This document shows positions 1-64,000 of a stretch of 64,000 bases of DNA, piece after piece. Made by a program: the position numbers and the translations under genes. Under the pieces are notes generated by a model. It was not told where the DNA came from, did no database searches, and was given only the letters and a program-made list of their open reading frames with translations. Source of the stretch: a virus (Duplodnaviria > Caudoviricetes); the IMG/VR virus record IMGVR_UViG_3300020577_008743, positions 33,491 to 97,490 of that record; one strand, written 5' to 3'. How positions within the stretch are numbered: position 1 is the stretch's first letter; each line of letters starts with the position of its first letter.

Positions 1-99
1 GATTCCTGGAAATACAGGCAAGAGTTAGACCAGATGTTTGGTCCAAACGCTTTTTTAGGACCAATGTTGATGAACGTCGTTCTGAAAATTGAAAATTGA

Positions 100-107
100 T
101 GGTATAA
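100..107 (+). promoter_or_regulatory. TGGTATAA promoter-like motif (extended -10 type)
   Basis: Same motif recurs upstream of + strand units at 1833, 2061, 4446, 10193, 12441, 16177, 51862, 55233. Confidence 0.6.
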
Positions 108-141
108 AAAAGAGCAACTATCTTTATGAAAGAACAATAAC

Positions 142-489
142 ATGGCAATGAATGAATCTCTGAAAAGAGCTTGGGTGTATGCTCTGAGAAGTGGTGAGTA
201 CAGACAAATCAAAGGCAGACTATCGTATGCCGGCGGCTACTGCGCTTTAGGCGTGCTTGAAAAGCTTGCCTCCAACCGGACGGGGCAACCGTTTACCTCC
301 CAAATCGGAACCCTGTCTCTCTCAACCGCCAAGCTTGCTGGAATCGGATGCAACCCCGTGGTAAAAATCCCATTGGGGATGAACCTCAAGGACGTCGTTC
401 CTGGTCAATACGTTACCATCAGCACGTTGAATGACAACGCTGGTGCCACATTTGAACAAATCGCTGGAATCATCGAAACACAACTGTAA
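142..489 (+). CDS. conserved phage hypothetical protein
   Basis: WVxALRSGxYxQ...YCxLGVL pattern common in phage small proteins; follows promoter motif. Confidence 0.7.
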   Translation: MAMNESLKRAWVYALRSGEYRQIKGRLSYAGGYCALGVLEKLASNRTGQPFTSQIGTLSLSTAKLAGIGCNPVVKIPLGMNLKDVVPGQYVTISTLNDNAGATFEQIAGIIETQL

Positions 490-498
490 GGAGTTAAA

Positions 499-903
499 AT
501 GGCCACCAGAAAAACCATTCTCAAGCCTTATCTTTCGGAATTTGAATATCTCAAGGCCAAAGCCAGCCCGAAAGACATCTGTGATGCTCGTGGTGTCTCC
601 CCATTCTCGGTGTCCATTTTTAGCGGGGCTGATTACTCCGCAAAGATTGGTGTGGTTTGGGCGAAAGGCAGTGAAGTAGCTATCTATAGTGCCGGGGGTG
701 ATCTGGTCTGGGGTACTTCCTCCAGGCGTACCATTTACCTAAAAGGGAAAGTTCCTTTATATTCTGGTATCTACAGCAGCAGAGATACCCTCACCAAGAG
801 AGTGACCAAAGTTCCAGTCACTGACATCAGCTACGACGAAGTTACTCGCATTGAAAGATTCCCCTCCTTTCAGGCTTGGATCACTGGGCCGGTAGCAGCC
901 TAA
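499..903 (+). CDS. hypothetical protein
   Basis: ORF with AAGGAG RBS, operon spacing. Confidence 0.75.
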   Translation: MATRKTILKPYLSEFEYLKAKASPKDICDARGVSPFSVSIFSGADYSAKIGVVWAKGSEVAIYSAGGDLVWGTSSRRTIYLKGKVPLYSGIYSSRDTLTKRVTKVPVTDISYDEVTRIERFPSFQAWITGPVAA

Positions 904-905
904 TC

Positions 906-1217
906 ATGGAAAAGACCTTAAAAATCAAGGACTTAACAGAGCAGGAAATAAACCTCTATATTGCAACGTTAGTCTTGAAATATCCCGAACAGGGTTACAA
1001 GGTCTTTATCAGTGAAAACACGGGGAAGTGTGTAGCACGAAAATCAACCGGAAACGCCCCGTGTGAATACGAGGAAAGAAGCTGTGACTTTGCGGCACTG
1101 TGGGATCCTCTAAAGGTCATATTTGCCGACGTTCCGCAGCTCATTCCTGAAAATCTGGTTGAAAGTTTGAGGTACGTTCTAACGCTGCGTTACGGGGAAA
1201 CAATTGATATCTCTTGA
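906..1217 (+). CDS. hypothetical protein
   Basis: ATG at 906 just after previous stop (ORF track start 876 overlaps the upstream gene). Confidence 0.65.
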   Translation: MEKTLKIKDLTEQEINLYIATLVLKYPEQGYKVFISENTGKCVARKSTGNAPCEYEERSCDFAALWDPLKVIFADVPQLIPENLVESLRYVLTLRYGETIDIS

Positions 1218-1479
1218 TTTTGCAAACCTTGTCGAAAAAGTGGGAAACCCAGAAGTCAGCAGACCATGGAAAGACCACAGATTGAAGATTGATGCAGAAT
1301 ACGTAGGAATCCCAAATATGGAACTTGCCGAACTCATGGCTTTCTGTTTGAAGCACATGAAAGAGATACAAGAAGGGCTGGAGCTACGAGACAAACTCCG
1401 TCCTACCAATTGCGCACTGTTGGACAGGGCTACTCTTTTGTATAAGAAGTCAACCTCAGTTCCGCAAGCTGTGCTATAA
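1204..1479 (+). CDS. hypothetical protein
   Basis: ORF coupled to upstream gene, GGGG RBS. Confidence 0.55.
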   Translation: MISLDFANLVEKVGNPEVSRPWKDHRLKIDAEYVGIPNMELAELMAFCLKHMKEIQEGLELRDKLRPTNCALLDRATLLYKKSTSVPQAVL

Positions 1480-1532
1480 TCAAGTCTCAATAGGCCTTCG
1501 GGCCAACAAAGCAAAACTAAAAGGAAAACAAA

Positions 1533-1793
1533 ATGCAATTAAACACCGCACGTCGCCAACTGGCAAGAAAAGTAAGAAACTTCCGGGCCGAGCGTCAACT
1601 CACCCAAACCGAGCTGAGCAATCGCGCCAGCATCGGTGTCTCGCGCAGAACCCTTCAACGTCTTGAGAATTCTGACGTGGTGGCTTATAATCCCAAGCTT
1701 TCCACTCTGCTCAAGCTGGCTCATGGCTTGAACACTGACGTGTCTACTCTGATTGGGCAAATCTCCCGTCAGACTACTGCTGCAGAGCAGTAA
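1533..1793 (+). CDS. XRE-family helix-turn-helix regulator
   Basis: RxxRxERQLTQTELS...VSRRTLQRLE...NPKLSTLLKLAHGL HTH_3 pattern. Confidence 0.9.
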   Translation: MQLNTARRQLARKVRNFRAERQLTQTELSNRASIGVSRRTLQRLENSDVVAYNPKLSTLLKLAHGLNTDVSTLIGQISRQTTAAEQ

Positions 1794-1832
1794 TTTCGAA
1801 TTGAACAATACTCTGAAAATCCCCCCTATTCC

Positions 1833-1841
1833 TGGTATAAG
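1833..1841 (+). promoter_or_regulatory. TGGTATAAG promoter motif
   Basis: Recurrent motif; a closed-stem RNA begins 6 nt downstream. Confidence 0.65.
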
Positions 1842-1846
1842 ACTGT

Positions 1847-2012
1847 GGAGGATTCTCAGGGTATCAATGGTTGTTGAGTTCAATTTGGAAAATTGTGGCC
1901 TAACAAGCCGGGATCTAACAAATCTAACTTAGTGACCAAGAGGAAGAGCTACTCTTTCTTGTTCCATCTGCACGAGGCAGAATCCAAGGCGGGTCGAGCC
2001 TGTGAATCCTCC
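1847..2012 (+). ncRNA. candidate structured ncRNA (GUA/GAG closing-stem family, member 1)
   Basis: GGAGGATTCTCAGG (1847-1860) pairs with CCTGTGAATCCTCC (1999-2012) with one mismatch; internal hairpins; no credible ORF. Confidence 0.6.
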
Positions 2013-2060
2013 CCTTCGGGCAAAAGTGTGGAAAATCAGCTTCCATAAAAATCAAATTGC

Positions 2061-2069
2061 TGGTATAAG
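2061..2069 (+). promoter_or_regulatory. TGGTATAAG promoter motif
   Basis: Recurrent motif. Confidence 0.65.
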
Positions 2070-2073
2070 ACAG

Positions 2074-2290
2074 TGTGATAAAGTATTATCGCGACTTCCG
2101 AACCCCTACTAAAGGTAGGGTCTAGCGGTTCAAGTCCTCGGTGCAAATCCGTGGCAAGTCAAGCGATGAGAGCATGCAACGTGCTCACTTTTCTCCACCT
2201 GGGTGGCCCCAAACCAGAGCTGGAGACCAGGACTGATCAATAGATGTAGTAGTTCTTCCCAGATCACGTCATAAAACAGAGTTTATCACA
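2074..2290 (+). ncRNA. candidate structured ncRNA (GUA/GAG family, member 2)
   Basis: TGTGATAAA (2074-2082) / TTTATCACA (2282-2290) terminal stem; T-loop-like CGG-TGCAAAT-CCG at 2139-2151; several hairpins. Confidence 0.6.
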
Positions 2291-2314
2291 AACGGATTTG
2301 TAGTACGGTAGTAA

Positions 2315-2492
2315 TGGAATAAGTCATAAAGCTGCCTAGGCTTGAGGAGAGGAAACTTCTCCACTTTTCTTTCGTGTCCGGTGAACCGGCACGAGGACTT
2401 AAACGACCACCTTTATATATATATAAAGTATATTAAAGGGCCCCCTGGAGCAGCTCAGCCAGGCGGGGCTGCAAAGTCGTTGAGTTATTCCA
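2315..2492 (+). ncRNA. candidate structured ncRNA (GUA/GAG family, possible member 3)
   Basis: TGGAATAA (2315-2322) / TTATTCCA (2485-2492) stem flanked by GTC and GAG; GAAA- and TGAA-capped hairpins inside. Confidence 0.5.
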
Positions 2493-2863
2493 CCAGTTTC
2501 AGTTTCAAAGTTTAAACCTGGTTAAAGTACCCTAATAAAACCAAAAAAGGGGTGAATGAAACGTTCACATTTTCTCTTCCACACAAGCACACTCAATAGA
2601 AAATCTCCTCGCAAAACCTGCTCGGAGTGGTGGTCTTGTGTGGACAATGGACTGACGGTCCGACAACCAATGCGCCTCCGGCAGCTATGCGTTGTTCGAA
2701 GACGTCGTCGACACTACAACTGATGTCTGCTGGTTGCGTATCGGCAGGCGCGATACCCAGCGGGCCGCCGGACACAAGAAGCGTACTCTTCAGCTGCTCG
2801 AGCACCTCCGCCACGGCACTGGTAGAACGGCTCCTTCAGTCATAAGTCAGTCGAGTTTAACCA

Positions 2864-2940
2864 GGGACTATAGCTCAATTGGTCAGAGCGAAGAACTCAT
2901 AATTCTGGGGTTACAGGTTCGAGCCCTGTTAGTCCCACCA
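2864..2940 (+). tRNA. tRNA with CAT anticodon (Met elongator or Ile2)
   Basis: Full cloverleaf GGGACTA/TAGTCCC, CT-CAT-AA loop, TTCGAGC T-loop, encoded CCA. Confidence 0.93.
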
Positions 2941-2991
2941 ATCCCCCGTAGTAGACCAGCAACAACACATAACCGCACCGAGAAAGACCGT

Positions 2992-3171
2992 ATGACAAAG
3001 TCGCTCTTCGTACTGAAAAACACTAAAACCGGGAAAACATCGGCGGAGACCTTCGCAAACAAGATGGACGCGAAGAATGAACGACGAGCGAGAAACGGAA
3101 TCAGCAAGGACGGCAAGGAAATCCTCACCTGGGTCGTGGCTTACGGCCCGGATCATCACAAGTCGGCTTAG
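2992..3171 (+). CDS. small basic hypothetical protein (59 aa)
   Basis: ATG at 2992 after the tRNA; the upstream part of ORF 2692-3171 overlaps the tRNA. Confidence 0.6.
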   Translation: MTKSLFVLKNTKTGKTSAETFANKMDAKNERRARNGISKDGKEILTWVVAYGPDHHKSA

Positions 3172-3206
3172 AAATAGGTCATCGTAACTGAATGAAAGGC
3201 TTCACC

Positions 3207-4010
3207 ATGGACGCCCGGAAATCCGTAGCACTGCACACCCTCGTCGCTGTTCGCCCGACGTTGGAAACAACCCTGAAAACGATCTCAGCCGAAACGGACA
3301 ACTCCTTCCGAAAACCCGAAAGCCTGACGGAATGGGAAAAGACCTTCACATCGACGGTCACCTGGCCGGAAGGCTCCGAGGCTCTGAAGGTCGCTCTGGA
3401 ATCCCAACGTTCCGGTCACCGTGCGGCGGTCACTTCAACTCAGGATCGAATCGGTTACGAAGCCGCCGAACAGGTCAAGTACTGGGACTTGATGCACAAC
3501 ATCGAGCTGGGCAACCAGGTCGCGGTTGCTGACGTGGTCCTAAAAGACGGCACAGTCTTGATGACCCGCGTCCCCGCAACGCACTTGCGTCGACTGGATA
3601 CGTGGCTCACCACCTTCCGCAACCGCATCGCGAACTGTCCCACGGTCCCGTCAACTATCAACGTGGAACAGGCCTCCCGCAACGGCAGAATGGTCTACGC
3701 CGGACCGGTGAAAACCATCACCGTGTACGAGGAAACCAAAAGCTGGGTGAAGGTCGCCGAGGCCAATGTACACCAGAAGGAAGCCACCGTCCGCGAAGCC
3801 GTCACCAAGACGCCAATCGGCATCGAGAAGGAGATCAACTACTACGGCATGCCCACTTCTTCGGAGAAGGCACAGCTGCTGACCCGTCTTGATGAGCTGA
3901 TCGTGGCAGTCAAGGAGGCGATCACTGAATCAAACACGGTGACCATCGAACCCGTTTCGGTCTCCAAAACTCTCATGGCCTATGCCTTCACCGGCAAGGT
4001 CAATGCCTGA
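3207..4010 (+). CDS. conserved helical hypothetical protein (resembles DUF7873-like family)
   Basis: LHTLVAV N-terminus, N..AVADVV..DG.VL...VPATHL..LD, LL.RLDEL..AVKEA..ESN pattern recalled from a widespread actinobacterial/phage family; GAAAGG RBS. Confidence 0.6.
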   Translation: MDARKSVALHTLVAVRPTLETTLKTISAETDNSFRKPESLTEWEKTFTSTVTWPEGSEALKVALESQRSGHRAAVTSTQDRIGYEAAEQVKYWDLMHNIELGNQVAVADVVLKDGTVLMTRVPATHLRRLDTWLTTFRNRIANCPTVPSTINVEQASRNGRMVYAGPVKTITVYEETKSWVKVAEANVHQKEATVREAVTKTPIGIEKEINYYGMPTSSEKAQLLTRLDELIVAVKEAITESNTVTIEPVSVSKTLMAYAFTGKVNA

Positions 4011-4028
4011 AAAGGAATGAAGTCGTAA

Positions 4029-4407
4029 GTTTGGCTAACGCACATTGCGCAACTCACAGCTGACATTGGGTCTGATAACCCTGAGGGTTATCTTGCAAGG
4101 CCCACAAACGCACAACGCAAAACGCCAAACAAACGCACATAACTTCCTGGAGTAGAAAACCGCCGAAAACATCGCCTTGGAGTTTCAAACGAAATCGTGT
4201 CGGGGGTTCGAGCCCCTCCGCCGCTTCAAATTGCATACTAACGTGTGTAATTCGGAGCGGTGTAACTCAGTGGTAGAGTACGGTTTCCAATACACCCAAA
4301 AAACCTCTAATGAGCGTGGTCAAAAGCACAACCAGGTATACTAATAGCGTATATTGCTACCAATGATACCAGGTCCCTATGGGGTCGGATAATGCCCTGT
4401 GGGGACC
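4029..4407 (+). ncRNA. large structured RNA with circularly permuted tRNA-like domain (4191-4287)
   Basis: T arm GGGGG-TTCGAGC-CCCTC, then acceptor CGCCGCT/AGCGGTG closed by a hairpin, then D arm ACTC-AGTGGTA-GAGT; nested long-range stems; AACGC repeats; terminal hairpin 4372-4407. Confidence 0.75.
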
Positions 4408-4445
4408 GCTTAATGCAGATTTGGATTCAATAAGTCTCCATTAAG

Positions 4446-4454
4446 CGGTATAAG
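4446..4454 (+). promoter_or_regulatory. GGTATAAG promoter motif
   Basis: Recurrent motif. Confidence 0.6.
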
Positions 4455-4461
4455 AATATGA

Positions 4462-4773
4462 AGGTAAAGTAACTGCTGTACTAAAAAAAAGCAAAGTGGG
4501 TGTAACATCCACACGTTTCTTTCAGTCCTAACAACTTGTGTCGTTCGCCTTTGGGCTCACTGGCCCCCTAACGGGTGCCCCACAAGTTGCCAGCTCTGAT
4601 GAGCTGGGCCTCAGGATCCAACGACTGGGTCCCCGGGGACTGGATGTCTTCTTGCACACCCGGTGCATTTTGGATGCTGAGCAAGATGGGCAACGCAATT
4701 GCCCGCCGGCTCAGTGAGATCTGCAGACATCGTCACCTGGTGTTGTTCTGGATCCCGAAGGTCGAGTTTACCT
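4462..4773 (+). ncRNA. candidate structured ncRNA (GUA/GAG family, member 4, ~310 nt)
   Basis: AGGTAAA/TTTACCT closing stem; helices CAACTTGTG/CACAAGTTG (4532-4540/4581-4589), TTCAGTCC/GGACTGGA, CCAGCTC/GAGCTGG, GGGCAA/TTGCCC. Confidence 0.6.
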
Positions 4774-4812
4774 ACATTAGCAACAGAAGTAGAAACAAAA
4801 TGAATTCAAGAA

Positions 4813-4936
4813 TTGAGGCTCTGGGAACAACATTGCGCCGCCTGAATGTCGGAACAAGGTCTTCCCCCCTGTGAGTTCGGCATTCCGCAATTTGGCGTCC
4901 TCCCGCCGAGTTGCATACCAATGCCCAGAGCCTCAA
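4813..4936 (+). ncRNA. candidate structured ncRNA
   Basis: Perfect 13-bp terminal stem TTGAGGCTCTGGG/CCCAGAGCCTCAA with inner GAATGTCGGA/TTCGGCATTC helix. Confidence 0.5.
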
Positions 4937-4941
4937 CCTTA

Positions 4942-5020
4942 CAAACGAAGAGCGTAAGCTCATGAATACGCCATCAACGAAGCTGACCACTTCGTTTCAA
5001 GCCCGGTCGTTCTTCGTTTG
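4942..5020 (+). ncRNA. candidate structured ncRNA or processing/terminator element
   Basis: 13-bp stem CAAACGAAGAGCG/CGTTCTTCGTTTG with inner AACGAAG/CTTCGTT hairpin. Confidence 0.4.
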
Positions 5021-5033
5021 TTTTAGCCACAAT

Positions 5034-5171
5034 TAGGACCGCAGAATTACGATTATCTATAATAGCTGACATGCTGCAGGTTCGAGTCCTGCCTGGCCCA
5101 CCATCTATGGGTCCAGTGGCGAAATGGTATACGCATCAGCCCTAAACCAGTCGTATTCATAATTTGTCCTA
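5034..5171 (+). ncRNA. Y RNA, YrlA-type (Ro-binding stem plus permuted tRNA-Leu-like domain)
   Basis: TAGGAC-CG...TTT-GTCCTA stem, TTATC motif, T arm GCAGG-TTCGAGT-CCTGC before acceptor loop and D arm. Confidence 0.85.
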
Positions 5172-5244
5172 TTCTTCAACGGGGGCGAAGTAGAAACTTA
5201 TGAAGTTCGCAGCTTCTATTTTTCGATACGCTTCCACCAACAAA

Positions 5245-5571
5245 ATGTCTCACACAACCGAGTTGTACTTCGAGTCACATATCACTATTGAGCCCGTGTT
5301 CGATGAAAGACTGGAACAGTTCAAGGGAATATGTGCTTCGGAGGGTTTCAAGGCAGCAGAGCTGCTGATGAAAAAACGTTCGGGTGATACCGCTGAACGT
5401 TCGCAGTACGATACCTTTTGCACTAGTAGAGATCTTATTTATGATAAAATCCAGACTAGAACATTAACCTTGGTCGAAAAGTTGCAGTCTTCCGGGTTTG
5501 ACGTCTGGAGATATAAGATTGAGAATACCTTGTTGGATGTTAGACTTAAATTAGAGTCTAAAATCCAGTAG
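5245..5571 (+). CDS. hypothetical protein
   Basis: ORF between Y RNAs; YFESHITI...RYKIENTLLD pattern; ATG at 5245 avoids the upstream hairpin. Confidence 0.7.
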   Translation: MSHTTELYFESHITIEPVFDERLEQFKGICASEGFKAAELLMKKRSGDTAERSQYDTFCTSRDLIYDKIQTRTLTLVEKLQSSGFDVWRYKIENTLLDVRLKLESKIQ

Positions 5572-5672
5572 GGCAAAAGATTCGATTGTTGTTTATATTA
5601 CTAAATATATTGAGTCTGTAAAAGCTGTTTGCAGTAGAATCAAGAAACATTCGTAGTACTAGAAGCATCCTC

Positions 5673-5734
5673 AGGGCCGCAGGAAGATCGGTTATCCCCT
5701 ACACTGATGACTCCGATTTCCGTATTTTCGCCCT
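5673..5734 (+). ncRNA. minimal Y-like RNA
   Basis: AGGGC-CG...TTC-GCCCT stem, upper stem ATCGG/CCGAT, GGTTATC motif. Confidence 0.8.
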
Positions 5735-5744
5735 TCCCCCAATT

Positions 5745-5805
5745 AGAGCCGATTTGAGCTGGGTTATCCTTCTAAGATACCTCCCCATCTCAGTTCCCTT
5801 GCTCT
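5745..5805 (+). ncRNA. minimal Y-like RNA
   Basis: AGAGC-CG...CTT-GCTCT stem, upper TGAG.TGGG/CCCA.CTCA, GGGTTATC motif. Confidence 0.8.
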
Positions 5806-5834
5806 CCCTCTTGTAGTTGTGGTACAATCAACTT

Positions 5835-5963
5835 TTGAGCCGCTGTTAAATTCCGTTATCTTCCTTAGAAATAGGAAGTTGCGGGTTCGAATCCCGTCGC
5901 CAGCTTATATCTGGCGTAGTTTAATTGGTAAAACTAAAACCGGAACTACACTAATTCGCTCAA
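5835..5963 (+). ncRNA. Y RNA, YrlA-type with permuted tRNA domain
   Basis: TTGAGC-CG...TTC-GCTCAA stem, TTATC, T arm GCGGG-TTCGAAT-CCCGT, acceptor CGCCAG/CTGGCG, D arm GTTT-AATTGGTA-AAAC. Confidence 0.85.
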
Positions 5964-5970
5964 CCCCATT

Positions 5971-6040
5971 TAGGGCCGTCAGGTTATGTCGGTTATCTCA
6001 CTTTTAGCGAAAACCCCGATTAACCATAAATTTTGCCCTA
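5971..6040 (+). ncRNA. minimal Y-like RNA
   Basis: TAGGGC-CG...TTT-GCCCTA stem, GGTTA..TCGG/CCGA.TAACC upper stem, TTATC motif. Confidence 0.8.
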
Positions 6041-6059
6041 CTGATTTAAATTTCAATTT

Positions 6060-6119
6060 GGAGCCGCTTAAAACTGGGTTATCAATTGGTGATTACTCCC
6101 CAGTCTAACTTTTCGCTCC
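6060..6119 (+). ncRNA. minimal Y-like RNA
   Basis: GGAGC-CG...TTC-GCTCC stem, ACTGGG/CCCAGT upper stem, GGGTTATC motif. Confidence 0.8.
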
Positions 6120-6173
6120 TCCCGTTTAAACAAAGATTGCTGGGTTCAAACCTCTTTCTTTTAGCTGTTCAAA

Positions 6174-6377
6174 ATGACCTCTCACAGAAAAATTACCCCG
6201 TCTGAACGAAATATTCTCCACCTCATAAATCGTAGCATAGCGGATTCAGAAGGCTGGTGTAATGTAAGTTCTGCCGTGTTTCCCCTTGTCAAAGACTTTG
6301 ACTCTGAACTAGTTGAAATAAACGGCAACAAAATTCGGTTGACATCGGTAGGTAAGATACTTGCAGATTGGACTTGA
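6174..6377 (+). CDS. hypothetical protein
   Basis: ORF in a tightly packed small-gene run. Confidence 0.6.
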   Translation: MTSHRKITPSERNILHLINRSIADSEGWCNVSSAVFPLVKDFDSELVEINGNKIRLTSVGKILADWT

Positions 6378-6379
6378 TT

Positions 6380-6751
6380 ATGACCGACTCAGAACTAATA
6401 CAAAATGCGGCTAAAGCCATCGGACTCATTGCAACCCCGATATTTACGGAAAATTTCGAGGGCCAGGAGTGGTGGGCGTATGAAGAAGGCAAGCCTACAC
6501 AAACGCTAAGGCCGTGGAATCCTCTTGTGGATGATGGGGATGCCCTACGGTTGCTCGTAGAACTTGGAGACTATGTCCAGGAGGGGAGCTGGCCTTATAT
6601 GTGGGGAGAGGCCCAAGAACAGGCTAAAGAAAACGATGGGCAAATAGACTGGTGTAAGGTTGTTCGTAGAACCATAGTAAAAGCTGCCGCCAATAAATGG
6701 TTAAGGATGGATAGATCAAATGAAAAAGCAACCTCTAAATCCGCAGATTGA
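6380..6751 (+). CDS. conserved phage hypothetical protein
   Basis: ELIQNAAKAIG...WNPLVDDGDALRL...RRTIVKAAA pattern typical of phage small proteins. Confidence 0.75.
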   Translation: MTDSELIQNAAKAIGLIATPIFTENFEGQEWWAYEEGKPTQTLRPWNPLVDDGDALRLLVELGDYVQEGSWPYMWGEAQEQAKENDGQIDWCKVVRRTIVKAAANKWLRMDRSNEKATSKSAD

Positions 6752-7013
6752 AAAACTTCTCGAGTTGTTAGACAAGGCCACGGAAGAACAACGAGGCAGC
6801 GAGAGGGCCCTGTACCTGTTGCTGAAACTCAATGTCGCTGTTCTTCCTGAACTGGATTACAGTTTTCACAAGGCTTTCAGACAGTATGATGTAACTGAGT
6901 CCGGTGAAATGGATATGGCAATCTGGCATCTTTTAGGGGTTTCAAAGACGTTCTGGGAGGTGTTCGGGAAAATTACCGGAACAGATGATGAGGAGCCCGG
7001 CGAAGATGGCTAG
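6720..7013 (+). CDS. hypothetical protein
   Basis: ORF overlap-coupled to neighbours. Confidence 0.65.
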   Translation: MKKQPLNPQIEKLLELLDKATEEQRGSERALYLLLKLNVAVLPELDYSFHKAFRQYDVTESGEMDMAIWHLLGVSKTFWEVFGKITGTDDEEPGEDG

Positions 7014-7224
7014 AATAGAACTTATCTTCCCCGAGGAAGGATACCGTGAAGTAATCGGTGAAAGAGCACTCACTTTGGAAGAGGCTTTTGAAGCAGGAGT
7101 ATTTTGGGCGACCAGGCAGTTTCAAAGTAAATTCGGCATGTACTACCGCAAAGATGAGTGGGGAGAAAGAGACTACGTAGATGTAAAGTCCATTTTCCCC
7201 GATCATGTCAGGGACAAGATATGA
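7006..7224 (+). CDS. hypothetical protein
   Basis: ATG at 7006 with AGGAG upstream. Confidence 0.6.
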   Translation: MARIELIFPEEGYREVIGERALTLEEAFEAGVFWATRQFQSKFGMYYRKDEWGERDYVDVKSIFPDHVRDKI

Positions 7225-7397
7225 CCTGTAGGTTTTGCAACAAACCTTCCGTCAGTTACTACGATATATCTTTGACTGGTATTGGCAATTTCATTGAATA
7301 CTGCAAGAATCACCAGGAAGAGGCTCGTCAAAAGCGCGATGAGCATGATAGATATTGGGAAGAAATCCGAAAGGAAGTTATGAGGGAAAATGGCTAA
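7221..7397 (+). CDS. small Cys-containing hypothetical protein
   Basis: ATGA overlap with previous gene; CxxC...CxxH. Confidence 0.6.
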   Translation: MTCRFCNKPSVSYYDISLTGIGNFIEYCKNHQEEARQKRDEHDRYWEEIRKEVMRENG

Positions 7398-7773
7398 AGT
7401 AACCTGGACAATAGAGGATCACATATGTAGTTCTTGCGGGGGTCGAATAGTAAGATCAGCCAAGGGAACTGGTCCCACCCCTGGAGGAAATCCCGTATAC
7501 AAGTGTTCTTTATGTGGTAAAGTTACAACAGAAATGGGAGGTCATTCCCTGTGTTGGTGCGGATATTCACAGAAATCCAATAACAACTCCCTTCCATATA
7601 AATGCGTTCCGTATTCGATATTAGAGAAATACCCTGACGGCTTAAGTTACTTTAAGTTTTGTGGATGTGATCCTAGGCGGGGAGGGGAAGTGGGAGTAAT
7701 GTTAGAGGAGGATTGGAATGAACTTAGAAAAAAAGACATTGCCGTACAAGTCATACCACCAACAGCTGATTGA
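7390..7773 (+). CDS. Cys-rich putative zinc-binding protein
   Basis: CxxCGG, CxxCG, CWCG motifs. Confidence 0.7.
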   Translation: MAKVTWTIEDHICSSCGGRIVRSAKGTGPTPGGNPVYKCSLCGKVTTEMGGHSLCWCGYSQKSNNNSLPYKCVPYSILEKYPDGLSYFKFCGCDPRRGGEVGVMLEEDWNELRKKDIAVQVIPPTAD

Positions 7774-8119
7774 GGCTAACACCAAAACAGAGGCTCTTCG
7801 AGAACTAATCTCAACATTGGGTGAATTGTTGGTAAAAGAACAGGAAGCCCGTATTTTATACGAAGATGCTGTATGGAAAATGGTCAACGATGGTTGGTTA
7901 GTCCACGGTCCGGAAGGCATGAGTGAAGCTCAACAAGCTGTCTATGATGTTTGTAAAAATCATCCGGAGCTAAAAACTCGAATAAAACAAAAGCAAGAAG
8001 AACAGAGAAATTACGAAGAAGCTACGAACAGAAATGTTCGGCTAGAATCCACTCCGGGAACATACGTACCAAATCCCAAACCCCTACCAGCCTGGCGTCG
8101 TTTGTTTCGCTGGCTGTAA
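7718..8119 (+). CDS. hypothetical coiled-coil protein
   Basis: ORF with GAGGAGG RBS. Confidence 0.65.
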   Translation: MNLEKKTLPYKSYHQQLIEANTKTEALRELISTLGELLVKEQEARILYEDAVWKMVNDGWLVHGPEGMSEAQQAVYDVCKNHPELKTRIKQKQEEQRNYEEATNRNVRLESTPGTYVPNPKPLPAWRRLFRWL

Positions 8120-8125
8120 CCAAAT

Positions 8126-8253
8126 TTGAGCCGTTAGAATTTGATTATCCAATCGCAGGACGTGGTCAAAGGTTCGAATCCTTTCTCCCCCGCCATCAAT
8201 GGGGGAGTAGCTCAGAGGTAGAGCACGTAAACTCGAATTCTGTTTTTGCTCAA
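8126..8253 (+). ncRNA. Y RNA, YrlA-type with permuted tRNA domain and encoded GCCA
   Basis: TTGAGC-CG...TTT-GCTCAA stem, TTATC, T arm AAAGG-TTCGAAT-CCTTT, acceptor CTCCCCC-GCCA.../GGGGGAG, D arm GCTC-AGAGGTA-GAGC. Confidence 0.88.
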
Positions 8254-8260
8254 TTCCAAT

Positions 8261-8391
8261 TTGGACCGAAGTTATTCAGTTATCGCTCCCAATGCGCCAG
8301 ATCGGTTAAGTCCAGCACCCGTTGATTCATGGGTCGTAGTGTATAGAAGCACGGCGCATATTTTCAATTGATTAACGTTCACTTTGTCCAA
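8261..8391 (+). ncRNA. Y RNA with degenerate tRNA-like domain, immediately 5' of Ro60
   Basis: TTGGAC-CG...TTT-GTCCAA stem, AGTTATC, TGCGCC/GGCGCA helix, GG-TTAAGT-CC T-like loop. Confidence 0.8.
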
Positions 8392-8431
8392 CTCTGTTTT
8401 TACCCGTAGTAAACCAACCTGGAGAACCGAA

Positions 8432-10108
8432 ATGTCTGCAAAGAATCTTGTGAATCACCTCGTTCCGGGCCGCTATGCTTCCATTCCTGCGAAGCGTACT
8501 CCCGCCGCCCCGAAGGTGACCAAATCCACCAACCCGAACGCTGGCCTGCCGCCAGTGTCCACTTCTGCGTATCAGAAAACCGCCGCCGGCCAAGTTCAAA
8601 ACTCGTCCGGAGCCTATGTTGGCAAATTGGATGTGTGGGCTCATCTGAATCGGTTTCTCATTCTCGGCACTTCCGGCTCGTCCTACTACGCCTCAGAGCG
8701 CAAGATGACCGTTGACATGGCCAAGGCCGTGGAAGCTGCAGTGAAATACAACGGCATTTCCACCGTCGATCTGATCGTGGAAATCAGCCAAGCCGGTGCC
8801 GCTCCAAAGAATGATCCGGCCTTGCTGGCTCTGGCCATCTGCGTCGCCAAGGGGGATGATTCCACCAAGGCCTACGCAATGAACCAGCTGCCGAAGGTAG
8901 CCAGAATTTCGACTCACCTGTTCGATTTTCTGACCTACGTTCAGGCCATGAGAGGCTGGGGAAGAACCCTGAAAGAAGGTGTTGCCAACTGGTATACTTC
9001 CAAGGATCTGAACCCCTTAGCCATGCAGATGACGAAGTATCGTCAAAGAAATGGCTGGACTCACCGCGACGTTCTGAGACTGGCTCACCCGAAGCCCACC
9101 TCCGAGTCCATGAACAATCTGTTCAAGTGGGCCATCAAAGGTCCAGAAGCACTGGAAAGAGGTGCGGAAATCCCTGAACAAGTCATCGGCTTCGAGAAGG
9201 CAAAGACCGCAGGTTCCGGTACTCTGGTCAAACTGATTCAGGATTACCGCCTGACCTGGGAGATGATTCCGACTGAGATGCTGAATGATGCCAACGTGTT
9301 TCACGCTCTAGTCATGAGCATGAATCTCGAGGCCATGATTCGCAATCTGCCGCGCATCACCAATCTCAACTTGTTGCTTACTCGGGAAGTCAGGGACCGT
9401 ATTCTGAGTCTTCTGAGAAACGCAGAGGAGATCAAGGCCAAGCGGTACCATCCCCTCAAGGCTCTGGTGGCTAGAAAGACCTACGCCAGTGGCCGAGGTC
9501 TGAAGGGTAGCATGACCTGGGTACCCAACGCCGAGGTTGCCAGGGCCCTGGAAGACACGTTCTATCTGGGGTTCGATGCAGTGGAACCCACAGGCAAAAG
9601 ACTTCTGTTGGGTATCGACGTCTCCGGCTCCATGACCATGGGCCAAGTAGGGGGCATGCCCCTTGCTCCGTACGAAGCTGTTGCCGCAATGGCAATGGTT
9701 ACGGCACGTTGCGAACCTCTGGCAGAAATCCTCGGCTTTTCGTACAACCTGCAAGACCTTGGTATCAAGAACACCGATACTCTGGCCCAGGTTCTGAAGA
9801 AAGTGCAATTGGCTCGATTTGGAAGTACGAATCCCGGAGCACTAATTCAGTACGCAGCCAAGAAAGGCAATGTGGAAGGCCTGGTCGTCTACACCGACAA
9901 CGAAGTGAACCAAGGTTCCAGCGTTGCGGCAGAGATGAAGAAATATCGCACCAAGGCTTCTGTGGCCAGAGCAACGATGACTGTAGTCGGAATGACGGTC
10001 AACAATTTCACCCTAGCCGACCCCAAAGATCCAGACATGCTCGACATTGTTGGATTCGATACCGCTGCTCCAGCAGTGATGTCCGAGTTCATCAAGGGCA
10101 CTTTCTGA
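8432..10108 (+). CDS. rsr: Ro60/Rsr RNA-binding protein (TROVE plus vWA)
   Basis: LNRFLILGT..SSYY, KYRQRNGWTHRDVLRLAHPK TROVE signature, DVSGSM MIDAS, YTDNE, DIVGFD; ATG 8432 with GGAG RBS. Confidence 0.96.
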   Translation: MSAKNLVNHLVPGRYASIPAKRTPAAPKVTKSTNPNAGLPPVSTSAYQKTAAGQVQNSSGAYVGKLDVWAHLNRFLILGTSGSSYYASERKMTVDMAKAVEAAVKYNGISTVDLIVEISQAGAAPKNDPALLALAICVAKGDDSTKAYAMNQLPKVARISTHLFDFLTYVQAMRGWGRTLKEGVANWYTSKDLNPLAMQMTKYRQRNGWTHRDVLRLAHPKPTSESMNNLFKWAIKGPEALERGAEIPEQVIGFEKAKTAGSGTLVKLIQDYRLTWEMIPTEMLNDANVFHALVMSMNLEAMIRNLPRITNLNLLLTREVRDRILSLLRNAEEIKAKRYHPLKALVARKTYASGRGLKGSMTWVPNAEVARALEDTFYLGFDAVEPTGKRLLLGIDVSGSMTMGQVGGMPLAPYEAVAAMAMVTARCEPLAEILGFSYNLQDLGIKNTDTLAQVLKKVQLARFGSTNPGALIQYAAKKGNVEGLVVYTDNEVNQGSSVAAEMKKYRTKASVARATMTVVGMTVNNFTLADPKDPDMLDIVGFDTAAPAVMSEFIKGTF

Positions 10109-10155
10109 TTTACAGTTTCACGTACTAGCCCAAAAACCGACTGGGTTGGTATTTT

Positions 10156-10182
10156 AGGGTGCAGAACATCGTACCCTTTTTT
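10156..10182 (+). terminator. intrinsic terminator after rsr
   Basis: AGGGTGC/GTACCCT hairpin plus T-run. Confidence 0.7.
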
Positions 10183-10235
10183 AGCCTTTACTTGGTATAA
10201 GGGAAATAACGAGACGAATTATTTAAGGAGCAGTT

Positions 10236-10397
10236 ATGGACGTGACGGGAAAGGATTCAAAATACTTACGTGGTGTTAAAGACACCCTATCGTGGGCACT
10301 TACCGGGAGCGGAACTAAGTTGCATCGCAGCGTCAGGGAAATTTCCGAGCTTATGCATAAGGCCGACGATGCAGAGAAGGCTGCCCTCACACGATAG
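10236..10397 (+). CDS. short hypothetical protein, paralog of the N-terminus of 10574-11122
   Basis: MDVTGKDSKYLRGVKDTLSWAL vs MDVIGKSEEFKRGAIEALTWAL; AAGGAG RBS; stop falls inside the repeat. Confidence 0.6.
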   Translation: MDVTGKDSKYLRGVKDTLSWALTGSGTKLHRSVREISELMHKADDAEKAALTR

Positions 10398-10571
10398 TTT
10401 GTTGGACCTCGTAGCAGTAGCTCTGGCCGTCAATTTTCTGGTTACCCTCTGGACTTGAAAGGATTCTTACCTTGCTCAACATCATTCGCAGCCTCATCAC
10501 GGAACGGCTCAACGCCTACAAGAAGGAACGGGACGAGCTGATCAAAATCTCGAAACTTCCGTTGATCGTTC
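10392..10571. repeat. 180-bp direct repeat, copy 1
   Basis: Identical by eye to 11229-11408. Confidence 0.95.
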
Positions 10572-10573
10572 AT

Positions 10574-11122
10574 ATGATGGACGTGATAGGGAAGTCAGAA
10601 GAGTTCAAACGAGGAGCAATAGAAGCTCTGACGTGGGCCCTGGAGCAGGGGCTGATTCCAAACGCCAAGACCTTCACTGCTTTGGCCATCGAGGGTCTGA
10701 AGAAAGAACTGGGGTCTGCTCAAGAACCTGAGCTCGAAACTTGGTGGGAACAAAGGGGGCTTGTCTCATACGGAGTGGGCAGAACCACATGGTCAGAATG
10801 GAGCAGAATACCCGTCGAAGAGGTGGAACGATACAAACAATGGGCCGCAAAAACCCCTAACCGAGTGCAGATTCGAATGGTTCGACAAGTTTCTCGTACC
10901 TGTTTAGAGGTTATCTTTCCCACTGAACCAACCCCGCTGAATAGCAATGAAAAGGAACTCGAAACCCTTCTTCGTGAAGCCTGGTCCGTCATTCGCTGGC
11001 ATTGTTTCGGCCAGTGCAGAACCGAGGGGGTGGAGGGTATGATTACTCCGGCAGAAATCGACGCCAAGATCCACGTCAAGTTGACCGGCAGAATGTCGGA
11101 TCAGGAAAGGGCAGGGCAATGA
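10574..11122 (+). CDS. hypothetical protein (in frame with the duplicated start at 10472)
   Basis: ORF; the first 33 codons from 10472 are the repeat copy of gene 11309. Confidence 0.65.
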   Translation: MMDVIGKSEEFKRGAIEALTWALEQGLIPNAKTFTALAIEGLKKELGSAQEPELETWWEQRGLVSYGVGRTTWSEWSRIPVEEVERYKQWAAKTPNRVQIRMVRQVSRTCLEVIFPTEPTPLNSNEKELETLLREAWSVIRWHCFGQCRTEGVEGMITPAEIDAKIHVKLTGRMSDQERAGQ

Positions 11123-11295
11123 CTGTCTTGATGAAAGCTACAATTACTCTGGCCGTTGTCTGGGGGATCTTGCTTTGCTGGAGCCATGATGAGCGATTGC
11201 GGGGCTGTCCTTGGTGTCGAGGAGTGGTCGATAGTTTGTTGGACCTCGTAGCAGTAGCTCTGGCCGTCAATTTTCTGGTTACCCTCTGGACTTGA
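11119..11295 (+). CDS. small membrane protein
   Basis: Two hydrophobic segments; ATGA overlap. Confidence 0.55.
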   Translation: MTVLMKATITLAVVWGILLCWSHDERLRGCPWCRGVVDSLLDLVAVALAVNFLVTLWT

Positions 11296-11408
11296 AAGGA
11301 TTCTTACCTTGCTCAACATCATTCGCAGCCTCATCACGGAACGGCTCAACGCCTACAAGAAGGAACGGGACGAGCTGATCAAAATCTCGAAACTTCCGTT
11401 GATCGTTC
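11229..11408. repeat. 180-bp direct repeat, copy 2
   Basis: Identical by eye to 10392-10571. Confidence 0.95.
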
Positions 11409-11809
11409 CGGCGGGTCAAACCCCCAACTACAGCCCAGAAATTCGTCGGTTGATTGCATATGTGGATGCCTATACGGACATCCTCAACCGCATCGACACC
11501 AAGGTAGTTGACATTGCCGACGTTAGCCCGACAATGACGGAGGGGGAGAAACAGTTGGCAATGCTCAATTCCTTTCTGGGTGAAATCAGCCCGGAGAACT
11601 GGGTGACCGAAATCCTGGACCGTTCCAACCCGGAGACTGTCGAACGTCTGACCAAGGCCGTGGATTCGTTGACGTTCTGCCCGGCCAACTTTCCGGCCAT
11701 GCTGTACCTGTGGTACATGAATAAGTTTCATCCGGCCACACCCAAGTTCGACGTTCCGATGGAACCCATCGACCCACCACAACCTCCCCCTGCTCCCGAC
11801 GCAGCCTGA
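11309..11809 (+). CDS. hypothetical protein with Pro-rich tail
   Basis: ORF with GAAAGGA RBS. Confidence 0.7.
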   Translation: MLNIIRSLITERLNAYKKERDELIKISKLPLIVPAGQTPNYSPEIRRLIAYVDAYTDILNRIDTKVVDIADVSPTMTEGEKQLAMLNSFLGEISPENWVTEILDRSNPETVERLTKAVDSLTFCPANFPAMLYLWYMNKFHPATPKFDVPMEPIDPPQPPPAPDAA

Positions 11810-11819
11810 AAGGACCGCA

Positions 11820-12428
11820 ATGAGTCAGCCACCAGTTTACCGCAACACTCTCCCCGATCATCTGTTTCAGATGTACCCGCTGTTGAAACGTACCCTCACG
11901 CTGATTCAGCTGGGACACGCCGGTCAGTTGTACAACGGGCATCCTTACTGGCATCATCCGGTGCGGGTTGCCATGAGGCTGGAATCACTGTGGGTACAGA
12001 ACGAGGGGTCTTTGCTGTATTCCGCTCTTCTTCACGACTTGATCGAAGATACTTCCCTGGAAGTCGATGATTTGAAGGAGTTCGGATATTCCGACACCGT
12101 GGTAAAAACGGTCAAAGCCCTGACTCATGATGCATTCGATACCCGGACGTACATGGAGTATGTCCAGGACATCACCATTCATCCGGAGTCTTTCGTTCGC
12201 CACGGAGCCAGCCTTGTCAAGTTGGCAGACCTGACGGAGAACGTGAACGGAGCCAGGTTTCTGCCCATGGAGAAAAGGGGAAGAATGGAACGTTACGGAA
12301 AGGCAATATCGGTCATTCAAGACTCTCTCATTCTTCACAGCCCCTGGGTAGCCCACTCCGTCCACGTCGGTGAGTTGGACGCAGCCAAGCTTGAGATGTG
12401 GTTCGGCCATCCCCCAGCGTTTCTGTAA
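11820..12428 (+). CDS. HD-domain hydrolase, RelA/SpoT hydrolase (SAH/Mesh1)-like
   Basis: HAGQ...PYWHHP, ALLHDLIEDT, VKALTH, VKLADLTEN motifs. Confidence 0.85.
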   Translation: MSQPPVYRNTLPDHLFQMYPLLKRTLTLIQLGHAGQLYNGHPYWHHPVRVAMRLESLWVQNEGSLLYSALLHDLIEDTSLEVDDLKEFGYSDTVVKTVKALTHDAFDTRTYMEYVQDITIHPESFVRHGASLVKLADLTENVNGARFLPMEKRGRMERYGKAISVIQDSLILHSPWVAHSVHVGELDAAKLEMWFGHPPAFL

Positions 12429-12469
12429 CCGGCTCAAACCTGGTATAAGGAGTTGGAAGTAAAACAAGT

Positions 12470-12546
12470 CTGCCCGTAGCTCAGTTGGATAGAGCACCGA
12501 GCTTCTACCTCGGGTGTCGGGGGTTCGAATCCCTCCGGGCAGGCCA
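12470..12546 (+). tRNA. tRNA-Arg(TCT)
   Basis: Cloverleaf CTGCCCG/CGGGCAG, CT-TCT-AC loop, encoded CCA; promoter motif at 12441. Confidence 0.95.
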
Positions 12547-12603
12547 CTCTCATTTCGCAGTTTTCAACGAGGAAATTCACCTCGTTTTTTCGGAGTCGAA
12601 GCA

Positions 12604-13287
12604 ATGTACACAGTAAGTCCGAATCTCAAACCTCTCACGCTCATTCCGGAAGTCTTTGAATACGTAGCAGGGAAAATTGAAAGGGACTACCGAGATTATG
12701 GTTATGTTTTCGGTCTCTGTTCCATCTTCAACAATCTAATCCATAATCCCTTATTTATAAATCCCCTCCCGTATTCAGATGTCGTATACAGAAAAAAAGC
12801 GGCGGAGTTTCACATGGCTCTATTGTCGGTTTTGATGAGCAAGAAATCCGGCAAAAACTACTGGTGGCCCTCCAACATCCTGTGGTTGCATAACGAACAG
12901 GTTTTAGCTTTATCCCCCCGAATCATCGCCTGTCAACTGGCTGCTGAAGTAGTCAGAGACATACCGAAAACTCCGACAGAGGCTTGGAGGAAAAAGTACT
13001 ACAGAACGGCGGTGTTTTTGAACTGCAAAGCCACGGAAGGCCTATGCTGTCAGATGGCAAGCGAATCTCGAGAGTTGGTGACTAAATTTGGCCATTCGCA
13101 CTGGTACGCATGGGACTTAGAGGACGCCAGTAGAGCTTTATTGAAAGGACCGGGGAATAAAATCCGGACGACTTCAAAGAAAAGTGGCTACTGGTGGTAC
13201 AATCCCCAAGAACGAAAACTGGCCCTGTCCGAACTGATTCACCGGGCCTTCATCGAAGACATTCGAAACCCCCTGCATATTTACTAA
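12604..13287 (+). CDS. hypothetical protein
   Basis: ATG 12604 with GGAG RBS; internally repeated GLC...YWW module. Confidence 0.7.
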   Translation: MYTVSPNLKPLTLIPEVFEYVAGKIERDYRDYGYVFGLCSIFNNLIHNPLFINPLPYSDVVYRKKAAEFHMALLSVLMSKKSGKNYWWPSNILWLHNEQVLALSPRIIACQLAAEVVRDIPKTPTEAWRKKYYRTAVFLNCKATEGLCCQMASESRELVTKFGHSHWYAWDLEDASRALLKGPGNKIRTTSKKSGYWWYNPQERKLALSELIHRAFIEDIRNPLHIY

Positions 13288-13291
13288 CCGC

Positions 13292-13624
13292 ATGCTACAA
13301 CTAAAATGGATGGGAACCCTGCTCTGTGCAGCAGGGATTCTCCTAACCTCCTTCAACGTCTTTCCCCTCAACATCATTTTAGGGGGAATAGGCTCTTTTC
13401 TATGGGTGATAGCCGCAGCAAAAGTGAAAGACAAGCCCCTGTTGACAATCGAGGCCTATGCGTGTATCGTATACGTGATGGGCCTTGTGACATGGTTTTT
13501 CTCTCCACCACCGCCTCAAGCCGTAGAGAAAGTCTGTTCTCCACCTCCAATCACACAAAAAGGGCTCAAAAGGGATTGGGACGAAACCGATAGAATAGTA
13601 ATAAGACCGTTGGATCCCCTATAA
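13292..13624 (+). CDS. small membrane protein (PnuC-like repeat)
   Basis: LKWMGT...FPLNI...G..LW..A...KDKPL hydrophobic pattern. Confidence 0.65.
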   Translation: MLQLKWMGTLLCAAGILLTSFNVFPLNIILGGIGSFLWVIAAAKVKDKPLLTIEAYACIVYVMGLVTWFFSPPPPQAVEKVCSPPPITQKGLKRDWDETDRIVIRPLDPL

Positions 13625-13626
13625 CT

Positions 13627-13716
13627 GGAAGAATGGCCGAGTGGTTAAGGCAACGGATTGCTAATCCGTCACTGACGTGAGTTGGTGCCAGGGTTCGATT
13701 CCCTGTTCTTCCGCCA
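13627..13716 (+). tRNA. tRNA-Ser(GCT)
   Basis: Cloverleaf with long variable arm, TT-GCT-AA loop, G73, CCA. Confidence 0.95.
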
Positions 13717-13727
13717 ATATTCAAGGA

Positions 13728-14168
13728 ATGAAAATGAAGTATAGTCATTTTTACACCGCAGTTTTTGCAGCAGGAATACTGGGGGGTTTAGCCACTTGGT
13801 GGGTCACTTTGCCGCCTTTGTTTCAGGCTAGCGTTTACTGGATAGTGTTTTCTGGGTTTACGGTGCTGGTTGACCTATACATTGCGTACCGTCAGGTCAG
13901 CCTACAATCCAGTCAGGACTTTGATGCAAAAAGGATCAGTTTCTCCTTACTGCATGACATGATATTGGTTCAGTCAGGAAAAGACCGGGCCTTTGCTTGT
14001 TTGGTCGCCGTACTACTCCTGTCCCTATCCCTGTTTTTGACTCCACCAGCAACTGAGTATTTATATGGAGCGGTCTGCTATTTCAGCTGGTTCATGTTTA
14101 CCCAGTCTATACTGGACTTGATATATTACTGGCGCAACTACAAACCCAGAGTGGACAAATTCATATGA
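13728..14168 (+). CDS. membrane protein
   Basis: Four hydrophobic segments; start after tRNA. Confidence 0.7.
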   Translation: MKMKYSHFYTAVFAAGILGGLATWWVTLPPLFQASVYWIVFSGFTVLVDLYIAYRQVSLQSSQDFDAKRISFSLLHDMILVQSGKDRAFACLVAVLLLSLSLFLTPPATEYLYGAVCYFSWFMFTQSILDLIYYWRNYKPRVDKFI

Positions 14169-14695
14169 ACATCTTCTTTCTAGCCGACGAACCAAGACGC
14201 TGTGCCATTAACCACTGCGATAAACACGTCGTCAAAATGATTCTGGAATACGCCCAACTTTTGAGCACAGCAGTGGAACTCACAACCGGTACCGGTTTAG
14301 GGTATAAGAAAACGCATGAGAATCATCCGTGCTCTGTCTGGGTTCGTGAAAGTGCTGCCAATTTTTGGTGGTTATTCAACATGGCAACGTACCTGACCCG
14401 GGAATACAACTTTCGTTACAACAAAGATCACAAATCTGCCGAAATTATTCAGAGGGCGGGGGCTTACACGCAGTTCTTTCCCGGCTATTCAGAGTACAAA
14501 ATCCAAGACTTTAGCACGGCTCCACAATGCATGCCGGAAAGGTATCGGTCCAATTCTCTGTTTTACTCCTACCAGGTGTATTACATCGCTGAAAAACTTC
14601 GGTTTGCAAAATGGAAAATGGATGGGCCCCCTCCCTGGACATTAGATTTGAAATGGATGCGTCCAGAAACAAAAGAACTATTAGGAATAGATTAA
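14165..14695 (+). CDS. pyrimidine-dimer DNA glycosylase-like protein
   Basis: MNIFFL...HCDKHVVKMILEYAQLLSTA...THENHPC family signature. Confidence 0.85.
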   Translation: MNIFFLADEPRRCAINHCDKHVVKMILEYAQLLSTAVELTTGTGLGYKKTHENHPCSVWVRESAANFWWLFNMATYLTREYNFRYNKDHKSAEIIQRAGAYTQFFPGYSEYKIQDFSTAPQCMPERYRSNSLFYSYQVYYIAEKLRFAKWKMDGPPPWTLDLKWMRPETKELLGID

Positions 14696-14696
14696 C

Positions 14697-15206
14697 ATGA
14701 ATGAAACAATCATAGGAGACAGTACAGGAGATTTTCACATCCTTAAGGGGGGGTATATGACCCCTGCAAGCTCCGGGGATTACTCTCGTCTGACAGGAAT
14801 GCAGCACCCCTGGAAAGACAGACATAGAGACATCTCTTGGCCCCTGCCCCCCGTTCAGTCCAAAGAACTTCCCCCGATGCAGCCTGAAACTCCGAAGGCT
14901 AAAAAAGAGGTCCCAGCTTCGGAATTTCTAGAGGAGGCTTCTAGAGTAATGAAGGCTAGAGCTGCTCAACGGGATGCCCAGAACGGCGAACGTAGCATGG
15001 CCAAAACCGTGGAAATGTTCAACGCCTATAAGGGAATAAGTCTGTCGGAATCCGACGGCTGGGTGTTCATGGTCCTACTCAAATTGGTGAGAGGATCTCA
15101 GGGCCAGTTTCACATGGACGATTACGTTGATGGGTCGGCGTACTTCAGCCTGCTGGGGGAAGCCGAATCAAAAGGGAGGGAACCCCGTGAAGATTCAAGT
15201 ACTTAG
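14697..15206 (+). CDS. phage protein with C-terminal DUF6378-like domain
   Basis: LEEA...R..QRD..GERSM...GWVFMVLLKLVR...DDYVD..AY..L.GE. Confidence 0.7.
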   Translation: MNETIIGDSTGDFHILKGGYMTPASSGDYSRLTGMQHPWKDRHRDISWPLPPVQSKELPPMQPETPKAKKEVPASEFLEEASRVMKARAAQRDAQNGERSMAKTVEMFNAYKGISLSESDGWVFMVLLKLVRGSQGQFHMDDYVDGSAYFSLLGEAESKGREPREDSST

Positions 15207-15918
15207 TGATCTACACTACGAATTCAACGAAGGTTACTATTTAAAAAAAGAGCACTTCGTTGGAGACGTAATAGTCCTGGCTGGGGACATCTGTAGCCTA
15301 CCGGATCACAGATTTGCAGATCTTCCGGATGTACCTGTGATTCATGTGCTGGGTAATCATGAACACTATGGCAAGAACTTTGTCGATACCAAGCGTAAGA
15401 CGGAAGATGCTTGGCTGCGGCTAGGCAAAGAGAACGTCAGCGTGCTGAACAATCAGGTTCGAGTGGAAGACGGAGTCAGATTCCTCTGCACCACTCTTTG
15501 GACTGATTTTCTCACCGAAGACAAAATGTATCAGATGGCTGAGTGTAAAAGGGGAATGAACGATTTCTACCAAATTCGTAACTTCACCACCGCCACCTGG
15601 ATCTACGAAAATGACGTGGCCGTGACGTGGCTGAAGCAGGAACTGGCCAAAGAGCACGAAGGAAAGACGGTGGTAGTTACTCACCATGCCCCTTCTTTCA
15701 AAAGCAATGGGGAATGGTACAGAAACAGTAGTATCCGTGCCGGGTTTTGTACTGACATGGAGTATCTAATGAAGGAGGAGAAGATTGACCTCTGGATTCA
15801 CGGTCACACTCACGAACCGGCCGATTACATGGTTGGATCAACAAGAGTGGTGTGTAATCCTCTGGGGTATCGAGCTGAGAATCCCAGATTTCAAGAATCG
15901 CTTGTAGTAGAAATTTGA
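15187..15918 (+). CDS. calcineurin-like metallophosphoesterase
   Basis: SDLH, LAGD, GNHE, THHAP, HGHTH, NPLGY motifs; GTG start 15187. Confidence 0.93.
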   Translation: MKIQVLSDLHYEFNEGYYLKKEHFVGDVIVLAGDICSLPDHRFADLPDVPVIHVLGNHEHYGKNFVDTKRKTEDAWLRLGKENVSVLNNQVRVEDGVRFLCTTLWTDFLTEDKMYQMAECKRGMNDFYQIRNFTTATWIYENDVAVTWLKQELAKEHEGKTVVVTHHAPSFKSNGEWYRNSSIRAGFCTDMEYLMKEEKIDLWIHGHTHEPADYMVGSTRVVCNPLGYRAENPRFQESLVVEI

Positions 15919-16184
15919 AAGGAAACATCTTGAACAGACTCACTATTTCGCTTGATAAAGAACTCCTTACTCTTGAAGGAGAACATGGAATTTGCTCTCT
16001 GCCTGTTGATCATCTCAGCACCGCTTTAAGAGCCGAATTGGTGAAGCTGACGGGCTGGGATATGAGCGAATTTTTCTATCCAGGCTCTCTTTTGTTGTGT
16101 AAGGTGACTAGAGTCACGGTGCATCCCCTTTCTTCGGTATACCTGGCCTACCTTTCTGATTTCCACATCAAGGAATTGGTATAA
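15915..16184 (+). CDS. hypothetical protein
   Basis: ORF overlapping previous stop. Confidence 0.5.
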   Translation: MKGNILNRLTISLDKELLTLEGEHGICSLPVDHLSTALRAELVKLTGWDMSEFFYPGSLLLCKVTRVTVHPLSSVYLAYLSDFHIKELV

Positions 16185-16192
16185 GTAAAGTA

Positions 16193-16449
16193 CAGGGGGG
16201 TTATTCTCTGAAACCGAAAAGGACTTGATATGGACCTCAATCGTCGAAGGAAGGGAGCGGGCTTGTTCCGTCGGAACAGGACACCGTCCATGCTGAAGGG
16301 CGGAGACAGGCCTACCGTTCACATCCCCAAGGCTGGGAAACGCCCCCGGGAATCCCGCAAACCGCTCACCACAGTTCAAACCTGATTCATCCTCGTCTTC
16401 CCTACGATTCCTAACGGAATCTTTCGGCCCGATTCACTGGGCCTTTTTT
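16193..16449 (+). ncRNA. candidate stand-alone structured ncRNA (~255 nt)
   Basis: Promoter motif 16177-16185, nested helices (CCGAAA/TTTCGG, AATCGT/ACGATT, GAGCGG/CCGCTC, CCGTCC/GGGCGG), ends in terminator. Confidence 0.6.
16426..16449 (+). terminator. intrinsic terminator
   Basis: GGCCC/GGGCC hairpin plus T6. Confidence 0.75.
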
Positions 16450-16465
16450 CGCTTCAGGAATTCTC

Positions 16466-16939
16466 ATGGCATATGTACTGAAAATCAATCCCAGAAACAA
16501 GATATTGCTTTCCCTTCTGGCGATGGACCGGAAACTTCTTATTCACGTAGGGCATCCGTACCTCTGCGGAAATCTCTGCGACCTAGCCCTATGGGGAGTT
16601 AAACTTCTTCTCTGCCTTGCCGCTACTTTAATCTGGTACGGATTTCTGTGGGGAACCATGGCCTGTGCTGCGTATGTAACATACGGAATTTGGAACGATA
16701 TATTTATCCCCTCAACAGATCACTCCACCTGGGGTGTGGCTAAGGTGATGTTTGTATTCTTCGGAACCTGCATTGGTTGGATGGTATTCATTGTGTGGAT
16801 ACTGCCCATTCTTTTACGAACAGGTGTACGTTGGATAAAACTTCTATGGGGGAAACTTACTGAGTCGATGTTCTGTATCACTATTGACTTTGATGATCGT
16901 AAGTTGGACGTTCCCAAACGTCGAGGAGAATATGAATAA
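16466..16939 (+). CDS. membrane protein
   Basis: Hydrophobic segments; AGGA RBS. Confidence 0.7.
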   Translation: MAYVLKINPRNKILLSLLAMDRKLLIHVGHPYLCGNLCDLALWGVKLLLCLAATLIWYGFLWGTMACAAYVTYGIWNDIFIPSTDHSTWGVAKVMFVFFGTCIGWMVFIVWILPILLRTGVRWIKLLWGKLTESMFCITIDFDDRKLDVPKRRGEYE

Positions 16940-18169
16940 ATGAGCCAACACGAAGTACTAATATACAAGGCAAAGCTGCTGCCTCATCCCAACGCGGATA
17001 TGATAGAGCTTTGTCAGATCGGAGACTACCTCTCTATTGTCAAGAAGGGTGATTTCAAGGAAGATCAGCCGGTAGCCTATATTCCTGAACAATCAATTGT
17101 TCCAGAACCTCTTTTGGAAGAAATGGGGTTGAAGAACAAGCTCTCTGGTGCAGCCCGAAACCGGGTCAAAGCCATCAAGTTGCGTGGTACTCTATCCCAG
17201 GGCTTGGTGTACGTCAAACCGGGAGGTTACGCCGAAGAGGACGTAGGTCGAAACGTAGCTGAAGAGCTGGGGATCATCAAGTGGTCTCCGACTCTACCGG
17301 TCCACCTACGAGGAAAAGCCAAAGGCATGGCTTACGATATTACTGTCAACTACGATATAGAGAATATCAAAAAATGGAACCGACACATTGAAGAAGGGGA
17401 CTTGGTAGTAATCACCGAGAAAATTCATGGAACAAACGTCCAGATTGGTTATGCTCCACGTTGTGGGAGCAGTGGCGGAGGGGTGGGCATTAGTTATGAC
17501 GGACAGTCTTCCTCCGGAGGGCCCGATGGAGGTGGGTCAGGCGTTGACGTGGTCTCATCCGAGACCAGGAATATTCTGTTTGAGAACTCATTCTGGGTTA
17601 GTTCAAAAGGTTTGGGTGGTAGGGGAATCATTCTCGATATGGAAGATTCCTCCAACGTTTACGCCAATATTGCTCGTTCCATCGAATATAACCTTCTTGA
17701 GAAAATCCGCAATTTTTACACCGGAAAAAACCTCAGACACATCGAGTATCTCTCAGGCCTTCAATGCCCCCCGATAGTCCTGATAGGAGAAATATTCGGG
17801 CCAGGTATTCAAACAGGTTTTCACTACGGTCAAACCAAGCCTGAATTCAGGCTATTCGACATTGCTGTAGGCCCTCGTAATAACAGGATGTACCTGAGCT
17901 GGGACGATTACATGCAAGCAGCCTTTATCATGGGCATTCCGACAGTCCCTACTTTGTATATCGGTCCGTTCTCAAAAGAGATTCTGGCACAGTACACCTC
18001 TGGCAAGGAAAAGGTTACCAACCATTCCCACCACATGAGGGAAGGTTGCGTAGTTCGGTTGATCAATGAGAAGTCTTCAGGAAACCTGGGCAGGGTTATT
18101 CTGAAGAGCATATCGGAAGAGTATCTAACTAGAAAAGGTACCGAGGAAGAATTGACGGAGTACCAGTGA
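16940..18169 (+). CDS. ATP-dependent RNA ligase, DRB0094/Rnl5 type with N-terminal OB domain
   Basis: PHPNAD.IE, RVKAIKLRG..SQG, motif I TEKIHGTN, GEIFG, FDI, EGCVV, ILKSIS. Confidence 0.92.
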   Translation: MSQHEVLIYKAKLLPHPNADMIELCQIGDYLSIVKKGDFKEDQPVAYIPEQSIVPEPLLEEMGLKNKLSGAARNRVKAIKLRGTLSQGLVYVKPGGYAEEDVGRNVAEELGIIKWSPTLPVHLRGKAKGMAYDITVNYDIENIKKWNRHIEEGDLVVITEKIHGTNVQIGYAPRCGSSGGGVGISYDGQSSSGGPDGGGSGVDVVSSETRNILFENSFWVSSKGLGGRGIILDMEDSSNVYANIARSIEYNLLEKIRNFYTGKNLRHIEYLSGLQCPPIVLIGEIFGPGIQTGFHYGQTKPEFRLFDIAVGPRNNRMYLSWDDYMQAAFIMGIPTVPTLYIGPFSKEILAQYTSGKEKVTNHSHHMREGCVVRLINEKSSGNLGRVILKSISEEYLTRKGTEEELTEYQ

Positions 18170-18175
18170 CGGAAA

Positions 18176-18454
18176 CTAGGAGCAGCTTTTAGCCGCTGCT
18201 TCTAGTTTTTCCTCGTAGCTTTGACGAAGTTCAATCTCGGCCAGTGCTTTTTTTATCTTGGAAAAGACGTTTTCTTCTGGACTGGTGGAATCCAAAGGCA
18301 TTACTGGACGTTCGGGTAAAGTAACCTTGCAAGGAACCTGCACAGCTACGTTTACTATCTTGTCTTCAGTTTTGATTATAGGAGCTTGGCTGGAAGCGCA
18401 GCCTACTAAGAGTAAGGCGAATAGTGGAATCAGCATTTGTTGTAGGGGTTTCAT
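18176..18454 (-). CDS. o-spanin (Rz1-like lipoprotein)
   Basis: Lipobox LLVGC, Pro-rich, overlaps i-spanin 3' end. Confidence 0.85.
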   Translation of the reverse strand: MKPLQQMLIPLFALLLVGCASSQAPIIKTEDKIVNVAVQVPCKVTLPERPVMPLDSTSPEENVFSKIKKALAEIELRQSYEEKLEAAAKSCS

Positions 18455-18848
18455 TTCTCTTTTTTCGTGTTGCCAGGTATTCGTTCAGAATCTTGTCCCC
18501 CTCTGAACAATAGTCGGTAGTGTTTGGAGTTCTAGCCAAAAGCTCTTGGGCCAAGGATTCGTTCTTAGAGGCTCTTTTTTTAGCCTCTGATACCTCGGTA
18601 GCAGCTTTTGCTGATCGTTCGTCTGAGGCCGTTTTAAGGGCCTCTATGCTGGCATTCTGCTTGTCTATGTCCCTGTCCTTGCTTGCCAGGGTTCCTTCCA
18701 GGTTCTTTACTGCCTGTTTGAACTCGCCTATGTCCTGGTTAAGCTGGCCGTTCTGGTTTTCCAGATATTTGATTCTCCAGCCCATCAAACCAATAACGAC
18801 AATCAATACAACCAAGCCTATGAGTTGAATTTGTGAAAAGCCAAACAT
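18366..18848 (-). CDS. i-spanin (Rz-like)
   Basis: N-terminal TM helix, coiled coil, C-terminal Cys. Confidence 0.85.
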   Translation of the reverse strand: MFGFSQIQLIGLVVLIVVIGLMGWRIKYLENQNGQLNQDIGEFKQAVKNLEGTLASKDRDIDKQNASIEALKTASDERSAKAATEVSEAKKRASKNESLAQELLARTPNTTDYCSEGDKILNEYLATRKKRNETPTTNADSTIRLTLSRLRFQPSSYNQN

Positions 18849-18849
18849 A

Positions 18850-19158
18850 TCAGATCATGGACCAAGTAGGAGAGCCGGTGATAACCGTGTAACTTCCCCC
18901 TCCAGTGGTACCAGTGTCTCCAACTCTGTGAATTGCCAACCCGCCCAAAGTACAAGTAGCTGAACCAGTGAGGGCTGTGGTGGTATGACCACAAGTGGCC
19001 AAACCTTGACTCCCAACTACGCAAATAGCTGCTCCATCCAAAGTCCCAATAGGGGATCCAGTGGTGAAAGTGACTGTGTATGCTACTGGGGTTACTCCAT
19101 GGAGCGTGCAAATTCCGGAACCGGTATCTCCAACTCTTGCTACTGCTTGAACTGTCAT
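18850..19158 (-). CDS. PAAR-like spike tip protein
   Basis: VARVGD...H...TGS...CGH...AIHRVGD. Confidence 0.8.
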   Translation of the reverse strand: MTVQAVARVGDTGSGICTLHGVTPVAYTVTFTTGSPIGTLDGAAICVVGSQGLATCGHTTTALTGSATCTLGGLAIHRVGDTGTTGGGSYTVITGSPTWSMI

Positions 19159-19571
19159 GTCAGTATTCCTGTAACTTTAACGGAGGCTGCAACGTAGCCT
19201 TGTAGAGGGATATCAGCCTGTGGGGCAATGTACTTAAGCAACGTTGCAAACCCGTTAGCAAAACTGATTCTGTAGCCGGTATCCATCTGAACTAAAAACA
19301 ACTCATACCACAAATTTCCAGGTCCGTATCCTTGTAGATCGTAGGGTTTGATTCGTATGGAAACCAAAGAATTATCATAGTCCATCTCAATGGAACTGTC
19401 AAGGCTGGAATACGTTTTGATAAGGGTGTCACTACCTTTTTCAGGCCTTACGTACAGAGTGGCTACGTAGTTGGATATATCCATCGGGAGATTGGTGGAA
19501 GAGTCTCTCCACTCAAACTCTATTGTCTTGTCCGATATCGGTGAGACGTTGAAGTTATAGAATATTGTCAT
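19155..19571 (-). CDS. putative virion protein (BppU N-terminal-like)
   Basis: PMDISNY.A.L.VR...WYELFL beta-sandwich pattern. Confidence 0.55.
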   Translation of the reverse strand: MTIFYNFNVSPISDKTIEFEWRDSSTNLPMDISNYVATLYVRPEKGSDTLIKTYSSLDSSIEMDYDNSLVSIRIKPYDLQGYGPGNLWYELFLVQMDTGYRISFANGFATLLKYIAPQADIPLQGYVAASVKVTGILT

Positions 19572-19583
19572 CTTATCACGCTA

Positions 19584-20264
19584 TTACGGTACTTTCTTGG
19601 TGGATACTACGACCCTATCCACTCCTCCAGCCGAAGAGTTGGTTTTCTGAACCGTCTTGGACTTGATGTCTATGTTGGCAGCGGAAATACCTTTGTCCAA
19701 CGGGGTTTGAGAGCCAAAGACCTTATCTTTGACATCTTCGTTGTAAATCCACACTCCGTTGTAGTACATGGCCGAACCAAGGAGTTCTGCAGCCACAAGA
19801 AGTTGTAACTGACGGGCAGTAAGATTGCTCTCGAGAATCTCGTCCCAGACTCCGGCTGCAATTTCAGAAACCGTAGGAAAGGTCGAAGAGCCCGAACCAG
19901 AGCCGGAGCCATCCCCGGTAATAACAGTAGCTGCTGCGCTTGAAAGAACCAGGACCTGAGGACTTCCGGTATTTATGATTCTGTTCAAAGCGTCGGACAG
20001 GTTCCCCCCCGTGACTGTAGCCTGGTATGATCCCGCTGCGAACTTTAGCTTCCACTGGTTTCTAAGGCTGGCAGTAATACCAGTAAAGACTGAGCTGCCG
20101 AGGTCGTCTTTCCCCACGGCAGCAAGAATGGAAGGTTCAACTATTCCTCTTTCGCTAGCCTCTTCTTGTCTTATGGTGTTGACTAAAGTCTGAACAGTAA
20201 GCGGCTGTGCGTCGGCTTGAGGAACGTTGATGAAGCTCGACGCATAGTCGAAAGTAATAGTCAA
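19584..20264 (-). CDS. putative virion protein
   Basis: Structural block; Ser/Gly linker, EIAAGVWD motif. Confidence 0.55.
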   Translation of the reverse strand: MTITFDYASSFINVPQADAQPLTVQTLVNTIRQEEASERGIVEPSILAAVGKDDLGSSVFTGITASLRNQWKLKFAAGSYQATVTGGNLSDALNRIINTGSPQVLVLSSAAATVITGDGSGSGSGSSTFPTVSEIAAGVWDEILESNLTARQLQLLVAAELLGSAMYYNGVWIYNEDVKDKVFGSQTPLDKGISAANIDIKSKTVQKTNSSAGGVDRVVVSTKKVP

Positions 20265-20280
20265 AAGACACCTATATCAA

Positions 20281-22173
20281 TTAGGTAGCTACTGGGTCAA
20301 CTGTTCTGATAGCGGAGAAGGAAACATCGGAACTTCCAACTGCGCCAGAGTTCTCGAACGGAAGAATTGAATTCCCTGCTCCAGTGGCGTACTTACGTAC
20401 TCTATACACAACGTTGAATCCTGTCAAGTATGTAATGGGTTGGGCAGTGACAGAAGTGCTGGCAGCCGCTTGATCCACCAAGGGAACGTAACAATAATCC
20501 GTGGATGAGTATGTAGCCGCCAAGGTTCCGCTGAGAGTGAAGACTCCTGTTGCCTTGTTTAGAGCGGTGTAAGTATACCCTACATCCGCCAGTCTGATAA
20601 CCCCCGTGCTGGCTATATCAGTGGGCACTGCTCCTGTCATAGCGGTGCTGGAAACAGTTTGAGAAATAGAGACTGAATATGTACCCGTGCTTCCGGTGCT
20701 TCCCGTAAGCTGAGCAGTAATCAAGGTTCCTGTAGTTACTCCAGTCCCGGTAACCATGGATCCGTAGGCAAGGGTTCCGGAACCCACAGCACTTACGGTC
20801 ATTGTCGTGCCTGAAATGCTTGCGGTAAAGGTAGAAGTAGTATCTACCGTAACTGTTCCTGCGCCACTTGTTGCAGTCTTGATCTTGAATTGATTTCTGT
20901 TGATAACCAAGCTGCCAGAGCCGGTTGATCTTGCAACCAGTACTCTGTCTCCACTTACAACTCCGGTAACAGACACGGTTACCGAGAGAGGAGGAGTACG
21001 AGTGTTACCCGCGTTGTCAATCAGTACTCTGTTGTTTGAATCAGAAACATTGGTGATAAGAACGCCTCTCGCACCAAAGATCTTACCACCAGCAAACGTG
21101 CCGAAGGGAGATTGTTTCGTTTCTGCGTAAGTATTTGAATAATAACGATAAAACTTACCGTCTCTAGTCGTCGGAGGAGAACCTGCAGCCCTTGCTCCCG
21201 CAGTTGCGTACTTCAAGTACTTGTAAACTTGGAGACAAGTAAGGCCGGCTCCGTTTACAGTAATATCATAGTTTTCGTTGTTGCCATCGCCGTCAATGTC
21301 TGCTGCGTACGGGCCGGCATATGAAATGGTAACAGCACCATAGCTACCCCCGGTTCCATCATCGTTAGTATCGACTGAGGTAGCCAGCGGAACAGGGTTT
21401 CTACCCCCGGTTGCCGTAGCAGTTGCGGAGAAGTTATCGTACAGGTTACCCAAGTCTCGAACATAGGCAGTAATTGCCTTTGCGGTGCCATCGGTGGAAA
21501 TGTCAGAGCCAGCTACAGTTACTTTGACTAACTGATCTACGTGACCACTGGCGTAGCCCGGAGGGGCAGAGAGTGCCAAACTGTTTTGGTACAGGTATAC
21601 AACCCCGCCAGCAACCAAAGTGCCGATGGTATAGAAGTTGGCCCAAATATCCTCTCCAGAAGCTTGGGAGGGTCCCGTTCCTGCTCCGGTTCCTCCGGTG
21701 GTGGAAATGTTGCCTGAAAAAGTTTGAGCAGAACCTGGAGTTCTTACCCATATTTTCTTCGCGGTATTGTCGTAAGCAAGTAAAGTTCCAGTACCAGTCG
21801 TAGCTCCAACGATGGTTTTGCCAATGTCCCCGGCAACCCAAGAGGCGGAAACGGTAGTTAAGGTAATTTGATAAATAGCGGTACTAGTGGCATAAGTTGT
21901 GGCATCCCAACCTATGGTCCTTACAGAGCCGCCGGTGAGATATCCATAACTAGTGTCGTCAATCATCCACCCGTTGATGAGAGCATATTCTGTCGGGGTC
22001 GAGGCCGACATTGGAACTGGGTCATCCATCTGAGTTGCGTTATCAAACTCATTCATGATCTCGGAATACAAAGCGTTTACCGTTATACGACTAGACCCAG
22101 TATTATGCTTTATAAGTCTGAGAGCAGTATCGTATTGCCAGTCAGTCAGATTGGTGAAGTTAACAAATGCCAT
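20281..22173 (-). CDS. putative virion fibre/appendage protein
   Basis: Thr/Gly-rich beta protein, [12 protein letters not shown] insert; own late-promoter motif. Confidence 0.65.
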
Positions 22174-22203
22174 TTCTTGCCTTGAATTTAGTTAGGTACT
22201 CTG

Positions 22204-22210
22204 ATTTTAG
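22204..22210 (-). promoter_or_regulatory. CTAAAAT putative late-promoter motif
   Basis: Also upstream of - strand genes at 40300, 48636, 63812. Confidence 0.5.
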
Positions 22211-22221
22211 CTTTTGGCCGG

Positions 22222-22659
22222 TTAGGCTATTGTGTCCGGCACTTGAATAACATAGACGTTCACTACTCCGGTACTAGCCGTTAAAAAGGTTTCAAACGGT
22301 AAATATTTCTGTCCGGTAGTGCCCTTCCTAAGTCGCAGCCGAAGATCGTTCAAGGGATTTCCTATGCTGTAATAGTATAGAGTCAGATCAAACTGGGCTA
22401 TAGTCGAATCCAGAGTTCCGGATACAACCCCTAGATTTGAGCTGGTACCCCCAGCAGCAGCATTAGTGGAACTAACAAATACCCCGTATTCAGATCCTGC
22501 AATAGAGTTTTGAATTCTAAGGGTAAAAGATCCTACCGGTTCTGAATCGAGTCTTTGTCTTCCGAGAGAGATGCTACCTTGTGGGTAAATGCCCGTATCG
22601 GTATTCAAAGTCAGTATTGAAGGCTGAGTAACCCACGTTAGGGTTGTAAAGGAGGTCAT
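22222..22659 (-). CDS. putative virion protein
   Basis: C-terminus RLRKG...YLPFE...QVPD resembles the C-terminus of 20281-22173. Confidence 0.6.
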   Translation of the reverse strand: MTSFTTLTWVTQPSILTLNTDTGIYPQGSISLGRQRLDSEPVGSFTLRIQNSIAGSEYGVFVSSTNAAAGGTSSNLGVVSGTLDSTIAQFDLTLYYYSIGNPLNDLRLRLRKGTTGQKYLPFETFLTASTGVVNVYVIQVPDTIA

Positions 22660-24635
22660 GTTACAACGAATTCCGGATCAATAAATATTGCTGAAGTTCC
22701 ACTGGAACAAGGGCTGAATATAATCCATTCCACTGTTATTTCCGTGTTCTGTTGAACGGAAGCCGCCGATATTGAAAACTTCTTAGGCACGTAGTTAGCC
22801 CAACTTCCTATGTTGGCCCAAGTGTCTCCGGCCGAAGAGGGATCGTCTTTCAACATAGTGGAGTACGACTGTGGGTTATTAGAAGAATCCACCCAAGATA
22901 CTCGCACACCAAACTGTTGTTTACCGGTTGTTAAGGTAGAGTCATGACAAAATTTACAGTCAATAGTTCTCGCCCCGGTGGCTAGTCTGTTGTATATCGT
23001 TGTCCGGTATGAAAAAGGATAATGTATAGACATTACGTTGGTGCTGTACCAAGATAACTGTATTGAATAGGATGTTCCATCTGGCATTGTTGCGGCCAGA
23101 GTTGGAAAAGGCGTTAAGCTGGCCGGATTCCAATACGCTGCCCCACAGGAATTTTCGTATCTTTGAGCTCTATTGTCTGGACCGCCAATAAAACTAAGAA
23201 AGTTGTTTCTTGGAATTCTACCCATAGCAAGCTGTGCTTGTAAGCCCACTACCACGGAGTCTATGTTTAGGTTGTAATTACCTTCAACAACAAAATGAAA
23301 AGGGGAGGTTGTAACGCCGGTTATACCGGAAGTTAGTAACTGTACTCTTGGGTATAGACCGTTATTGGTTGAGAATCTGCATCTAGTTATTCTAAGCTCT
23401 ACTCCACTAGAACCGCCCAAAGTTCCAGACGCAAGTAATGGTTGCGCATCCGCTGGGCTACCCCCAAGATTGAACAAAAAATCACAATTATCAAATTCTC
23501 TGACCCCGTTTGTAGCAGCGCCCAGGGTGAGAATGCCGACAGAAGGTAAAGTAGATCTGGAATAAGTAGATTGAGTGATCTTACAATCTTGAAATCTGTA
23601 CGTCATCGTACCGCTGGCAGAGGTTCCAAACCCCCACATGGAGCCCGAACCAATCCCACTTCCCCCATCCGCAAATTCCATTCCGATACCCGTGAATCTT
23701 CCAGTTGCACCGTCCATTACTCTGCCTGTTGCGCTGGCAGCACTAACATCGAATGTTACTTTTGCATTGTAGGGGTACAAACATCTCCAGACTACGTCAG
23801 TACCTGCTGACCCGGAATTATCAGGCCTGAAATACACGAAACTACTACCCCCACAAACCAGATTAAGGGTAAACACTCCGGTCCCTGAATCTCCGGTCCA
23901 CTTCGTAGCAGAATCAAATATCAAGTTGAGGGGGGACCCGGCAGCGGTTCTATTAAAGTGAACGCTGGAGCCCAAAGTAATACTCTTTCCAGAAGCAGTT
24001 CTGACGTAAACAAAGTCTTGTTCATTTAATGCTGCCTGGCTAGTCTTGGGACTAACCATTGGTTTACCTACTGCTATTCCGTAGGCAGCGGCGGCTATAG
24101 AACTACTCACTCCTATAGCGGAAGGGTTGATAAACCATCCGAAGCATCCGCCGGTGCCACCCGTAAATTGAGTGATAGTCGGAGTGCCCCAACTTGCAGT
24201 TGCTAGAGCCCAGTTAGAATTAATAGAATTATTACATTGAGTACTCCCCACTCTCGACATTACCTCTAGCGTAGTACCGCTTGTGTTTCTAGTAAATATA
24301 AGGTTTCGAAGTTGAGGAACTCCGTAAGCAACTCCGGCTCCAACCGCAGTTGTACTTGCGTTCATAGCAGTGACTAAATTATCTATTGAGTTTGTTAAAG
24401 CAGCCCCGACATTAAATTGGTTGCCCGTGGCTCCAGAAGCAACTGCAGTAAACACAATCCCGCAGACAGTTACGGTTGCCCCGGCGGAGCAATTGATACC
24501 AAATACTATACTGCCTATAGAAGAGGCCCCTGATGCAGTAGTCGCAGTTCCATCTCCTTCCTGAGGGGTATTCCAAGTAGGAGTGGTCCCTATATTCGTG
24601 GCGTATGCCCCATGATCTACATAATAATCAGCCAT
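22656..24635 (-). CDS. putative virion/receptor-binding protein (beta-helix-like)
   Basis: MADYYVD start, Gly/Ser/Thr-rich, repeated F.DC.I/F rungs. Confidence 0.6.
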   Translation of the reverse strand: MADYYVDHGAYATNIGTTPTWNTPQEGDGTATTASGASSIGSIVFGINCSAGATVTVCGIVFTAVASGATGNQFNVGAALTNSIDNLVTAMNASTTAVGAGVAYGVPQLRNLIFTRNTSGTTLEVMSRVGSTQCNNSINSNWALATASWGTPTITQFTGGTGGCFGWFINPSAIGVSSSIAAAAYGIAVGKPMVSPKTSQAALNEQDFVYVRTASGKSITLGSSVHFNRTAAGSPLNLIFDSATKWTGDSGTGVFTLNLVCGGSSFVYFRPDNSGSAGTDVVWRCLYPYNAKVTFDVSAASATGRVMDGATGRFTGIGMEFADGGSGIGSGSMWGFGTSASGTMTYRFQDCKITQSTYSRSTLPSVGILTLGAATNGVREFDNCDFLFNLGGSPADAQPLLASGTLGGSSGVELRITRCRFSTNNGLYPRVQLLTSGITGVTTSPFHFVVEGNYNLNIDSVVVGLQAQLAMGRIPRNNFLSFIGGPDNRAQRYENSCGAAYWNPASLTPFPTLAATMPDGTSYSIQLSWYSTNVMSIHYPFSYRTTIYNRLATGARTIDCKFCHDSTLTTGKQQFGVRVSWVDSSNNPQSYSTMLKDDPSSAGDTWANIGSWANYVPKKFSISAASVQQNTEITVEWIIFSPCSSGTSAIFIDPEFVVT

Positions 24636-25071
24636 GATATAACTCGTCTTCTGTTGGTGGGGTATCTAGAATTATCAAGGCTCTGCCTGTTCCTAGTAGC
24701 CCGAAAGCCTCTAATTGTTGAACTCCTGCCCTCGTGTCAGGTCGTTTTAAATCAATGAAAGTAGCAACGGTTAAATCTGCTTGAGAAGCTCTGAGTGACG
24801 CTGCCAACCCCCTGGCTTGCATACTTGCTTGAGGATTGTCCAAACCGGCTATTTCAATAGCTATTTTCTCGTTTGAAGTAAATCTGTTTCTAAAGGCAAG
24901 CTTGGTTATCTTCCAAGGCCCATTGTATGGTATCGTCTGGGGAGTTTCTGGTGGGACTATGGTGTAGTCATAGTCAGAAACTGGCCAGCTGTCCCAAATC
25001 ACCTGAGAGTCGGCTTGGTATCTATATACTTCCTTGCCGTCAGATTTTCTTGTAATTTTATATTCAGTCAT
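24628..25071 (-). CDS. putative fibre assembly chaperone
   Basis: ITKLAFRNRFT..E...IDL...DT..G...L...GLL...RA..IL pattern. Confidence 0.65.
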   Translation of the reverse strand: MTEYKITRKSDGKEVYRYQADSQVIWDSWPVSDYDYTIVPPETPQTIPYNGPWKITKLAFRNRFTSNEKIAIEIAGLDNPQASMQARGLAASLRASQADLTVATFIDLKRPDTRAGVQQLEAFGLLGTGRALIILDTPPTEDELYHG

Positions 25072-25072
25072 T

Positions 25073-25519
25073 TCAATTGTAAGTTATAACAAGGTTTCCA
25101 ACAGCGAACTTCTTCGCAGCAGAACCAAGTCCAACTGTGATTTTACTAGGAAATGTAGCGTAGTACAACAGATTTCCACCACTGGCCGAGTCATACAATC
25201 CAAACGCTACGAGATCTCCCCAACTAGCAGTCGGGACTGCAAAGTTGACGTCCACCAGATTGCTGGTAGAACCAGAAGTTCCCGTGGAAGGAGCGGTGTT
25301 GGTTCCTTGAGTGGTGGACCAATTCGCGGAACTGGAAGTAGCTATGGCAGCTCTGGCATACCCCGTTCCTACCGTACTTACTTCTGTTCCAGTGTCAGAG
25401 TCTCCGGGAGAGACAGTGAAAAGGGCTACATAAATCGTACTTGGAGCAGTGTAGGGAGTTTGTTTGAAAACGTGATCAATCAGTTTGTTTTCTAGATAGT
25501 TTGAAAGTCCGCTTGCCAT
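25073..25519 (-). CDS. conserved phage virion/tail-associated protein
   Basis: SNYLENKLIDHVF...YVALFT..P...EVS...GYAR...YDSASGGNLL pattern. Confidence 0.7.
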   Translation of the reverse strand: MASGLSNYLENKLIDHVFKQTPYTAPSTIYVALFTVSPGDSDTGTEVSTVGTGYARAAIATSSSANWSTTQGTNTAPSTGTSGSTSNLVDVNFAVPTASWGDLVAFGLYDSASGGNLLYYATFPSKITVGLGSAAKKFAVGNLVITYN

Positions 25520-25541
25520 GGTGTTTCCTAGTTATTTTAAA

Positions 25542-25567
25542 TAGAAACCCCGGAATGAATCCGGGGC
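25542..25567 (-). terminator. putative terminator
   Basis: CCCCGG/CCGGGG hairpin followed by TTTCTAT on - strand. Confidence 0.55.
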
Positions 25568-25605
25568 ACGAGATTAGAAAAAGTCCGTCCCTTCCTATAC
25601 TCGAT

Positions 25606-26271
25606 TTATCGGCGTACCTCAAAGGCTACTTTAAAGTCTGGGCAGTCATAAAACATTTGAGGCGTTAAGTTGTTTACGTTGGCTATCATAGCCTCCAAGT
25701 TGGGAAACTTGGTTGTGTAATCCGGTAGTGATTTGAGAGCATCCCTGCAGACTTCCACACAGGAAACGTGGGAACTATCAGAGACATCGAACAGATTATC
25801 GTAGGGCTTGCCAAGGTCTTGAAGCCCGCCAGTTACTACCTTCGTCCAGTCTGAGAGTTCCATGTTCTTTGGAATCAGAACGGCCACTGAGTCACAGTCG
25901 AAGGCCTCCATGAATGTGGAGAGCTTAGTCCCAGAACCGAGAGCTTCCAGAATCATGAAATCGTTATCTGATTTAACTACATCCCCTTCAACGTTCATCA
26001 TGGAGTGAGTCCAATGAGAGCCTTTTCCTGTTGTGAGCAGAGAGGCCAGGGAAATAAGGTAAGAAGTCAAATGACAACTTCTTCGAGTTAAGAGGATGTA
26101 GTGATCCTTAACCAGAGCCTTACGAAGCCAGTTATGGTCTTCTTCCGTAAGTCTGTAATACAAGCCGCCGTTTATCGCTGCCTGTAGTCTGGGCCATCTA
26201 ATCCAGGAAAAGATGGAGAAGACGAAGGTTAAAACTTTGTAGGCAAACGTTTGGTACTTATTAGGCATCAC
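25606..26271 (-). CDS. permuted papain-like NlpC/P60 (YiiX/YaeF-type) hydrolase
   Basis: WTHS His precedes GKPYD..FD...SCVE Cys; final TPQ motif. Confidence 0.75.
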   Translation of the reverse strand: MMPNKYQTFAYKVLTFVFSIFSWIRWPRLQAAINGGLYYRLTEEDHNWLRKALVKDHYILLTRRSCHLTSYLISLASLLTTGKGSHWTHSMMNVEGDVVKSDNDFMILEALGSGTKLSTFMEAFDCDSVAVLIPKNMELSDWTKVVTGGLQDLGKPYDNLFDVSDSSHVSCVEVCRDALKSLPDYTTKFPNLEAMIANVNNLTPQMFYDCPDFKVAFEVRR

Positions 26272-26618
26272 TTACTCCCAGGTTCTTTCCCCTGTGTGTT
26301 TGGATTTCTATCCTTACCCCAGATTCTACCGGCAATGAAAGTACCTGCGTAAAGTCCAGCGTAACCCTCCGTCATTTTTCCTTCGTTTAGTAATACGATA
26401 AAACCGTAGGTCATAGTGACCAGCACGGTTATGAATGCAAATTTGTAAGACGATACTTTCCCTGTGGTGTCATCCAACACCAGAGACCATAAATCAAAGT
26501 TAGTATTTTTGTTGAAATGAGCTGCTACAAGGCTAGCCATCAGCAACAAAAGAGCTACAAATCCAAGAATTTGGATAAGAGATAGCTTAGCTAACAGAAC
26601 AGCAATATGCTCAATCAT
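26268..26618 (-). CDS. putative holin
   Basis: 2-3 TM helices, basic C-tail, adjacent to endolysin. Confidence 0.6.
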   Translation of the reverse strand: MIEHIAVLLAKLSLIQILGFVALLLLMASLVAAHFNKNTNFDLWSLVLDDTTGKVSSYKFAFITVLVTMTYGFIVLLNEGKMTEGYAGLYAGTFIAGRIWGKDRNPNTQGKEPGSK

Positions 26619-27142
26619 GCTCCGAGCTCTTTCTTGGCTCGTTCCCAGAACTTCAATCGGTCATCGTAACCGTTATACCCGCCATTGATTTTCTTGGTTA
26701 TCAAACGAAAATCCCCGGCATCGGCCAGGGGATTTAGATTTTTGTACACATGCCAAAACCATCCAGCGGATTTGACTGCATAATCGGGCTGTTCTAAGAC
26801 GGCTGGATTAGAGATCAAATCAACGCCTAGATAATCACCGAGAAGTTTATAGTTGTTTCTTCCGGTTATTTGTATCAATCCTCTGCCTTTGAACTTGGGG
26901 CCGTCTCCAGGTTGAGTATTACCCAAGTCTTTTCTACCCTCATAGGCTTTTCCATCGGCCAGTTCTCTGACGTATCGAAACTGTCCCGATTCATGTGCTA
27001 GCTGGGCTAAAAAAGCGGCCTGCCTAGCTGGGGTGTTAACCTCGAACATCTCCAAGGCTTCTTCTACATGGGGGCCGAATTTGTCCACGTTGGCTTGTGT
27101 AGCCAGCGGCATTATTTTGCGAAGGACGGAGGTATCAAACAT
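26615..27142 (-). CDS. GH19 endolysin
   Basis: AAFLAQLAHES, FKGRGLIQITGRNNY, SAGWFW, TKKINGG.NG. Confidence 0.95.
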   Translation of the reverse strand: MFDTSVLRKIMPLATQANVDKFGPHVEEALEMFEVNTPARQAAFLAQLAHESGQFRYVRELADGKAYEGRKDLGNTQPGDGPKFKGRGLIQITGRNNYKLLGDYLGVDLISNPAVLEQPDYAVKSAGWFWHVYKNLNPLADAGDFRLITKKINGGYNGYDDRLKFWERAKKELGA

Positions 27143-27677
27143 TTAAAAAGCTCTTGTAGGGTTGAATGTTAAAAACAAATTGAGCCGGTTTGGTCATGTC
27201 TTCATTCATGAGCTTCCAGCCCATTCTGAATCTAAGACATTTGTTGCTGGTTCCGTACTGTTTGACTAGGTAAAGCATCCAGACATTGCTGTATTCCACA
27301 AACACAAATCCAGATTTTCCTTGGGGTTGGTCTTGAGTAGTAGGGTCTCCTTTTACTACTCTAGTACCGGAAGGAACTCTTCCCAGGACGCTTATGTCGA
27401 ATCCGTAACCAGGATTTCTTATCAACCAAAGGACTTGGTTTATATAGATTTTAATACAATTGGTGTCTACATCCGCATCGTTTCTGAACAACCTGTGCTC
27501 TGATTTAAATCCCGAATCCCCGTTCAGAGAATTGTCAGGAGTCTGAAACCAGCTCAACCAGGAAGGTAGCCAACCCTGTTTATCGGCAAAAAGAGGCCAT
27601 AGCCAAGCCGTAGATATGGCGAACAGGGTGAACAGGCCACCTTGAATAAACAGACGGAACCAGGTTATGTATTTCAT
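27135..27677 (-). CDS. conserved phage membrane-anchored protein
   Basis: WLPSWLSWFQTPDNSL.GD...WLIRNPGYGF...GWKL pattern. Confidence 0.65.
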   Translation of the reverse strand: MKYITWFRLFIQGGLFTLFAISTAWLWPLFADKQGWLPSWLSWFQTPDNSLNGDSGFKSEHRLFRNDADVDTNCIKIYINQVLWLIRNPGYGFDISVLGRVPSGTRVVKGDPTTQDQPQGKSGFVFVEYSNVWMLYLVKQYGTSNKCLRFRMGWKLMNEDMTKPAQFVFNIQPYKSFLNV

Positions 27678-28321
27678 AGAGCTGATAAGCTATTAATTGT
27701 TTGGGTAAGAATGTCAACCACTTGTATCTGGGTAGTAGCTGCTGCTACTCTAATCTTGCCAATACGTCTTTGTTCTTCGATTTGATCGGCTTTGTAGTAC
27801 CAAGCCCCAGCAGTGGCAGTAATGTAGTCAACAACACTTTGTATAGTCGCACTAGGATCTGCTGATCTGAAGGCCATAACTTCTGCGTACAGGCCAGGGT
27901 ATGTTATTCTGTCAATAGTAAGTGGCTTTCCATTGGCAACCCAGAGAGTGCTGCTGGACAACTTAAGCTGGTACGTGATTTCCTGAGCAGTTCTTTCAGT
28001 GACATATCTACGGCTGACTTCCCCCGCTTTGGAATCTATTTGTAGCGCAGACCTTTCCTTCATCTGAACAAGTTCGTCAACGTCGAAATTAGCTTGGTGA
28101 TAAGCTACAACAACATCAATATCATCAGAAACCTTGGATTGAGCTCCTGGAATATCATTGCCAGGTTTAAGGGAAAGACAAAGAGAGTCCTCCACTTCCA
28201 TTTCAATGGTTCTGGCATCCCCTCCAAGCTTGAACGTCCACTTATAGTCTCCCAGTAACACTCCGAGACTCTTGTGGAGCCTGCCTGCGTTAAAAGGGGG
28301 ATTGATTACTTTAGTCAGCAT
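27674..28321 (-). CDS. putative tail-fibre assembly protein
   Basis: Follows fibre genes; ID..AG...RY....Q..TY..K...IE..R..GK..V pattern. Confidence 0.55.
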   Translation of the reverse strand: MLTKVINPPFNAGRLHKSLGVLLGDYKWTFKLGGDARTIEMEVEDSLCLSLKPGNDIPGAQSKVSDDIDVVVAYHQANFDVDELVQMKERSALQIDSKAGEVSRRYVTERTAQEITYQLKLSSSTLWVANGKPLTIDRITYPGLYAEVMAFRSADPSATIQSVVDYITATAGAWYYKADQIEEQRRIGKIRVAAATTQIQVVDILTQTINSLSAL

Positions 28322-28323
28322 AT

Positions 28324-29310
28324 TTAGAAGTCGGCGTCAGCAGTGACGTATGTGGTTGAGTCTGCGCAAGAGAAAGAAGAAGCTCCCGTAGCGTTCTGAG
28401 TTGCGTAAACCATAAGACTGGAGTCTGTGATCCCATTTATCGTGGGCTGGGCGGAGTTGGATACCGTCCAGGTGCCTACTTTTGTTGGGCTGGGGGGAGC
28501 TATTCTCATTTTGACCGGGAAAATTATAGGGATCGAAAAAGCATCTTGGGAAGTCGAAGAATAAGATCCTCTTAAGGCTCCGCTGACTCCACCAAATTTC
28601 TGGTAGTATCTTTGACAGCCCCTCCAGATCTCTCCTTGGGGAAGCATTTCGAAATCCGAAGCAACTCCACCAATCTCAAGCTGGACCTGAGCAATATCAA
28701 AAGTGCCTGATTGCTGGCCAAGTGAATTCGTTCTTGCGTTGTAAGTAGAACCTGCATCTAACCAAAAAGCCAGCCTTAAATAGCTGGTTTCAATAGTGGA
28801 GCTTACTGTGGCCACAATAGCCGGAACTGTGAAAGTGGAAGTGAATTTTTGCCACGTTGTAGTCAAACCGTAAGTCGTAACACCAATACTGGTTACATCA
28901 GAGCCTCCGCCGGAGCCAAAGCTTTGAATAGCTTCTGTGGCTATGTTCTTGGAGGCGTCAGCCTTGGCCAGGAAAGAAAGAGTAACTGTCTGACCTTGGG
29001 TAAGAGTCACGTCTTCCAAGCTGGTGTATAAAGCTGCAAAGTTACCGGCTGCTGCCGAAGTAACAACAGCACAGCGGTTGTAGTATCTCGGGTTATTTGG
29101 AACTGCAGTCTGAATACCGAAAGCCTGTTGGCTATTAGCTATAGTTGAGCCGGTTGAGTTGGTGAACCATCTATCAGCAAGGTATCTGGAAGAACCAGCA
29201 ACGGCAGAGTTCGACGTGCCTCTTTGCCAGATGTCAAAGTTTCCGTTAATGACCAGATTTCTACCTCTGGCCGGGCTAACTCCTGCTTGTGGGATTTTAT
29301 CTACTGGCAT
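28324..29310 (-). CDS. tail fibre protein with carbohydrate-binding module
   Basis: RNLVINGNFDIWQRG...DRW...QVQLE.G..A..FE...CQRYY. Confidence 0.8.
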   Translation of the reverse strand: MPVDKIPQAGVSPARGRNLVINGNFDIWQRGTSNSAVAGSSRYLADRWFTNSTGSTIANSQQAFGIQTAVPNNPRYYNRCAVVTSAAAGNFAALYTSLEDVTLTQGQTVTLSFLAKADASKNIATEAIQSFGSGGGSDVTSIGVTTYGLTTTWQKFTSTFTVPAIVATVSSTIETSYLRLAFWLDAGSTYNARTNSLGQQSGTFDIAQVQLEIGGVASDFEMLPQGEIWRGCQRYYQKFGGVSGALRGSYSSTSQDAFSIPIIFPVKMRIAPPSPTKVGTWTVSNSAQPTINGITDSSLMVYATQNATGASSFSCADSTTYVTADADF

Positions 29311-29312
29311 GT

Positions 29313-30386
29313 TTAGTATTTAACGCAAAATAGTACGACAATGTTTCGGGGACGAGTTTCTATAGCAACTCTAGGTGTCCCATTTGTTCCATCTGAAATT
29401 GCTTGTTGAACTGCATCCGGCATTCTTGAGGTTTGTGGGCCTGATTGAATAGCAGCATATCCACCGCCGGAGCCTGCTGCTGTTCCTTGAGAGTAAAATG
29501 CATGCCAATGACCCTGGAAAGCATCTGTTTGATTGGTACCAAAAGTTCTACCTGAATCAACACCTCTTCCCCCATCATAGCCTCTTAGGAACTCTCCTCT
29601 AAGATCAGGGACTCTAAATGTAGTGCTAAGATCTCCGGAAGAAAATGCACCTTGATTTCCGCTGGACCAAGAAGCTTCGGCTATCACATTTCCACTGCTC
29701 TGAGCAAAACTCCACAAAGCAGGGTAATTACTCCTAAGGATAGAACTGCCGTCAAGGGCAAGATACCCAGAAGGGGCACTAGTTCCCAGCATGTTAATAA
29801 CCGTTCCAACAGGGTTGGCGTTGATAATAAGGGGGTTTATGAGCCTGAATCCACCAGCACTTCCGTTAAGAGTAGAATCATAGATGTATATGTGTTTACC
29901 ACCAACAGCTCCGGCTACTGGATCATTGCCACTGTTATCATAAATTCGTTTGACGCCCAGTCCGTCTACGTTAATGGTAGGGGTAGAGCTCACACTAAGG
30001 GCCGGAGCACCTACTTCTATAACCATGTTTTGAACATAGCCGACGAAGGCCGGAACGAATGAAGCAATTTGTGCATCCCCACTTCCCGTTGCCTGAGTTG
30101 AAGCTATTGATCCACTAAGTCCGGCTGATCCGCTTACAACCCCCGCGTACCATACTAGTACGGCAGATCCGGCAGCAAGGCCTGCCCCAGAGTTTATTGT
30201 CAAAACCGCGCCATTAAGAGTATAGTTCGTTCCCGCCCTTTGGATGACCCCGTTTACGAATACCAGAATTGCATTTGGAGAACCAGGAGCTCTTCCAAGG
30301 GTGAAGTTTGTTTGACCAGAAGTAGCAACAAAATAATCTACCGGGTGATCTTCACGAATTAGTTGTTTACCGATTAATCCTGGCAT
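29313..30386 (-). CDS. tail fibre protein with tail-collar domain
   Basis: PVGTV...APSGYL..DG...YPAL...TFRVPDLRGEFLRG.D.GRG.D...ETRPRN. Confidence 0.9.
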   Translation of the reverse strand: MPGLIGKQLIREDHPVDYFVATSGQTNFTLGRAPGSPNAILVFVNGVIQRAGTNYTLNGAVLTINSGAGLAAGSAVLVWYAGVVSGSAGLSGSIASTQATGSGDAQIASFVPAFVGYVQNMVIEVGAPALSVSSTPTINVDGLGVKRIYDNSGNDPVAGAVGGKHIYIYDSTLNGSAGGFRLINPLIINANPVGTVINMLGTSAPSGYLALDGSSILRSNYPALWSFAQSSGNVIAEASWSSGNQGAFSSGDLSTTFRVPDLRGEFLRGYDGGRGVDSGRTFGTNQTDAFQGHWHAFYSQGTAAGSGGGYAAIQSGPQTSRMPDAVQQAISDGTNGTPRVAIETRPRNIVVLFCVKY

Positions 30387-30388
30387 GT

Positions 30389-31108
30389 TTATTTACCTAT
30401 TGCCATCCAATAAAATTGAGAAGTTTCTGCAGCTGCAGTCTGACCGACTCTACGATAGTAGTTGAATCCAGAAGTTGTAACCGATTGAATATTAACGGTT
30501 AAGTTATTGCTGACTCCAGGAGTAGCAGTCACAGAATAACACGCCGTTGGATAGGTTAAAGTGAAACTTGCTGTGCTATCAGCGGCTCCCCCAGTGGCTA
30601 CTAGACCCCATTGTATAATCAATCCTGAGGGAAGTTTCTGGTATCCAGCAGGACCGTGGCTATAAGCAAATTCTGGAGAATACGTCAATGCTGCAACTCC
30701 GTCCCCGTACCAAGCTGAAGTCCCGTCAGCCATCAGAATAAGACCATCTCCGTTTGTTGCCAGGGTAAATGAAGTTACTGAAGTGACGCCAAATTTTATA
30801 GTGTCAGATCCTGCTCTGTTGATAGTTACGGAGTTTGCCGTTGAATCCGTTCTACGGAACATGTACCGAAGGACGGGATTTGTCTGGAGGTTAGCTGCAG
30901 GTAGGTTAAGGATAACGTTCCCACCCGTTGCATCAACTTTGATCAACCCTACGTGAGTAACCCCTAAGGCCGTAGTTCCGCTAGTGACGGAAGAAAATCC
31001 AGGTACAGATCCAATGGCTAAGTTAGACCCTGCAACTGAATTAGTTGCTATATCGGACCCCGTCAGTACTCTTGGGGCTACGCTTTTGCCTAAATATCCA
31101 CCTGGCAT
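30389..31108 (-). CDS. tail fibre protein (gp53-like C-terminus)
   Basis: GYQKLPSGLIIQWG...YWMAIG. Confidence 0.85.
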   Translation of the reverse strand: MPGGYLGKSVAPRVLTGSDIATNSVAGSNLAIGSVPGFSSVTSGTTALGVTHVGLIKVDATGGNVILNLPAANLQTNPVLRYMFRRTDSTANSVTINRAGSDTIKFGVTSVTSFTLATNGDGLILMADGTSAWYGDGVAALTYSPEFAYSHGPAGYQKLPSGLIIQWGLVATGGAADSTASFTLTYPTACYSVTATPGVSNNLTVNIQSVTTSGFNYYRRVGQTAAAETSQFYWMAIGK

Positions 31109-31117
31109 TATTTATCC

Positions 31118-31468
31118 TTAGCTTAGTTCTACGAGATGTATTTTCGCTGCCAGCTTACCGCTAACACTTGCGTTCATACAAAGATACTCCCCTGTCATTA
31201 ATACCATTTTTGGTAGTTGAAAGCTTGAACCAAAAGGAATGGTAATGGTTTGGAGAGTAACGTCATAAGTGCCGCCAGATCTCTTGATGCTTACAGTAAC
31301 GACCTGGTCAGCCAACCCAGAAGTATCGGTGTTAGCTACGGTGCCGTCAAACACAACAGCGGTAGTAGCTGCTGGCACTGGGCCATAAATAGTATCCGGA
31401 CTTGCTTGGTTGGTAGAGGTGATTGTCTGGCTACCGGTACTAGGGGCATTTTTAAAAGTTGAAGCCAT
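31118..31468 (-). CDS. putative virion protein
   Basis: MASTFKN...VPAATTAVV...KMVL..GE pattern in the fibre block. Confidence 0.6.
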   Translation of the reverse strand: MASTFKNAPSTGSQTITSTNQASPDTIYGPVPAATTAVVFDGTVANTDTSGLADQVVTVSIKRSGGTYDVTLQTITIPFGSSFQLPKMVLMTGEYLCMNASVSGKLAAKIHLVELS

Positions 31469-31481
31469 TTAATTTTCCTAA

Positions 31482-32267
31482 TTATCCACCGAAAACGATG
31501 GAGTAGAGAATTGAGTCTGAGGCTACTGCCGTTCCAGACAAAATAGAATATGCAGATTGGTAAACTTCAAAAGTATCTGCGGCTGAAGGCGCTACGCCAT
31601 AGCCAGAAGCCCAGCTTAAAGTATTCGTTCCGGAGGAGCTTACCAACCTTGCTGTGCCTTGGTTAGTTCCGGATGTAAACTGAACTATGTATTTTCCTGC
31701 AACCAATCCTGCCAGAGTCGACCCAATTGCTGTTGAAGTAATGCTGGTCGTCGTTGCTGAGCCAACCGCCCCAGAAATTATCACCTTTGGATGACTCAGA
31801 AATCTCCAATAACTTGAAGTTGTGTAAAGGGCAACAATCGGGTTACCGCCATCGTCTACCGCTTGGCAAATATATGAATTACTGTCGGAGGTAGAAGGGC
31901 TGGTCAGAGACTCCGGGCCTGTAACCACGTACATTCTATCCTGAACTCTGGTGAATTGCCCCAGAATCCCTGCCGTTGTTCTCATCTCAACAGCGGCTCC
32001 AACACCCCACCCAGAAGCAACTGTACTTTCCATTCCCCTACCCAGAGTAGGAGAAGTTCTTACAGTCAGGGCATCCCCTGTTCTGCTAACTATGTCAATT
32101 ATCTCTACGGAACCACCGGATTCAATAGTAATCAGAAAAAACTGATTAGCACCAGGAGTAGGAAACAAACTTCCCGTTCCAGCTGCCAGCTGAATGGTAG
32201 TAGCACTGCTGGTAATCGGGGACGCCAATGTGCTTTTGGCGTTATTGGCATAAAGTTGTGTACGCAT
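31482..32267 (-). CDS. tail fibre base/attachment protein
   Basis: ANNAKSTLAS.I...G.G.LFP...RG.E.T.A..W..G..VE.R.TAG. Confidence 0.75.
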   Translation of the reverse strand: MRTQLYANNAKSTLASPITSSATTIQLAAGTGSLFPTPGANQFFLITIESGGSVEIIDIVSRTGDALTVRTSPTLGRGMESTVASGWGVGAAVEMRTTAGILGQFTRVQDRMYVVTGPESLTSPSTSDSNSYICQAVDDGGNPIVALYTTSSYWRFLSHPKVIISGAVGSATTTSITSTAIGSTLAGLVAGKYIVQFTSGTNQGTARLVSSSGTNTLSWASGYGVAPSAADTFEVYQSAYSILSGTAVASDSILYSIVFGG

Positions 32268-32273
32268 ATTACG

Positions 32274-32627
32274 TTAGAGGGTAATTACTTGGGTTGAGGA
32301 ATGTTTAGCAGCGAAGGTGCTATTCAATATTTTAACCGAGTCCGTCAGTCGACTAATCACCTCATCTGGGTCTGCCCCTTGAGTAACGTTGATTATGCCG
32401 GTGGTGTGTCTTACAAACTTGTTACCGAAAGTTGGAATAGCTGCTCCAGTCCATTGTTGAAACCGAGCTATGTCCTCAAAGTTAACCACGCCCGCATACG
32501 GACCAAGTACGTTAGTTCCACTATTTTCATAGACGAATATAGCAGTAGGCAAACTACCGCCGCTGATCTGGCCAGTGATAACCCACGATCCATTTTGCAA
32601 GTCCTTAGTTACTGTCAAGGTTGTCAT
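32274..32627 (-). CDS. putative virion protein
   Basis: Structural block context. Confidence 0.55.
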   Translation of the reverse strand: MTTLTVTKDLQNGSWVITGQISGGSLPTAIFVYENSGTNVLGPYAGVVNFEDIARFQQWTGAAIPTFGNKFVRHTTGIINVTQGADPDEVISRLTDSVKILNSTFAAKHSSTQVITL

Positions 32628-33103
32628 GCGAACTTAATAGTCCATTCAAAATGTAAAGTAAACTCTGAAGTTTTCGGAATACCAGGAAAACACTTTACAT
32701 TAAACATCGCGCCAGAAACCTTGAATAGTCCAGCTTCAGTTATCAAAGAACCATTACCCATTCCTTGATCCAGGTCAGCCAAATACGTTACAGAAGGGAC
32801 CGCGCTGTTTGTGGTATAGGCAGTTGTAACACTCATTAGAGGGGTATTCAGATTGGACCAGGAAGGATCTTCTGTTTTAGGAAAAAGACCCTGAGGATCA
32901 ATACTTCCTCCAATCCCTACTTTAAGAGCATTGATGGGGTCCGATAGCAAATTGGGGACGTACAGTCCAGAAAGTAGGACTTGTTTGCTAGCCAAGGTGA
33001 TCAAGTTTTCTTCTTTGAAAACCAAATCTTTGCCGGCATCCGTTACTCTGAATATGCTAAGTTCTCCCAGAATAGGAAGTGTTTCTTCCGAAGTTAAGTT
33101 CAT
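32624..33103 (-). CDS. baseplate/tail-fibre attachment protein
   Basis: ENLIT...GNG..ITEAGLF...F..I.K....L...WTI.F. Confidence 0.7.
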   Translation of the reverse strand: MNLTSEETLPILGELSIFRVTDAGKDLVFKEENLITLASKQVLLSGLYVPNLLSDPINALKVGIGGSIDPQGLFPKTEDPSWSNLNTPLMSVTTAYTTNSAVPSVTYLADLDQGMGNGSLITEAGLFKVSGAMFNVKCFPGIPKTSEFTLHFEWTIKFA

Positions 33104-36100
33104 GAAAATTCTTTGGATATGTTAAAAACAACTCCGTTTCTATTTATGGAAACAGGAGTGGGGTTGGGGATGTCAGCGTAGTATACATCTATTTTAGATC
33201 CCGAGTCAATAGATGCATCGATAGGTTGAGCGTCGATAGCCAGAGAGTTCTGTATTGAGTTAGTACCACCACCTCGTATGTTGTAATAAGGGCTATACAT
33301 TCCATCCCCTCTGCGCAAAGGAATGTTTCTCATTCCAAGGGTAAGCCCGTCCGTGACTTTAACGCCTCTAACATTGGGGGCGGAGGCAGTCAGGTTTGAA
33401 GTCACCCAAAAAACTCCGATGGTATTTTCGTAAATTCGAATACACCATATAAAGTCTCCTTCGAGTACTTCTGAGATGGGAGGGGTGTACGTTTCATACC
33501 CAATCGGGCGAGGTGTGAAATTGCCCAGGTAAGGCATACCAACCCGGTTGAAAATGGTTGAAAAGTTACTAATCAAGTAGGGATAGTAGCTCGTCACTCT
33601 TGAGGTGTCTATGGCTTGAGCGTTTATAAGTTCTCCGACTGTTCTTTGAGTTTCGAACATAGTCCATTCCCATGTAGAAAGGGGAGGGATTTGCTGACCG
33701 ACCGTACCCATACGAGCTGATAGCTCAGCCTGGGTAGTAACATGCAACAACACCTTTCTCATCAACCCGGAGCCCTTTGTGAAGGTCTGTACCCCTAGAT
33801 TAGTGGAAGTAGTGCCTCGGTTGAACGCCATCATTGAACGAGGCTTACCAAAGGTTTCAGAATCCCTATACATCACAGAGGATATCCACTCATTGGTCTG
33901 CAGGGCCTTACCGTTCTGGTATTGATTGTCCGAACCGATATACCCAGTTACAATGCCATTTTCATAGCTTCTAACAGCTCCATTTACTGCAAGGTCATTG
34001 CCCAATTGACCATAAATTTTCCAGGACGTGTTGCAACGAATGAATTGAGGGCAGCCTCGAGCTAGGTTGTCGTATTGTCCATCCCCACCAAACCAGCCGG
34101 GGACAACTCCGCCCGGGGGTGCGTACGTAAACGGAGTGGCTCCAGTATTGTAAGTTACAGTAGTTTTGTCATAAAGAGTTATAGCAGGGTAATATACTCC
34201 CGGCCCCACTGTTCCCATTATTCCTGTGTTGACTCCGTTTTTGTATATAGTGAAATTACCTGAAGAGGCTTCGAATAAAAGACCGATTCTATCCCCCGGT
34301 CTTGATGCTCGAATATCCGGAGAAGGGAAGTTCATCCAAACGTTGTTGTTCAACAGAAATGATCCTTCATACCCCCCGAATCCATACAGAGGACCCCCTG
34401 GGATAGACGAAGAGTTTACGCATAAGTACATAAACGAGTTGGGGTGTAGCCCCAAGGCTTCGGACATTGGGTAATCAGCTTGACATACACCAATCCCAAA
34501 TCCGTAGTAGCCAGATAAGTCCGCAGTAGTGAATGAATATTCGGTCCAATAAACCCCGGTGGCTTTTCCGATATTTGAGTTTGCAACCACCCCTCCATAA
34601 CTTCCTCTAGCCGAAACCAGGTAAGAAATGGTTCCGGTGATAGTATTTTCGGAAACAGTTATCACGGGATATCTGTCTGAAGAAAATTCTGCGTATTGAC
34701 GACCATAGCTAAAAGAGTAAACCCCTTGGTTTACCGTAGGATCGGTAGGTGGATAAGAGAATTCTCTCTCTCCGAAATTAACAGTTGTTTTAATTCTGTC
34801 ATCGAAGGAAGAAATCATGGGGTAATACGTACCCACGGGTAGAGTATGGGCTACTCCACAAGAAACTCCGTTGACATAAAAGCTTAGTTGACGTGTATCA
34901 GCGTTGAACAAAACTCCGATCACGTCAGTGGGCTTGGGGTTTATTCCATAGCCAGAGCCCACCATGCTTCCATTTTTGAACAACAAACTAAATGCTCCAA
35001 CTCCCCCCATGGTGGTGTAAGCCAAAGAGTCCACCTTGGAGTATCCGTAGTTGGGAGTATAGAAATACCAGGAGGCCCCGTTAAGTCCTACTTGTTCTCC
35101 GAAACTTCCAGTAGTGAACGTGTCAGGTCCTCCAACACCAATCTGCATGGTGAATACCGGAATGTTGTCCCATTTGTTAAAGTCTGCTGTGTACCTGTTT
35201 TCGTTGGTTATTTCCCAATACCAGGTTCCAGAAGCCAAGGGAATATCTGATTTGACTGATTCCCAGCCGACACCCCAGGATATGGTGTTTCCCTGTAGTT
35301 GAAGACTGGTGCCTGCCGTGTAGAGAGTAGCGTACCGAACGTTTTTCCGAATCATCTTGTTGATCGGAAAGCTCAGATTATCACACTTGTTTTGAATCCA
35401 GCCTTGAGTAAGGGAAGAATCATCCAGAGTAATGGTGTCATCCGCTGTGGGGACGGTCCAGATGTACAGCGGGGTTGTATAACTAGGTTTGGCGTCCCTG
35501 ATAATGTCAAATAACTGTTCGAACGTTTGCAGATTTTTGAAGTCAATGGTTTTTACATTGACCAAAAACGTATGTTTTTTCAAATAGTTACGCATCAAAT
35601 AATCAGCGTAGCTACCAGCCTTAGCGTATCTATCAGGCTCGCCCGGGGGAATGTAAGGCATTACTGACGGAGGGATTTGCAGGTTTATCCACCACTCTCC
35701 GTCATTGATATAGTCTTTTACTTCAATCCATTCGGCCAGCTCATCGGTAGGGGCCAGAACATCTCCTGTAGAAACCGTGGGGGTCAATCCGTAGGGAATA
35801 AGATAGGAGTTAGAATCGGTTATTACGACGTACTGGTCGGTGTTGAGATACTTACGAGTTTCCAGAACGGTCTCAACATCACGGGCCAAAGGAATACCCA
35901 AGGCTATGTTCAAGCCCTTCTTCATATTGGCTAAGTCCGGGCCGTTTATGAATAGGTAATGGAGTCCATAAATGAAGTTCTTGTATGATTCAGTACTATG
36001 CTCTGGCTCCCCTGGAACAAGGATTTTACCAAAGTATTTGTATATGAACTTCTCGTCTATGTTCGCATCAACAAACCAAAGGGCGTATTGTTTGTCCCCA

Positions 36101-36555
36101 GTTGAAGTAATGCGAGCAGGAAAGCCGAGGGTACTCAGACTTGAGTTAAAAGAAATCTCGTTAGCCGAGTCAGAGATGGAAAAGTGGACCCCATCTTCCA
36201 AATACAAAGTAGGTAGCAGCGGTCTATTCGCAATGTGCCTTGCGGAGATAACCTCGTTGGATAGAGAATACGTATTTACTTTACCAACTACGGCGTCAGA
36301 CTCTGACAGAAGAACCAATTTAAGCTGCTTCTCTGAATAGACTTGGATATCCTCGAGAGAAATGGTTGAACAAAGCTGCAAAAAGTGACTATAAATCTCA
36401 CTCAATTGCTGACTGGAGGCCTCATAAAACAGATTGATCTTGTCACTGTCTTCGAATACGGACGACCAGAAATCAGACACACCATACAGGTACGTCATGT
36501 TTCTGTCGTTGGCCCCAATAGGCAGGCCGTCAGCAGTAAAATTGGCTTTGCTCAT
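33100..36555 (-). CDS. baseplate wedge protein with two SPRY-like domains
   Basis: KPSYT wedge motif; two GxWYWE/YWTE...IGV...D.IG.LF...F..NG...YYP...N.G repeats. Confidence 0.7.
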   Translation of the reverse strand: MSKANFTADGLPIGANDRNMTYLYGVSDFWSSVFEDSDKINLFYEASSQQLSEIYSHFLQLCSTISLEDIQVYSEKQLKLVLLSESDAVVGKVNTYSLSNEVISARHIANRPLLPTLYLEDGVHFSISDSANEISFNSSLSTLGFPARITSTGDKQYALWFVDANIDEKFIYKYFGKILVPGEPEHSTESYKNFIYGLHYLFINGPDLANMKKGLNIALGIPLARDVETVLETRKYLNTDQYVVITDSNSYLIPYGLTPTVSTGDVLAPTDELAEWIEVKDYINDGEWWINLQIPPSVMPYIPPGEPDRYAKAGSYADYLMRNYLKKHTFLVNVKTIDFKNLQTFEQLFDIIRDAKPSYTTPLYIWTVPTADDTITLDDSSLTQGWIQNKCDNLSFPINKMIRKNVRYATLYTAGTSLQLQGNTISWGVGWESVKSDIPLASGTWYWEITNENRYTADFNKWDNIPVFTMQIGVGGPDTFTTGSFGEQVGLNGASWYFYTPNYGYSKVDSLAYTTMGGVGAFSLLFKNGSMVGSGYGINPKPTDVIGVLFNADTRQLSFYVNGVSCGVAHTLPVGTYYPMISSFDDRIKTTVNFGEREFSYPPTDPTVNQGVYSFSYGRQYAEFSSDRYPVITVSENTITGTISYLVSARGSYGGVVANSNIGKATGVYWTEYSFTTADLSGYYGFGIGVCQADYPMSEALGLHPNSFMYLCVNSSSIPGGPLYGFGGYEGSFLLNNNVWMNFPSPDIRASRPGDRIGLLFEASSGNFTIYKNGVNTGIMGTVGPGVYYPAITLYDKTTVTYNTGATPFTYAPPGGVVPGWFGGDGQYDNLARGCPQFIRCNTSWKIYGQLGNDLAVNGAVRSYENGIVTGYIGSDNQYQNGKALQTNEWISSVMYRDSETFGKPRSMMAFNRGTTSTNLGVQTFTKGSGLMRKVLLHVTTQAELSARMGTVGQQIPPLSTWEWTMFETQRTVGELINAQAIDTSRVTSYYPYLISNFSTIFNRVGMPYLGNFTPRPIGYETYTPPISEVLEGDFIWCIRIYENTIGVFWVTSNLTASAPNVRGVKVTDGLTLGMRNIPLRRGDGMYSPYYNIRGGGTNSIQNSLAIDAQPIDASIDSGSKIDVYYADIPNPTPVSINRNGVVFNISKEFS

Positions 36556-38510
36556 TAAATAGTTGTAGTAGTTGTGCTTAAGGATTCAAGGACAATTATA
36601 GCAGTTCTGTCGTTAGTGTCCAAGTAGTCTGTGATAGTGCCTGTCTTAGGTCCTTGCAGAAGATAGTCTCTGTGGTAATACTTGTAAGTAATTGCCAGAG
36701 GAGTTTGAATAGAGGTGATCCCCCCGGCGGATAACTTGGACAGAAGATCTGCCATTATAAAAAGCTCACCAGGAGCAAGACCTTTCAAGTATTCGGTTAC
36801 TATATTTGAACAAGTAACTTCATCCGGGGCTGGGCCGTTGTATCCGGTTATGGCAACGGTCAGCATGTATAGATTATAACCTCTGGCCAGGTAATCAGCG
36901 CAGAGAACTTTGTTGCTCGAATCCTCCAGATAATCCTGTAGCCCGTCGATGTCTTGAAAATATTCCAACAAGAAACTACAAGTCTTGCTGGCTTGGGGAA
37001 TTCCAAAGTCTACCTTCAAGGATTGTCTAGTGCTGAACCCGTAGTCTTTGGTGGGATCTGTATACGTAATGCTTATAGTGCCAGTAGCCGGGGTGGTAAG
37101 GGTTGTAGTAATGTTGTAGGTAAAGGTATCCTGAGCGGCAGAAGTAACCAATACTTCCCCGTTGTATCCGGCAGGAGTAGCTCCACTGACGGTCACATAC
37201 CGGCCAGCCGAAATACCATGGTTGTTTCTAGTTACAGTAACCACGGTCCCGGCTGAGGTTACAGACGTTGCTGTGAAGCTAGTAGAGTACGTATTGGACA
37301 AGGTATACGACGTTGGAATGTTCGCTGACAAAAGACCCGTGGCAGGAGTGGCTGGAGTTCCCGTAACAGTGTAGTGAAACTGGTTAACCGAGTCCACAGT
37401 AATGATGAAAGTTCCGTTATACTCAACTTGATCAGCTTGGAATATGGTTACGCTTTGTCCAGTAGTATACCCATGGTTGGTTGCGGTGGTTACGTTTGCC
37501 GTAGAACCGGATCTAGTAATGGAGGTGATAGCCTTCGTCTGGTAAAAGGGAATAGTATCGTTGGATTCTCCACCAGTAGTTTGGCTTCGGGCCAGTCTGT
37601 ACACAGGGCCTGTTATCTCGGCTATGCCACTGGAGTTGGTTGTAAATTGTACAATACCGCTAGTCAAAGGAACTCGAGAATACACATCCACCATTCCTCC
37701 GTTGTGTATCAACACTTGTGGGGGAGACAGGGTAGGAACATAGGCTACAACTTGATCCCTGATCATTTCTGCATCGCCAAAACCGATAGAGGTTACTCCG
37801 TCCAACAAGGGGAAGTCCTCTAGGAGCCGGGAAGAGATGGATGGGGTATTGATGAGGTTTCTAGTGGAAATTGCTGTTTGAGCCCTTGCTATGAACTCTG
37901 AATTGGACTCCGTCTTGCTAGCCGTCTGCTTTAGAAAGTTGACTTCTGCATGTAAAAAATATGGATCGAAGTTGGTAAAATACAACAAGCTACCGGAAGT
38001 GATGTTGTAATCATTACCCTCGATCTCAGCCACCAGGTCTACATCGTAGTAATACTCGTTCAAGTACACATCAAAAGAGAGTTCGGAAGAAGGAACTATC
38101 TGTGAGATGATAGGGAAGAACTTCAGATCCCCATCCGTGGAGAAATACAGTTCAGTAGAAATACTAATCTCTTTTTGTCTAGCAAAATATAACCGTGCGT
38201 TGATTATGGACTTGGTTCCTAGTTTTCTGGTTAGAAACCAATTGGACAAGAGCTTGTCTAGAAACTCACTTGGAGTGTTATCCGTGACTCCAGCAATGGT
38301 TTTCTGCTCATGATAATAGTCCAGGCCCTTCATGAGCATAGCCATGATAGTTGCCGTAGGTCTAATAGCCAAGTCTCGGACAGCCGTGCCTATTCTAGTA
38401 TCCATGTCTGGAAACTTGGCTTGCATAATTTGTTCTAGAACCAATTCAGCCTCGAGAATTTCCTCTGCTGAAGGTTGCATTCCAGGTACTACGTCGTATA
38501 AAGTTGCCAT
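36555..38510 (-). CDS. baseplate J/gp6-like wedge protein
   Basis: GTAVRDL, G..YNI, ESNSEFI.R; two inserted (N)HG...G..VT..GA...YNG beta-barrel repeats. Confidence 0.8.
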   Translation of the reverse strand: MATLYDVVPGMQPSAEEILEAELVLEQIMQAKFPDMDTRIGTAVRDLAIRPTATIMAMLMKGLDYYHEQKTIAGVTDNTPSEFLDKLLSNWFLTRKLGTKSIINARLYFARQKEISISTELYFSTDGDLKFFPIISQIVPSSELSFDVYLNEYYYDVDLVAEIEGNDYNITSGSLLYFTNFDPYFLHAEVNFLKQTASKTESNSEFIARAQTAISTRNLINTPSISSRLLEDFPLLDGVTSIGFGDAEMIRDQVVAYVPTLSPPQVLIHNGGMVDVYSRVPLTSGIVQFTTNSSGIAEITGPVYRLARSQTTGGESNDTIPFYQTKAITSITRSGSTANVTTATNHGYTTGQSVTIFQADQVEYNGTFIITVDSVNQFHYTVTGTPATPATGLLSANIPTSYTLSNTYSTSFTATSVTSAGTVVTVTRNNHGISAGRYVTVSGATPAGYNGEVLVTSAAQDTFTYNITTTLTTPATGTISITYTDPTKDYGFSTRQSLKVDFGIPQASKTCSFLLEYFQDIDGLQDYLEDSSNKVLCADYLARGYNLYMLTVAITGYNGPAPDEVTCSNIVTEYLKGLAPGELFIMADLLSKLSAGGITSIQTPLAITYKYYHRDYLLQGPKTGTITDYLDTNDRTAIIVLESLSTTTTTI

Positions 38511-39016
38511 TATTGTTGAGCCAATTTCATATCAAGCTGAGGGAAAGGAACGGCTACTTGAGCGTATTCTCCGGCTGCGGTAACCAATCTCAAATACAGA
38601 GTTATGGACTCTGGCCCCAGGTCCAAGCCTAGAACCGACAAACTATCCAATTGGCTTGCAGAGTCAGAACCGGAAATATTCAATACGTATTTAGCCTGGT
38701 TCTCAGCATCCCTGACTTCGCTTATTATACCAGATTGCATCTGAGAAACATCGGATTGTCTGTTAGCCCCAATGGTGTAATCAGTGAAATAAGTGCCTAC
38801 AGTAGGGTTCAACACATCACTCCCCTTTCTAGTCATCAACAATTTGATGATTAGCTGGGCCACTTTTTGAATCCCAGTGATTTTACGAGGGGTATCCTCT
38901 AGTTTAAATTCCAGTTTACCTTCTGGGTATCCATCGGGAAAAGAAAACAGTAGAAGATCATGAGTTCCACCGGTAGGTAGATTTGTTGGAATTCCTATGC
39001 GGGTGTTGGTACTCAT
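38510..39016 (-). CDS. baseplate gp25-like protein
   Basis: TGIQKVAQ...LMT.KGS...P..GT. Confidence 0.7.
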   Translation of the reverse strand: MSTNTRIGIPTNLPTGGTHDLLLFSFPDGYPEGKLEFKLEDTPRKITGIQKVAQLIIKLLMTRKGSDVLNPTVGTYFTDYTIGANRQSDVSQMQSGIISEVRDAENQAKYVLNISGSDSASQLDSLSVLGLDLGPESITLYLRLVTAAGEYAQVAVPFPQLDMKLAQQ

Positions 39017-39396
39017 TAGTCTTTTGCCTGTTCTGGAGAAGTTCTTCTAATGTAATTCAAGTACTTGGCGTACATGCTCTTGTAAAAAACAGTTTGAGTG
39101 CCAAGATCATCAGTAGCATCGGAGAAGTATGCACTCTTTGATTTGGTCCTGACGTTCATTTCTCTCTTAACCGCGTCAGCTCTATGAACGGTATCCGTCA
39201 GGGCACCAGTGGCGAAGCTCGAAGACCTATTTTCAGACGCCACAGAGTCCACTAGAACATTAGGGACTTCCATTCTGGTTATGTAATCTTCGAAACTGGG
39301 TAGAGCGTTGGCCGTGGATACGAGATTATCCTTTATAGCCGTATGATATTCTTCAAGGGCGGCGAAACAATCCTTTATTTGAAGCAGAGATGACAT
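39016..39396 (-). CDS. hypothetical protein
   Basis: ORF coupled to neighbours. Confidence 0.6.
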   Translation of the reverse strand: MSSLLQIKDCFAALEEYHTAIKDNLVSTANALPSFEDYITRMEVPNVLVDSVASENRSSSFATGALTDTVHRADAVKREMNVRTKSKSAYFSDATDDLGTQTVFYKSMYAKYLNYIRRTSPEQAKD

Positions 39397-40094
39397 TAGT
39401 AATACCCAATTTCTCTCTTCATCTCATCGATTTTTTTAGTCAGCTTTGACTTGAGATAGTTTAGGCGGTTAACGTTAACCCCTAGCTTGACAGCCATATC
39501 GGCTGAAGACATTCCTTTAGCATTGTACAGAATGAACTTCTCGGTGGAATCAAGATGAGAAATTATATGATCAAAAAGAATCTTCTCTTGGTCGAATGTT
39601 TTAAATTCGTCAGGTCTGGCGGCTGCAGATTCAATCAAGTCTGCATACAGAGAATTCTTGAATTTAACTACATGACCTTTTGACCAACCCAGTTCGGTAG
39701 CCATCTCCTCTTCGGTTGGATCTCGGTTGAGTTTATCCAGCAAATCTTGGTTGGCTTTGTTGTATAGGTGAAACTTCAGTTGAACGTTCTCAGGCAATCG
39801 GGCAGCGTTCTGATATTTGTAGTTGATACGTCTGACCTTAGGCAGCCATGTAACAACGTGGGTGGAGATAGTCGTTCCCTTGGTGGGATCATACGTTTCT
39901 ATAGCCTTGTAGGCCCAACGCTTGGCTTCTGCAGACAGGGCAGCGGAGGGCAAAGTACCCTCTTGTCTTCTAACCTCGGAATATAAAAGCGGACTGAGCT
40001 GCGTTATCAGGGCGCTCAGAGCCTTTTTGTCACCAGTTTGTTTCCAATGCTCGTATAGTTCCTGGTCTTTTCTTTTTAGGTCGGAGAAGGTCAT
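39396..40094 (-). CDS. phage sigma70-family factor
   Basis: GDK.A...LI, AIETYDP.KG...ST, L.RDPT.EEMA.ELG, region 4 HTH. Confidence 0.88.
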   Translation of the reverse strand: MTFSDLKRKDQELYEHWKQTGDKKALSALITQLSPLLYSEVRRQEGTLPSAALSAEAKRWAYKAIETYDPTKGTTISTHVVTWLPKVRRINYKYQNAARLPENVQLKFHLYNKANQDLLDKLNRDPTEEEMATELGWSKGHVVKFKNSLYADLIESAAARPDEFKTFDQEKILFDHIISHLDSTEKFILYNAKGMSSADMAVKLGVNVNRLNYLKSKLTKKIDEMKREIGYY

Positions 40095-40294
40095 TTGTAA
40101 ACGGAGTAGTAGGAAGAGACTGACAGGACGTATTGGATTAGAAAGGCTTGTAGTTTTGCGGAGAATTGCTGCTTTGCAAAACAGTCATAAGCGTGGCTGT
40201 TATCTGACAGAAGCCCTTGAGAAATGATGTTGGTAGAAATCAGGTTGGCCTGATCCAACTTCCCGTCCTGAGGGCCGTATACGAGCTTTGACAT
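40091..40294 (-). CDS. hypothetical protein
   Basis: Short ORF after late-promoter motif. Confidence 0.5.
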   Translation of the reverse strand: MSKLVYGPQDGKLDQANLISTNIISQGLLSDNSHAYDCFAKQQFSAKLQAFLIQYVLSVSSYYSVYK

Positions 40295-40309
40295 ATTATA
40301 TTTTAGCCC

Positions 40310-42754
40310 TTATTCCTGATTCCAAAAAGGGTCATAATCAAGAAACGGACTTTCCCCAGGTTCTAGCTGGTCTTTGTCCTTGAGGACTTCGTTAGTGTAC
40401 TTGATTACGGTAGGGTTGTAGTTACTAGGTGTCATGTCAATGAAATCGACACCCTTTCTTTCTTCAACCTTACCTCTGCTTTCAATGCTTCGGTAAACCA
40501 ACTCCAAGTTACCTTCTGTTGATAGCATTTGATTGGTCTCCCCGCCGTTTGCGTCTATGACCGAACCGGTAACTCCAGTTAGAAGAGGGCTGTTGCCTTC
40601 TCTTTTCACGGGATTGATTCCACCAGTCTCAAAGTTATACAACTGGTCAGGGGAAGCAGCTCTAATTCCCAGGGAAGTGTAATAGAAATCATCTGCTGTG
40701 GATTTAGCCTCCTTGTTGCCTATGATCGTCTGCTTTTCCGCCAGATTCAGGTTGACTTGAAGCCAGGGATGGATCGGAGGTTGGTAATAGTTAGCCAACT
40801 CCGTGTAGGACATGGCACAAGCAAAGGACACCGACGTGGAGATAGAAGATCCCGTAAACGTATGGGTAACTGAAGTACAATAGGCATGAAAACTGGGGTG
40901 ACTAGGAGTGTCGTCCAGAATCTCCATTGGGTATCCCGGTACGATGTAGGGGTTGAACACACACTCCACGTTACCGGCCTTGGATCTGCCAATGGCCATA
41001 CCAAAGCTGTAGTCTGCAGAAGCCATTAGAAGCTTCTGGTAGCTGTTGAGACCAGAGTCCTGACTCCAAGGGTTCAGATTGCTGTTCTTGGTGCCGTAGC
41101 GGGCTTCCCAACCCTTGGATAACTTTGTGATATTAGCCTGAGCAGCTTCCATGGATTGAGGTGTAGCGTCACCTGATCTGACCCCCGCTGCTGCACTTGA
41201 GGCGTAGTAAGCCAGCCATCTTGGCATGATGGACTTTTCAAACTTGACTCCACGACCTTGTTCATACTTGCCCAGTTTACCGTGGGAACCAGCTAGAGTG
41301 TTGGCTAAATTTCCTCTAGGTACGTCGGTTACTGGAGTTGAGGACGCGGGAATATCAACAGAAGTCCTGGTTCCCGGCTTGTTCGCTTCTAACGCTGATC
41401 TCGTCGTTTTCGTGGTGGAACTGGAAGCACCAGTAGATCCAACTTCTTTAGTCTCGGTGCCCCTGGCTGTAGATATAGCCTCACGGATGGATGGAGGGGA
41501 CCGAAAATTCGTCCCTCCGATGTTAGAAGCCCCGGGTAGTTCATCGTTCCGGATATTAATTCTAGTAGGTATATTGTATTCATCCTGAGCGATATTAATC
41601 GACCTGATCATGTTAGGATACAGCACATTACACATAGGGGCGTAGTAGAACGGGAGCTGGGGTTTCACAATGACGTCCATTCCCAACGTAACAGGTTCTC
41701 CCGTACTGAGGTCAACTAATCCTGCGCTTCCTGGAGCAGGAATTTCAACAGGGGATGCCAGGAACAATAGCTCATAATCAAACACAGACAGAAACTTACC
41801 CCATACTCCGATCATATCCGCAAGCTCGCCAGAGAACTGAAGAGTCTGCTGGGTTAACTTTACAGCCAAGTCCGTTTCTACCGCTGCCCGAAGAAAGGTT
41901 TGAAGAGACGGTGGAACTATTCGTTTCTTGTTGTTTGCGCCGGGATTAGGAATACCAGGACAGGGATCAACCCTATCGTTCTCTATCAATGTCTCAATGA
42001 GGTAATGTCCACCCATTCTCTCGAATAGCTGCAATCCTTCTTCCACAAGAGGAATATACAGCTTGTTCATCATTTCGTTTTCTTCAATATCCCAGTATGC
42101 ATTGATTTTCATTTGATTCCAGAAGTTCAACAGAATACCGGGAATACCTTCAAATCTGGTTGCGTAATCTTTGAGACTCTCTGGAAGAACGGCTGGAGAA
42201 GTTACGGCGGTATTGTTTTTTTTATCAGTCAGGATTCCATCCAAGGTTACTTCTTTAGAATCACCCTTTAAGTATCCGTCTCTGAATATTCCAGTCATGG
42301 CGAGGGAAATGGCATAGTCAGAACTCATGGACGGCTGCTTTGCTGCCCCTTCATTAGTGGCATTGGGATTCAACAACTCACTAGTCCAGCCAGCATAGTC
42401 CAGCAAAAGCTGGGTTAAGTGAGTGTAAGTATGCAAGCAAGAAAAGGAGATAGAAACACCCCCGCCCCCTTCCGAAGTCTTAGAGTAATTTACAGAGGCT
42501 ATGAAGCCTGTAAATAGAACTTTTTCCTCCCCGTCTACCGGGTCGACGAAAAAGATATGGACTTTAGGGTTGTAGTAACGAGCAATGTCCATCATCCCAA
42601 TCTGTGGCGGGACGGAGATATTGGCGGTTGGGAGAGAACCTATTTGGGAAGTGACACTGATGGATAAAAAGGGGACCTGAACTCCTTCTATGAAGAGTTT
42701 TATATCCTGGAAGATTACATCAGTTTTACCCTTTTGAGGAAAAGGTCTGGACAT
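40310..42754 (-). CDS. putative baseplate hub protein
   Basis: KLFIEGVQVP...VHIF...LFTG; FNPYIVPGYP...V.H hub-like C-terminus. Confidence 0.6.
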   Translation of the reverse strand: MSRPFPQKGKTDVIFQDIKLFIEGVQVPFLSISVTSQIGSLPTANISVPPQIGMMDIARYYNPKVHIFFVDPVDGEEKVLFTGFIASVNYSKTSEGGGGVSISFSCLHTYTHLTQLLLDYAGWTSELLNPNATNEGAAKQPSMSSDYAISLAMTGIFRDGYLKGDSKEVTLDGILTDKKNNTAVTSPAVLPESLKDYATRFEGIPGILLNFWNQMKINAYWDIEENEMMNKLYIPLVEEGLQLFERMGGHYLIETLIENDRVDPCPGIPNPGANNKKRIVPPSLQTFLRAAVETDLAVKLTQQTLQFSGELADMIGVWGKFLSVFDYELLFLASPVEIPAPGSAGLVDLSTGEPVTLGMDVIVKPQLPFYYAPMCNVLYPNMIRSINIAQDEYNIPTRINIRNDELPGASNIGGTNFRSPPSIREAISTARGTETKEVGSTGASSSTTKTTRSALEANKPGTRTSVDIPASSTPVTDVPRGNLANTLAGSHGKLGKYEQGRGVKFEKSIMPRWLAYYASSAAAGVRSGDATPQSMEAAQANITKLSKGWEARYGTKNSNLNPWSQDSGLNSYQKLLMASADYSFGMAIGRSKAGNVECVFNPYIVPGYPMEILDDTPSHPSFHAYCTSVTHTFTGSSISTSVSFACAMSYTELANYYQPPIHPWLQVNLNLAEKQTIIGNKEAKSTADDFYYTSLGIRAASPDQLYNFETGGINPVKREGNSPLLTGVTGSVIDANGGETNQMLSTEGNLELVYRSIESRGKVEERKGVDFIDMTPSNYNPTVIKYTNEVLKDKDQLEPGESPFLDYDPFWNQE

Positions 42755-43602
42755 TAAGCGGCATTAGAAAAAAGGGAATACAAACAGAGAATATATAAAG
42801 CTCGTTCCAGTCTGTTTTTTATCCTTGTGCTGTAAGTTAACAAACTGTCTGGAATCAAAGGAAAAGCTTTTAGCTCTTTTTCCATAGAAACCAATTGAGG
42901 CTCAGCTATTAGTTTTTGAAACAACCCCGATCTCAGCACCAGGGAGTCTGTGGGTAAATACTTAATTCCCAACAGGCTTCCACTGTACGTATCGGCCATG
43001 TATCCCATGTACGGTTGAGTACTGGTTTTGTAGTATTTTACAACGATATTACTGTTCAACGCAAGAGGTGAAGTCAGAGTAATACCAGAACCAGAAATGG
43101 TGTATCCCGTCGTTTGAATAATGCCGTTTTGTATGACAAGGGCTTTTTCGTATGTGTCTGGCGCCTGGCTAAGGGAAAAGTACAACAGGGATCCTGTTCC
43201 TCTAAGGACATCTGTTTGGAAGTTGTAGGAGGGAGACATTTCGACGACAGTTCCTACCGGGGGTATAGGGGCATCTATGTAAGTGCCTGCATAACACTTT
43301 TGACATACCCCGTCCGTGCTGACACAGGAGTGGGCAGTACGAACAGCAATCTGATATGTACCCCCACTTAGAATAGAGTCTATCCTGGATTTGGTCAATG
43401 TCGCTTCTGTTGCCAGCTCCAGCTCCCCTTCTCTATCATAATTCAGGTCAACTATAGTTCCGACTGTCGTACCACAGTCATCATCCACGATAGTTACTCG
43501 TGGGCTGAGAACCATCTTTCCAAAGCCATATAGGGATGAATTGATTTGTGGAACTGAGTCCAGAAGGTTTTCAAACAACAAAAACCCTGAATAAGTCCTC
43601 AT
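42754..43602 (-). CDS. protein with RNA polymerase beta-prime Zn-binding fragment fused to a virion-type beta module
   Basis: IVDDDCGT...VRTAHSC....GVCQKCY matches the RpoC second zinc site; NGIIQ..GY.I.G..ITL module resembles N-terminus of 29313-30386. Confidence 0.75.
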   Translation of the reverse strand: MRTYSGFLLFENLLDSVPQINSSLYGFGKMVLSPRVTIVDDDCGTTVGTIVDLNYDREGELELATEATLTKSRIDSILSGGTYQIAVRTAHSCVSTDGVCQKCYAGTYIDAPIPPVGTVVEMSPSYNFQTDVLRGTGSLLYFSLSQAPDTYEKALVIQNGIIQTTGYTISGSGITLTSPLALNSNIVVKYYKTSTQPYMGYMADTYSGSLLGIKYLPTDSLVLRSGLFQKLIAEPQLVSMEKELKAFPLIPDSLLTYSTRIKNRLERALYILCLYSLFSNAA

Positions 43603-45353
43603 AAAAATGCCCCTCGTTTAGGAGTATACGGAGGTCCGGAACTCAGCAGGGCAGATTTACCCCCGGAGTAAGCTCCGCCAGAAGAAAGGAATGCACTGCT
43701 TCGAGAGATATTACCTGACATCACCAATCTTTTTATAGTGTCCGATATAGACTCCGGAAGCCGAGTAATTACCCCCGCCGCATTCTTAAGGGCGATCATC
43801 GTAGCATTAAATTCGTTTATGGTTCTTCCGGGAATGTTTACCAGTTGGCTTACGCTGTTTTCAACAAGTTTAGTTACGGCTATAGCTTGAGCAGCAACAC
43901 CACGAATGTCCCGTAGAATAGTATTCACGGGACTGGTGAACATGCTTATCAAACTAGCTGCAGAACCAGTCACTGAAGTAACAACCTTGGTTATTGAGGA
44001 AAGGATGCCATAAACAGGGGAGAACAGACTGGACTTGAAGCCGAAAATGCTAGTAGAATTACTTCCAAACATTCCCCCACCAATACCACCTCCACTGATG
44101 AACTTGTCAGCTCCGTTAGGCAACGAGGCTCCCCCACCCATCATTCCTGATACACCAGATACTCCCCCCAGTCCTCCCGCCATTCTACTGGCCATGGACG
44201 TAAGGCCACCAAGTCCGGTAGATGATAATCCGACAGAAGCTACGGCCTTGGTTGGGTCTATACCTGCCATCTGTCCGGATAGAGTATTGAGAATACCAGA
44301 AGAGGAAACTGTGGAAGCCATTGGCCCCATCATATTAGCAACACCACCCAAACTAGATACGGCGCTGTTGTTAACAAAGCTTCCGACACTGCCAATACTG
44401 GGTAGGTTTTGAGTCAAACCACTACCAAGCCCTGACAAACCGCTACCCAGGCTGCCTATGCCAGATATTCCTAGGTTAGCCATATTACCCCCACCTACGG
44501 CGGAGAATGAGGACAAAGCACCAATTCCCAATCCATCACCAAGACTTCCTAGTTGTTTTATATTTGTGGTTATAGCGGCAGTAGAAGCGAAGGGATTCTG
44601 TACTGCTCCGAAAATACCCGCCAGTTTGGATTTAAGACTGTTTATCTGAGCAACAGAAGTGAAGTCCTTAAAACCTGCTGCCTTTCCAAAATTCAAAAGA
44701 ACCGCAGCGTTGTTCACCGCAGTTTTGGGACGAGTTGCTGGAATGGGAATGACGGATTTGGCCAGAACTTGCATGTTGAAGTTAACGTCGGTCTCTCTGG
44801 CTGAATTCTGAGAGTAACCAAAGGACATGGCACTACCCACGATCATCATGTTAGGAAGTTCCAACTCCAACAGTTCATAGTTTTGAGCCAATTGAGTTCC
44901 ACGCATGAAACCCATATATGCCTCGAAGAATTGAGTGAACCAACCATTGTCAATATCGTCTACGATGACGCCAGAAAGAGAGAAAAGAACTGGCTGTTTT
45001 CCGAAGTAGTAGGCTACTTCCGTATCTCCAAACGTTTGATTTATTTGGGCTTTTTCGTTGTAAGTAACACTAACGTCCGTCAATATAAAGTCGGTAAAAC
45101 CGCCAGGAGCCTTATTCAAAAGATCATTCAGTAGCTTCTCTGATCCGGGAGCACCCGAGGCTCTATTTCTAGTTCTAGCTTCGTTTGAACTAAGGATTCT
45201 AATCTTGGCCCGAGTTCCCCTGCTCCCTCCATCACCAATGTTTGTAGGGCTGAAAGACGTGTTTCTCCCTCTGACCGTAAACATACGTTCAGTTTGACGA
45301 ATAGTGGTTGTCTCTGCCTGAGACCCGGTTGGTAAGTCTGATCCAAAAGCCAT
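43599..45353 (-). CDS. putative tail/baseplate protein with long Gly/Ser-rich linker
   Basis: EKAQI..TFG...YFG.QP...SG tube-initiator-like N-domain; directly after tape measure. Confidence 0.6.
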   Translation of the reverse strand: MAFGSDLPTGSQAETTTIRQTERMFTVRGRNTSFSPTNIGDGGSRGTRAKIRILSSNEARTRNRASGAPGSEKLLNDLLNKAPGGFTDFILTDVSVTYNEKAQINQTFGDTEVAYYFGKQPVLFSLSGVIVDDIDNGWFTQFFEAYMGFMRGTQLAQNYELLELELPNMMIVGSAMSFGYSQNSARETDVNFNMQVLAKSVIPIPATRPKTAVNNAAVLLNFGKAAGFKDFTSVAQINSLKSKLAGIFGAVQNPFASTAAITTNIKQLGSLGDGLGIGALSSFSAVGGGNMANLGISGIGSLGSGLSGLGSGLTQNLPSIGSVGSFVNNSAVSSLGGVANMMGPMASTVSSSGILNTLSGQMAGIDPTKAVASVGLSSTGLGGLTSMASRMAGGLGGVSGVSGMMGGGASLPNGADKFISGGGIGGGMFGSNSTSIFGFKSSLFSPVYGILSSITKVVTSVTGSAASLISMFTSPVNTILRDIRGVAAQAIAVTKLVENSVSQLVNIPGRTINEFNATMIALKNAAGVITRLPESISDTIKRLVMSGNISRSSAFLSSGGAYSGGKSALLSSGPPYTPKRGAFL

Positions 45354-45571
45354 TATGTTACCTCAAAATCTATAAGTTCCAGCGTAGCCATATCTTGTTG
45401 AACTGCAAGCTGCCCGAAGATTCCCCCCATTTGACCGGGGATATAGTCCATGCCTCTGGCTTGGTATCTAACCGAGTCATAGTTACCCTTAACCTGTTGA
45501 AGCATAAGCTCCAGCGGAGTTATCGGAGTTAACTGCGGGATTATTTTATTGGGTGCTTTTAGTATGGGCAT
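45353..45571 (-). CDS. hypothetical protein
   Basis: Short coupled ORF. Confidence 0.6.
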   Translation of the reverse strand: MPILKAPNKIIPQLTPITPLELMLQQVKGNYDSVRYQARGMDYIPGQMGGIFGQLAVQQDMATLELIDFEVT

Positions 45572-45573
45572 AG

Positions 45574-48500
45574 TTACGCTCCTGGACGTCTAGTTGGGGA
45601 AGCTCCCATTGTGGATCCGGGAGCAACCAAGGGGGAAATCTCTTTATATCCCGGTATTCCCTTGACTGCTGATCCAAATCCTTCCACATACTGGCCAAAT
45701 TTATCAACGGCTCCATTCATGTCAATGTTGTTGATCATCCCATATCCTGCAGAAAAGTCTATACGACCTTCCTTCATTGCGGTTTGAACGTGTCGTATTT
45801 GTTCTCTACGAGCACGGTCCTGAGCCAAGAATGCAGCTCTGGCTTCGGGTGTCTGGTTGGCGTTAGTGTACTTGGATCCCGGGGATTCAACTTGTAGATC
45901 ATCTCGTTCTATAAGTCCGCTGGTGACTGCGTTTCTAGCCTCTTCTTCAGACTTGGCCCCCAAGAAGGCCTCTTCAAATTTACTGCCTTTCTTGAATACA
46001 TCTCCGCGTTTGTTGGGATCTCTTGCAGCTGCCATTGCATTGGAAAGCTTGCCTCCGAATCTGGAGAAAGGATCTTCACCCATGACTCTGGATTTGTCTG
46101 CGTCACTGAATATCTTACGGGCTGCAGCATACACATCAGTATTAGTGGCATCCCCCATACCATCACCACCGGCTGCGGTAACAACTCCAGCCCTTTTAAG
46201 CAGAGAACGGTCGGCTTTAATTCCGGAGTATTCTTCCCCTCCGGCTTCAACCATTCTTCTAGCAGCAGACATGATCTCATACTGAGAACCCAGATCTTTG
46301 CCTTTGAGCCCATCGATGGAATTGATTTTATCCATGACTCCAGCGTAGCCAGTCTTCCCTCCACCACTTTCTCGTTCCAACCCTTCGAAGCTTTTACTTA
46401 GATCAAAGTCTTGGCCGGCTTCTGCATATCTTTCTGGAATATGGCCACTCTTTGCCAGTCTGGCAATTGCATTGGCCCGTTCTACTGTAGAACCAGCAGT
46501 GAGTACTGCCTTGGCATCCTGATTTCCTCCCCGTGCCAACTCATTGACTTTGTCGGCAAGAGCTGAGCGACCGGCCAAACCTTTTCCGTTTGATTTGAAC
46601 TTTCCGAATTCTTTATAAGACAAAGATTCCGTCATTTCGGAATAAGAACGACCCACCATCTCACTGTTGGAACCCATCATCTTTTCGGTGAACCAACTTT
46701 GAATATCGTCAGTAGCCCCACCAGTGGTTTGGAGTAGACTACCAATTGCTCCAGCCATGCCTGACTTAGCAGAACGAAACGCTTTACTTACAGGAGAAAA
46801 CATGGCTGAGAAAAAAGTGTTGCCCTGCTGTTCGTTGTAATCTCTGGATGCCCTGAGTCTATCGGTGTTGATACCTGCTATCGCCAAGCCTCCGGCTTTT
46901 TCATCCTGCATAGACCCTTGACGAGCAATAGCTGCTTGTGCTTCCTGGTGAGAAAGACCGAACTGTCCCGTTAGAACAGAGTAGTACTCTCCGGCGGATC
47001 CTTTTCTACCCCTCGTTTGTGGCATGGATGCTTGCATTGCTTCCCCCGCCATTTTAATAAGAGCTTGAGGATCCTTTAACTGATCAGAAAGCATTGCCCC
47101 CTTATTTAACATCATGGATCCATACATATCCAGGGGATTTCTAGCCATAGCCTGCCCAAAGTTAGATACGTTACCTATCACACTGCTAGAAGTCTGGCCC
47201 GTCATGTATCGATTGGCCAACCTCATCATGTTGTATGGATTTTGCATACCGTTGACGCTAGCCGTAATGGCAGACTGAGAAGCCCCTTCTACTCCCCCCA
47301 TTTGGGCCATCAGGGCAGGGCTTACCAAGCCGCTTCTAAATGCAGTGGCGAACGAAGCCATGGCTTGAGCTCCGGCTATCTGACCTTGAAATCCATTAAG
47401 TCCGTTTGACTGAAATAGGTATTGACCTTGAGCCCCAACGGTATTCATCATTCGACTGGCAGAAATACCTGCTGCGGAGGCCAGTCCACCAACTGAAGCC
47501 ATTGCCGCTCCGGCTTGACTGATGCTAGCTCCGGCAGATTTGAATTTAGCTAAAAGTTGTACAGCTTCCTGTACGGAAGGTGTTTGGGCAATGGTCATAA
47601 TCATTTTCACCTGATTAGACATTGCTTCAACTCGTTTAGTTATTTGGCCTGCTCCAGCATCATCGAACAAACCCATCTGTGAACCCATGTCCAGCATGGT
47701 GTTCATATCTCGCCCGGAGAACATGGAGTCCTTGGCTCCGAACTTGGCCAGTCCAGTTCCAATGCGGGCTGACATGGCTCTGTTTAGACCTCCGCCGGTA
47801 TTGTCTCCGTAACCAGCCCCGAAGCTGACCCCCTGGAAGTTACGTCTGGCCAAGTTTTGGCCTTCTCGAATTGAGTTATAGTTATCGAAGACGAAGTAGT
47901 CAGCAGCTTTAGTTGCCAACTGGGCGGCGGCCATAGTTCCGAACAAAGTTCCACCCACAGAGCCTGCAATGCCTAAAGCCCCCAGGGCTCCTCTTCCAGC
48001 AGCTGAGCCAGCTATATCCATTCCCGTTGCAGCACCAAGACCCTTCATAAGCCCAGATCCTGCCCCTACCGCCATTCTCTCGCCCATCCCTGCAAACAGA
48101 CCCTGAGTTGCAGAACCTGCGGCATAAGCAGAGCTAAACGCAGTTCCCATCTCTGCCCTGGTCCCGCCGCTCATGAATGAGCCTACAGCAGCGGGTATTC
48201 CAGAAAGTCCACCGTAAAATGCCCGAGCCCCACCGGAAGCTATGCTAGTTCTAAAGTGACTATTGATTCCGCTGGCCATCGCCCACGCAGCTACTGGAAA
48301 GGCAATTTTTTGCATTCCGGCCATGGGGGCGTCCCATGCTTTACTGCCGGCTACATCATAAGCAGTGTTATCATAATGTTGATTTCCAACCCCATACATA
48401 GGGCCTTTGGTAAACTGCGCAGCTCCAGCCATAGCAGTTAAAAAGGAGGGGTTAGGATTTATATGCGGATAGGGTCCCTGACCTCCGTAAGGAGGCCGAT

Positions 48501-48630
48501 AAGGAGCATCATAACTGGGAGTGAGATAATTGGGGTTTATGCCCCAATTACCTCTGTTCATGTTGAAGGAGTTGAACGGTTGTTCGAAGGAATTCTGCTC
48601 GGTATTCGCAAATGTCGAAAAGATAGACAT
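45574..48630 (-). CDS. putative tape measure protein
   Basis: 1018 aa Ala/Gly/Met-rich helical; preceded by frameshifted chaperone pair. Confidence 0.7.
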   Translation of the reverse strand: MSIFSTFANTEQNSFEQPFNSFNMNRGNWGINPNYLTPSYDAPYRPPYGGQGPYPHINPNPSFLTAMAGAAQFTKGPMYGVGNQHYDNTAYDVAGSKAWDAPMAGMQKIAFPVAAWAMASGINSHFRTSIASGGARAFYGGLSGIPAAVGSFMSGGTRAEMGTAFSSAYAAGSATQGLFAGMGERMAVGAGSGLMKGLGAATGMDIAGSAAGRGALGALGIAGSVGGTLFGTMAAAQLATKAADYFVFDNYNSIREGQNLARRNFQGVSFGAGYGDNTGGGLNRAMSARIGTGLAKFGAKDSMFSGRDMNTMLDMGSQMGLFDDAGAGQITKRVEAMSNQVKMIMTIAQTPSVQEAVQLLAKFKSAGASISQAGAAMASVGGLASAAGISASRMMNTVGAQGQYLFQSNGLNGFQGQIAGAQAMASFATAFRSGLVSPALMAQMGGVEGASQSAITASVNGMQNPYNMMRLANRYMTGQTSSSVIGNVSNFGQAMARNPLDMYGSMMLNKGAMLSDQLKDPQALIKMAGEAMQASMPQTRGRKGSAGEYYSVLTGQFGLSHQEAQAAIARQGSMQDEKAGGLAIAGINTDRLRASRDYNEQQGNTFFSAMFSPVSKAFRSAKSGMAGAIGSLLQTTGGATDDIQSWFTEKMMGSNSEMVGRSYSEMTESLSYKEFGKFKSNGKGLAGRSALADKVNELARGGNQDAKAVLTAGSTVERANAIARLAKSGHIPERYAEAGQDFDLSKSFEGLERESGGGKTGYAGVMDKINSIDGLKGKDLGSQYEIMSAARRMVEAGGEEYSGIKADRSLLKRAGVVTAAGGDGMGDATNTDVYAAARKIFSDADKSRVMGEDPFSRFGGKLSNAMAAARDPNKRGDVFKKGSKFEEAFLGAKSEEEARNAVTSGLIERDDLQVESPGSKYTNANQTPEARAAFLAQDRARREQIRHVQTAMKEGRIDFSAGYGMINNIDMNGAVDKFGQYVEGFGSAVKGIPGYKEISPLVAPGSTMGASPTRRPGA

Positions 48631-48643
48631 AATAGATTTTAGC

Positions 48644-49051
48644 CTAGCGTCTTCTTACGTCCTTTGCGAAATCCTTCGGTAAACCAACAACTTCTATACC
48701 GCCCGTTTTGGAAGGTCTCAAGTATAACTGAAGGTCTTTCATATTCTCGTATTCCTTGAACATGGTATCTTGAGTAAGATTAGAAGCAAGTAATTCGAGA
48801 CTAAGTCCATAGGAAAGAGAGATGAATCTGTGCCAGTTTTCTTTAAGTTCAGCAGCAGTACTGTTACTATCCGGACCCAACCCAGAAATGCAGGCCTGAG
48901 CCATGAATTTAGTCCGGATCACCTCTCTCTCCATTTCCTGCTGGATGAAAGTGGTCAAAATGTAATCTTGTGGAGTGCCAAGAGGTGGGGGAGTTCGCCC
49001 TGTAAGGAAGAGTCTGAGCCTAGCTAAGGCCCAGGGCTTTGTTAGAAATTT
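48644..49051 (-). CDS. tail assembly chaperone GT-like extension (via -1 frameshift)
   Basis: Only a TTG start; -1 frame relative to 49042-49482 at A AAT TTC. Confidence 0.7.
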   Translation of the reverse strand, partial: KFLTKPWALARLRLFLTGRTPPPLGTPQDYILTTFIQQEMEREVIRTKFMAQACISGLGPDSNSTAAELKENWHRFISLSYGLSLELLASNLTQDTMFKEYENMKDLQLYLRPSKTGGIEVVGLPKDFAKDVRRR

Positions 49052-49482
49052 TGCTCTCCCTCTTGGCAAGCCGCAGCTACTTTGTCATCGAATTTGGCAA
49101 GCTCGTTGGAGATTGTATCGACGATATTAAGAGGCAGTTTGTTGAGGAATTTGATCTTGTCTTCTTTGGACATAACGGTCAGGTCTTTACCCTGGTATTC
49201 CGATAGAGAATAGATAAGGGCTTGAAATGCCCGTTCCTGTTGAAGTGTTGAGATAAGGTTGTAAGAAGTCTTATCCAATTCTTTGGCGATGTCCATAACC
49301 TCGCTAGTTGAACGGGTTCTGAAAGTAACCGCAAGCTTTCCTCTAATCTTAACTTCTTCCGCGTACTCTCCATTAAACAGAAGATCATCAAAGATCTTCA
49401 TTAGTTCGGTGGAATCATACTTGGGTTTTTTTGGTGTGGCTTCTTCTACCGCAGGTTTTTCTTGGTTAGGCGTAGTTTCCAT
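49042..49482 (-). CDS. tail assembly chaperone (G-like)
   Basis: Acidic helical protein ending in slippery heptamer plus TAA, upstream of tape measure; ATG 49482. Confidence 0.75.
   Translation of the reverse strand: METTPNQEKPAVEEATPKKPKYDSTELMKIFDDLLFNGEYAEEVKIRGKLAVTFRTRSTSEVMDIAKELDKTSYNLISTLQQERAFQALIYSLSEYQGKDLTVMSKEDKIKFLNKLPLNIVDTISNELAKFDDKVAAACQEGEQNF
49045..49051 (-). other. -1 ribosomal frameshift site A AAU UUC
   Basis: X XXY YYZ heptamer in frame immediately before the stop. Confidence 0.75.
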
Positions 49483-51091
49483 CTGATGTATTTTCTTTAG
49501 TAGTATCGTCAACGTATACAAAATCGCCGGAGATAATCATGTGAGCTAAGTTAGCAAAAACAACGCTATGAAAGCTATCATCTGGTATATCTTCATCGTG
49601 TCTAAAAACCCGTCTGCCTGAGTTGGTTTCCTCTTCAAAGATACTCAAACAATCAGACCAAAAAGGCTTTTCGGTTATTTCCCATCTAGGAGCTTCAAAT
49701 CGGTCCCGGCCTAACTTCATCTTTACAAACACGGTGTCCATAGCCATGGTTCTATCAGCGGCGTAATATTGACCTTGCATATCATACCGTAAATAGTGTT
49801 TGGCTGCAACATAATTTATAGGGAAAACTCGGTCACGGCCGAGTTTCTGTTGGAGCAGTTGACATTGAAGAACTCCGACTCCACGGTCTGAGCCAATAGC
49901 TTGGGCTCTGTATTGGGTGAAAATCTGGGCTACTCTATCAACTTGTTCCAAAATATCAACTCCGTTAAGGCGTTGGGAATACATAAGGTACATCTTGCCC
50001 AAGTAATCAAATCCTAAAACAGAGACAATAGTGAATGACTTTTCAGAAGCAGTAACGGACCAATCTACCCCCACAACCACGCTGGTTATACTTCTCCCGT
50101 CGATTTCCCAACCTTTATCCCACTCGGTCCATGAGGGGTTTGAGCAGGCCATAGCTTCGTATTCAGATAAAATGCGGCCTCCTATACCAACGGGGAGACC
50201 AAAGACTTCGTTTGAAAGTTTGGGCAGTGGGTATGTTAGAACTTTCTCTCTGAGTTCCGCCCATTTTTTAGGGGTAGTTCTAAAGGGTATTATAAGCTGA
50301 GGAAGGGAGAAGCCAAGTTTTTCTTTAATGTCCGGTCGACCCGCGATCCATTGACCGGTGGACATATCCAAAAGGGTTTTGCATTTCTGACAACTTGGAC
50401 CCTCATCCCTGGTACACATTGCCATGCATTCTTCAAATGTCTTTGGTATGTTGTGGTAATTACAACTAGGACATTTGACTACCCAGTGACATTGAGACGT
50501 GGTTCTGAACACATACTCCAAGGTATTATTCAAAGTTTTGGACGTACCCATTAGTCGTTTGAAACCATGTTTAGACGCGGAAAGGGTTTCATATACTACC
50601 GGCAAAGCATCGTGGGCTATCCCCTGAACTTCGTCTAGAAAAACAGAGTCCGCCGAAATCCCCCGGATACGGTTTGAATCAGATTCAGTCTCAACATAGG
50701 ACAGGTAAACAATGGAACCATTTTTAAGAGTTTTTTCGCCTACATTCTTTTTTGAGTCTGCATTCCTGAAGTATTTTTTTACCAAAGGAGCATCAAAGAA
50801 ACTATCCAGATACATGGATGAAAATCTGGATGTCTGTTGTTGGAGAGGGGACAAAAACAAAGTTATAAAGTGATTCCTAATTATACTTTTTGTAGTTATG
50901 ATCGCCCCCATGAAAACAGTTTTTCCTATCTGGCGGGATGCCCTACATACTAATAATTCCGGGTCAACGTCATATAGAATTTGCATGGGTTTGTACCCTT
51001 CAAAATCCAACGGTTGTCCTTTTACTTTCAATAGGGCTTTTGCAACCTGAGATCCAGATATATGATGTATTGCATCCAGCGGATTAGTCAT
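49466..51091 (-). CDS. terL: terminase large subunit (GpA-like)
   Basis: SRQIGKT Walker A, RGISAD...LDEVQ Walker B, MGT, CxxC pairs, GVDW nuclease, PDD..HS. Confidence 0.92.
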   Translation of the reverse strand: MTNPLDAIHHISGSQVAKALLKVKGQPLDFEGYKPMQILYDVDPELLVCRASRQIGKTVFMGAIITTKSIIRNHFITLFLSPLQQQTSRFSSMYLDSFFDAPLVKKYFRNADSKKNVGEKTLKNGSIVYLSYVETESDSNRIRGISADSVFLDEVQGIAHDALPVVYETLSASKHGFKRLMGTSKTLNNTLEYVFRTTSQCHWVVKCPSCNYHNIPKTFEECMAMCTRDEGPSCQKCKTLLDMSTGQWIAGRPDIKEKLGFSLPQLIIPFRTTPKKWAELREKVLTYPLPKLSNEVFGLPVGIGGRILSEYEAMACSNPSWTEWDKGWEIDGRSITSVVVGVDWSVTASEKSFTIVSVLGFDYLGKMYLMYSQRLNGVDILEQVDRVAQIFTQYRAQAIGSDRGVGVLQCQLLQQKLGRDRVFPINYVAAKHYLRYDMQGQYYAADRTMAMDTVFVKMKLGRDRFEAPRWEITEKPFWSDCLSIFEEETNSGRRVFRHDEDIPDDSFHSVVFANLAHMIISGDFVYVDDTTKENTSDGNYA

Positions 51092-51842
51092 ATAGTAGCC
51101 CCATTTCTAAAAAACGAGAACGTTTACGTTCTAGACAAAATTGGTATTCGTAACCGGTGTAGATGTAATCATAAAATCGTTTAACATCTTGACGATTTTT
51201 TACGATAACAGAATGTTGGCCATTCGGTATCGGGGAAGTAACTTTCTTCTTTTTTGTGAAATGATTCCTCAGAACGTAAAAAGAAGGGCGTTCCCATTCA
51301 ACATGCTTAGCTATATCAGTAATCAATTGCCAAGAACCGACTATTTCTATGTACGCGTACTTATGATTTTGATCCGTAAAAACTATACAACCATCCCCCT
51401 CAAAAATGCCCCGTAGATACCCCTTCTTAGATTCAACAGTAGGTAAATCATCGAAATTTGAAGGTTGAGTGTAAGTTTTAGCCTGAGATAGGCCCAAGTC
51501 TTTAAGTTTGGAAACTAATTTCTTAGAACAAATACATAATCTTACAGAAGTAGTTTCGTGTGTTTTTTTAGGTACGAGTCTGGTAACGTATGACTTACTC
51601 CCTCCTAAAACCGCGTGAACATAATCTATCAGGGCTTCGTCTCGATCATTCACATCAAACTTTATGTGGTAGGGAATATCTCTGATATACCCATCAGAGC
51701 TTATAAGTCCCAGTATATATCCCTTGTGTTCATCAGACAGATCATCAAAGAAAGTTTCGTCTTTAAATACTCCGTGCAGTCCTGCAGTTTTCGTAGGCAA
51801 CTTATTAATATCTTGGCTCATACCTAATTTTAACATTTCCAT
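51084..51842 (-). CDS. free-standing LAGLIDADG homing endonuclease
   Basis: GYILGLISSDG and GYLRGIFEGDG motifs, LERK end; visibly AT-rich. Confidence 0.88.
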   Translation of the reverse strand: MEMLKLGMSQDINKLPTKTAGLHGVFKDETFFDDLSDEHKGYILGLISSDGYIRDIPYHIKFDVNDRDEALIDYVHAVLGGSKSYVTRLVPKKTHETTSVRLCICSKKLVSKLKDLGLSQAKTYTQPSNFDDLPTVESKKGYLRGIFEGDGCIVFTDQNHKYAYIEIVGSWQLITDIAKHVEWERPSFYVLRNHFTKKKKVTSPIPNGQHSVIVKNRQDVKRFYDYIYTGYEYQFCLERKRSRFLEMGLLYD

Positions 51843-51861
51843 TCAATAAATGCAAATACCG

Positions 51862-51870
51862 TGGTATAAC
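51862..51870 (+). promoter_or_regulatory. TGGTATAA promoter motif for the ubiquitin-like module
   Basis: Recurrent motif upstream of Ubl gene. Confidence 0.6.
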
Positions 51871-51960
51871 TATTATGAGCAGGAGTTCATAGCTCTTGTT
51901 TTACCCTCTCTTTTTCCTGCTCAAATAACACAACCTAAACGTTTGGAGTAAAAAGCAAAA

Positions 51961-52161
51961 ATGGCAACTATCACCACCACCGTTCTCGAAGTCGTGTCGA
52001 CCGGTCAAGAATTCAGCATCCCCGGCGATTACACTCCGGAACAACTGGTAACCACGTACGGCGCCAATGTGCCCGGCCTGGCTTCCATGCAGTCCGAAGT
52101 TTCCGTGAGCGGCAGCACGAAGCGCGTGACCTTCCGTCCCCGCACCGGCAACAAGGGCTAA
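51961..52161 (+). CDS. ubiquitin-like protein (PRTRC protein C-like)
   Basis: 66 aa; TPEQL...Y....P.L...F....GNKG C-terminal Gly; next to E2, JAB, E1. Confidence 0.85.
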   Translation: MATITTTVLEVVSTGQEFSIPGDYTPEQLVTTYGANVPGLASMQSEVSVSGSTKRVTFRPRTGNKG

Positions 52162-52179
52162 ACCCCTGGTTTGACGAAG

Positions 52180-52218
52180 AAACAGCTTGGGTCCTTGGGG
52201 ATTCAAGCTGTTTTTTTT
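52180..52218 (+). terminator. strong intrinsic terminator after Ubl
   Basis: AACAGCTTGGGTCC/GGATTCAAGCTGTT plus T8. Confidence 0.85.
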
Positions 52219-52252
52219 AGGTGTAAATTTCCCGTTAAGAGGATAACAAAAT

Positions 52253-52936
52253 ATGTATGAACAAGTTATTGATTCCCTCTATTTAGGATCCCAAACCGAT
52301 GGCCTGTTGAATTCTTCCAACGCCAGGACTAAGTTGAATAGCTTGGGATTGCAACTTTTGTATGACAATGGCCTAGTGACCAAAAGTTTCAAAAGTCCTC
52401 TAAACGTAGTGGACTCAACGGATAGAAAACGAACACAAATTCGGCTGGGCAATATCATCGCTGCCCATCTGTACAAGGTAATTCCGGCGCTGAAGCACAT
52501 GATTGAAACATCTGAATCAATCATGACATTCCCTGCTGCAGATCTTAACTACGCCCCCCCGGTGATAACTCACCGTGACAACAAAGTACAAGTTCCCCTT
52601 ATTCGGTACATGGATCCTTTCGTTGCAACCCCTAAGTACACCAAGGCGAAAAGAGCTCTTGAAAAGTACATCGGAATGCTGAACAGAAAGCTTGCTGGAA
52701 TATGTGGAGTGTCTGGCTCAGGTCTCTGGGTTATTGGGCTTGTCCGTAGAAATTTAGGGGCAGGAAGTATCCACTATTTGGTTCTGGAAATGGAATTCGG
52801 GGTGTCCAACTCGAATGCATTTGCTGCGTTCATGATGGTTCTGACCGACATGCCCTCTCTTCTCAAAATAACGAAAACCATCTCTAGGGTGAGACTTTCC
52901 GAAAGGATCCCGAATGCTGGACTTTTTAGCCGCTGA
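52253..52936 (+). CDS. hypothetical protein in Ub module
   Basis: ORF with GAGG RBS. Confidence 0.7.
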   Translation: MYEQVIDSLYLGSQTDGLLNSSNARTKLNSLGLQLLYDNGLVTKSFKSPLNVVDSTDRKRTQIRLGNIIAAHLYKVIPALKHMIETSESIMTFPAADLNYAPPVITHRDNKVQVPLIRYMDPFVATPKYTKAKRALEKYIGMLNRKLAGICGVSGSGLWVIGLVRRNLGAGSIHYLVLEMEFGVSNSNAFAAFMMVLTDMPSLLKITKTISRVRLSERIPNAGLFSR

Positions 52937-53156
52937 GCTAGAAAAAGCAGAGAGCATCACAGAAACTCTGACAGAACTCAAAAGGGTAGTTGAAGTTGGA
53001 CCAAAGACCTTCAAGGATTTCTCGACGGTATTCACCCTTGCCGTGGGGGGTACTATCGATGCAGTCTCTCCAAAGAGAAGGATCAGTTCCGGCGTCATGA
53101 GATCTCTGATTAACACCGCACAATACTGTGTAACCGATGATGAGGATTTCGTCTAA
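52914..53156 (+). CDS. hypothetical protein in Ub module
   Basis: Coupled ORF, acidic tail. Confidence 0.6.
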   Translation: MLDFLAAELEKAESITETLTELKRVVEVGPKTFKDFSTVFTLAVGGTIDAVSPKRRISSGVMRSLINTAQYCVTDDEDFV

Positions 53157-53158
53157 TC

Positions 53159-53920
53159 ATGCAAGAGCCTAACATTCTGGTAAGCCCCGTTTCTCTGGCA
53201 CCTCCAGGGCCAACAGTTCAACCAGCCGCCCCCGTGAGAGCCCCAGCTCAGCAGGTTACTATGTTCGAATCCCACGTCGAACTAAGGCAGCCCGACGGTA
53301 CCACCAAAGCAATCACTCTGGCCTCCTTCTACGACATTCTCACTCAAGCAATGTCCATCAAGGCGACTTCGGTGAAGAGCAATTTCTTGCTTCCCGCCGG
53401 CTGCTACAACTTCGGAGTGTCGGCAACATCCCTTCAGCTCAGTTGTTACTATCCCGGTAAGGTCCGGGCGATCAAGTTCGACAATTCCAGGGATGGGGAG
53501 AAGATCAAAGAGTTTCAGATTCCGTTTCCCAACATTCTAATCACCCACACTCTGACCAAGTCGAAAGACGAGTGGAGACTTTCGTCTACTCATTACTTCT
53601 GTACAAACCTGGGAGTCAATTCTCTCCCCACCGGTCACCCAATCAGAAATCCAGCGGGGGGAATTTGGCACGTACCTCTTCCGAACATGTACACCGATGG
53701 AAGAATGTGTTATGGGGGAAATTCCCTTATTGTCAACTTTCCCCTGGACAATCTACGCGGTCTGGACTGGTATTTCCGCATGTTGTTTGAATCTCCCTTC
53801 AATACCGACCTGGGAGTACAGGAACTTTCTGACTCCTCCGGAGTGAAGGCCTGGCTCACTCACCTTGACACCATCGGCAGAGCTGGCGGTGAATTCCCCT
53901 ACAAGAAACTCAGAGGCTAA
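53159..53920 (+). CDS. prokaryotic E2 family D (PRTRC protein B-like)
   Basis: IPFPNIL, PLPNMYTDGRMCYG catalytic Cys region, FESPFNTDL. Confidence 0.85.
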   Translation: MQEPNILVSPVSLAPPGPTVQPAAPVRAPAQQVTMFESHVELRQPDGTTKAITLASFYDILTQAMSIKATSVKSNFLLPAGCYNFGVSATSLQLSCYYPGKVRAIKFDNSRDGEKIKEFQIPFPNILITHTLTKSKDEWRLSSTHYFCTNLGVNSLPTGHPIRNPAGGIWHVPLPNMYTDGRMCYGGNSLIVNFPLDNLRGLDWYFRMLFESPFNTDLGVQELSDSSGVKAWLTHLDTIGRAGGEFPYKKLRG

Positions 53921-53924
53921 AGAA

Positions 53925-55232
53925 ATGCAAGTTCTGACTCCACACATTTCGTGCATCGTCGCTCCTTCCGAACTCCAATCCGCAGTGGATCAGGGTTTTG
54001 GGGAAATCTACGTCATCACCCCTAAGGGCCCCTACAAGAGAACGAGGCTCACTCACGGCAGAACTCTGCTTCTGAAAGTGGATTCCATTCCTGGAATCAC
54101 CGACGATGTGAGAGAAGAGATCAACTTCCTTCCGGCCGGCAAGGTGCCGTACGCCCTCTTCAACGACATCGTCAACTTCTTCCGGGCGGTGATGACCGTC
54201 AAGAAAGCCGAGCAAGAAGCCATGGCCCACATTCTGTGGAATCCCACGGCTGGTTATCACATCGGTATTCCCACTCAGTCCGTGTCGAAAGCTTCTGTTC
54301 GGTATGACTTCGACGACGTGAAACAAGGTGACGTGATCGTGGTTGACATTCACAGCCACAACACCATGGGCGCGTTCTTCAGCGGAACCGACAACAACGA
54401 TGATCGTCGGTCCATTTGCTATTCGGGCGTCGTTGGTCATCTTGAAAAACCAGAGCCCATGACGGTCTGGAGATTCAACATCGGCGAAGTAAAGAAGGAG
54501 TGCAAATTCTCGGACATCTTCGACGTGGAAGTGGCGACAACTGAAGTCAGTGAAGAATGGCTGAACAAAGTGACAGTCGGTCACTCCTACTCAGGAGGAC
54601 ACCACTACCCAAAAACCGGCGGGTCTCCGTGGGAAATGACTCCTCGGGGACCCCACTTCTACACGGGGGGACAGGGAGTGGCAAGAAGGGGAAGCGTGGT
54701 AAACGGAGAGGCAAGTAGCAATCAAGCCTCTTTCGGGTTTCTGTCTCATCTTCCTAACGCCAACTCTAGCGTTCATCCCGATGGGCCTTCCAACCTTGAA
54801 CAGGCTCTGGGAGTAACCGCTGATCCTGACCTGTGGAATGACTATGAAGAACTGCTGGGAATTCAATATCCCGAAATGAAAACACAAGCTCCTGGCCCGT
54901 TGGCAGTTACTCACAAGACTATCCCGGCTCCTGAGGATGACTCTGGAATTTCCAACATCAACGCAGGGGCCAAGGATTTCCATCGGGTAAGGCCTGGTGA
55001 TCTGACTGACGTGGACGACGAAGACAACGATCCTGTCGGTTTTGGTAGTCCTGGATCAGAAGCTCATATGATCTGCGAGTATGGCCCCCTTGCTGCAACG
55101 GCCTATGAACAGATTGGCGTCTATCTGCAAGACCTGGAACAAGTGGATGAATTACTGATGGATCTGCTGAGAGATGTCTATGACATGCTTAGCGAATCTG
55201 CTCAAGCAAGGATTCAGACAAACGGGTTTTAA
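53925..55232 (+). CDS. JAB/MPN metallopeptidase (PRTRC protein A-like) with long low-complexity tail
   Basis: E...P.Q.VS, DIHSHNTMGAFFSGTDNNDD JAMM motif; ATG 53925. Confidence 0.9.
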   Translation: MQVLTPHISCIVAPSELQSAVDQGFGEIYVITPKGPYKRTRLTHGRTLLLKVDSIPGITDDVREEINFLPAGKVPYALFNDIVNFFRAVMTVKKAEQEAMAHILWNPTAGYHIGIPTQSVSKASVRYDFDDVKQGDVIVVDIHSHNTMGAFFSGTDNNDDRRSICYSGVVGHLEKPEPMTVWRFNIGEVKKECKFSDIFDVEVATTEVSEEWLNKVTVGHSYSGGHHYPKTGGSPWEMTPRGPHFYTGGQGVARRGSVVNGEASSNQASFGFLSHLPNANSSVHPDGPSNLEQALGVTADPDLWNDYEELLGIQYPEMKTQAPGPLAVTHKTIPAPEDDSGISNINAGAKDFHRVRPGDLTDVDDEDNDPVGFGSPGSEAHMICEYGPLAATAYEQIGVYLQDLEQVDELLMDLLRDVYDMLSESAQARIQTNGF

Positions 55233-55291
55233 AGGTATAAGGGGGTGTAATTCCCCCGCCCCCTTCCCTTCCTTTGAAAAGGTAAGTCATT

Positions 55292-56746
55292 ATGTTTGCG
55301 TACAAATCAACCTTCATCCCCAGAAACTTCGTAGTGATCGGAGCTGGTGGAACGGGATCCAGACTGATCCCAATGCTGGCTCAATTCATCAAAACTCTGG
55401 GCTGGGTTATCAATCCCCAGATCATCATCTTCGATCCGGACGTGGTTGAAGTAAAAAACCTGGTCAGACAGAACTTCATCCCCCGTGACGTCGGCAAGAA
55501 CAAGGCACAAGTCCTGGCCGAGAGATACTCCAAGCACTACGAGATGAATATCTACGCAGTTGCTGGAGCAGTAGGACCGACTAACGCCGTAACCAAAGAA
55601 ATGACTGCGGCCGGCATTCCTAATATCAGCAGCATTTCCGGCATTGCGGACGCTGTCTTTTTCCTCTGTGTGGATTCGGTAAAAGCCAGATTGGATATCT
55701 TGACCAATATCTACTCTGTCCCAAGAAGATGTCTGGTTCTCGATGCAGGCAACGAAGATGACTTCGGACAGATCACCGTTCACACTTCTCCTGCTTCCGC
55801 GTATGGGGCTCAAAGTCTTCTGGATGGTTTGAAGGAATTGCCGTTGCCTGGTAATCTGGTGCCAGTGGATGCACAGGTGACGGAAATCCCCATGGACATG
55901 GAGGACTACTTGACCTTAGAACCAGGAACAGCCAGTGGGGGCTGTGCAGACCTGGACCAGACTCTTGCTGTCAACGCCCAGATGGCAGTGAATATGTTGT
56001 CAATCTTTCAGAACTTCGTCTACAACAAACCGATTTTCTATCGTCGACTCAACGTATCCTTGCTGGAAGGTGCTCAGCCACAGTACATCACTCTCCCCTG
56101 GATACTGTCAGTTCACGACTCTACCCGCTGGGAGAAATCTCTGGATAAGACCTCTCCCTTCTTCAAGGAACGATCAAGTCTACGGAGCGTGTGCCTGAAC
56201 GCAGTTACCAGCCATCACATGGCAGAGACTTTGGCTAAGACTCTGGCTCCACAGATGATCGATATTCGCGAAGCTGCAGGATTGGAGATTCCCAAGTACT
56301 TTCAAACGGGTACGGCGTATTGGTCAGCTGCCAAGAAGAAGGAGCATGTTCGAAAGAAGCTGAGAGAGATTGCCCCTGACTTGAAGGAAGACGAGTTTCT
56401 AGCCGGCCTGACTGAGAACGACATTCGGTTCGTTATTGAATCTCGGGATGCCGCTTCCCGCATCAAAGCCAAATTCGAAGAGGTCAAGACGAGATTGGAC
56501 TTGGCAGCGGAGAATACAGCATTAGAAGCTCGTATTTCAGCGCAGCAAGCCCAGATAATGGCTGAGGCGACTCAACGGGCTGTGAGAGCAGCGGAACAAG
56601 ACGCGGGGACACAAGCTGAAGTGATAGAGGAAATAGCTCGTGCTAACGAAGAATTCGACACCAGAAACTTCACCCCCATGGGAGCTGCTAGACCAAGACG
56701 ACCCAGAGCTGCCGCAGTTACCAATGTAACAATCCGTACCATCTAA
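55292..56746 (+). CDS. ThiF/E1-like adenylyltransferase with C-terminal helical extension
   Basis: VIGAGGTG, DPDVVE.KNLVRQNF, G.NKA, CVDSVKAR, DAGNE, GCAD. Confidence 0.92.
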   Translation: MFAYKSTFIPRNFVVIGAGGTGSRLIPMLAQFIKTLGWVINPQIIIFDPDVVEVKNLVRQNFIPRDVGKNKAQVLAERYSKHYEMNIYAVAGAVGPTNAVTKEMTAAGIPNISSISGIADAVFFLCVDSVKARLDILTNIYSVPRRCLVLDAGNEDDFGQITVHTSPASAYGAQSLLDGLKELPLPGNLVPVDAQVTEIPMDMEDYLTLEPGTASGGCADLDQTLAVNAQMAVNMLSIFQNFVYNKPIFYRRLNVSLLEGAQPQYITLPWILSVHDSTRWEKSLDKTSPFFKERSSLRSVCLNAVTSHHMAETLAKTLAPQMIDIREAAGLEIPKYFQTGTAYWSAAKKKEHVRKKLREIAPDLKEDEFLAGLTENDIRFVIESRDAASRIKAKFEEVKTRLDLAAENTALEARISAQQAQIMAEATQRAVRAAEQDAGTQAEVIEEIARANEEFDTRNFTPMGAARPRRPRAAAVTNVTIRTI

Positions 56747-56752
56747 CGGTGC

Positions 56753-56785
56753 AAAAAGAAAGCCGGAAAACATCCCGGCTTTTTT
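56753..56785. terminator. bidirectional terminator
   Basis: A-run, AGCCGG/CCGGCT hairpin, T-run between convergent genes. Confidence 0.8.
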
Positions 56786-56788
56786 AGC

Positions 56789-57211
56789 TTATGAAGTCCT
56801 CTGTCGTGTTGCAGAGGTTAGTGTATCCGTAACAGCAAAGGTGCTGAAGGTGGAACCGTCTTGCCTAGTTAGAGTGAGAACTCCAGTTACTTTGTCCCAG
56901 GTCCAGGAGCCGATAGCCTCATCTTCAAGATTCTTAAGAAAGGTGTATAAGGATTTGGTAACGACGTTTACAACCGCTGCTATAGTCTGTTCAATGAATA
57001 AAGAATACACTCCAGTTACGCCTGGAGTGAAGGTAAGAACGTAAAGGCCATTACCTATTTCGGCAGTGGTGTAAGAAATAGAAGTTAAAACTCCGTCAAT
57101 AAGAAATTTGACGTTGTTAAATGAGCCCATTCCAGTAGCAAGATTAACGCTTGTAAAAGGGATCTTGACTACGGTGTTGACTTGAAAATCTGGTAGAGTT
57201 ACTGAGGCCAT
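56789..57211 (-). CDS. putative virion protein
   Basis: EIGNGLY..TFTP...G.Y Ig-like pattern. Confidence 0.55.
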   Translation of the reverse strand: MASVTLPDFQVNTVVKIPFTSVNLATGMGSFNNVKFLIDGVLTSISYTTAEIGNGLYVLTFTPGVTGVYSLFIEQTIAAVVNVVTKSLYTFLKNLEDEAIGSWTWDKVTGVLTLTRQDGSTFSTFAVTDTLTSATRQRTS

Positions 57212-57726
57212 TTATTCATCACCTTGAGGTACAGCGATAGGGCATGAGTCTTATCCAGAGTGTCCTTATCAGTTTGGCCCGGAGTTAGTTGATCTGTGGA
57301 AATACCCATCATGTTGAAAGGGGGTACGGCTACTGAATATCCTTCCTGGACCAATATATGCTTTACTACTTCTTTAATCTCTTCACTGAATGTGTGCTTT
57401 TCATTGGGAAAAAGAGAAGATACGGTAGCCACTGCAAAGGCTATTTCCAGGGAAGTGGGGATAGGTACAGTTTCAAAATCAGTGACGGCGTTGTTTAGAA
57501 CGTGAGCCGAATGTAAAAAGAACATCATGTTCTCGTAGAACAACTCCGGGTCCAGTTCCATGATCTGAAGTACGTGTATCTTGTCCCTCAACAGCTCTGA
57601 GAACTCTTGTCCTGCTTCCAGAGTCATGGTTTCCATTTCCAGGGCTGGCCACACTGTTGGACCAAATTGATTATCCAGAGCGTTCTTGAGAACGGTTGGA
57701 GGTGCTTTAACTAAGGATTCAAACAT
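57199..57726 (-). CDS. hypothetical (putative head-associated) protein
   Basis: Coupled ORF. Confidence 0.6.
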   Translation of the reverse strand: MFESLVKAPPTVLKNALDNQFGPTVWPALEMETMTLEAGQEFSELLRDKIHVLQIMELDPELFYENMMFFLHSAHVLNNAVTDFETVPIPTSLEIAFAVATVSSLFPNEKHTFSEEIKEVVKHILVQEGYSVAVPPFNMMGISTDQLTPGQTDKDTLDKTHALSLYLKVMNKWPQ

Positions 57727-57735
57727 GTTGAAAGC

Positions 57736-58626
57736 TTAGCACTTTCCTACGAAATTTGCAAGTGTTCGTTGAGAATCCATAGGTAGGGACTCAAGTACTT
57801 GTTTGTTGTAAGCAGGATCAGATGTCATTTCTTTGGCTACATCAGAGCCAAGAACGGACGCAATTCTTTCCATGCCAAATTTGTGAATGGACTCATACGG
57901 AACTTGCTTACCGGCCAGTTTTACTAACAGAATGGAACGAATGGCGGCTTCTTTGAACAACTGTGTTTCCTTGTAGAAGTTAAAGCCTTTCATGGACAAG
58001 CCTGCTTTTTTATCCAAAGCAGTTACGAACCGGGAGACATCAACTACGTCTTTCTCGGTAAATCCATCAGACATGCTTCGGTCAACAATCTCCGCAACCT
58101 TTTCAAACATCTGGTTACCTGTTGCTCTGGCCCGAGCTTCAAGACTTGCTACCGCAGCGGCCTTATGGAAATAACCCTTACAAGCATATGTCTTTGCTAC
58201 TGAAGATTGAGCAGCGGCTTCAGGGTAGAGTTCAAAAGCTTCTTGGGCTTGCTCCGCCAGCTTTTCCAGGTCAGCACTACCAGTAGCGGAGCCTTCCAGG
58301 TTGGCCATATAGACATCCTTGGGAAGAGTCATAGCTTTGGCCAGGCCTGCTTGTTTTTGCAGGACGAGAGCACTGTCCAGTTCAGCAGTCAGAGAGTCTA
58401 CAGTGTCTTTAACACCATAAAGACTGGCTGCCTTTTTGACAAGCTCGACCTTTTCAGGATTGACTATCTTCTTGGCGACTTTGATGAGGTATTCGCATCT
58501 CAAAGAAGAAGCCACTGCTCCATCCTTGTTGTCTAGAGGAAAATCCTCTTCAAAGTTAGCCTCTTTAATATGTTCCCCCAGGGAGGGAACTAGAGTAAGC
58601 ATATCTTTAAGGTTATGAGCTAGCAT
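57736..58626 (-). CDS. putative head/internal protein rich in K-x-A motifs
   Basis: KEA, KVA, KKA, KQA, EKLA, KAA, EKVA, VKLA repeats. Confidence 0.6.
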   Translation of the reverse strand: MLAHNLKDMLTLVPSLGEHIKEANFEEDFPLDNKDGAVASSLRCEYLIKVAKKIVNPEKVELVKKAASLYGVKDTVDSLTAELDSALVLQKQAGLAKAMTLPKDVYMANLEGSATGSADLEKLAEQAQEAFELYPEAAAQSSVAKTYACKGYFHKAAAVASLEARARATGNQMFEKVAEIVDRSMSDGFTEKDVVDVSRFVTALDKKAGLSMKGFNFYKETQLFKEAAIRSILLVKLAGKQVPYESIHKFGMERIASVLGSDVAKEMTSDPAYNKQVLESLPMDSQRTLANFVGKC

Positions 58627-58628
58627 GA

Positions 58629-59150
58629 TTATTCGTTTTTGTAAAGGTTGTGAACATTGTGGGTAATGTGTTGCAGAATAGGGGAAACGTTACCCATATA
58701 CAACATGGCAGGCTTTGCAGCTGCCATTTCTTTAGGCTTTCTTGCCTGAGTTGAAATGGCCTTTACGGCATTTGATTTATCGTCAGCTAATGAGGATAAA
58801 TACCTGTTCATACTTTCGTAATGACCCTGCTGTTGGTTGGACTGTAACTTGCCAATAGTAGCCCCAAGCAAAGCTCCCCCACCTACATTCCAGACTTTAG
58901 TTACTATGTGTGGGTTACCGCCTAATACCGTTGCGATAGCTCCAAGCCCGGCTCCTACTGCGGCTTTGCCTAGTATGGTTTTAATTGGGGAGGGGGCCTT
59001 CATACCTGACTGGATTTCCGATGCATACGTACGCAGAGCGTCGACTTGTTGGTCCAGAGTCAGAGATTTAAATACGGCGTCGCCAATAATCTCTTCCAGA
59101 GAAATACCCTTTTCTCTGTAAAATTCTATTAAAGTCTGTACTGGGTTCAT
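58629..59150 (-). CDS. glycine-zipper putative virion protein
   Basis: GAGLGA...GGALLGATIG. Confidence 0.55.
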   Translation of the reverse strand: MNPVQTLIEFYREKGISLEEIIGDAVFKSLTLDQQVDALRTYASEIQSGMKAPSPIKTILGKAAVGAGLGAIATVLGGNPHIVTKVWNVGGGALLGATIGKLQSNQQQGHYESMNRYLSSLADDKSNAVKAISTQARKPKEMAAAKPAMLYMGNVSPILQHITHNVHNLYKNE

Positions 59151-60028
59151 AAAGGAATTGTATCGAGGTTTCCGTCCGCATCTCCATTGAAGACAGGCAT
59201 TCTTAACCTAGATGCTTGGGGCGTCATTGCCCTGACTTGAACTAGCTTATCGAGCCAATTGTGCGGATTGTCGTATATGTCTTTTCTCTGTGCCTTGCTA
59301 AACCCAGTACCAACTGCTCCCACTTCCCGGCCTGTGGCGTCTGTGAGCATCAAAGCTCCTGCCGAGGATTTTGGAAAGCCATGTTTGTCCACTTCCTGCT
59401 GAATACCTGAAACCCTAAGATTGTATGTTTGATAGTGCTTTAACTTGATTCTCGGGTTTTCATGTTCGGGGGTGTGCAGGTCTGTGATTATGACACCTTC
59501 CCTTTTTTCGGACTTAGTCTTAGTGATCAATTCACCAATACCGTCTTTGTCTATTTTAACGTCTGGGGCAAATAGTAAGTCTGGTAGAGCTACTTCCTTC
59601 TCCAGATTGCGCAGATATTCTAGTTTTCCATTGTAAGTTTCTATACGAGGATGACGGACATCCAAAAGCACAGCCCTTACCGGGCCCGTGATGGATTGAG
59701 TCTCTATTGCCCTGGGGGCCAAAGAGTTTAGTATACCAGAAACAGCCGAGTGGGACTCCGGTTTGTTTTTATCCCAACCGGTATGTATCAGTTCGGTTGA
59801 GACAACGTGTCCGGCTTTTTCTGGAATAAGGATATTATGAAATTGTGGTAGTTTTTCTGTTCGGTCGGGGTAGTGGCCTTTTACCGATTGCCTGCGTGAA
59901 ATAAAGGCGGGCTTTCCCTGTTCATTAAAGACCATGAAGAAATGACCGCCATCATATTTTATAGAGGCGGCCGGAGCTTTCAAATGGTCATAGCCATCTG
60001 TTTCTATGTATTTATGCCGTTCGTACAT
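59147..60028 (-). CDS. minimal ATP-dependent DNA ligase
   Basis: IKYDG motif I, SR, EGVII, KLK, OB domain VGTGFS...LR.PVF. Confidence 0.9.
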   Translation of the reverse strand: MYERHKYIETDGYDHLKAPAASIKYDGGHFFMVFNEQGKPAFISRRQSVKGHYPDRTEKLPQFHNILIPEKAGHVVSTELIHTGWDKNKPESHSAVSGILNSLAPRAIETQSITGPVRAVLLDVRHPRIETYNGKLEYLRNLEKEVALPDLLFAPDVKIDKDGIGELITKTKSEKREGVIITDLHTPEHENPRIKLKHYQTYNLRVSGIQQEVDKHGFPKSSAGALMLTDATGREVGAVGTGFSKAQRKDIYDNPHNWLDKLVQVRAMTPQASRLRMPVFNGDADGNLDTIPL

Positions 60029-61860
60029 CAGCCTTCCAGAGTAGTTTTTTCAGCGAGATCTTTGATCTGGTCAGAGACCTTGAGCTTCTCTTTGGAGTAG
60101 TGATTCAAGTACTCATCTATGGACTTGGATTTGATACCCAGAATCTTATCAGACAACTGAGGTTTGATAGTGCTTAAGTATCTCTCAACCTCTACTTTAC
60201 GCTCTTCTGGAGGTAAATGCAAGTGACTTTTGTATCTCACACCACGACCGATAACCTGACGAATTTTCTCGTCGTTGAAGTGCGGTTCTAAGACTTGTAC
60301 GAGCTTGGTGCCTTTAAGATCCAAGCCTTCTGTACCTGAACTGCTAACCAGCAGTACTTTAGTCTTACCTTTGTTGTAGTCCTCAACTAACTTGGCCTTC
60401 TCTTTGGCTGTCAGTTGCCCGGTAAACACGGAATGGTTGATTCCAGCCGTTTGTAGGGCTTTGGAATATGGGTTAATACCAGAGGCTAGGTAGTTGCTAT
60501 AAACCACGCCACGGAAGTTCTTGTCCTGATTATGACGACGTAGAAGATTGCTGACAGCCGTGTCTATCTTAGGACTACTACCACCATCAAAATCCTTAGT
60601 GAAGGGATGATGAGAATTGGAGATCTGCCTAAGGGCGCTGGCAAAGGAATTGAGACGGGCAGCTTCTGTCTTATTAGGGGCAATACCCATACGAATCTTC
60701 CAGCGGATTGGGGCAGGAAGATTGCCTTCATAATACTGGTACATACGTTGCTGTTCATCCGACATAGGAACAGTAACTTCCTGTTCCGTCATCTTGGGAA
60801 ACATAGGATTGGTCTGTTCAGACTTGGAGTTCCTAGCGTCGTAGAAATCAACGTATTGTTTCAGGGCTTTGTTAAGGACTTTGTTGTCTTTACGAAGCTC
60901 CATGTGTTCCCCTGGACGAACACCAAAGAAGACTCTTTTGATGAATCCTGGGTTATCCCGTACTTTCTTTACAAAGGCTTCCTGGAATTCCTTTTCATCG
61001 GTAGGTAGTATCTTTCTACCTGCAGCAAGATTCACCAGAGTGCCAATGTCCTTTGGCTTGTTGTACATCGGTGAGCCAGAGAGGAGCAAAACTCTATCTG
61101 CCTTGTTAACAATGGGTGCTAGTTTTCTAAATCCTGCACTATCCTCGTTACGAAGACGATGAGCCTCGTCCAGAACCAACAGAGAGTTCTTGTCTTCTTT
61201 CAGCTTGTCTAACTGATTGACAGCCTTTTGATAACTAAGGATTTTGACCCTCTTTGAGTCTAGTTTAATACCGTGCTTTTTGGCGTCCTTCTCTACGTTC
61301 TTTGTAAGAGAGGCGGGGGTTATGAAAGTAACAGTCTTGTCCGGGTTATCCTTCAAGGCTTTTTGAGCGGCCTTTAAAGACGTAAGAGTCTTGCCAGAAC
61401 CTAGGCTGTGAAAAGCTATAAGTCTTGGGTGATCTTTGTCGAGTTTATTTACAACTCGTTCTTGTTGTTCTTGAGGGTTCTCAGTGCGGGCGTAGGCCAA
61501 TTTCACAAAAGCTCTCTTGAGCAAGGTTTCTCTACTCAGCTCAACAGTGCTCTTAACCGGGCTGTCCGGGCTATAAGTAGACCTAGTGTCCTTCCTGGGC
61601 ATTTTGCCACGTTTTACCCCAGCTCCAGTGACCGGCGGAGCAGGGGGAAGAATCTTCAATTCACCGGGGGTATCCATGGCCGCCTTTACCATGCTTAAAT
61701 TCTGGCCCAGCTTTCTCTTACCGGCATGGAATCTAACCCCGGTAAACTCGTAGCCATCCTCCGTTGGTTTTCCTCCCTTAGTAACCCAGACGTGCTTAGC
61801 CCCGGGTTTCTTGTAGAGCTCCATGGTTACAGCTATTTTCTCAAGGTACTTATTTGGCAC
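60028..61860 (-). CDS. SNF2-family helicase with NKYLEKIA leader
   Basis: HSLGSGKT, LDEAH, LSGSP, EGLDLK, QVIGRGVR; GTG start 61860. Confidence 0.9.
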   Translation of the reverse strand: MPNKYLEKIAVTMELYKKPGAKHVWVTKGGKPTEDGYEFTGVRFHAGKRKLGQNLSMVKAAMDTPGELKILPPAPPVTGAGVKRGKMPRKDTRSTYSPDSPVKSTVELSRETLLKRAFVKLAYARTENPQEQQERVVNKLDKDHPRLIAFHSLGSGKTLTSLKAAQKALKDNPDKTVTFITPASLTKNVEKDAKKHGIKLDSKRVKILSYQKAVNQLDKLKEDKNSLLVLDEAHRLRNEDSAGFRKLAPIVNKADRVLLLSGSPMYNKPKDIGTLVNLAAGRKILPTDEKEFQEAFVKKVRDNPGFIKRVFFGVRPGEHMELRKDNKVLNKALKQYVDFYDARNSKSEQTNPMFPKMTEQEVTVPMSDEQQRMYQYYEGNLPAPIRWKIRMGIAPNKTEAARLNSFASALRQISNSHHPFTKDFDGGSSPKIDTAVSNLLRRHNQDKNFRGVVYSNYLASGINPYSKALQTAGINHSVFTGQLTAKEKAKLVEDYNKGKTKVLLVSSSGTEGLDLKGTKLVQVLEPHFNDEKIRQVIGRGVRYKSHLHLPPEERKVEVERYLSTIKPQLSDKILGIKSKSIDEYLNHYSKEKLKVSDQIKDLAEKTTLEG

Positions 61861-62197
61861 GTTTTGCCGACTCCACGTCTTTCTCTTTTTTACGACCAAT
61901 CAAGTACCCGCTGACTGCAGCAATGGCAGCCCCGGGAGCAGCCTTGGCAGCCCCCTCAATAAAGGATTCTGGTAACAGCCTGCGTGAATGAGCAGTATCT
62001 TTGTCTGCGATTGATTTACGTAGATCTGCCCGTTGAGCTCGATTTATAAGCTTCTCTTTAAGGGTTGGGTTACTTGTCAATGCAGCACGATACTTGTATC
62101 TATCAGCAGCCTTGGCGTACAAGCGGCCCCTGGCTCCGGTCATAGTTTTAATGGCTGAACCGATGCTGGCTATTTTTTCTAAGTACTTATTTGTCAT
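61850..62197 (-). CDS. basic putative internal virion protein
   Basis: MTNKYLEKIA leader. Confidence 0.65.
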   Translation of the reverse strand: MTNKYLEKIASIGSAIKTMTGARGRLYAKAADRYKYRAALTSNPTLKEKLINRAQRADLRKSIADKDTAHSRRLLPESFIEGAAKAAPGAAIAAVSGYLIGRKKEKDVESAKRAK

Positions 62198-63065
62198 GAT
62201 AAATTTTAAGTTTACCCTGCGTTGAAGTAGAGTTAACCGCTGTATTAGATTTCTTATTACCTTTATTAAGCAAGTACGCGGCCCCGGCTACAGTACCTAC
62301 TCTAGCTAAACTGGCAATAGCATGGGTACCGAAGGCTTTTTTCAAATAAGGAGAAACTTTGTTCGTTACATCAGCTCCTCTGGTTTTTGTAATATGATTC
62401 AGGGCTTTTCTACTTGCTGCATGCTCATCATAAAGATAAGGTAGCTCAGCCAACGCAGTGACCGGTACCGCATAGTTTTTAGTTTTTTCATTAGTAGCCA
62501 ATCCAAGTCCGGTTACAAAACCTGCCCTACCTCTACTTAAATACCCCGCCCTTCTAAGAACAGAGTTTTTATTATTTAAATGATGCCCCAATTCATGTAA
62601 CGTTCCCGCTGCGTTCGGTTTTCGAGTATTACCCGAAAAAAACCCTCTGCCCTGTATATAGGCTTTGCTTTTAGGTGTTGTAATAAAAGGGGCTCTGAAA
62701 TAAAAAGGGCCTGTATGAGGTTTACCCTTAACCGTTTCCGAAAATGCCTCAGACATAACTTGCTTAATAGTCCCTTTAGGATGACCTTCGCTTATATGCT
62801 TAGCAAATCTATGGGTAGAAAAAGTTACCTCTTTGCTTACGTTCTTATCTTTTATAAAGGATTTAACATCCTTCATATTTACATGGGTAGAAGCTTGGGT
62901 CTCAGCGCCCGCCAATCCTGAGATCATTTTAGGCTGATATAAAAGTCTGGCACTGGTAACACCGACATGTGCTCCCGCTGCGCCAGCCAGGGCGGATCCG
63001 ACTCTCCAATTACTCTTTTTCTTATCGTCGGCCTTAGCCAGTTTTTCCAGGTACTTATTTGTCAT
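62187..63065 (-). CDS. putative zinc metallopeptidase-like internal virion protein
   Basis: MTNKYLEKLA leader; LHELGH...DE..AS..AL...L..AFGT neutral Zn-peptidase pattern. Confidence 0.7.
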   Translation of the reverse strand: MTNKYLEKLAKADDKKKSNWRVGSALAGAAGAHVGVTSARLLYQPKMISGLAGAETQASTHVNMKDVKSFIKDKNVSKEVTFSTHRFAKHISEGHPKGTIKQVMSEAFSETVKGKPHTGPFYFRAPFITTPKSKAYIQGRGFFSGNTRKPNAAGTLHELGHHLNNKNSVLRRAGYLSRGRAGFVTGLGLATNEKTKNYAVPVTALAELPYLYDEHAASRKALNHITKTRGADVTNKVSPYLKKAFGTHAIASLARVGTVAGAAYLLNKGNKKSNTAVNSTSTQGKLKIYHDK

Positions 63066-63474
63066 GTTTGTCACGTGATTTCTGTAACCCAGTCAAATTA
63101 ACAAGTAACCAGGCTTTATCACTATAAGATGGCATTTTCTTTATGTAATACCGATCCCCGTTGTTCAAGGCTAGCTCAAAGTAATTATCATGTTCAAACT
63201 TGGCTGTGCCTTTTTGAGCATACTCCAGATGGGTAACCCCTGCTCCGTACTGTCCTTTTGGTATAACTACTTTCTTGGATAAGGCGTATTCTCTGTCATG
63301 AACTGGTTGTTCCCAAAGAATAATCTTACCTTTCGGAGGGGGGGTTTCTTTTTTAGTAGCCCAGGAATAGGCTTTATCTCCAACCACAATTCTATAGTCG
63401 ACGTGTTCCCCCGCACGGTCTGCCATGTGCCGTTGTTTAACTAGTATGATTGGAGTGGTGGGCTCATTCACCAT
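63055..63474 (-). CDS. stand-alone LigD-type 3'-phosphoesterase (PE domain)
   Basis: Q.H.A...H.D.R...SWA..K...H...Y...IPKGQYGAG. Confidence 0.85.
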   Translation of the reverse strand: MVNEPTTPIILVKQRHMADRAGEHVDYRIVVGDKAYSWATKKETPPPKGKIILWEQPVHDREYALSKKVVIPKGQYGAGVTHLEYAQKGTAKFEHDNYFELALNNGDRYYIKKMPSYSDKAWLLVNLTGLQKSRDKHDK

Positions 63475-63781
63475 ATAATTCCTGTTTGAAATCGTCTTCA
63501 GCCAGGCTGCAAAGAGTAATGGATTCTTGAGGTATCATACCTGCAGCGTAGGCTTGATGTAAGTAGTAGGTATCGTAATCTTCCAGGAGAATCAAAACAC
63601 ACTTATTGGTTTGAATCTTTCCTGATTTCAAGGCTTGAATAGTTTGTTCCAGTAGATCAATAACTGTTTCTTTACAAGGCTCATTATTTTCAATTGCTAT
63701 CTGTATTCGTTTCTCTTCCAGGTTAGGAACCTTAGTCGAACCGGGAATGTCTGACTTGCTCTCTTTGCTTGGTTTAGCCAT
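63464..63781 (-). CDS. hypothetical protein
   Basis: ATG 63781 with GGAG RBS, CTAAAAT motif at 63812-63818. Confidence 0.6.
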   Translation of the reverse strand: MAKPSKESKSDIPGSTKVPNLEEKRIQIAIENNEPCKETVIDLLEQTIQALKSGKIQTNKCVLILLEDYDTYYLHQAYAAGMIPQESITLCSLAEDDFKQELYGE

Positions 63782-64000
63782 TGCTTGCTCCAATAAATTA
63801 GCCTATTCAATATTTTAGACTTTACCTAATATCATATCCGTTCCCAACGGGAATTGCAACTAGGTGAGCTAAAAAGAGGCCTGGACAACCTTTTTGTCCC
63901 AAAAATATCTATATAAATCAAGTACTTAGCTTACTTTAAGAAATTTCTGGTCAGGTGGACTTCAGACTTTTGCCGCCTATTTTTTAGGCAGTTTAGAAGA

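What the first reader, a model, noticed from the sequence alone, without database searches (positions are those of the whole stretch)
1833..4773. Second ncRNA family: promoter-driven RNAs of 166-312 nt closed by a stem plus GUA/GAG motif
Seen: three RNAs start 5-8 nt after a GGTATAAG motif, and their ends pair in stems of unrelated sequence (1847-1860/1999-2012, 2074-2082/2282-2290, 4462-4468/4767-4773). In each, the stem is followed directly by GTA on the 5' side and preceded by GAG on the 3' side (GGTCGAG in two). A fourth (2315-2322/2485-2492) has GTC/GAG. The interiors differ but are multi-helical. Known: 5'-GUA/5'-GAG is the bacterial 5S loop E submotif, a protein-binding non-canonical element. 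Inference: a second constant-handle, variable-cargo RNA family, parallel to the Y RNAs, with an unidentified protein partner. It matches no family I recognise.
Basis: partly seen in the sequence, partly recalled or inferred. Interest (0 to 1): 0.82.

Follow-up and report, generated by a model that had tools for sequence, protein, structure and literature searches.

The report
Five-member phage structured RNA family
An uncultured wastewater phage that also carries Ro60 and many Y RNAs encodes five related folded non-coding RNAs, one more than was flagged; they share a closing stem with a 5S-rRNA-like GUA/GAG cap and an internal hairpin followed by a pyrimidine tract, they match no catalogued RNA family, and their function is unknown.

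Summary
It is stronger and somewhat different than described. The bare "stem + GUA/GAG" pattern is as common as chance (56 seen, 43 in shuffles). But the units are paralogs of one family with five members: A 1847-2012, B 2074-2290, C 2315-2492, D 4462-4773 and a new one, E 2520-2862, which abuts tRNA-Met. Their interiors are not unrelated. All five carry a covarying 7-bp triloop hairpin followed by A and a pyrimidine tract. The full signature occurs four times on the + strand, against 0.14 in shuffles.

GGTATAAG is the phage's general promoter -10 element, and the closing stem P1 begins at the predicted +1 in A, B and D. C and E have no promoter and follow B in one transcript. A sludge metatranscriptome contig covers 4485-4733 of D and reads through the terminator-like hairpin. 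Rfam gives no match.

I could reach no homologs. The only near relatives are Logan contigs, and the tool that fetches them was closed. So conservation rests on paralogs alone. The loop-E reading is met at sequence level only, and the protein partner is untested.

Verdict: a real, uncatalogued, lineage-restricted phage ncRNA family of unknown function.

The parts
1834..1841 (+). Promoter -10 word TGGTATAAG of unit A
   Evidence: 8 copies in the window against 1.47 expected, all on the + strand. P1 starts 5 nt later, at the predicted +1.
1847..2012 (+). Unit A (166 nt). P1 1847-1860/1999-2012; GUA 1861-1863; hairpin Hp-b 1942-1958; tract 1959-1969; GGUCGAG 1992-1998.
   Evidence: z -4.35; P1 p 0.91, Hp-b p 0.99.
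2062..2069 (+). Promoter -10 word TGGTATAAG of unit B, and probably of the B-C-E-tRNA-Met transcript
   Evidence: No further GGTATAAG lies before tRNA-Met.
2074..2290 (+). Unit B (217 nt). P1 2074-2082/2282-2290; GUA 2083-2085; about 80-nt insert with T-loop-like words; Hp-b 2170-2186; tract 2187-2197; GAG 2279-2281.
   Evidence: (z -3.27).
2315..2492 (+). Unit C (178 nt), no promoter of its own. P1 2315-2322/2485-2492; GUC 2323-2325; Hp-b 2346-2362; tract 2363-2373; GUCGUUGAG ends at 2484; followed by CCA.
   Evidence: (z -4.73).
2517..2865 (+). Unit E, the new fifth member. Core 2520-2862: P1 GGUUAAA 2520-2526 / UUUAACC 2856-2862 (extendable to 10 bp, 2517-2526/2856-2865); GUA 2527-2529; Hp-b 2552-2568; tract 2569-2579; GUCGAG 2850-2855. 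A2863 is the only base before tRNA-Met G+1.
   Evidence: 10-bp stem hit; z -5.0.
2864..2940 (+). tRNA-Met(CAU), directly behind unit E. Its RNase P site would create E's 3' end.
   Evidence: 67.8 bits; ARAGORN.
4447..4454 (+). Promoter -10 word GGTATAAG of unit D
   Evidence: P1 starts 7 nt later.
4462..4773 (+). Unit D (312 nt). P1 4462-4468/4767-4773; GUA 4469-4471; Hp-b 4496-4512; tract 4513-4523; GGUCGAG 4760-4766.
   Evidence: (z -3.38). A metatranscriptome contig covers 4485-4733.

Best explanation
The stretch encodes a lineage-specific family of five paralogous, stable, structured non-coding RNAs on the + strand of an uncultured sludge/wastewater phage.

Shared plan of each unit:
- A terminal helix P1 joins the 5' and 3' ends.
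- P1 is capped by G.G / U-A / A.G (5'-GUA, 3'-GAG).
- On the 3' side a helix ending in GUC usually runs straight into GAG.
- On the 5' side a variable hairpin or domain follows GUA.
- Next comes a conserved 7-bp hairpin with a G-C pair at both ends and an NAA triloop.
- Then an A and a mostly single-stranded pyrimidine tract (YUUUUCUYUYC).
- Then variable helices.

Transcription and processing:
- A, B and D start at their own early-type extended -10 promoters, with +1 on the first base of P1.
- C and E are transcribed behind B, separated by 24-nt A/U-rich spacers.
- RNase P cleavage of tRNA-Met makes E's 3' end (inferred).
- P1 protects both ends after processing (inferred).

Most likely role (inferred, not shown): the RNA parts of ribonucleoproteins or decoys. 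The P1 plus loop-E-like cap and the hairpin plus pyrimidine tract would be the two constant protein-binding (or pairing) sites, and the peripheral domains would differ between paralogs.
For: Family and structure:
- The full signature occurs four times, all on the + strand within 2.7 kb of gene-free DNA, against 0.14 in shuffles. In 1.44 Mb of other Ro60-phage loci it gives 8 hits against 9 in the control.
- Hp-b: 35 of 35 cells paired, 5 of 7 pairs with changes on both sides, 0 of 500 shuffles as good.
- P1: 34 of 35 cells paired, with 2-4 pair types per position, while GAG is 5/5 and GUA 4/5.
- MFE z-scores are -3.3 to -5.0. The + strand folds better than the - strand in 4 of 5 units.
- Hp-b contains G.U pairs, which would be A.C on the other strand.

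Non-coding:
- The ORFs over the units match no PHROG family.

Transcription:
- The promoter word is enriched and strand-specific.
- An RNA-library contig covers 4485-4733 of D and reads through Hp-b.
- The same library yields a non-genomic junction (5171 + A + 4034) and no cover on protein genes, so its signal is RNA.

Distinct from known families:
- No Rfam match.
- The handle differs from this phage's Y RNAs.
- The cap has the same letters and topology as the E. coli 5S loop E half.
Against: - No homolog from another genome could be examined, so all conservation comes from five paralogs in one genome.
- Only D has RNA cover, and that cover is one Logan contig at depth about 2 that shows no transcript ends.
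- Unit C has GUC instead of GUA, which turns A.G into a Watson-Crick C-G pair. A strict loop-E geometry is therefore not kept in all units.
- The cap is only half of a bacterial loop E, and it faces a junction rather than a second helix.
- No partner protein is identified.
- The hairpin plus tract also fits weak terminator or antiterminator readings.
Confidence: 0.6

Rival explanations
1. They are divergent Ro60-system RNAs, a second kind of Y RNA. They would bind the phage Ro60 or its partners through a different handle, and the pyrimidine tract would play the part of the pyrimidine-rich loops of Y RNAs.
For: - Same strand as the Ro60 gene (8384-10105) and 3.6-6.5 kb upstream of it, interleaved with YrlA-like RNAs at 4198-4279 and 5046-5160.
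- Bacterial species have extra Y RNAs with small pyrimidine-rich loops, and more are expected (PMC4201824).
- GGUCGAG resembles the vertebrate GGUCCGA(G) word (lead only).
Against: - cmscan gives no YrlA hit in the units even at E<10.
- The GNCGAAN0-1G / bulged-C handle near the 5' end is absent. The similar word sits on the 3' strand, in the opposite orientation.
- The signature is not enriched near 80 other phage Ro60 genes.
Confidence: 0.12
2. The conserved hairpin plus U/C tract is an intrinsic terminator or attenuator. The units would then be regulated leader modules that make short RNAs and control read-through into tRNA-Met and the downstream genes.
For: - The terminator scan flags 2170-2186, 2346-2362, 2552-2568 and 4496-4512.
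- The module always lies in the 5' part of a unit, 20-24 or 83-84 nt after GUA.
Against: - The stem is always followed by A and then C/U/CG before the U run, and the run is broken by C. The phage's clear terminator at 10156-10177 has six U directly after the stem.
- An RNA contig runs through D's hairpin.
- tRNA-Met and the two ORFs behind it have no promoter of their own, so three such modules must be read through.
- The P1 3' strands lie far downstream and covary.
Confidence: 0.1
3. The hairpin plus tract is a boxB-boxA-like processive antitermination signal, as in rRNA operons. It would protect the long untranslated RNA operon from Rho.
For: - The order hairpin then pyrimidine word is the rrn order.
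- C and D carry UUCUUU and A carries CUCUUU, the core of boxA words as I recall them (own knowledge; sequences).
- About 1 kb or more of untranslated transcript must be completed.
Against: - Any pyrimidine tract looks like boxA.
- No full boxA consensus is present.
- The host and its boxA are unknown.
- The motif is repeated in every unit rather than once behind the promoter.
Confidence: 0.08
4. The units are DNA-level repeats (small inverted-repeat elements or recombination sites) or chance stems, not RNAs.
For: - P1 has no G.U pairs, so it could equally be a DNA inverted repeat.
- Tandem modules beside tRNA genes are often mobile DNA in other genomes (scan notes).
Against: - The terminal repeats differ in sequence between copies, with compensatory changes.
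- There are no target duplications.
- Hp-b uses G.U pairs, and folding is stronger on the + strand in four of five units.
- P1 starts at the promoter +1.
- D has RNA cover.
- Chance is excluded.
Confidence: 0.04

Closest known systems
Bacterial 5S rRNA loop E (E. coli G76-U77-A78 / G98-A99-G100 half; L25 binding site)
   Same: The same two trinucleotides, in the same topology (5'-GUA, enclosed domain, GAG-3'). A C-G pair of the inner helix abuts GAG in A, C, D and E, as C97-G79 does in 5S. L25 binds loop E (PMC4408793).
   Different: Only one of the two loop E halves is present. The inner side is a multi-helix junction. Unit C has GUC. Geometry and protein binding are untested.
Bacterial and phage Y RNAs (YrlA, Rfam RF02553; Chen et al. 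2014, PMC4201824)
   Same: Small structured RNAs closed by a terminal helix, encoded in several copies on the Ro60 strand of the same phage, partly processed from common precursors together with tRNA. They are modular: a constant handle plus other domains and a pyrimidine-rich single strand.
   Different: No Ro60-binding word (GNCGAAN0-1G, bulged C), no UUAUC, no tRNA-like module, no cmscan hit. They lie further from Ro60 than the 4 kb typical of YrlA.
Phage T4 stable RNAs C and D (species 1 and 2) of the tRNA cluster (own knowledge, not checked here)
   Same: Phage-encoded stable non-tRNA RNAs co-transcribed with tRNA genes and released by host processing enzymes. Their function has long been unknown.
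   Different: The T4 RNAs are single genes, not a five-member family with a shared cap and hairpin-tract module.
Scan note e1-5749398: tandem 'stem-GAGG...GUA-stem' RNA units between tRNAs of a 170-kb prophage
   Same: A phage tRNA-island array of covarying units with a loop-E-like GAG/GUA junction and no catalogued family.
   Different: The motif is on the opposite strands (GAGG on the 5' side, GUA on the 3' side) and the units are small hairpins.

Membership tests
Y RNA / YrlA (RF02553) | Ro60-binding terminal helix with GNCGAAN0-1G (GGUCCGA-like, bulged C) near the 5' end | tested here: not met
   The 5' ends are P1 plus GUA. The phage's own Y RNAs show GRRCCG.../...GCYC, and units A-E do not. 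Motif definition from PMC4201824.
Y RNA / YrlA (RF02553) | tRNA-like module / match to the covariance model | tested here: not met
   cmscan at E<10 on 1840-2870 and 4440-5040 gives no YrlA or tRNA hit inside the units. YrlA hits lie at 4198, 5046, 5876 and 8160 only.
Y RNA / YrlA (RF02553) | Encoded within about 4 kb of Ro60 on the same strand | tested here: inconclusive
   Same strand. D ends 3.6 kb before Ro60 (8384). A to E lie 5.5-6.5 kb before it.
Y RNA / YrlA (RF02553) | Bound by Ro60 | not testable with these tools
   Needs immunoprecipitation or a binding assay.
Bacterial 5S loop E submotif | 5'-GUA-3' facing 5'-GAG-3' in the 5S topology | tested here: met
   GUA in A, B, D and E, GUC in C; GAG in all five. 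E. coli rrfB has G76U77A78 / G98A99G100.
Bacterial 5S loop E submotif | Internal loop between two helices, with a second symmetric half | tested here: not met
   There is no second half. P1 lies on one side and a multi-helix junction on the other. A helix abuts GAG only on the 3' strand.
Bacterial 5S loop E submotif | G.G bifurcated, U.A trans Watson-Crick/Hoogsteen and A.G sheared geometry; L25/CTC binding | not testable with these tools
   Needs probing, a structure or a binding assay.
Intrinsic terminator | G+C-rich hairpin directly followed by a U run | tested here: inconclusive
   Flagged by the consensus scan. But A plus C/U/CG separates stem and U run, and the run is broken by C.
Intrinsic terminator | Transcripts end at the site | tested here: not met
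   For D only: the RNA-library contig 4485-4733 crosses 4496-4523. A, B, C and E have no RNA cover.
Catalogued RNA families (GOLLD, ROOL, tmRNA, 6S, ribozymes and all of Rfam 15) | Match to the family covariance model | tested here: not met
   No hit at gathering score or at E<5 to E<10. The best are 14.8-19-bit chance-level rows.

The most novel reading that the evidence does not exclude
The five RNAs are the RNA subunits of a so far unknown phage ribonucleoprotein class. A 5S-loop-E-type cap on the closing helix would recruit a host 5S-binding (L25/CTC-type) or other RNA-binding protein. The hairpin plus pyrimidine tract would recruit a second factor. The phage would thus use 5S-like molecular mimicry alongside its Ro60/Y RNA/RNA-ligase set to take over host RNA quality control or ribosome-linked stress functions.
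Probability: 0.1. Interest if true: 0.8.

Novelty: new variant of a known kind. Interest (0 to 1): 0.55.

Why it matters
Phage genomes hold many structured RNAs of unknown role beside tRNA genes. This phage is an extreme case. About 8 kb upstream of its Ro60 gene holds at least eight Y-type RNAs, a tRNA, several other folded RNAs and this five-member family.

A second multi-copy RNA family with its own constant modules, next to the Y RNAs, suggests that the phage deploys more than one RNA-protein system against or through host RNA metabolism. The family gives defined, testable elements for pull-downs and mutagenesis: the P1 cap, and the hairpin plus pyrimidine tract.

If the loop-E-like cap really binds a 5S-binding protein, it would be a new case of rRNA mimicry by a virus. 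If not, the family still adds an uncatalogued class to the inventory of phage ncRNAs.

Tried and rejected
Searches for homologs, all without result:
- blastn of 1800-5200 against 50,697 phage records found only tRNA-Met hits.
- Searches in IMG/VR with DUF7873, Ro60 and TerL found no close kin.
- An alignment of Ro60 relatives fetched 80 IMG/VR loci. blastn of the RNAs against them found nothing. The signature scan gave 8 hits against 9 in the control. Covariance model R1 gave a next-best score of 17.5 bits.
- Two JGI metagenome scans were empty.
- The GTDB genome scan found one 39% Ro60 relative only.
- A DUF7873 alignment in IMG/VR found nothing.
The Logan contigs of the only near relatives could therefore not be read: P0003 (68% Ro60), P0004 (60%) and P0272 (89% DUF7873, 69.5-kb contig).
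- The genome search does not draw relatives for a virus record.

Sequencing runs:
- The DNA runs that were laid were almost all identical to the window, so they gave no variants for covariation.
- Units A, B, C and E had no cover in the one RNA run. That is no evidence of silence.

Other tests:
- DUF7873 as a partner: good AlphaFold model (pLDDT 88.9), but no PDB sequence or fold match above background. This says nothing either way.
- Coding reading: seven + strand and two - strand ORFs over the units have no PHROG hit.
- A common base-pairing target of the pyrimidine tracts in the phage genome: none found.
- A consistent pseudoknot partner of the tract: not found by eye. E has a 7-bp AGAAAAU match in its next hairpin, the others do not.
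- tRNA-like reading of P1: no T arm next to the 3' strand. Only C ends in ACCA.
- The RNAs at 4011-4461 and 4774-5033 fold well but lack the family signature.
Full report
CONTEXT. The window is bases 33491-97490 of a single 97.5-kb contig of an uncultured phage. It encodes a large terminase, a tail fibre protein, a helicase and an RNA ligase. It also encodes a Ro60 ortholog at 8384-10105, three tRNAs and four YrlA-like RNAs. Its DNA is present in sludge, wastewater and river metagenomes of nine studies. No isolated phage and no IMG/VR contig is closely related.

CHECK OF THE OBSERVATION. Each of the four RNAs folds with its terminal helix in the minimum-energy structure, and all are more stable than dinucleotide shuffles, with z -3.3 to -4.7. 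GGTATAAG occurs 8 times in the window against 1.5 expected. There are 15 exact copies in the genome (plus one GGTATAAA variant), all on the + strand, several in front of protein genes and tRNA-Arg. It is therefore the phage's general extended -10 promoter word (TG-n-TATAAG), not a mark of this RNA family. In A, B and D the first base of the closing helix lies 5, 4 and 7 nt after the word, which is at the expected +1.

On its own, "stem of 6 or more followed by GTA and preceded by GAG" is no rarer than chance: 56 instances on both strands against 43 in shuffles. The bare motif proves nothing.

WHAT IS REALLY THERE. The same scan found a fifth unit, E. It reads CCUGGUUAAA-GUA ... GUCGAG-UUUAACCAGG at 2517-2865, with its core at 2520-2862. 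It has the strongest fold of all, z -5.0.

Comparing the five units shows that the interiors are related. Each contains a 7-bp hairpin with a G-C pair at both ends and a three-base loop (NAA in four units, CUA in A). In B, C, D and E an A follows and then a pyrimidine tract: ACUUUUCUCC, ACUUUUCUUUC, ACGUUUCUUUC and AUUUUCUCUUC. Unit A has UUGUUCCAUCU directly after the stem.

- The hairpin is paired in 35 of 35 cells. Five of its seven pairs change on both sides, and no shuffle out of 500 does as well.
- P1 is paired in 34 of 35 cells, with two to four pair types per position. GAG is kept in 5 of 5 units and GUA in 4 of 5.
- The hairpin lies 20-24 nt after GUA in C, D and E, and 83-84 nt after it in A and B, which carry a larger first domain.
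- The helix just before GAG ends in GUC in A, C, D and E. In C and E it runs straight into GAG.

The combined signature (P1, GU[A/C]/GAG, hairpin, tract) occurs four times in the genome, all on the + strand between 2074 and 4773. Block shuffles give 0.14 on average and never more than 2. Unit A joins when one P1 mismatch is allowed. A covariance model of hairpin plus tract finds only the five copies (27.7-34.5 bits), and the next best hit scores 17.5 bits in 1.5 Mb. The + strand folds better than the - strand in four of five units. The hairpin also uses G.U pairs. The ORFs over the units match no PHROG family. This is one paralogous RNA family, not chance and not DNA repeats.

TRANSCRIPTION AND PROCESSING.
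- No terminator separates A from the promoter of B.
- C follows B after 24 nt, and E follows C after 24 nt. Both spacers are A/U-rich and lack the promoter word.
- tRNA-Met starts one base after E's P1. B-C-E-tRNA-Met, and probably the two ORFs behind it, therefore look like one transcript.
- RNase P cleavage of tRNA-Met would make E's 3' end at 2863. This follows from established knowledge of RNase P and was not shown here.

A sludge metatranscriptome (X20) holds a contig covering 4485-4733, inside D. It crosses the internal hairpin and ends in nine untemplated letters, AAAAACAAA. A second contig joins 5126-5171, one A, and 4034-4177, a junction that does not exist in the DNA. No protein gene in the stretch is covered. 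The signal is therefore RNA, D is expressed, and its hairpin does not stop all transcription. The evidence is thin: Logan contigs at depth about 2, with no information on ends. A, B, C and E had no cover.

COMPARISON WITH KNOWN THINGS.
- Rfam 15 gives nothing for the units at gathering score or at E up to 10.
- The phage's own Y RNAs use a different handle: GRRCCG at the 5' end, GCYC at the 3' end, plus UUAUC. The published YrlA word GNCGAAN0-1G (PMC4201824) is absent from the 5' ends of the units. They are not Y RNAs by the tested criteria.
- E. coli 5S rRNA has G76-U77-A78 opposite G98-A99-G100, with helix IV enclosed between them. This is the same arrangement as P1-GUA ... GAG-P1, and L25 binds that loop (PMC4408793). 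However, only one half of the symmetric loop is present, its inner face is a junction, and unit C replaces A.G by C-G.
- The terminator scan flags four of the five hairpins. But the U run never follows the stem directly, D is read through, and tRNA-Met depends on read-through.
- A boxB-boxA-like antitermination reading is possible but rests only on the pyrimidine words.

HOMOLOGS. All accessible routes failed (see Tried and rejected). The only near relatives are proteins on Logan contigs: P0003 (68% Ro60), P0004 (60%) and P0272 (89% identical DUF7873, on a 69.5-kb contig). The signature is not enriched within 10 kb of 80 other phage Ro60 genes. The family is therefore not a general companion of Ro60.

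MECHANISM.
- Shown: five covarying, + strand, promoter-linked structured units with two constant modules, and RNA cover of one unit.
- Inferred: polycistronic synthesis and processing, P1 as end protection, and coaxial stacking of P1, the cap and the inner helix.
- Speculative: the cap and the hairpin-tract as binding sites for unknown proteins. The candidate DUF7873 gene between the units has a confident model but no informative fold match.

VERDICT. This is a real, uncatalogued, so far lineage-restricted phage ncRNA family. It is richer than first described, and its function is unknown. Interest is moderate. It would be higher if sister phages confirm the constant modules or if a partner is found.

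Noticed in passing
window 4034-4177 and 5126-5171: A metatranscriptome contig joins 5171 (the 3' end of the YrlA-like RNA 5034-5171), one extra A, and 4034 (inside the RNA with AACGC repeats and a permuted tRNA domain). This junction is absent from the DNA. It marks RNA ends at 5171 and 4034. It could be RNA-RNA ligation (the phage has an RNA ligase at 16940-18166) or a library chimera.
   Followed up: no
window 4733: The RNA contig over unit D ends at 4733 with nine untemplated letters, AAAAACAAA. This looks like an A-rich tail of the kind added to decay intermediates. It is a single low-depth contig.
   Followed up: no
window 4774-5033: A separate, strongly folded RNA (z -5.9). It has a 13-bp long-range helix (UUGAGGCUCUGGG/CCCAGAGCCUCAA) and a long terminal hairpin followed by UUUGUUUU. 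It lacks the family signature, so D and this RNA are two units rather than one 560-nt RNA.
   Followed up: partly
window 2315-2496: Unit C reads U-GGAAUAA ... UUAUUCC-ACCA: a 7-bp terminal stem followed by a tRNA-like ACCA, with U at -1. This is the form of a minimal RNase P / CCA-end substrate. Only C has it, so it may be chance.
   Followed up: no
window 2086-2165: The extra first domain of unit B is closed by a 7-bp stem (UUAUCGC/GCGAUGA). It holds a second 7-bp AAA-triloop hairpin (CCCUACU-AAA-GGUAGGG) and T-loop-like words (GGUUCAAGUCC, GGUGCAAAUCC). There is no tRNA or YrlA hit at E<10.
   Followed up: partly
window 2600-4000: G+C rises to 0.56-0.61, against about 0.45 around it. The rise covers the 3' domain of unit E, tRNA-Met, a 59-aa ORF (2992-3168) and the DUF7873 gene. 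This may be an acquired block.
   Followed up: no
window 3192-4007: The DUF7873 protein (PF25283, E 6e-25) has 743 relatives of about 250 aa in the 1.8-billion-protein library. Its AlphaFold model is confident (pLDDT 88.9): a helical bundle plus a long beta-hairpin sheet. It has no PDB or PHROG match.
   Followed up: partly
window 11820-12425 and 16940-18166: An HD-type metal-dependent phosphohydrolase (phrog_990) and an RNA ligase (phrog_968) lie downstream of Ro60, together with promoter-driven tRNA-Arg and tRNA-Ser. This is an RNA repair and metabolism neighbourhood.
   Followed up: no

What the first reader, a model, noticed from the sequence alone, without database searches (positions are those of the whole stretch)
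3207..4407. Conserved-looking helical protein followed by a ~380-nt RNA with AACGC repeats and a permuted tRNA domain
Seen: just after the stop codon is a domain closed by GTTTGGC/GCCAAAC (4029-4035/4124-4130). It has five AACGC motifs (4037, 4107, 4114, 4121, 4132) and a perfect GATAACCC-TGA-GGGTTATC hairpin (4074-4092). Nested stems (CCTGG/CCAGG, TTGGAG/CTCTAA) then present a permuted tRNA (4191-4287), followed by a long GC hairpin (4372-4407). There is no Y-type foot. Recall, unverified: similar proteins (DUF7873-like) occur in actinobacteria and phages with a comparable downstream element. Inference: a dedicated protein-ncRNA pair in which an oligomer binds the short repeats and displays a tRNA mimic, i.e. 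an uncharacterised RNP system.
Basis: partly seen in the sequence, partly recalled or inferred. Interest (0 to 1): 0.8.

Follow-up and report, generated by a model that had tools for sequence, protein, structure and literature searches.

The report
Phage tRNA-mimic RNA beside DUF7873
A phage gene of unknown function (DUF7873) is followed by a folded RNA of about 375 bases built around a back-to-front, anticodon-less tRNA look-alike. The same gene-plus-RNA pair recurs in unrelated phages that lack Ro60, the only known partner of such RNAs, so it is probably an undescribed RNA-protein unit.

Summary
ORF 3207-4010 is a DUF7873 protein. Downstream lies a conserved non-coding RNA (about 4034-4410) made of a 5' domain with A/C-rich short repeats, a YrlA-type permuted tRNA-like head (4191-4287) and a covarying 3' hairpin (4372-4407).

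All 14 DUF7873 contexts I examined carry such a head downstream on the same strand. These include Klebsiella, Ralstonia and Vibrio phages whose whole genomes have no TROVE/Ro60 gene. The head stems covary strongly.

This window is an internal control. It also encodes Ro60 (8384-10108), next to about eight Y-RNA-like units that share one foot motif, and the DUF7873-linked RNA lacks that foot.

DUF7873 folds confidently, matches no known fold and is predicted to form a homodimer. One metatranscriptome contig places an RNA 5' end at 4034.

Binding of protein to RNA is not shown, and the function is inferred. This scan has already found the same pair on more than 100 other genomes; a later check there priced the RNP reading at 22/100. 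I found no paper describing it.

Verdict: a real feature and a new variant of the Y-RNA/tRNA-mimic kind.

The parts
2864..2940 (+). tRNA-Met(CAT). The pair sits in the phage's tRNA and small-RNA region.
   Evidence: ARAGORN; Rfam tRNA, 67.8 bits.
2992..3171 (+). Small conserved ORF (59 aa) directly upstream of DUF7873. It is seen only in the near relatives.
   Evidence: 43-60% identity to the ORFs in the same position in L002, L003 and L006. No Pfam or PHROG family.
3207..4010 (+). DUF7873 protein gene. It is 267 aa from the ATG at 3207; the open frame begins at 3192.
   Evidence: Pfam PF25283, E 6.4e-25. 743 clusters of relatives. AF2 model with pLDDT 91.5. Predicted homodimer.
4034..4034 (+). 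Candidate 5' end of the RNA, either a transcription start or a processing site.
   Evidence: Metatranscriptome contig in run X18 joins 5171, one extra A, then 4034-4177. Depth 2.4, both pieces identical to the window.
4029..4136 (+). 5' domain: a closing stem, two hairpins (including 4066-4104 with the perfect hairpin 4074-4092) and the A/C-rich repeat track 4104-4136.
   Evidence: Sequence; minimum-free-energy fold; repeat statistics. Its sequence is not conserved in L003 or L002, but the two-hairpin layout is similar.
4146..4336 (+). Irregular stalk carrying the tRNA-like head. The stems are 4146-4150/4332-4336 and 4177-4182/4306-4311.
   Evidence: Minimum-free-energy fold. With only three alignable relatives, covariation of these outer stems is not established.
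4191..4287 (+). Permuted, anticodon-less tRNA-like head. In order: 5' strand of the anticodon-like stem, T arm, closed extended acceptor hairpin (30-nt insert, no CCA), D arm, 3' strand of the anticodon-like stem.
   Evidence: Rfam YrlA partial hit. In a 15-head alignment 99.6% of cells pair, all 15 pairs show compensatory change and 0 of 500 shuffles reach this. Model R1 scores 79 bits. An anticodon-like stem is present in 13 of 13 main heads.
4372..4407 (+). Conserved 14-bp 3' hairpin with an 8-nt loop.
   Evidence: Alignable in L003, L002 and L006, with compensatory changes at several pairs. L007 has a like hairpin with a similar loop (read by eye).
4426..4454 (+). Promoter-like element of the next small RNA: a -35-like hexamer, a 17-nt spacer and an extended -10. 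It is overlapped by an inverted repeat, 4406-4415/4439-4448.
   Evidence: Conserved in L003 and L002. The same -10 word recurs at about 1833 and 2062. Inference only.
8384..10108 (+). Ro60/Rsr orthologue. It is context, not part of the pair.
   Evidence: Pfam TROVE and vWA_Ro60; PHROG 850.

Best explanation
The locus is one copy of a widespread, Ro60-independent gene pair: a DUF7873 protein, probably a homodimer, and a stable non-coding RNA of about 375 nt encoded just downstream.

The RNA core is a tRNA look-alike of the YrlA type. The T and D arms keep the elbow-forming nucleotides, the acceptor stem is closed by a hairpin, and the anticodon arm is replaced by a stalk that leads to a 5' domain with short A/C-rich repeats and a 3' hairpin.

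My committed mechanism is as follows. The DUF7873 dimer binds the non-tRNA part of the RNA (stalk, repeat track or 3' hairpin). The particle then presents the tRNA elbow to factors that recognise tRNA shape, such as RNase P, modification or CCA-adding enzymes, RNA-repair enzymes, or host tRNA-targeting defence nucleases. This would help the phage keep its tRNA supply working during infection.

Shown: the RNA structure, the conserved pairing of gene and RNA, and independence from Ro60.
Inferred: direct binding, and the decoy or recruiting role.
For: 1. DUF7873 membership; the family has 743 clusters.

2. A permuted head lies downstream on the same strand in 14 of 14 contexts, and within 100-450 nt in 13 of them.
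- Metagenome contigs: window, L002, L003, L005, L006, L007, L027/L028, L029, L031, and L030 (where it lies 2.5 kb away).
- Cultured phages: Klebsiella FBKp24, Rhizobium RHph_TM30, Vibrio K479 and Ralstonia phiRSL1.
-.

3. Head stems: 99.6% of cells paired, all 15 pairs with compensatory changes, 0 of 500 shuffles as good, and slid controls at about 46% paired.

4. The whole records of FBKp24 (307 kb), phiRSL1 (231 kb) and K479 (79 kb) have no TROVE match. In those records the only strong hits of head model R1 (41 bits or more) lie beside DUF7873.

5. Internal control. The Ro60-side units in this window and in L003, L006 and L002 share one foot grammar. The DUF7873-linked RNA scores at chance against that model. 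The Rhizobium phage's Ro60 array uses another foot word, which is absent from its own DUF7873-linked RNA.

6. The homodimer model scores 0.67, best of three controls 0.00. That mark was reached by 20 of 30 proteins solved as pairs of one chain and by 1 of 23 solved as single chains. The three runs agree in at least 97% of contacts, and partner pLDDT is 86. The invariant residues N108, A111, D114, P128 and L132 fall in the interface.

7. An RNA-library contig begins at 4034, 24 nt after the stop codon.
Against: - No binding, transcript-end or processing experiment exists.
- The protein is near neutral (median pI 7.0 over 40 members) and has no recognisable RNA-binding fold.
- In L030 three ORFs separate the gene from the RNA.
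- Conserved adjacency inside phage tRNA clusters could reflect shared transcription rather than a complex.
- This phage does encode Ro60 4.2 kb downstream on the same strand, so here the RNA could also serve Ro60.
- The RNA evidence is a single contig at depth 2.4.
- An earlier check within this scan (note e1-2703945) priced the RNP reading at 22/100 after a word-pattern test found the pairing in only 17.8% of genes. A later fold test there found it in 20 of 21.
Confidence: 0.45

Rival explanations
1. The RNA is simply one more Y RNA (YrlA type) of this phage's Ro60 system. Its place next to DUF7873 is inherited gene order without functional meaning.
For: - Same strand as rsr and 4.2 kb upstream of it.
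- Rfam YrlA is the best-matching family.
- The phage has an expanded Y-RNA set.
- Hairpin 4066-4104 has a weak by-eye likeness to a Y foot, including the UUAUC word.
- Some known YrlA RNAs have long acceptor stems (PMC4201824).
Against: - The same gene-RNA pair occurs in three phage records with no TROVE gene.
- The RNA lacks the foot shared by all Ro60-side units (5.0 bits, E 4.7).
- The YrlA motif GNCGAAN0-1G is incomplete: GCCGAA at 4162 is not followed by the required G.
- The score of 24.5 bits is far below the gathering score of 69.
Confidence: 0.15
2. The RNA works on its own or in cis, without binding DUF7873. The tRNA-like head could be an RNase P / RNase Z-type processing and stabilising signal for transcripts of the tRNA region. 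Alternatively it could be a free decoy RNA that is merely co-transcribed with DUF7873.
For: - The pair always lies in phage tRNA gene clusters.
- M. smegmatis YrlA is cut by RNase P and receives CCA (PMC4201824, outline).
- This window has no terminator hairpin between the stop codon and the RNA.
- There is an RNA end at 4034.
Against: - A processing signal would not need 375 nt of conserved architecture with a 5' domain and a 3' hairpin.
- Near relatives and FBKp24 have a hairpin or an annotated promoter between gene and RNA, which suggests a separate transcript.
- The partner gene is kept across 25-30% identity.
Confidence: 0.3
3. It is a circularly permuted or split tRNA gene that matures into a working tRNA.
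For: The 3'-half-then-5'-half order resembles permuted tRNA genes. ARAGORN and annotators sometimes call a tRNA here: FBKp24 carries a 'tRNA-Sup-TTA' annotation over the second head.
Against: - No anticodon loop exists; the anticodon-like stem runs on into the stalk.
- There is no CCA or free acceptor end in this copy.
- ARAGORN finds no tRNA here.
Confidence: 0.03

Closest known systems
YrlA-class bacterial and phage Y RNAs with Ro60/Rsr (Rfam RF02553; Chen et al. 2014, PMC4201824)
   Same: The head has the same permuted topology: T arm, closed acceptor-like hairpin, D arm, and an anticodon arm replaced by a connecting helix. It has the same conserved elbow nucleotides: U8, A14, G18 G19, and U54 U55 C56 A58. 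It is encoded next to a protein gene on the same strand. The published set also includes long acceptor stems and phage copies.
   Different: It is below the Rfam threshold (24.5 against 69 bits). It has no complete GNCGAAN0-1G motif and no copy of this phage's own Ro foot. It is three times longer, with an extra 5' domain and a 3' hairpin. It travels with DUF7873 and occurs in genomes without Ro60.
The Ro60-side Y-RNA-like units of this same phage (5034-6120 and 8126-8320)
   Same: Three of them carry the same kind of tRNA-like head (R1 scores of 43-57 bits). They are on the same strand and in the same early small-RNA region.
   Different: They share a lower stem followed by CCG and a UUAUC word (model R2, 50-64 bits for the minimal units). 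They are 60-140 nt long and cluster against rsr. The DUF7873-linked RNA has none of these features.
Permuted (two-piece) tmRNA genes
   Same: The T arm and the acceptor 3' strand come before the acceptor 5' strand. Weak Rfam hits to tmRNA models overlap the head.
   Different: There is no CCA, no G3:U70 pair, no tag reading frame and no pseudoknots, and the acceptor is closed by a hairpin. A true permuted tmRNA is seen elsewhere in relative L006 (68.9 bits).

Membership tests
DUF7873 (Pfam PF25283) | Match to the family HMM above the curated cut-off of 27 bits | tested here: met
   88.7 bits, E 6.4e-25, profile positions 4-242 of 244; 88.3 bits in the genome search.
YrlA (Rfam RF02553) | Covariance-model score at or above the gathering score of 69 bits | tested here: not met
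   24.5 bits, model positions 27-81 only.
YrlA (Chen et al. 2014) | tRNA-like domain with T arm, acceptor-like stem-loop and D arm in that order | tested here: met
   Sequence and fold; covariation over 15 heads.
YrlA (Chen et al. 2014) | 5' motif GNCGAAN0-1G, the proposed Rsr contact | tested here: not met
   GCCGAA at 4162-4167 is followed by AAC, so the closing G is missing. The position is not conserved in L003.
YrlA (Chen et al. 2014) | Encoded within 4 kb of a Ro60 orthologue on the same strand | tested here: inconclusive
   Same strand. The head starts 4.18 kb before the rsr ORF. The homologous RNA in FBKp24, phiRSL1 and K479 has no Ro60 in the record.
This phage lineage's Ro60-side Y units | Lower stem followed by CCG, an upper stem, then UUAUC (model R2) | tested here: not met
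   The best match in 4011-4420 is 5.0 bits, E 4.7, against 50-64 bits for true units.
Canonical or permuted tRNA / tmRNA | Anticodon loop, or CCA end with a tag ORF | tested here: not met
   ARAGORN finds no gene here. The anticodon-like stem continues into the stalk. tmRNA models give only 19 bits over the head.
DUF7873-linked tRNA-mimic RNA (unpublished class seen repeatedly by this scan) | Permuted tRNA-like head downstream of a DUF7873 gene on the same strand, with a stalk and a 3' hairpin | tested here: met
   14 of 14 contexts. R1 scores 79 bits for the window copy, which was in the training set. The 3' hairpin is conserved in L003, L002, L006 and L007.

The most novel reading that the evidence does not exclude
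DUF7873 and its RNA form a Ro60-independent ribonucleoprotein, a second and unrelated protein solution to carrying a tRNA mimic. Phages keep it in their tRNA clusters for one of two purposes. It may divert host tRNA-targeting defence nucleases or sensors. Or it may recruit tRNA-processing or repair enzymes to damaged RNAs. In phages such as this one it would work alongside a separate Ro60 system with its own set of Y RNAs.
Probability: 0.22. Interest if true: 0.85.

Novelty: new variant of a known kind. Interest (0 to 1): 0.68.

Why it matters
Y RNAs with tRNA-like domains are known only as partners of Ro60. A second, widespread protein family that travels with the same kind of tRNA mimic would show that tRNA mimicry is a reusable module for RNA-protein machines. 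This holds across cultured Klebsiella, Ralstonia, Rhizobium and Vibrio phages.

It would also give a first handle on the function of a large DUF family that sits in phage tRNA clusters. That region is now linked to escape from tRNA-cleaving anti-phage defences.

This window is especially useful because the Ro60 system and the DUF7873 system lie in one genome. Their RNAs can be compared directly, and the question 'which protein binds which RNA' can be answered in a single pull-down experiment.

Tried and rejected
- Structure searches with the confident DUF7873 model gave nothing informative. Foldseek against PDB had a best E of 0.025. VIA-align wide had a best Z of 7.9 on generic helical bundles. 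BFVD had a best E of 0.009.
- The word-index protein search found only the window's own protein.
- The search for related loci in viral contigs found nothing with DUF7873 or with Ro60. The alignment was too divergent for that tool.
- A DNA pattern from the conserved promoter-like element gave only chance hits in viral contigs and none in metagenome contigs.
- blastn against phages matched only the tRNA-Met.
- No paper mentions DUF7873. Searches for permuted tRNA in phages and for Ro60-independent Y RNAs found nothing relevant.
- RNA runs: in run X18 I saw no cover over the protein-coding parts of 2800-8500, and run X20 covers only tRNA-like words and short pieces. With contigs at depth 2 this says nothing about expression levels.
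- RtcB is present in only 2 of 5 phage records with the pair, and not next to it, so it gives no link to RNA ligation.
- The outer stalk stems (CCTGG/CCAGG and TTGGAG/CTCTAA) could not be tested for covariation with three alignable relatives.
- The mean charge of the family is neutral, so charge gives no argument for RNA binding.

Full report
WHAT IS THERE

The window is part of a 97.5-kb IMG/VR phage record, about 63% complete. The ORF at 3192/3207-4010 matches Pfam DUF7873 at E 6e-25. The ATG at 3207 has the better ribosome-binding site, and the database protein begins there.

The 410 nt after the stop codon fold better than shuffles, z = -4.4.

The 'permuted tRNA' is real:
- T arm 4202-4218, with a TTCGAGC loop.
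- A 7-bp acceptor-like stem, extended and closed by a 30-nt hairpin (4219-4262), with no CCA.
- U8 and A9.
- D arm 4265-4279, with an AGTGGTA loop.
- An 8-bp anticodon-like stem, 4191-4198/4280-4287, that runs on into a stalk rather than a loop.

ARAGORN calls no tRNA here. The only Rfam family that responds is YrlA, at 24.5 bits against a gathering score of 69.

CONTEXT IN THIS PHAGE

Ro60/Rsr (TROVE plus vWA_Ro60) is encoded at 8384-10108 on the same strand. Between 5030 and 8320 lie about eight Y-RNA-like units:
- Three carry YrlA-like heads.
- Four are minimal units of 60-75 nt.
- All share a 5-bp lower stem followed by CCG, an upper stem and the word UUAUC.

The same grammar recurs next to Ro60 in the relatives L003, L006 and L002. 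A model of the minimal units (R2) scores them at 50-64 bits. It scores the finding's region at 5.0 bits, E 4.7, which is chance level.

RELATIVES

An exhaustive phmmer search found 743 clusters of DUF7873 proteins. I examined 14 genomic contexts.

Ten were metagenome contigs. Four were cultured phages found by tblastn: Klebsiella FBKp24, Rhizobium RHph_TM30, Vibrio K479 and Ralstonia phiRSL1.

Every context has a permuted tRNA-like head downstream on the same strand. In 13 it lies within 100-450 nt. In L030 it lies 2.5 kb away, behind three ORFs. Some RNAs have two heads (phiRSL1, FBKp24, L030, L031). This window has one.

Rfam missed most of these heads because of their long acceptor inserts.

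In an alignment of 15 heads, 99.6% of cells pair and all 15 pairs show compensatory changes. No shuffle out of 500 reaches this, and slid controls sit near 46%. The invariant positions are the tRNA elbow nucleotides. An anticodon-like stem of 4-8 bp, different in sequence each time, is present in all 13 main heads.

INDEPENDENCE FROM Ro60

The whole records of FBKp24 (307 kb), phiRSL1 (231 kb) and K479 (79 kb) have no TROVE match. RHph_TM30 has one 6.4 kb away.

Head model R1 was run over these whole records. Its only strong hits in the Ro60-less phages lie beside DUF7873; the remaining hits, at 31 bits or less, fall in tandem tRNA genes.

In RHph_TM30 the Ro60-side array uses a different foot word, repeated about eight times. 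That word is absent from the phage's own DUF7873-linked RNA.

ARCHITECTURE OUTSIDE THE HEAD

In the near relatives (L003, L002, L006, and partly L007) several features can be aligned: the 3' flank, a short conserved word before the 3' hairpin, and the 14-bp hairpin itself (window 4372-4407). The hairpin shows compensatory changes at several pairs and keeps an 8-nt loop.

Next comes a conserved promoter-like element, with a -35-like hexamer at 4426 and an extended -10 at 4449. The same -10 word recurs at two other places in the small-RNA region. The finding's RNA therefore most likely ends near 4410.

The 5' domain is not conserved in sequence. Short A/C-rich repeats do recur: CAAAC appears 16 times against 3.9 expected, in 8 of 13 RNAs. 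AACGC is specific to this lineage.

THE PROTEIN

AlphaFold gives a confident mixed alpha/beta model, pLDDT 91.5.

The homodimer model reaches 0.67, against 0.00 for the best of three controls. That mark was reached by 20 of 30 proteins solved as pairs of one chain and by 1 of 23 solved as single chains. The runs agree in at least 97% of contacts, and partner pLDDT is 86. The family's invariant residues lie in the interface. This supports a dimer but does not show it. It fits the two-headed RNAs seen in other phages.

RNA EVIDENCE

The phage DNA occurs in sludge, wastewater and river metagenomes.

In one metatranscriptome (run X18), one contig joins position 5171, an extra A, and position 4034, then runs on to 4177. 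Position 5171 is one nucleotide past the predicted closing stem of the first Ro60-side unit. Position 4034 is 24 nt after the DUF7873 stop codon.

I read this joint as two RNA ends ligated together, either in the cell or during library making. It is therefore a hint to both termini. It rests on one contig at depth 2.4, and a DNA rearrangement is not excluded.

INTERPRETATION

Structure, pairing and Ro60-independence are shown. Direct binding and function are inferred.

I commit to a DUF7873-dimer/RNA particle that presents a tRNA elbow, at 0.45. The rivals are:
- An RNA that acts alone or in cis: 0.30.
- An ordinary Ro60 Y RNA: 0.15.
- A permuted tRNA gene: 0.03.

EARLIER NOTES AND LITERATURE

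This scan has reported the same pair on more than 100 other genomes. A later check there kept the observation at 90/100 but priced the RNP reading at 22/100.

My additions are:
- The internal control against Ro60-type feet in one genome.
- The whole-genome specificity test in Ro60-less cultured phages.
- The RNA-library joint.

I found no paper describing the pair. The one paper named as nearest in print could not be read.

Noticed in passing
window 5030-6125 and 8120-8320: About eight Y-RNA-like units lie upstream of Ro60. They share a 5-bp lower stem, then CCG, an upper stem and UUAUC. Three have tRNA-like heads and four are minimal units of 60-75 nt. The CCG-to-UUAUC spacing recalls human Y1/Y4 RNAs (from memory). 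The same array is in L003, L006 and L002. Rhizobium phage RHph_TM30 has an eight-unit array with a different foot word.
   Followed up: partly
window 5171 joined to 4034 (RNA run X18): A metatranscriptome contig goes back 1138 nt, joining the predicted 3' end of the first Y-like unit to the start of the DUF7873-linked RNA with one extra A. It could be an RNA-RNA ligation product, a circular RNA or a DNA rearrangement. Depth is 2.4 and it is one contig.
   Followed up: no
window 2992-3171: A 59-aa ORF directly upstream of DUF7873 is better conserved (43-60% identity) than DUF7873 itself in L002, L003 and L006. It has no family and is absent from the cultured phages examined.
   Followed up: partly
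window 4406-4520: A conserved inverted repeat overlaps a -35/-10-like promoter. It is followed by a short RNA with a terminator-like hairpin (4496-4512). The element is conserved in L003 and L002. The extended -10 word also occurs near 1833 and 2062, which suggests a set of promoter-driven small RNAs.
   Followed up: partly
window 4520-5030: About 500 nt of GC-rich, ORF-poor sequence lies between the small RNA and the first Y-like unit. RNA-run X18 has a contig over 4485-4733 that ends in a short A-rich tail. The region is only weakly alignable with L003.
   Followed up: no
G000:C1:28208-28293 (5.3 kb before the window start): Another permuted tRNA-like head (R1, 42.7 bits) lies outside the window, away from both DUF7873 and Ro60.
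   Followed up: no
L021 5009-5088 (Klebsiella phage FBKp24, NC_061421.1): The annotated 'tRNA-Sup-TTA' overlaps the T arm of the second permuted head of the DUF7873-linked RNA. It is probably a mis-call.
   Followed up: partly
L006 14640-14891; L003 7480-7671; L006 4130-4313 and 11882-12578: Relatives of this phage carry a permuted tmRNA (68.9 bits) and group I introns in the same small-RNA region.
   Followed up: no

What the first reader, a model, noticed from the sequence alone, without database searches (positions are those of the whole stretch)
5034..10108. Phage Ro60 with an expanded set of eight Y-RNA-like genes sharing one Ro-binding module
Seen: eight elements (5034-5171, 5673-5734, 5745-5805, 5835-5963, 5971-6040, 6060-6119, 8126-8253, 8261-8391) follow the grammar G(R)(R)C-CG-N11-14-TTATC...YTY-G(Y)(Y)C. 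The terminal helix covaries (GGAC/GTCC, GGGC/GCCC, GAGC/GCTC) and each has an upper stem. The last two abut a TROVE-vWA Ro60 gene. Known: Ro60 binds the Y RNA lower stem (animal GGUCCG...UUGAC with a bulged C); characterised bacterial loci carry one or a few Y RNAs (Yrn1, YrlA/YrlB), and Y RNA tethers Rsr to PNPase in Deinococcus. Inference: the phage uses one Ro ring with a library of interchangeable RNA adaptors (constant Ro-binding foot, variable effector loop) to recruit, decoy or redirect several host RNA enzymes.
Basis: partly seen in the sequence, partly recalled or inferred. Interest (0 to 1): 0.95.

Follow-up and report, generated by a model that had tools for sequence, protein, structure and literature searches.

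The report
Phage Ro60 with eight Y RNAs
An uncultured wastewater/freshwater phage carries a canonical Ro60 ring-protein gene preceded by eight small RNA genes that share one Ro60-type "handle"; this is a real and rich example of a known protein-RNA system, and arrays like it turn out to be common next to Ro60 in other phages and in bacteria.

Summary
All eight elements exist at the stated coordinates on the + strand.

Ro60 (8432-10108) is a full-length TROVE+vWA orthologue. Its E-value is 9e-98 to Deinococcus Rsr and 4e-91 to Xenopus Ro60.

The elements fall into two classes:
- **Long (e1, e4, e7, e8).** e1, e4 and e7 carry YrlA-type permuted tRNA-like domains, with Rfam hits below threshold. 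e8 has a degenerate cloverleaf-like interior.
- **Short (e2, e3, e5, e6).** These are minimal 60-70 nt stem-bulge RNAs.

All eight share one handle: a covarying 5-6 bp helix, a bulged C, a G.U or G-C pair, an upper stem, then UUAUC. The same features mark animal Y RNAs and nematode sbRNAs.

A covariance model of the short class finds 141 copies in 81 viral Ro60 loci and 126 in 80 cellular Ro60 loci. Every copy lies on the Ro60 strand, and covariation is strong. In four whole bacterial genomes all nine hits lie at the Ro60 locus.

Eight is at the high end but not unique. A uniform census gives 7 here, up to 7 in phage loci and up to 8 in cellular loci.

The "library of adaptors" idea is plausible. 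One loop is 100% conserved across phages whose Ro60 is only 45-47% identical. Binding and function remain untested, and I found no expression data.

This scan has noted similar Ro60-adjacent RNA arrays before on other DNA.

The parts
5034..5171 (+). e1: long Y RNA gene (138 nt) with the Ro60 handle and a permuted tRNA-like domain (T arm, closed acceptor stem, D arm). The acceptor-closing loop keeps discriminator + CCA.
   Evidence: Sequence; fold. Full-length Rfam YrlA alignment at 20.7 bits, E 0.85 and E 0.003 for the genome alone. Grammar hit.
5673..5734 (+). e2: short stem-bulge Y RNA gene (62 nt): foot AGGGC/GCCCU, bulged C, G-C pair, upper stem GAUCGG/CCGAUU, loop starting UUAUC.
   Evidence: R2 family model 40.3 bits.
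5745..5805 (+). e3: short stem-bulge Y RNA gene (61 nt). Its loop is about 85% identical to loops in L005, L007 and L013.
   Evidence: R2 52.2 bits. Loop comparison.
5835..5963 (+). e4: long Y RNA gene (129 nt) with handle, V hairpin, T arm, closed acceptor hairpin and D arm.
   Evidence: Rfam YrlA 33.5 bits, E 1.7e-4 and 1.3e-5. MFE fold shows a four-hairpin cloverleaf inside the handle.
5971..6040 (+). e5: short stem-bulge Y RNA gene (70 nt). The upper stem is 5+5 bp with a bulged U.
   Evidence: R2 39.1 bits.
6060..6119 (+). e6: short stem-bulge Y RNA gene (60 nt). A 27-29 nt core (upper stem plus loop) is 100% identical in five related phage contigs.
   Evidence: R2 42.8 bits. Loop identity. 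Those phages share only 45-47% Ro60 identity and, in the three of them searched, about 50% TerL identity.
8126..8253 (+). e7: long Y RNA gene (128 nt) with handle, 10-bp upper stem, T arm, 7-bp acceptor stem closed by a loop that keeps G-CCA, and a D arm.
   Evidence: Rfam YrlA 36.4 bits, E 2.5e-5 and 9.7e-8 for the genome alone. Fold. CCA census.
8261..8391 (+). e8: long Y RNA-like gene (131 nt). It has the most animal-like handle (GGACCGAAG ... CUUUGUCC). Its interior is a 7-bp stem closing three hairpins (a degenerate T-like arm, an acceptor-like and a D-like hairpin).
   Evidence: No Rfam family hit, so the class assignment rests on my reading of the fold.
8432..10108 (+). Ro60 orthologue (558 aa): TROVE ring plus vWA domain with a MIDAS DVSGS motif.
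   Evidence: Pfam vWA_Ro60 1.2e-41 and TROVE 2.8e-39. PDB sequence matches: 2NVO 9e-98, 1YVP 4e-91, 9NEN 1e-89, each over nearly full length. Invariant D396-S398-S400 in alignment A1.
10156..10185 (+). Terminator-like hairpin followed by a T run, 48 nt after the Ro60 stop. It is the likely end of the transcription unit.
   Evidence: This is a pattern match only, and such sites are not enriched over shuffles.
5200..5571 (+). ORF of 123 aa of unknown function, between e1 and the e2-e6 array, on the same strand.
   Evidence: No Pfam match.
6174..8119 (+). Block of small same-strand ORFs of unknown function (one weak DUF7238 match) that separates the e2-e6 array from e7-e8. The last ORF stops 6 nt before e7.

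Best explanation
The region 5034-10185 is a phage Ro60-Y RNA module, probably one same-strand transcription unit. It encodes a canonical Ro60 ring protein and eight Y RNA genes.

**The handle.** Each RNA ends in the same handle: a terminal 5-6 bp helix, a bulged C, a G.U or G-C pair, a small internal loop, an upper stem and then UUAUC. By analogy with Xenopus, Deinococcus, Salmonella and Thermus-phage phiLo Ro60, this handle is the Ro60-binding site. The UUAUC probably acts as the hinge between the handle and the effector part.

**The effector parts.** They differ. Three are YrlA-type closed tRNA mimics, one is a degenerate cloverleaf, and four are 20-23 nt loops.

**Most likely mechanism.** The RNAs are cut out of the operon transcript and stabilised by Ro60. 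They then act as gates and tethers that couple the Ro60 ring to host RNA enzymes or tRNA-binding proteins. PNPase is the precedent, and the phage record encodes none. The purpose would be RNA surveillance or repair during infection, with different RNAs giving different partners or specificities.

**Shown here:** the gene content, the shared covarying structure, the exclusive genomic association of this RNA family with Ro60, and conservation of individual loops.

**Inferred:** expression, processing, Ro60 binding, the partners and the biological role.

I put about 0.9 on 'these are Y RNA genes serving this Ro60' and about 0.3-0.4 on 'each RNA recruits a different partner'.
For: - **Ro60 identity:**
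- **Eight elements with one grammar:** 8 observed against 0.025 expected.
- **tRNA-like domains of e7, e4 and e1** match Rfam YrlA at 36.4, 33.5 and 20.7 bits.
- **Family model R2 on viral loci:** 141 hits in 982 kb of viral Ro60 loci, all on the Ro60 strand. 92.4% of cells are paired against 64.3% in shuffles and 38-46% with slid partners. There are 546 double-change cells against 175; 0 of 500 shuffles reach this.
- **Independent cellular set, none in training:** 126 hits, all on the Ro60 strand. 94.7% paired against 73.7%; 443 double-change cells against 129; 0 of 500.
- **Whole genomes:** five bacterial genomes (about 35 Mb) were searched. Four had hits, and all 9 hits lie at the Ro60 locus.
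- **Relatives of the short class** reach the Rfam nematode sbRNA model, whose consensus is GGUCCG...UGGGUUAUC...CAACUUGACC, at 38.1, 37.0 and 34.2 bits against a gathering score of 38.
- **UUAUC** is the conserved 5' loop motif of sbRNAs and vertebrate Y RNAs (PMC4450293, PMC4726728). YrlA has a conserved YUAY at the same place (PMC4201824), and its UA makes a kink in the crystal structure (bioRxiv 10.1101/312249).
- **Loop conservation:** the e6 core is 100% identical in phages with 45-47% Ro60 identity; the three of them searched have about 50% TerL identity.
- **The handle is a self-contained module.** In L019, L025 and L032 the same handle occurs capped by a loop inside ordinary-topology tRNA-like RNAs.
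- **Precedents:** phiLo Ro60 binds two phage Yrl RNAs and host PNPase (PMC12135203). YrlA was reported in 22 phages (PMC4201824).
- **RNA-repair-type neighbours:** HD protein, metallophosphoesterase, RNA ligase and tRNAs.
Against: - No transcript, processing or binding data exist. No RNA run holds the sequence.
- No promoter or terminator enrichment marks individual genes.
- The window's own short elements do not hit any Rfam family. The long ones stay far below the YrlA gathering score of 69 bits.
- The strict bacterial motif GNCGAAN0-1G is absent from all eight.
- e8's interior is unrecognised by any model.
- The covariation alignments were fitted to the model structure. The phage training set was picked with a scanner that required pairing. 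The cellular set is free of the second bias but not the first.
- Nothing identifies any partner enzyme.
Confidence: 0.7

Rival explanations
1. This is an anti-defence RNA-repair or decoy module. The tRNA-like Y RNAs act as decoys or sensors for host tRNA-cleaving defence nucleases. Ro60, together with the nearby phosphoesterase and RNA ligase, handles damaged tRNA/RNA. The system would then be mainly counter-defence rather than general RNA decay. This overlaps with the main explanation and differs in the biological target.
For: - The same-strand neighbourhood holds an HD protein (11820-12428), a metallophosphoesterase (15127-15918), an RNA ligase (16940-18169) and three tRNA genes.
- Jumbo-phage TROVE proteins are discussed with RNA ligases as RNA-repair platforms (PMC7824862).
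- The bacterial rsr-yrlBA-rtcBA operon is regulated by damaged tRNAs (PMC7790460, title and abstract only).
- A Ro60-like protein of phage Bas63 counters the Ppl defence system (PMC11482910).
- Three or four of the eight RNAs are tRNA mimics.
Against: - The repair genes lie 5-8 kb away and are not shown to be co-regulated.
- The four short RNAs have no tRNA-like part.
- The acceptor ends are closed and anticodon loops are absent, so anticodon nucleases would have no target.
- There are no functional data.
Confidence: 0.25
2. The eight RNAs are redundant paralogues. They all do the same job (for example saturating or gating Ro60), and their number reflects gene duplication, dosage and turnover rather than a library of different adaptors.
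For: - Copy number varies widely between related loci, from 0 to 8.
- Classes present in relatives, such as a 150-166 nt class, are missing here.
- BLAST finds counterparts for only one of the eight elements.
Against: - The e6 core is 100% identical and the e3 loop is about 85% identical across phages whose Ro60 is only 45-47% identical (TerL about 50% where checked), while their stems have changed. This argues for sequence-specific loop function.
- Two structurally distinct classes are kept side by side in many loci.
Confidence: 0.2
3. The elements are cis-acting signals in the operon transcript (processing, termination or antitermination sites) or leftovers of tandem tRNA genes. They would not be stable trans-acting RNAs.
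For: - Spacers of only 7-29 nt and the lack of individual promoters imply co-transcription.
- e1 and e7 keep discriminator + CCA + spacer, like a tRNA-tRNA junction.
- Chen et al. warn that tandem tRNAs can mimic YrlA (PMC4201824).
Against: - ARAGORN and Rfam find no tRNA genes there.
- The flanks of the tRNA-like parts form the covarying handle instead of the missing tRNA halves.
- The same handle family occurs only beside Ro60 in phages and bacteria.
- The handle matches eukaryotic Y/sbRNA architecture.
Confidence: 0.04

Closest known systems
Bacterial and phage YrlA-type Y RNAs with Rsr/Ro60 (Rfam RF02553; Chen et al. 2014, PMC4201824; crystal structure, bioRxiv 10.1101/312249)
   Same: - Encoded within 4 kb of Ro60 and on the same strand.
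- The 5' and 3' ends pair into the Ro60-binding stem.
- The effector part is a closed, permuted tRNA mimic (V, T, acceptor, D).
- A conserved YUAY/UUAUC sits at the start of the V region.
- e7, e4 and e1 align to the model.
   Different: - Scores of 20-36 bits are far below the gathering score of 69.
- Both strands of the Ro60 helix are conserved, with an animal-type bulged C. In Salmonella and Mycobacterium YrlA only the 5' GNCGAA motif is recognisable.
- There are four such RNAs here, plus four that lack a tRNA-like domain.
Thermus phage phiLo Ro60 with Yrl1/Yrl2 (PMC12135203)
   Same: A phage-encoded Ro60 with Y-RNA-like genes directly upstream. Binding and a ternary complex with host PNPase were shown there. 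That is the best experimental precedent for the mechanism proposed here.
   Different: - phiLo has two RNAs, not eight.
- Its Ro60 is only distantly related to this one (E 6e-6, against 9e-98 to Deinococcus Rsr).
Animal Y RNAs and nematode stem-bulge RNAs (Rfam RF01656; PMC4450293, PMC4726728)
   Same: - Lower stem with a bulged C, then G.U.
- A GC-clamped upper stem.
- UUAUC as the first loop nucleotides, followed by a variable loop.
- Multigene families (4 in human, at least 18 sbRNAs in C. elegans).
- Relatives of e2-e6 score up to 38.1 bits against RF01656, whose gathering score is 38.
   Different: - The genes here are prokaryotic-virus genes in an operon. There is no Pol III promoter and no oligo-U/La tail.
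- The window's own four short RNAs do not reach the sbRNA model.
- The review literature treats bacterial Y RNAs as not homologous to the vertebrate clades.
- The DNA-replication role assigned to UUAUC in eukaryotes has no obvious counterpart here.
Deinococcus radiodurans Rsr-Yrn1-PNPase (RYPER) and Salmonella YrlB
   Same: - The Y RNA acts as gate and tether between the Ro60 ring and an exoribonuclease.
- Deinococcus keeps both strands of the Ro60-binding helix.
- YrlB is a second Y RNA in the same Salmonella locus as YrlA (PMC4201824).
   Different: I made no sequence comparison with Yrn1 or YrlB, because no reference sequence was at hand. This phage record has no PNPase (RNase PH domain), so any nuclease partner would have to be the host's.

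Membership tests
Ro60 / Rsr protein family | TROVE (HEAT-repeat ring) domain followed by a vWA domain, with full-length similarity to solved Ro60 structures | tested here: met
   Pfam TROVE 2.8e-39 and vWA_Ro60 1.2e-41. 2NVO residues 13-532 of 535 aligned at E 9e-98; 1YVP at 4e-91; human 9NEN at 1e-89.
Ro60 / Rsr protein family | MIDAS motif (DxSxS) in the vWA domain | tested here: met
   D396, S398 and S400 are invariant in the 13-sequence alignment A1. DVSGSM is visible in the alignment to 2NVO.
Y RNA (functional definition: RNA bound by Ro60) | Physical association with Ro60, and Ro60-dependent stability | not testable with these tools
   Needs RIP, EMSA or Northern blots. No RNA run was listed.
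Y RNA (genomic criterion of Chen et al. 2014) | Encoded within 4 kb of the Ro60 gene on the same strand | tested here: met
   e8 ends 41 nt upstream of the Ro60 ATG, and e1 starts 3.4 kb upstream. All eight are on the + strand.
Y RNA (Ro60-binding module) | 5' and 3' ends pair into a conserved helix with a bulged C (animal GGUCCGA / UUGACC type) | tested here: met
   - 5-6 bp helix, bulged C and G.U/G-C in 8 of 8 elements.
- Helix covariation within the eight, and in 112 + 125 distinct family members.
- e8 reads GGACCGAAG...CUUUGUCC.
YrlA (Rfam RF02553) | Score at or above the curated gathering threshold (69 bits) | tested here: not met
   Best scores are 36.4 (e7), 33.5 (e4) and 20.7 (e1) bits; e8 has no hit. 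They work like YrlA but are not formal Rfam members.
YrlA (Rfam RF02553) | tRNA-like domain in the order V - T arm - closed acceptor stem - D arm | tested here: met
   Met for e1, e4 and e7, from the alignments to the model and the folds. For e8 the result is inconclusive: a three-hairpin junction with a degenerate T loop.
YrlA (Rfam RF02553) | 5' motif GNCGAAN0-1G (PMC4201824) | tested here: not met
   None of the eight 5' strands (GGACCGC, GGGCCGC, GAGCCGA, GAGCCGC, GGGCCGU, GAGCCGC, GAGCCGU, GGACCGA) contains G-N-C-G-A-A. They fit the animal GGNCCG form instead.
Nematode sbRNA / animal Y RNA (RF01656, RF00019) | Lower stem with bulged C, upper stem, and UUAUC at the 5' end of the loop | tested here: met
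   UUAUC follows the upper stem in 8 of 8 elements. The literature definition is in PMC4450293 and PMC4726728.
Nematode sbRNA / animal Y RNA (RF01656, RF00019) | Rfam model score at or above the gathering threshold | tested here: not met
   No RF01656 or RF00019 hit at E <= 10 for window 5660-6130. Relatives in other phages reach 38.1, 37.0 and 34.2 bits against a gathering score of 38.
Nematode sbRNA / animal Y RNA (RF01656, RF00019) | Pol III gene with an oligo-U 3' tail | tested here: not met
   The genes are packed 7-29 nt apart in a phage operon, and no element is followed by a T run.

The most novel reading that the evidence does not exclude
The Ro60-adjacent stem-bulge RNAs of phages and prokaryotes would be true homologues of animal Y RNAs and nematode sbRNAs. 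The window's e2, e3, e5 and e6 are four examples, and the same handle is built into e1, e4, e7 and e8.

On this reading the whole handle, including the UUAUC hinge, is an ancient Ro60-recognition and positioning module. It would predate eukaryotes or have moved horizontally into them. UUAUC would then belong to Ro60 biology rather than to DNA replication specifically.

In this phage the eight handle-tagged RNAs would be a working library, each coupling the one Ro60 ring to a different host RNA enzyme or substrate class.
Probability: 0.3. Interest if true: 0.8.

Novelty: new variant of a known kind. Interest (0 to 1): 0.6.

Why it matters
Ro60-Y RNA particles are conserved from bacteria to humans and are a major autoantigen, yet what most Y RNAs do is still unclear.

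This phage offers a compact natural system: one canonical Ro60 and eight handle-tagged RNAs of two classes. The family-level data have three consequences.

- **A new prokaryotic class.** The animal-type handle (bulged C helix, upper stem, UUAUC) is widespread next to Ro60 in phages and bacteria. No Rfam family or paper I could search covers this prokaryotic class.
- **A link between motifs.** The bacterial YrlA 'YUAY' motif and the eukaryotic 'UUAUC' motif occupy the same position, so they are probably the same feature.
- **Testable questions.** What does UUAUC do? Do different Y RNA loops select different partners? Both can be tested with recombinant phage Ro60 and short synthetic RNAs.

There is also a practical point. 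Some of these phage RNAs cross the Rfam threshold for a nematode sRNA family, so they can be mis-annotated.

Tried and rejected
I could not fetch the two closest Ro60 relatives (68% and 60% identity) or compare their arrays.
- **Phage GenBank collection.** blastn of the region gave no match.
- **Viral scan with the single protein** found one locus only. The alignment-based scan was needed.
- **JGI metagenome scan** gave only three distant, short loci.
- **Sequencing runs.** No RNA holder was listed. Laying DNA contigs of four runs showed near-identical sequence with a single T>C at 5866. That gave no natural variation for a within-species covariation test.
- **Models R1 and R2** cannot span the roughly 80-nt interiors and misalign the window's long elements. 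I assessed the long class with Rfam YrlA and by folding, and did not build a third model.
- **MAFFT alignment of the four long elements** (A3) was too poor to use.
- **Promoter and terminator scans** show no enrichment over shuffles and no per-gene signals.
- **My loose descriptor scanner** has a high false-positive rate: 109 minus-strand hits against 283 plus-strand hits. I used only the strict scanner plus R2 for the census.
- **Retention of CCA** in the acceptor-closing loop is not a general feature. The scan caught 2 of 34 permuted tRNA-like domains; e1 also keeps CCA but is missed because of a stem bulge.
- **A GGGUUAUC at window 4085-4092** is half of a simple palindromic hairpin, not a handle.
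- **The review PMC10870794** could not be read, and the supplementary tables of Chen et al. 2014 are not held. I do not know the highest published Y RNA count per locus.

Full report
**What is there**

The window is part of a 97.5-kb IMG/VR virus record estimated at 63% complete. It carries a large terminase, virion proteins, a helicase and an RNA ligase, so it is a large tailed phage. Near-identical DNA is present in contigs from runs labelled riverine, wastewater and freshwater metagenomes, in studies other than the probable source.

The ORF 8432-10108 (+) encodes a 558-aa protein. It matches Pfam vWA_Ro60 (1.2e-41) and TROVE (2.8e-39). It aligns over nearly its full length to Deinococcus Rsr 2NVO (E 9e-98), Xenopus Ro60 1YVP (4e-91) and human RO60 9NEN (1e-89). 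The Thermus phage phiLo Ro60 is only a distant match (6e-6). The MIDAS DxSxS motif is intact. This is a canonical Ro60.

**The eight elements**

All eight are at the stated coordinates on the + strand, in gaps between same-strand ORFs.

- With the 3' YTY-foot tail added, the count is 8 observed against a mean of 0.025 (maximum 1) in 200 dinucleotide-preserving shuffles.
- Read from the sequence, the terminal helix is 5 bp in all eight and 6 bp in five, with no mismatch in the 5-bp core.
- Three core positions covary among the eight paralogues: A-U/U-A/G-C, G-C/A-U and G-C/A-U.
- A bulged C follows in all eight. The next G faces U (5 elements) or C (3 elements).
- After 11-14 nt, which include the 5' strand of a 5-10 bp upper stem, every element reads UUAUC.
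- Each folds with these two helices.

**Two classes**

- **Long (e1, e4, e7, e8; 128-138 nt).** e7, e4 and e1 carry a permuted, closed tRNA-like domain (V region, T arm, acceptor hairpin, D arm). They match Rfam YrlA at 36.4, 33.5 and 20.7 bits. That is clearly related but far below the family's 69-bit gathering score. ARAGORN and Rfam find no real tRNA there. e8 has the most animal-like handle. Its interior is a 7-bp stem closing three hairpins, which I read as a degenerate version of the same plan. No model recognises it.
- **Short (e2, e3, e5, e6; 60-70 nt).** These are minimal: handle plus a 20-23 nt loop.

Five elements (e2-e6) stand in tandem with 7-29 nt spacers. e7 and e8 lie directly before Ro60, and e1 lies 500 nt before the array. 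There are no per-gene promoter or terminator signals. The last upstream ORF stops 6 nt before e7, and a terminator-like hairpin follows Ro60. Co-transcription and processing therefore look likely, but this is inferred.

**Is the handle a real, Ro60-linked RNA family?**

An alignment-based scan found 353 IMG/VR contigs that encode a Ro60 relative, of which 80 loci were kept. A strict descriptor scan of these loci found 152 handle-bearing elements, 144 of them on the Ro60 strand. They often form tandem arrays of 4-7 beside Ro60.

I built a covariance model (R2) from 44 diverse short elements.

- **Viral loci.** R2 found 141 matches (E <= 0.01) in 982 kb, all on the Ro60 strand. On the resulting alignment, 92.4% of cells pair, against 64.3% in column shuffles and 38-46% with slid partners. 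There are 546 double-change cells against 175, and 0 of 500 shuffles reach this.
- **Cellular loci.** On 80 Ro60 loci from cellular genomes, none used in training, R2 found 126 matches, again all on the Ro60 strand. The phyla include Chloroflexota, Verrucomicrobiota, Myxococcota, Armatimonadota and others, and some loci sit on Mb-scale contigs. Here 94.7% of cells pair against 73.7%, and there are 443 double-change cells against 129 (0 of 500).
- **Whole genomes.** I searched five genomes of 4.5-9.7 Mb. Four had hits, and all nine hits lie inside the Ro60 locus.

Two caveats apply. The alignments are fitted to the model. The phage training set was chosen with a scanner that required pairing. 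The cellular set removes the second bias.

**Resemblance to eukaryotic Y RNAs**

Relatives of the short class in other phages hit the Rfam nematode stem-bulge RNA family RF01656. Its consensus is GGUCCG...UGGGUUAUC...CCCA...CAACUUGACC. The scores are 38.1 bits (at the gathering score of 38), 37.0 and 34.2 bits. The window's own short elements are more diverged in the 3' strand and give no hit.

The literature defines UUAUC at the 5' end of the loop as a conserved feature of sbRNAs and vertebrate Y RNAs (PMC4450293, PMC4726728). It also describes bacterial Y RNAs as highly divergent from the vertebrate clades (PMC4726728). Chen et al. noted a conserved YUAY at the start of the YrlA V loop (PMC4201824). 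In the YrlA crystal structure, the UA of that motif kinks the stem that leads to the Ro60 module (bioRxiv 10.1101/312249).

In the elements here, UUAUC sits at exactly that position. I therefore infer that YUAY and UUAUC are the same feature: a hinge between the handle and the effector. I found no paper that states this equivalence.

**How unusual is eight?**

A uniform census (strict scanner plus R2) scores this window 7, because it misses e8. By the same method phage loci range from 0 to 7 (mean 2.4) and cellular loci from 0 to 8 (mean 3.0). One Chloroflexia chromosome reaches 8.

The nearest phage lineage carries tight arrays of 6-7. Its Ro60 is 45-47% identical, and TerL is about 50% identical in the four records of the lineage where it was found. 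So the set is large relative to published loci, but not unique. Published counts are 355 YrlAs in 276 genomes (PMC4201824) and two RNAs in phiLo (PMC12135203).

**Evidence bearing on the 'adaptor library'**

The 27-29 nt core of e6 (upper stem plus loop) is 100% identical in five related phage contigs, although their lower stems and proteins have diverged. The e3 loop is about 85% identical to its counterparts. This argues for sequence-specific loop function and against pure redundancy.

In L019, L025 and L032 the same handle occurs capped by a small loop, in place of the anticodon arm of ordinary-topology tRNA-like RNAs. This shows that the handle is a portable module.

Beyond that, nothing identifies partners. 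The phage record has no PNPase, so a nuclease partner would be the host's. An HD protein, a metallophosphoesterase, an RNA ligase and three tRNA genes lie on the same strand within 8 kb. That fits the RNA-repair context proposed for phage TROVE proteins (PMC7824862) and the finding that a Ro60-like phage protein counters a defence system (PMC11482910).

**Verdict**

The Y RNA identity of the eight elements is well supported (about 0.9). The specific functional reading is plausible but untested (about 0.3-0.4).

The system is a known kind: phage Ro60 with Y RNAs. What differs from published descriptions is the eight-gene, two-class organisation and the animal-type handle with UUAUC. That handle belongs to a large prokaryotic and phage RNA family that is in neither Rfam nor any paper I could search.

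Earlier notes of this scan describe similar Ro60-adjacent arrays on other DNA. I treated them as leads only.

Noticed in passing
window 5092-5118 (e1) and 8185-8207 (e7): The loop that closes the acceptor-like stem keeps discriminator + CCA + a 4-nt spacer (A-CCA-UCUA, G-CCA-UCAA), as at a tRNA-tRNA junction. This fits the published idea that YrlA arose from dimeric tRNA transcripts. A scan of permuted tRNA-like domains in the viral loci and the window found N-CCA in 2 of 34 (e7 and L014); e1 also keeps it but was missed because of a stem bulge.
   Followed up: partly
L019:5132-5255, L025:5633-5761, L032:3507-3629: These are ordinary-topology tRNA-like RNAs (Rfam tRNA 43-51 bits) beside Ro60 in other phages. 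Their anticodon arm is replaced by about 61-64 nt. In L032 and L019 this insert is the same Ro60 handle (…CUUGCCC-loop-GGGCCGAAG…UUAUC) capped by a small loop. That makes them a circular permutation of the YrlA design.
   Followed up: partly
window 4198-4279 (+): A further permuted tRNA-like domain (Rfam YrlA 24.5 bits) lies downstream of a DUF7873 gene (3192-4010). It lacks the Ro60 handle grammar. A weaker YrlA-like hit (22 bits) lies outside the window at G000:C1:28216-28283.
   Followed up: partly
L005:4997-5160, L004:4914-5079, L008:4778-4925, L009:4558-4717: A 148-166 nt handle-bearing class with a conserved multi-hairpin interior (no T loop) is present in the related phage arrays. It is absent from this window.
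   Followed up: no
L021:5651-5724: A phage Ro60-adjacent RNA scores 38.1 bits against the Rfam nematode sRNA family RF01656 (gathering score 38). Standard annotation would therefore label it a nematode sbRNA.
   Followed up: no
window 11820-12428, 15127-15918, 16940-18169; tRNAs at 2864-2940, 12470-12546, 13627-13716: An HD-domain protein, a calcineurin-like phosphoesterase, an RNA ligase (RNA_ligase plus OB-fold domains) and tRNA-Met, tRNA-Arg and tRNA-Ser genes flank the Ro60 module on the same strand. This is an RNA-repair-type neighbourhood.
   Followed up: partly
window 4676-4715 (-), 40269-40313 (+), 49013-49060 (+): These are short hairpins whose stems resemble the handle foot (GAGCCG...UUGCUC-like). 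They match the R1/R2 models only weakly (E 0.2-2) and are probably chance or terminator hairpins.
   Followed up: no
window 5866: This is the only variant seen in four metagenome runs: T>C in the V hairpin of e4, in one low-depth contig. Otherwise the region is identical across runs from different studies.
   Followed up: no
window 51961-56746: An earlier scan note reports a ubiquitin-like conjugation operon in this phage. Other notes link such modules to Ro60-like RNPs in other phages. I did not examine this region.
   Followed up: no
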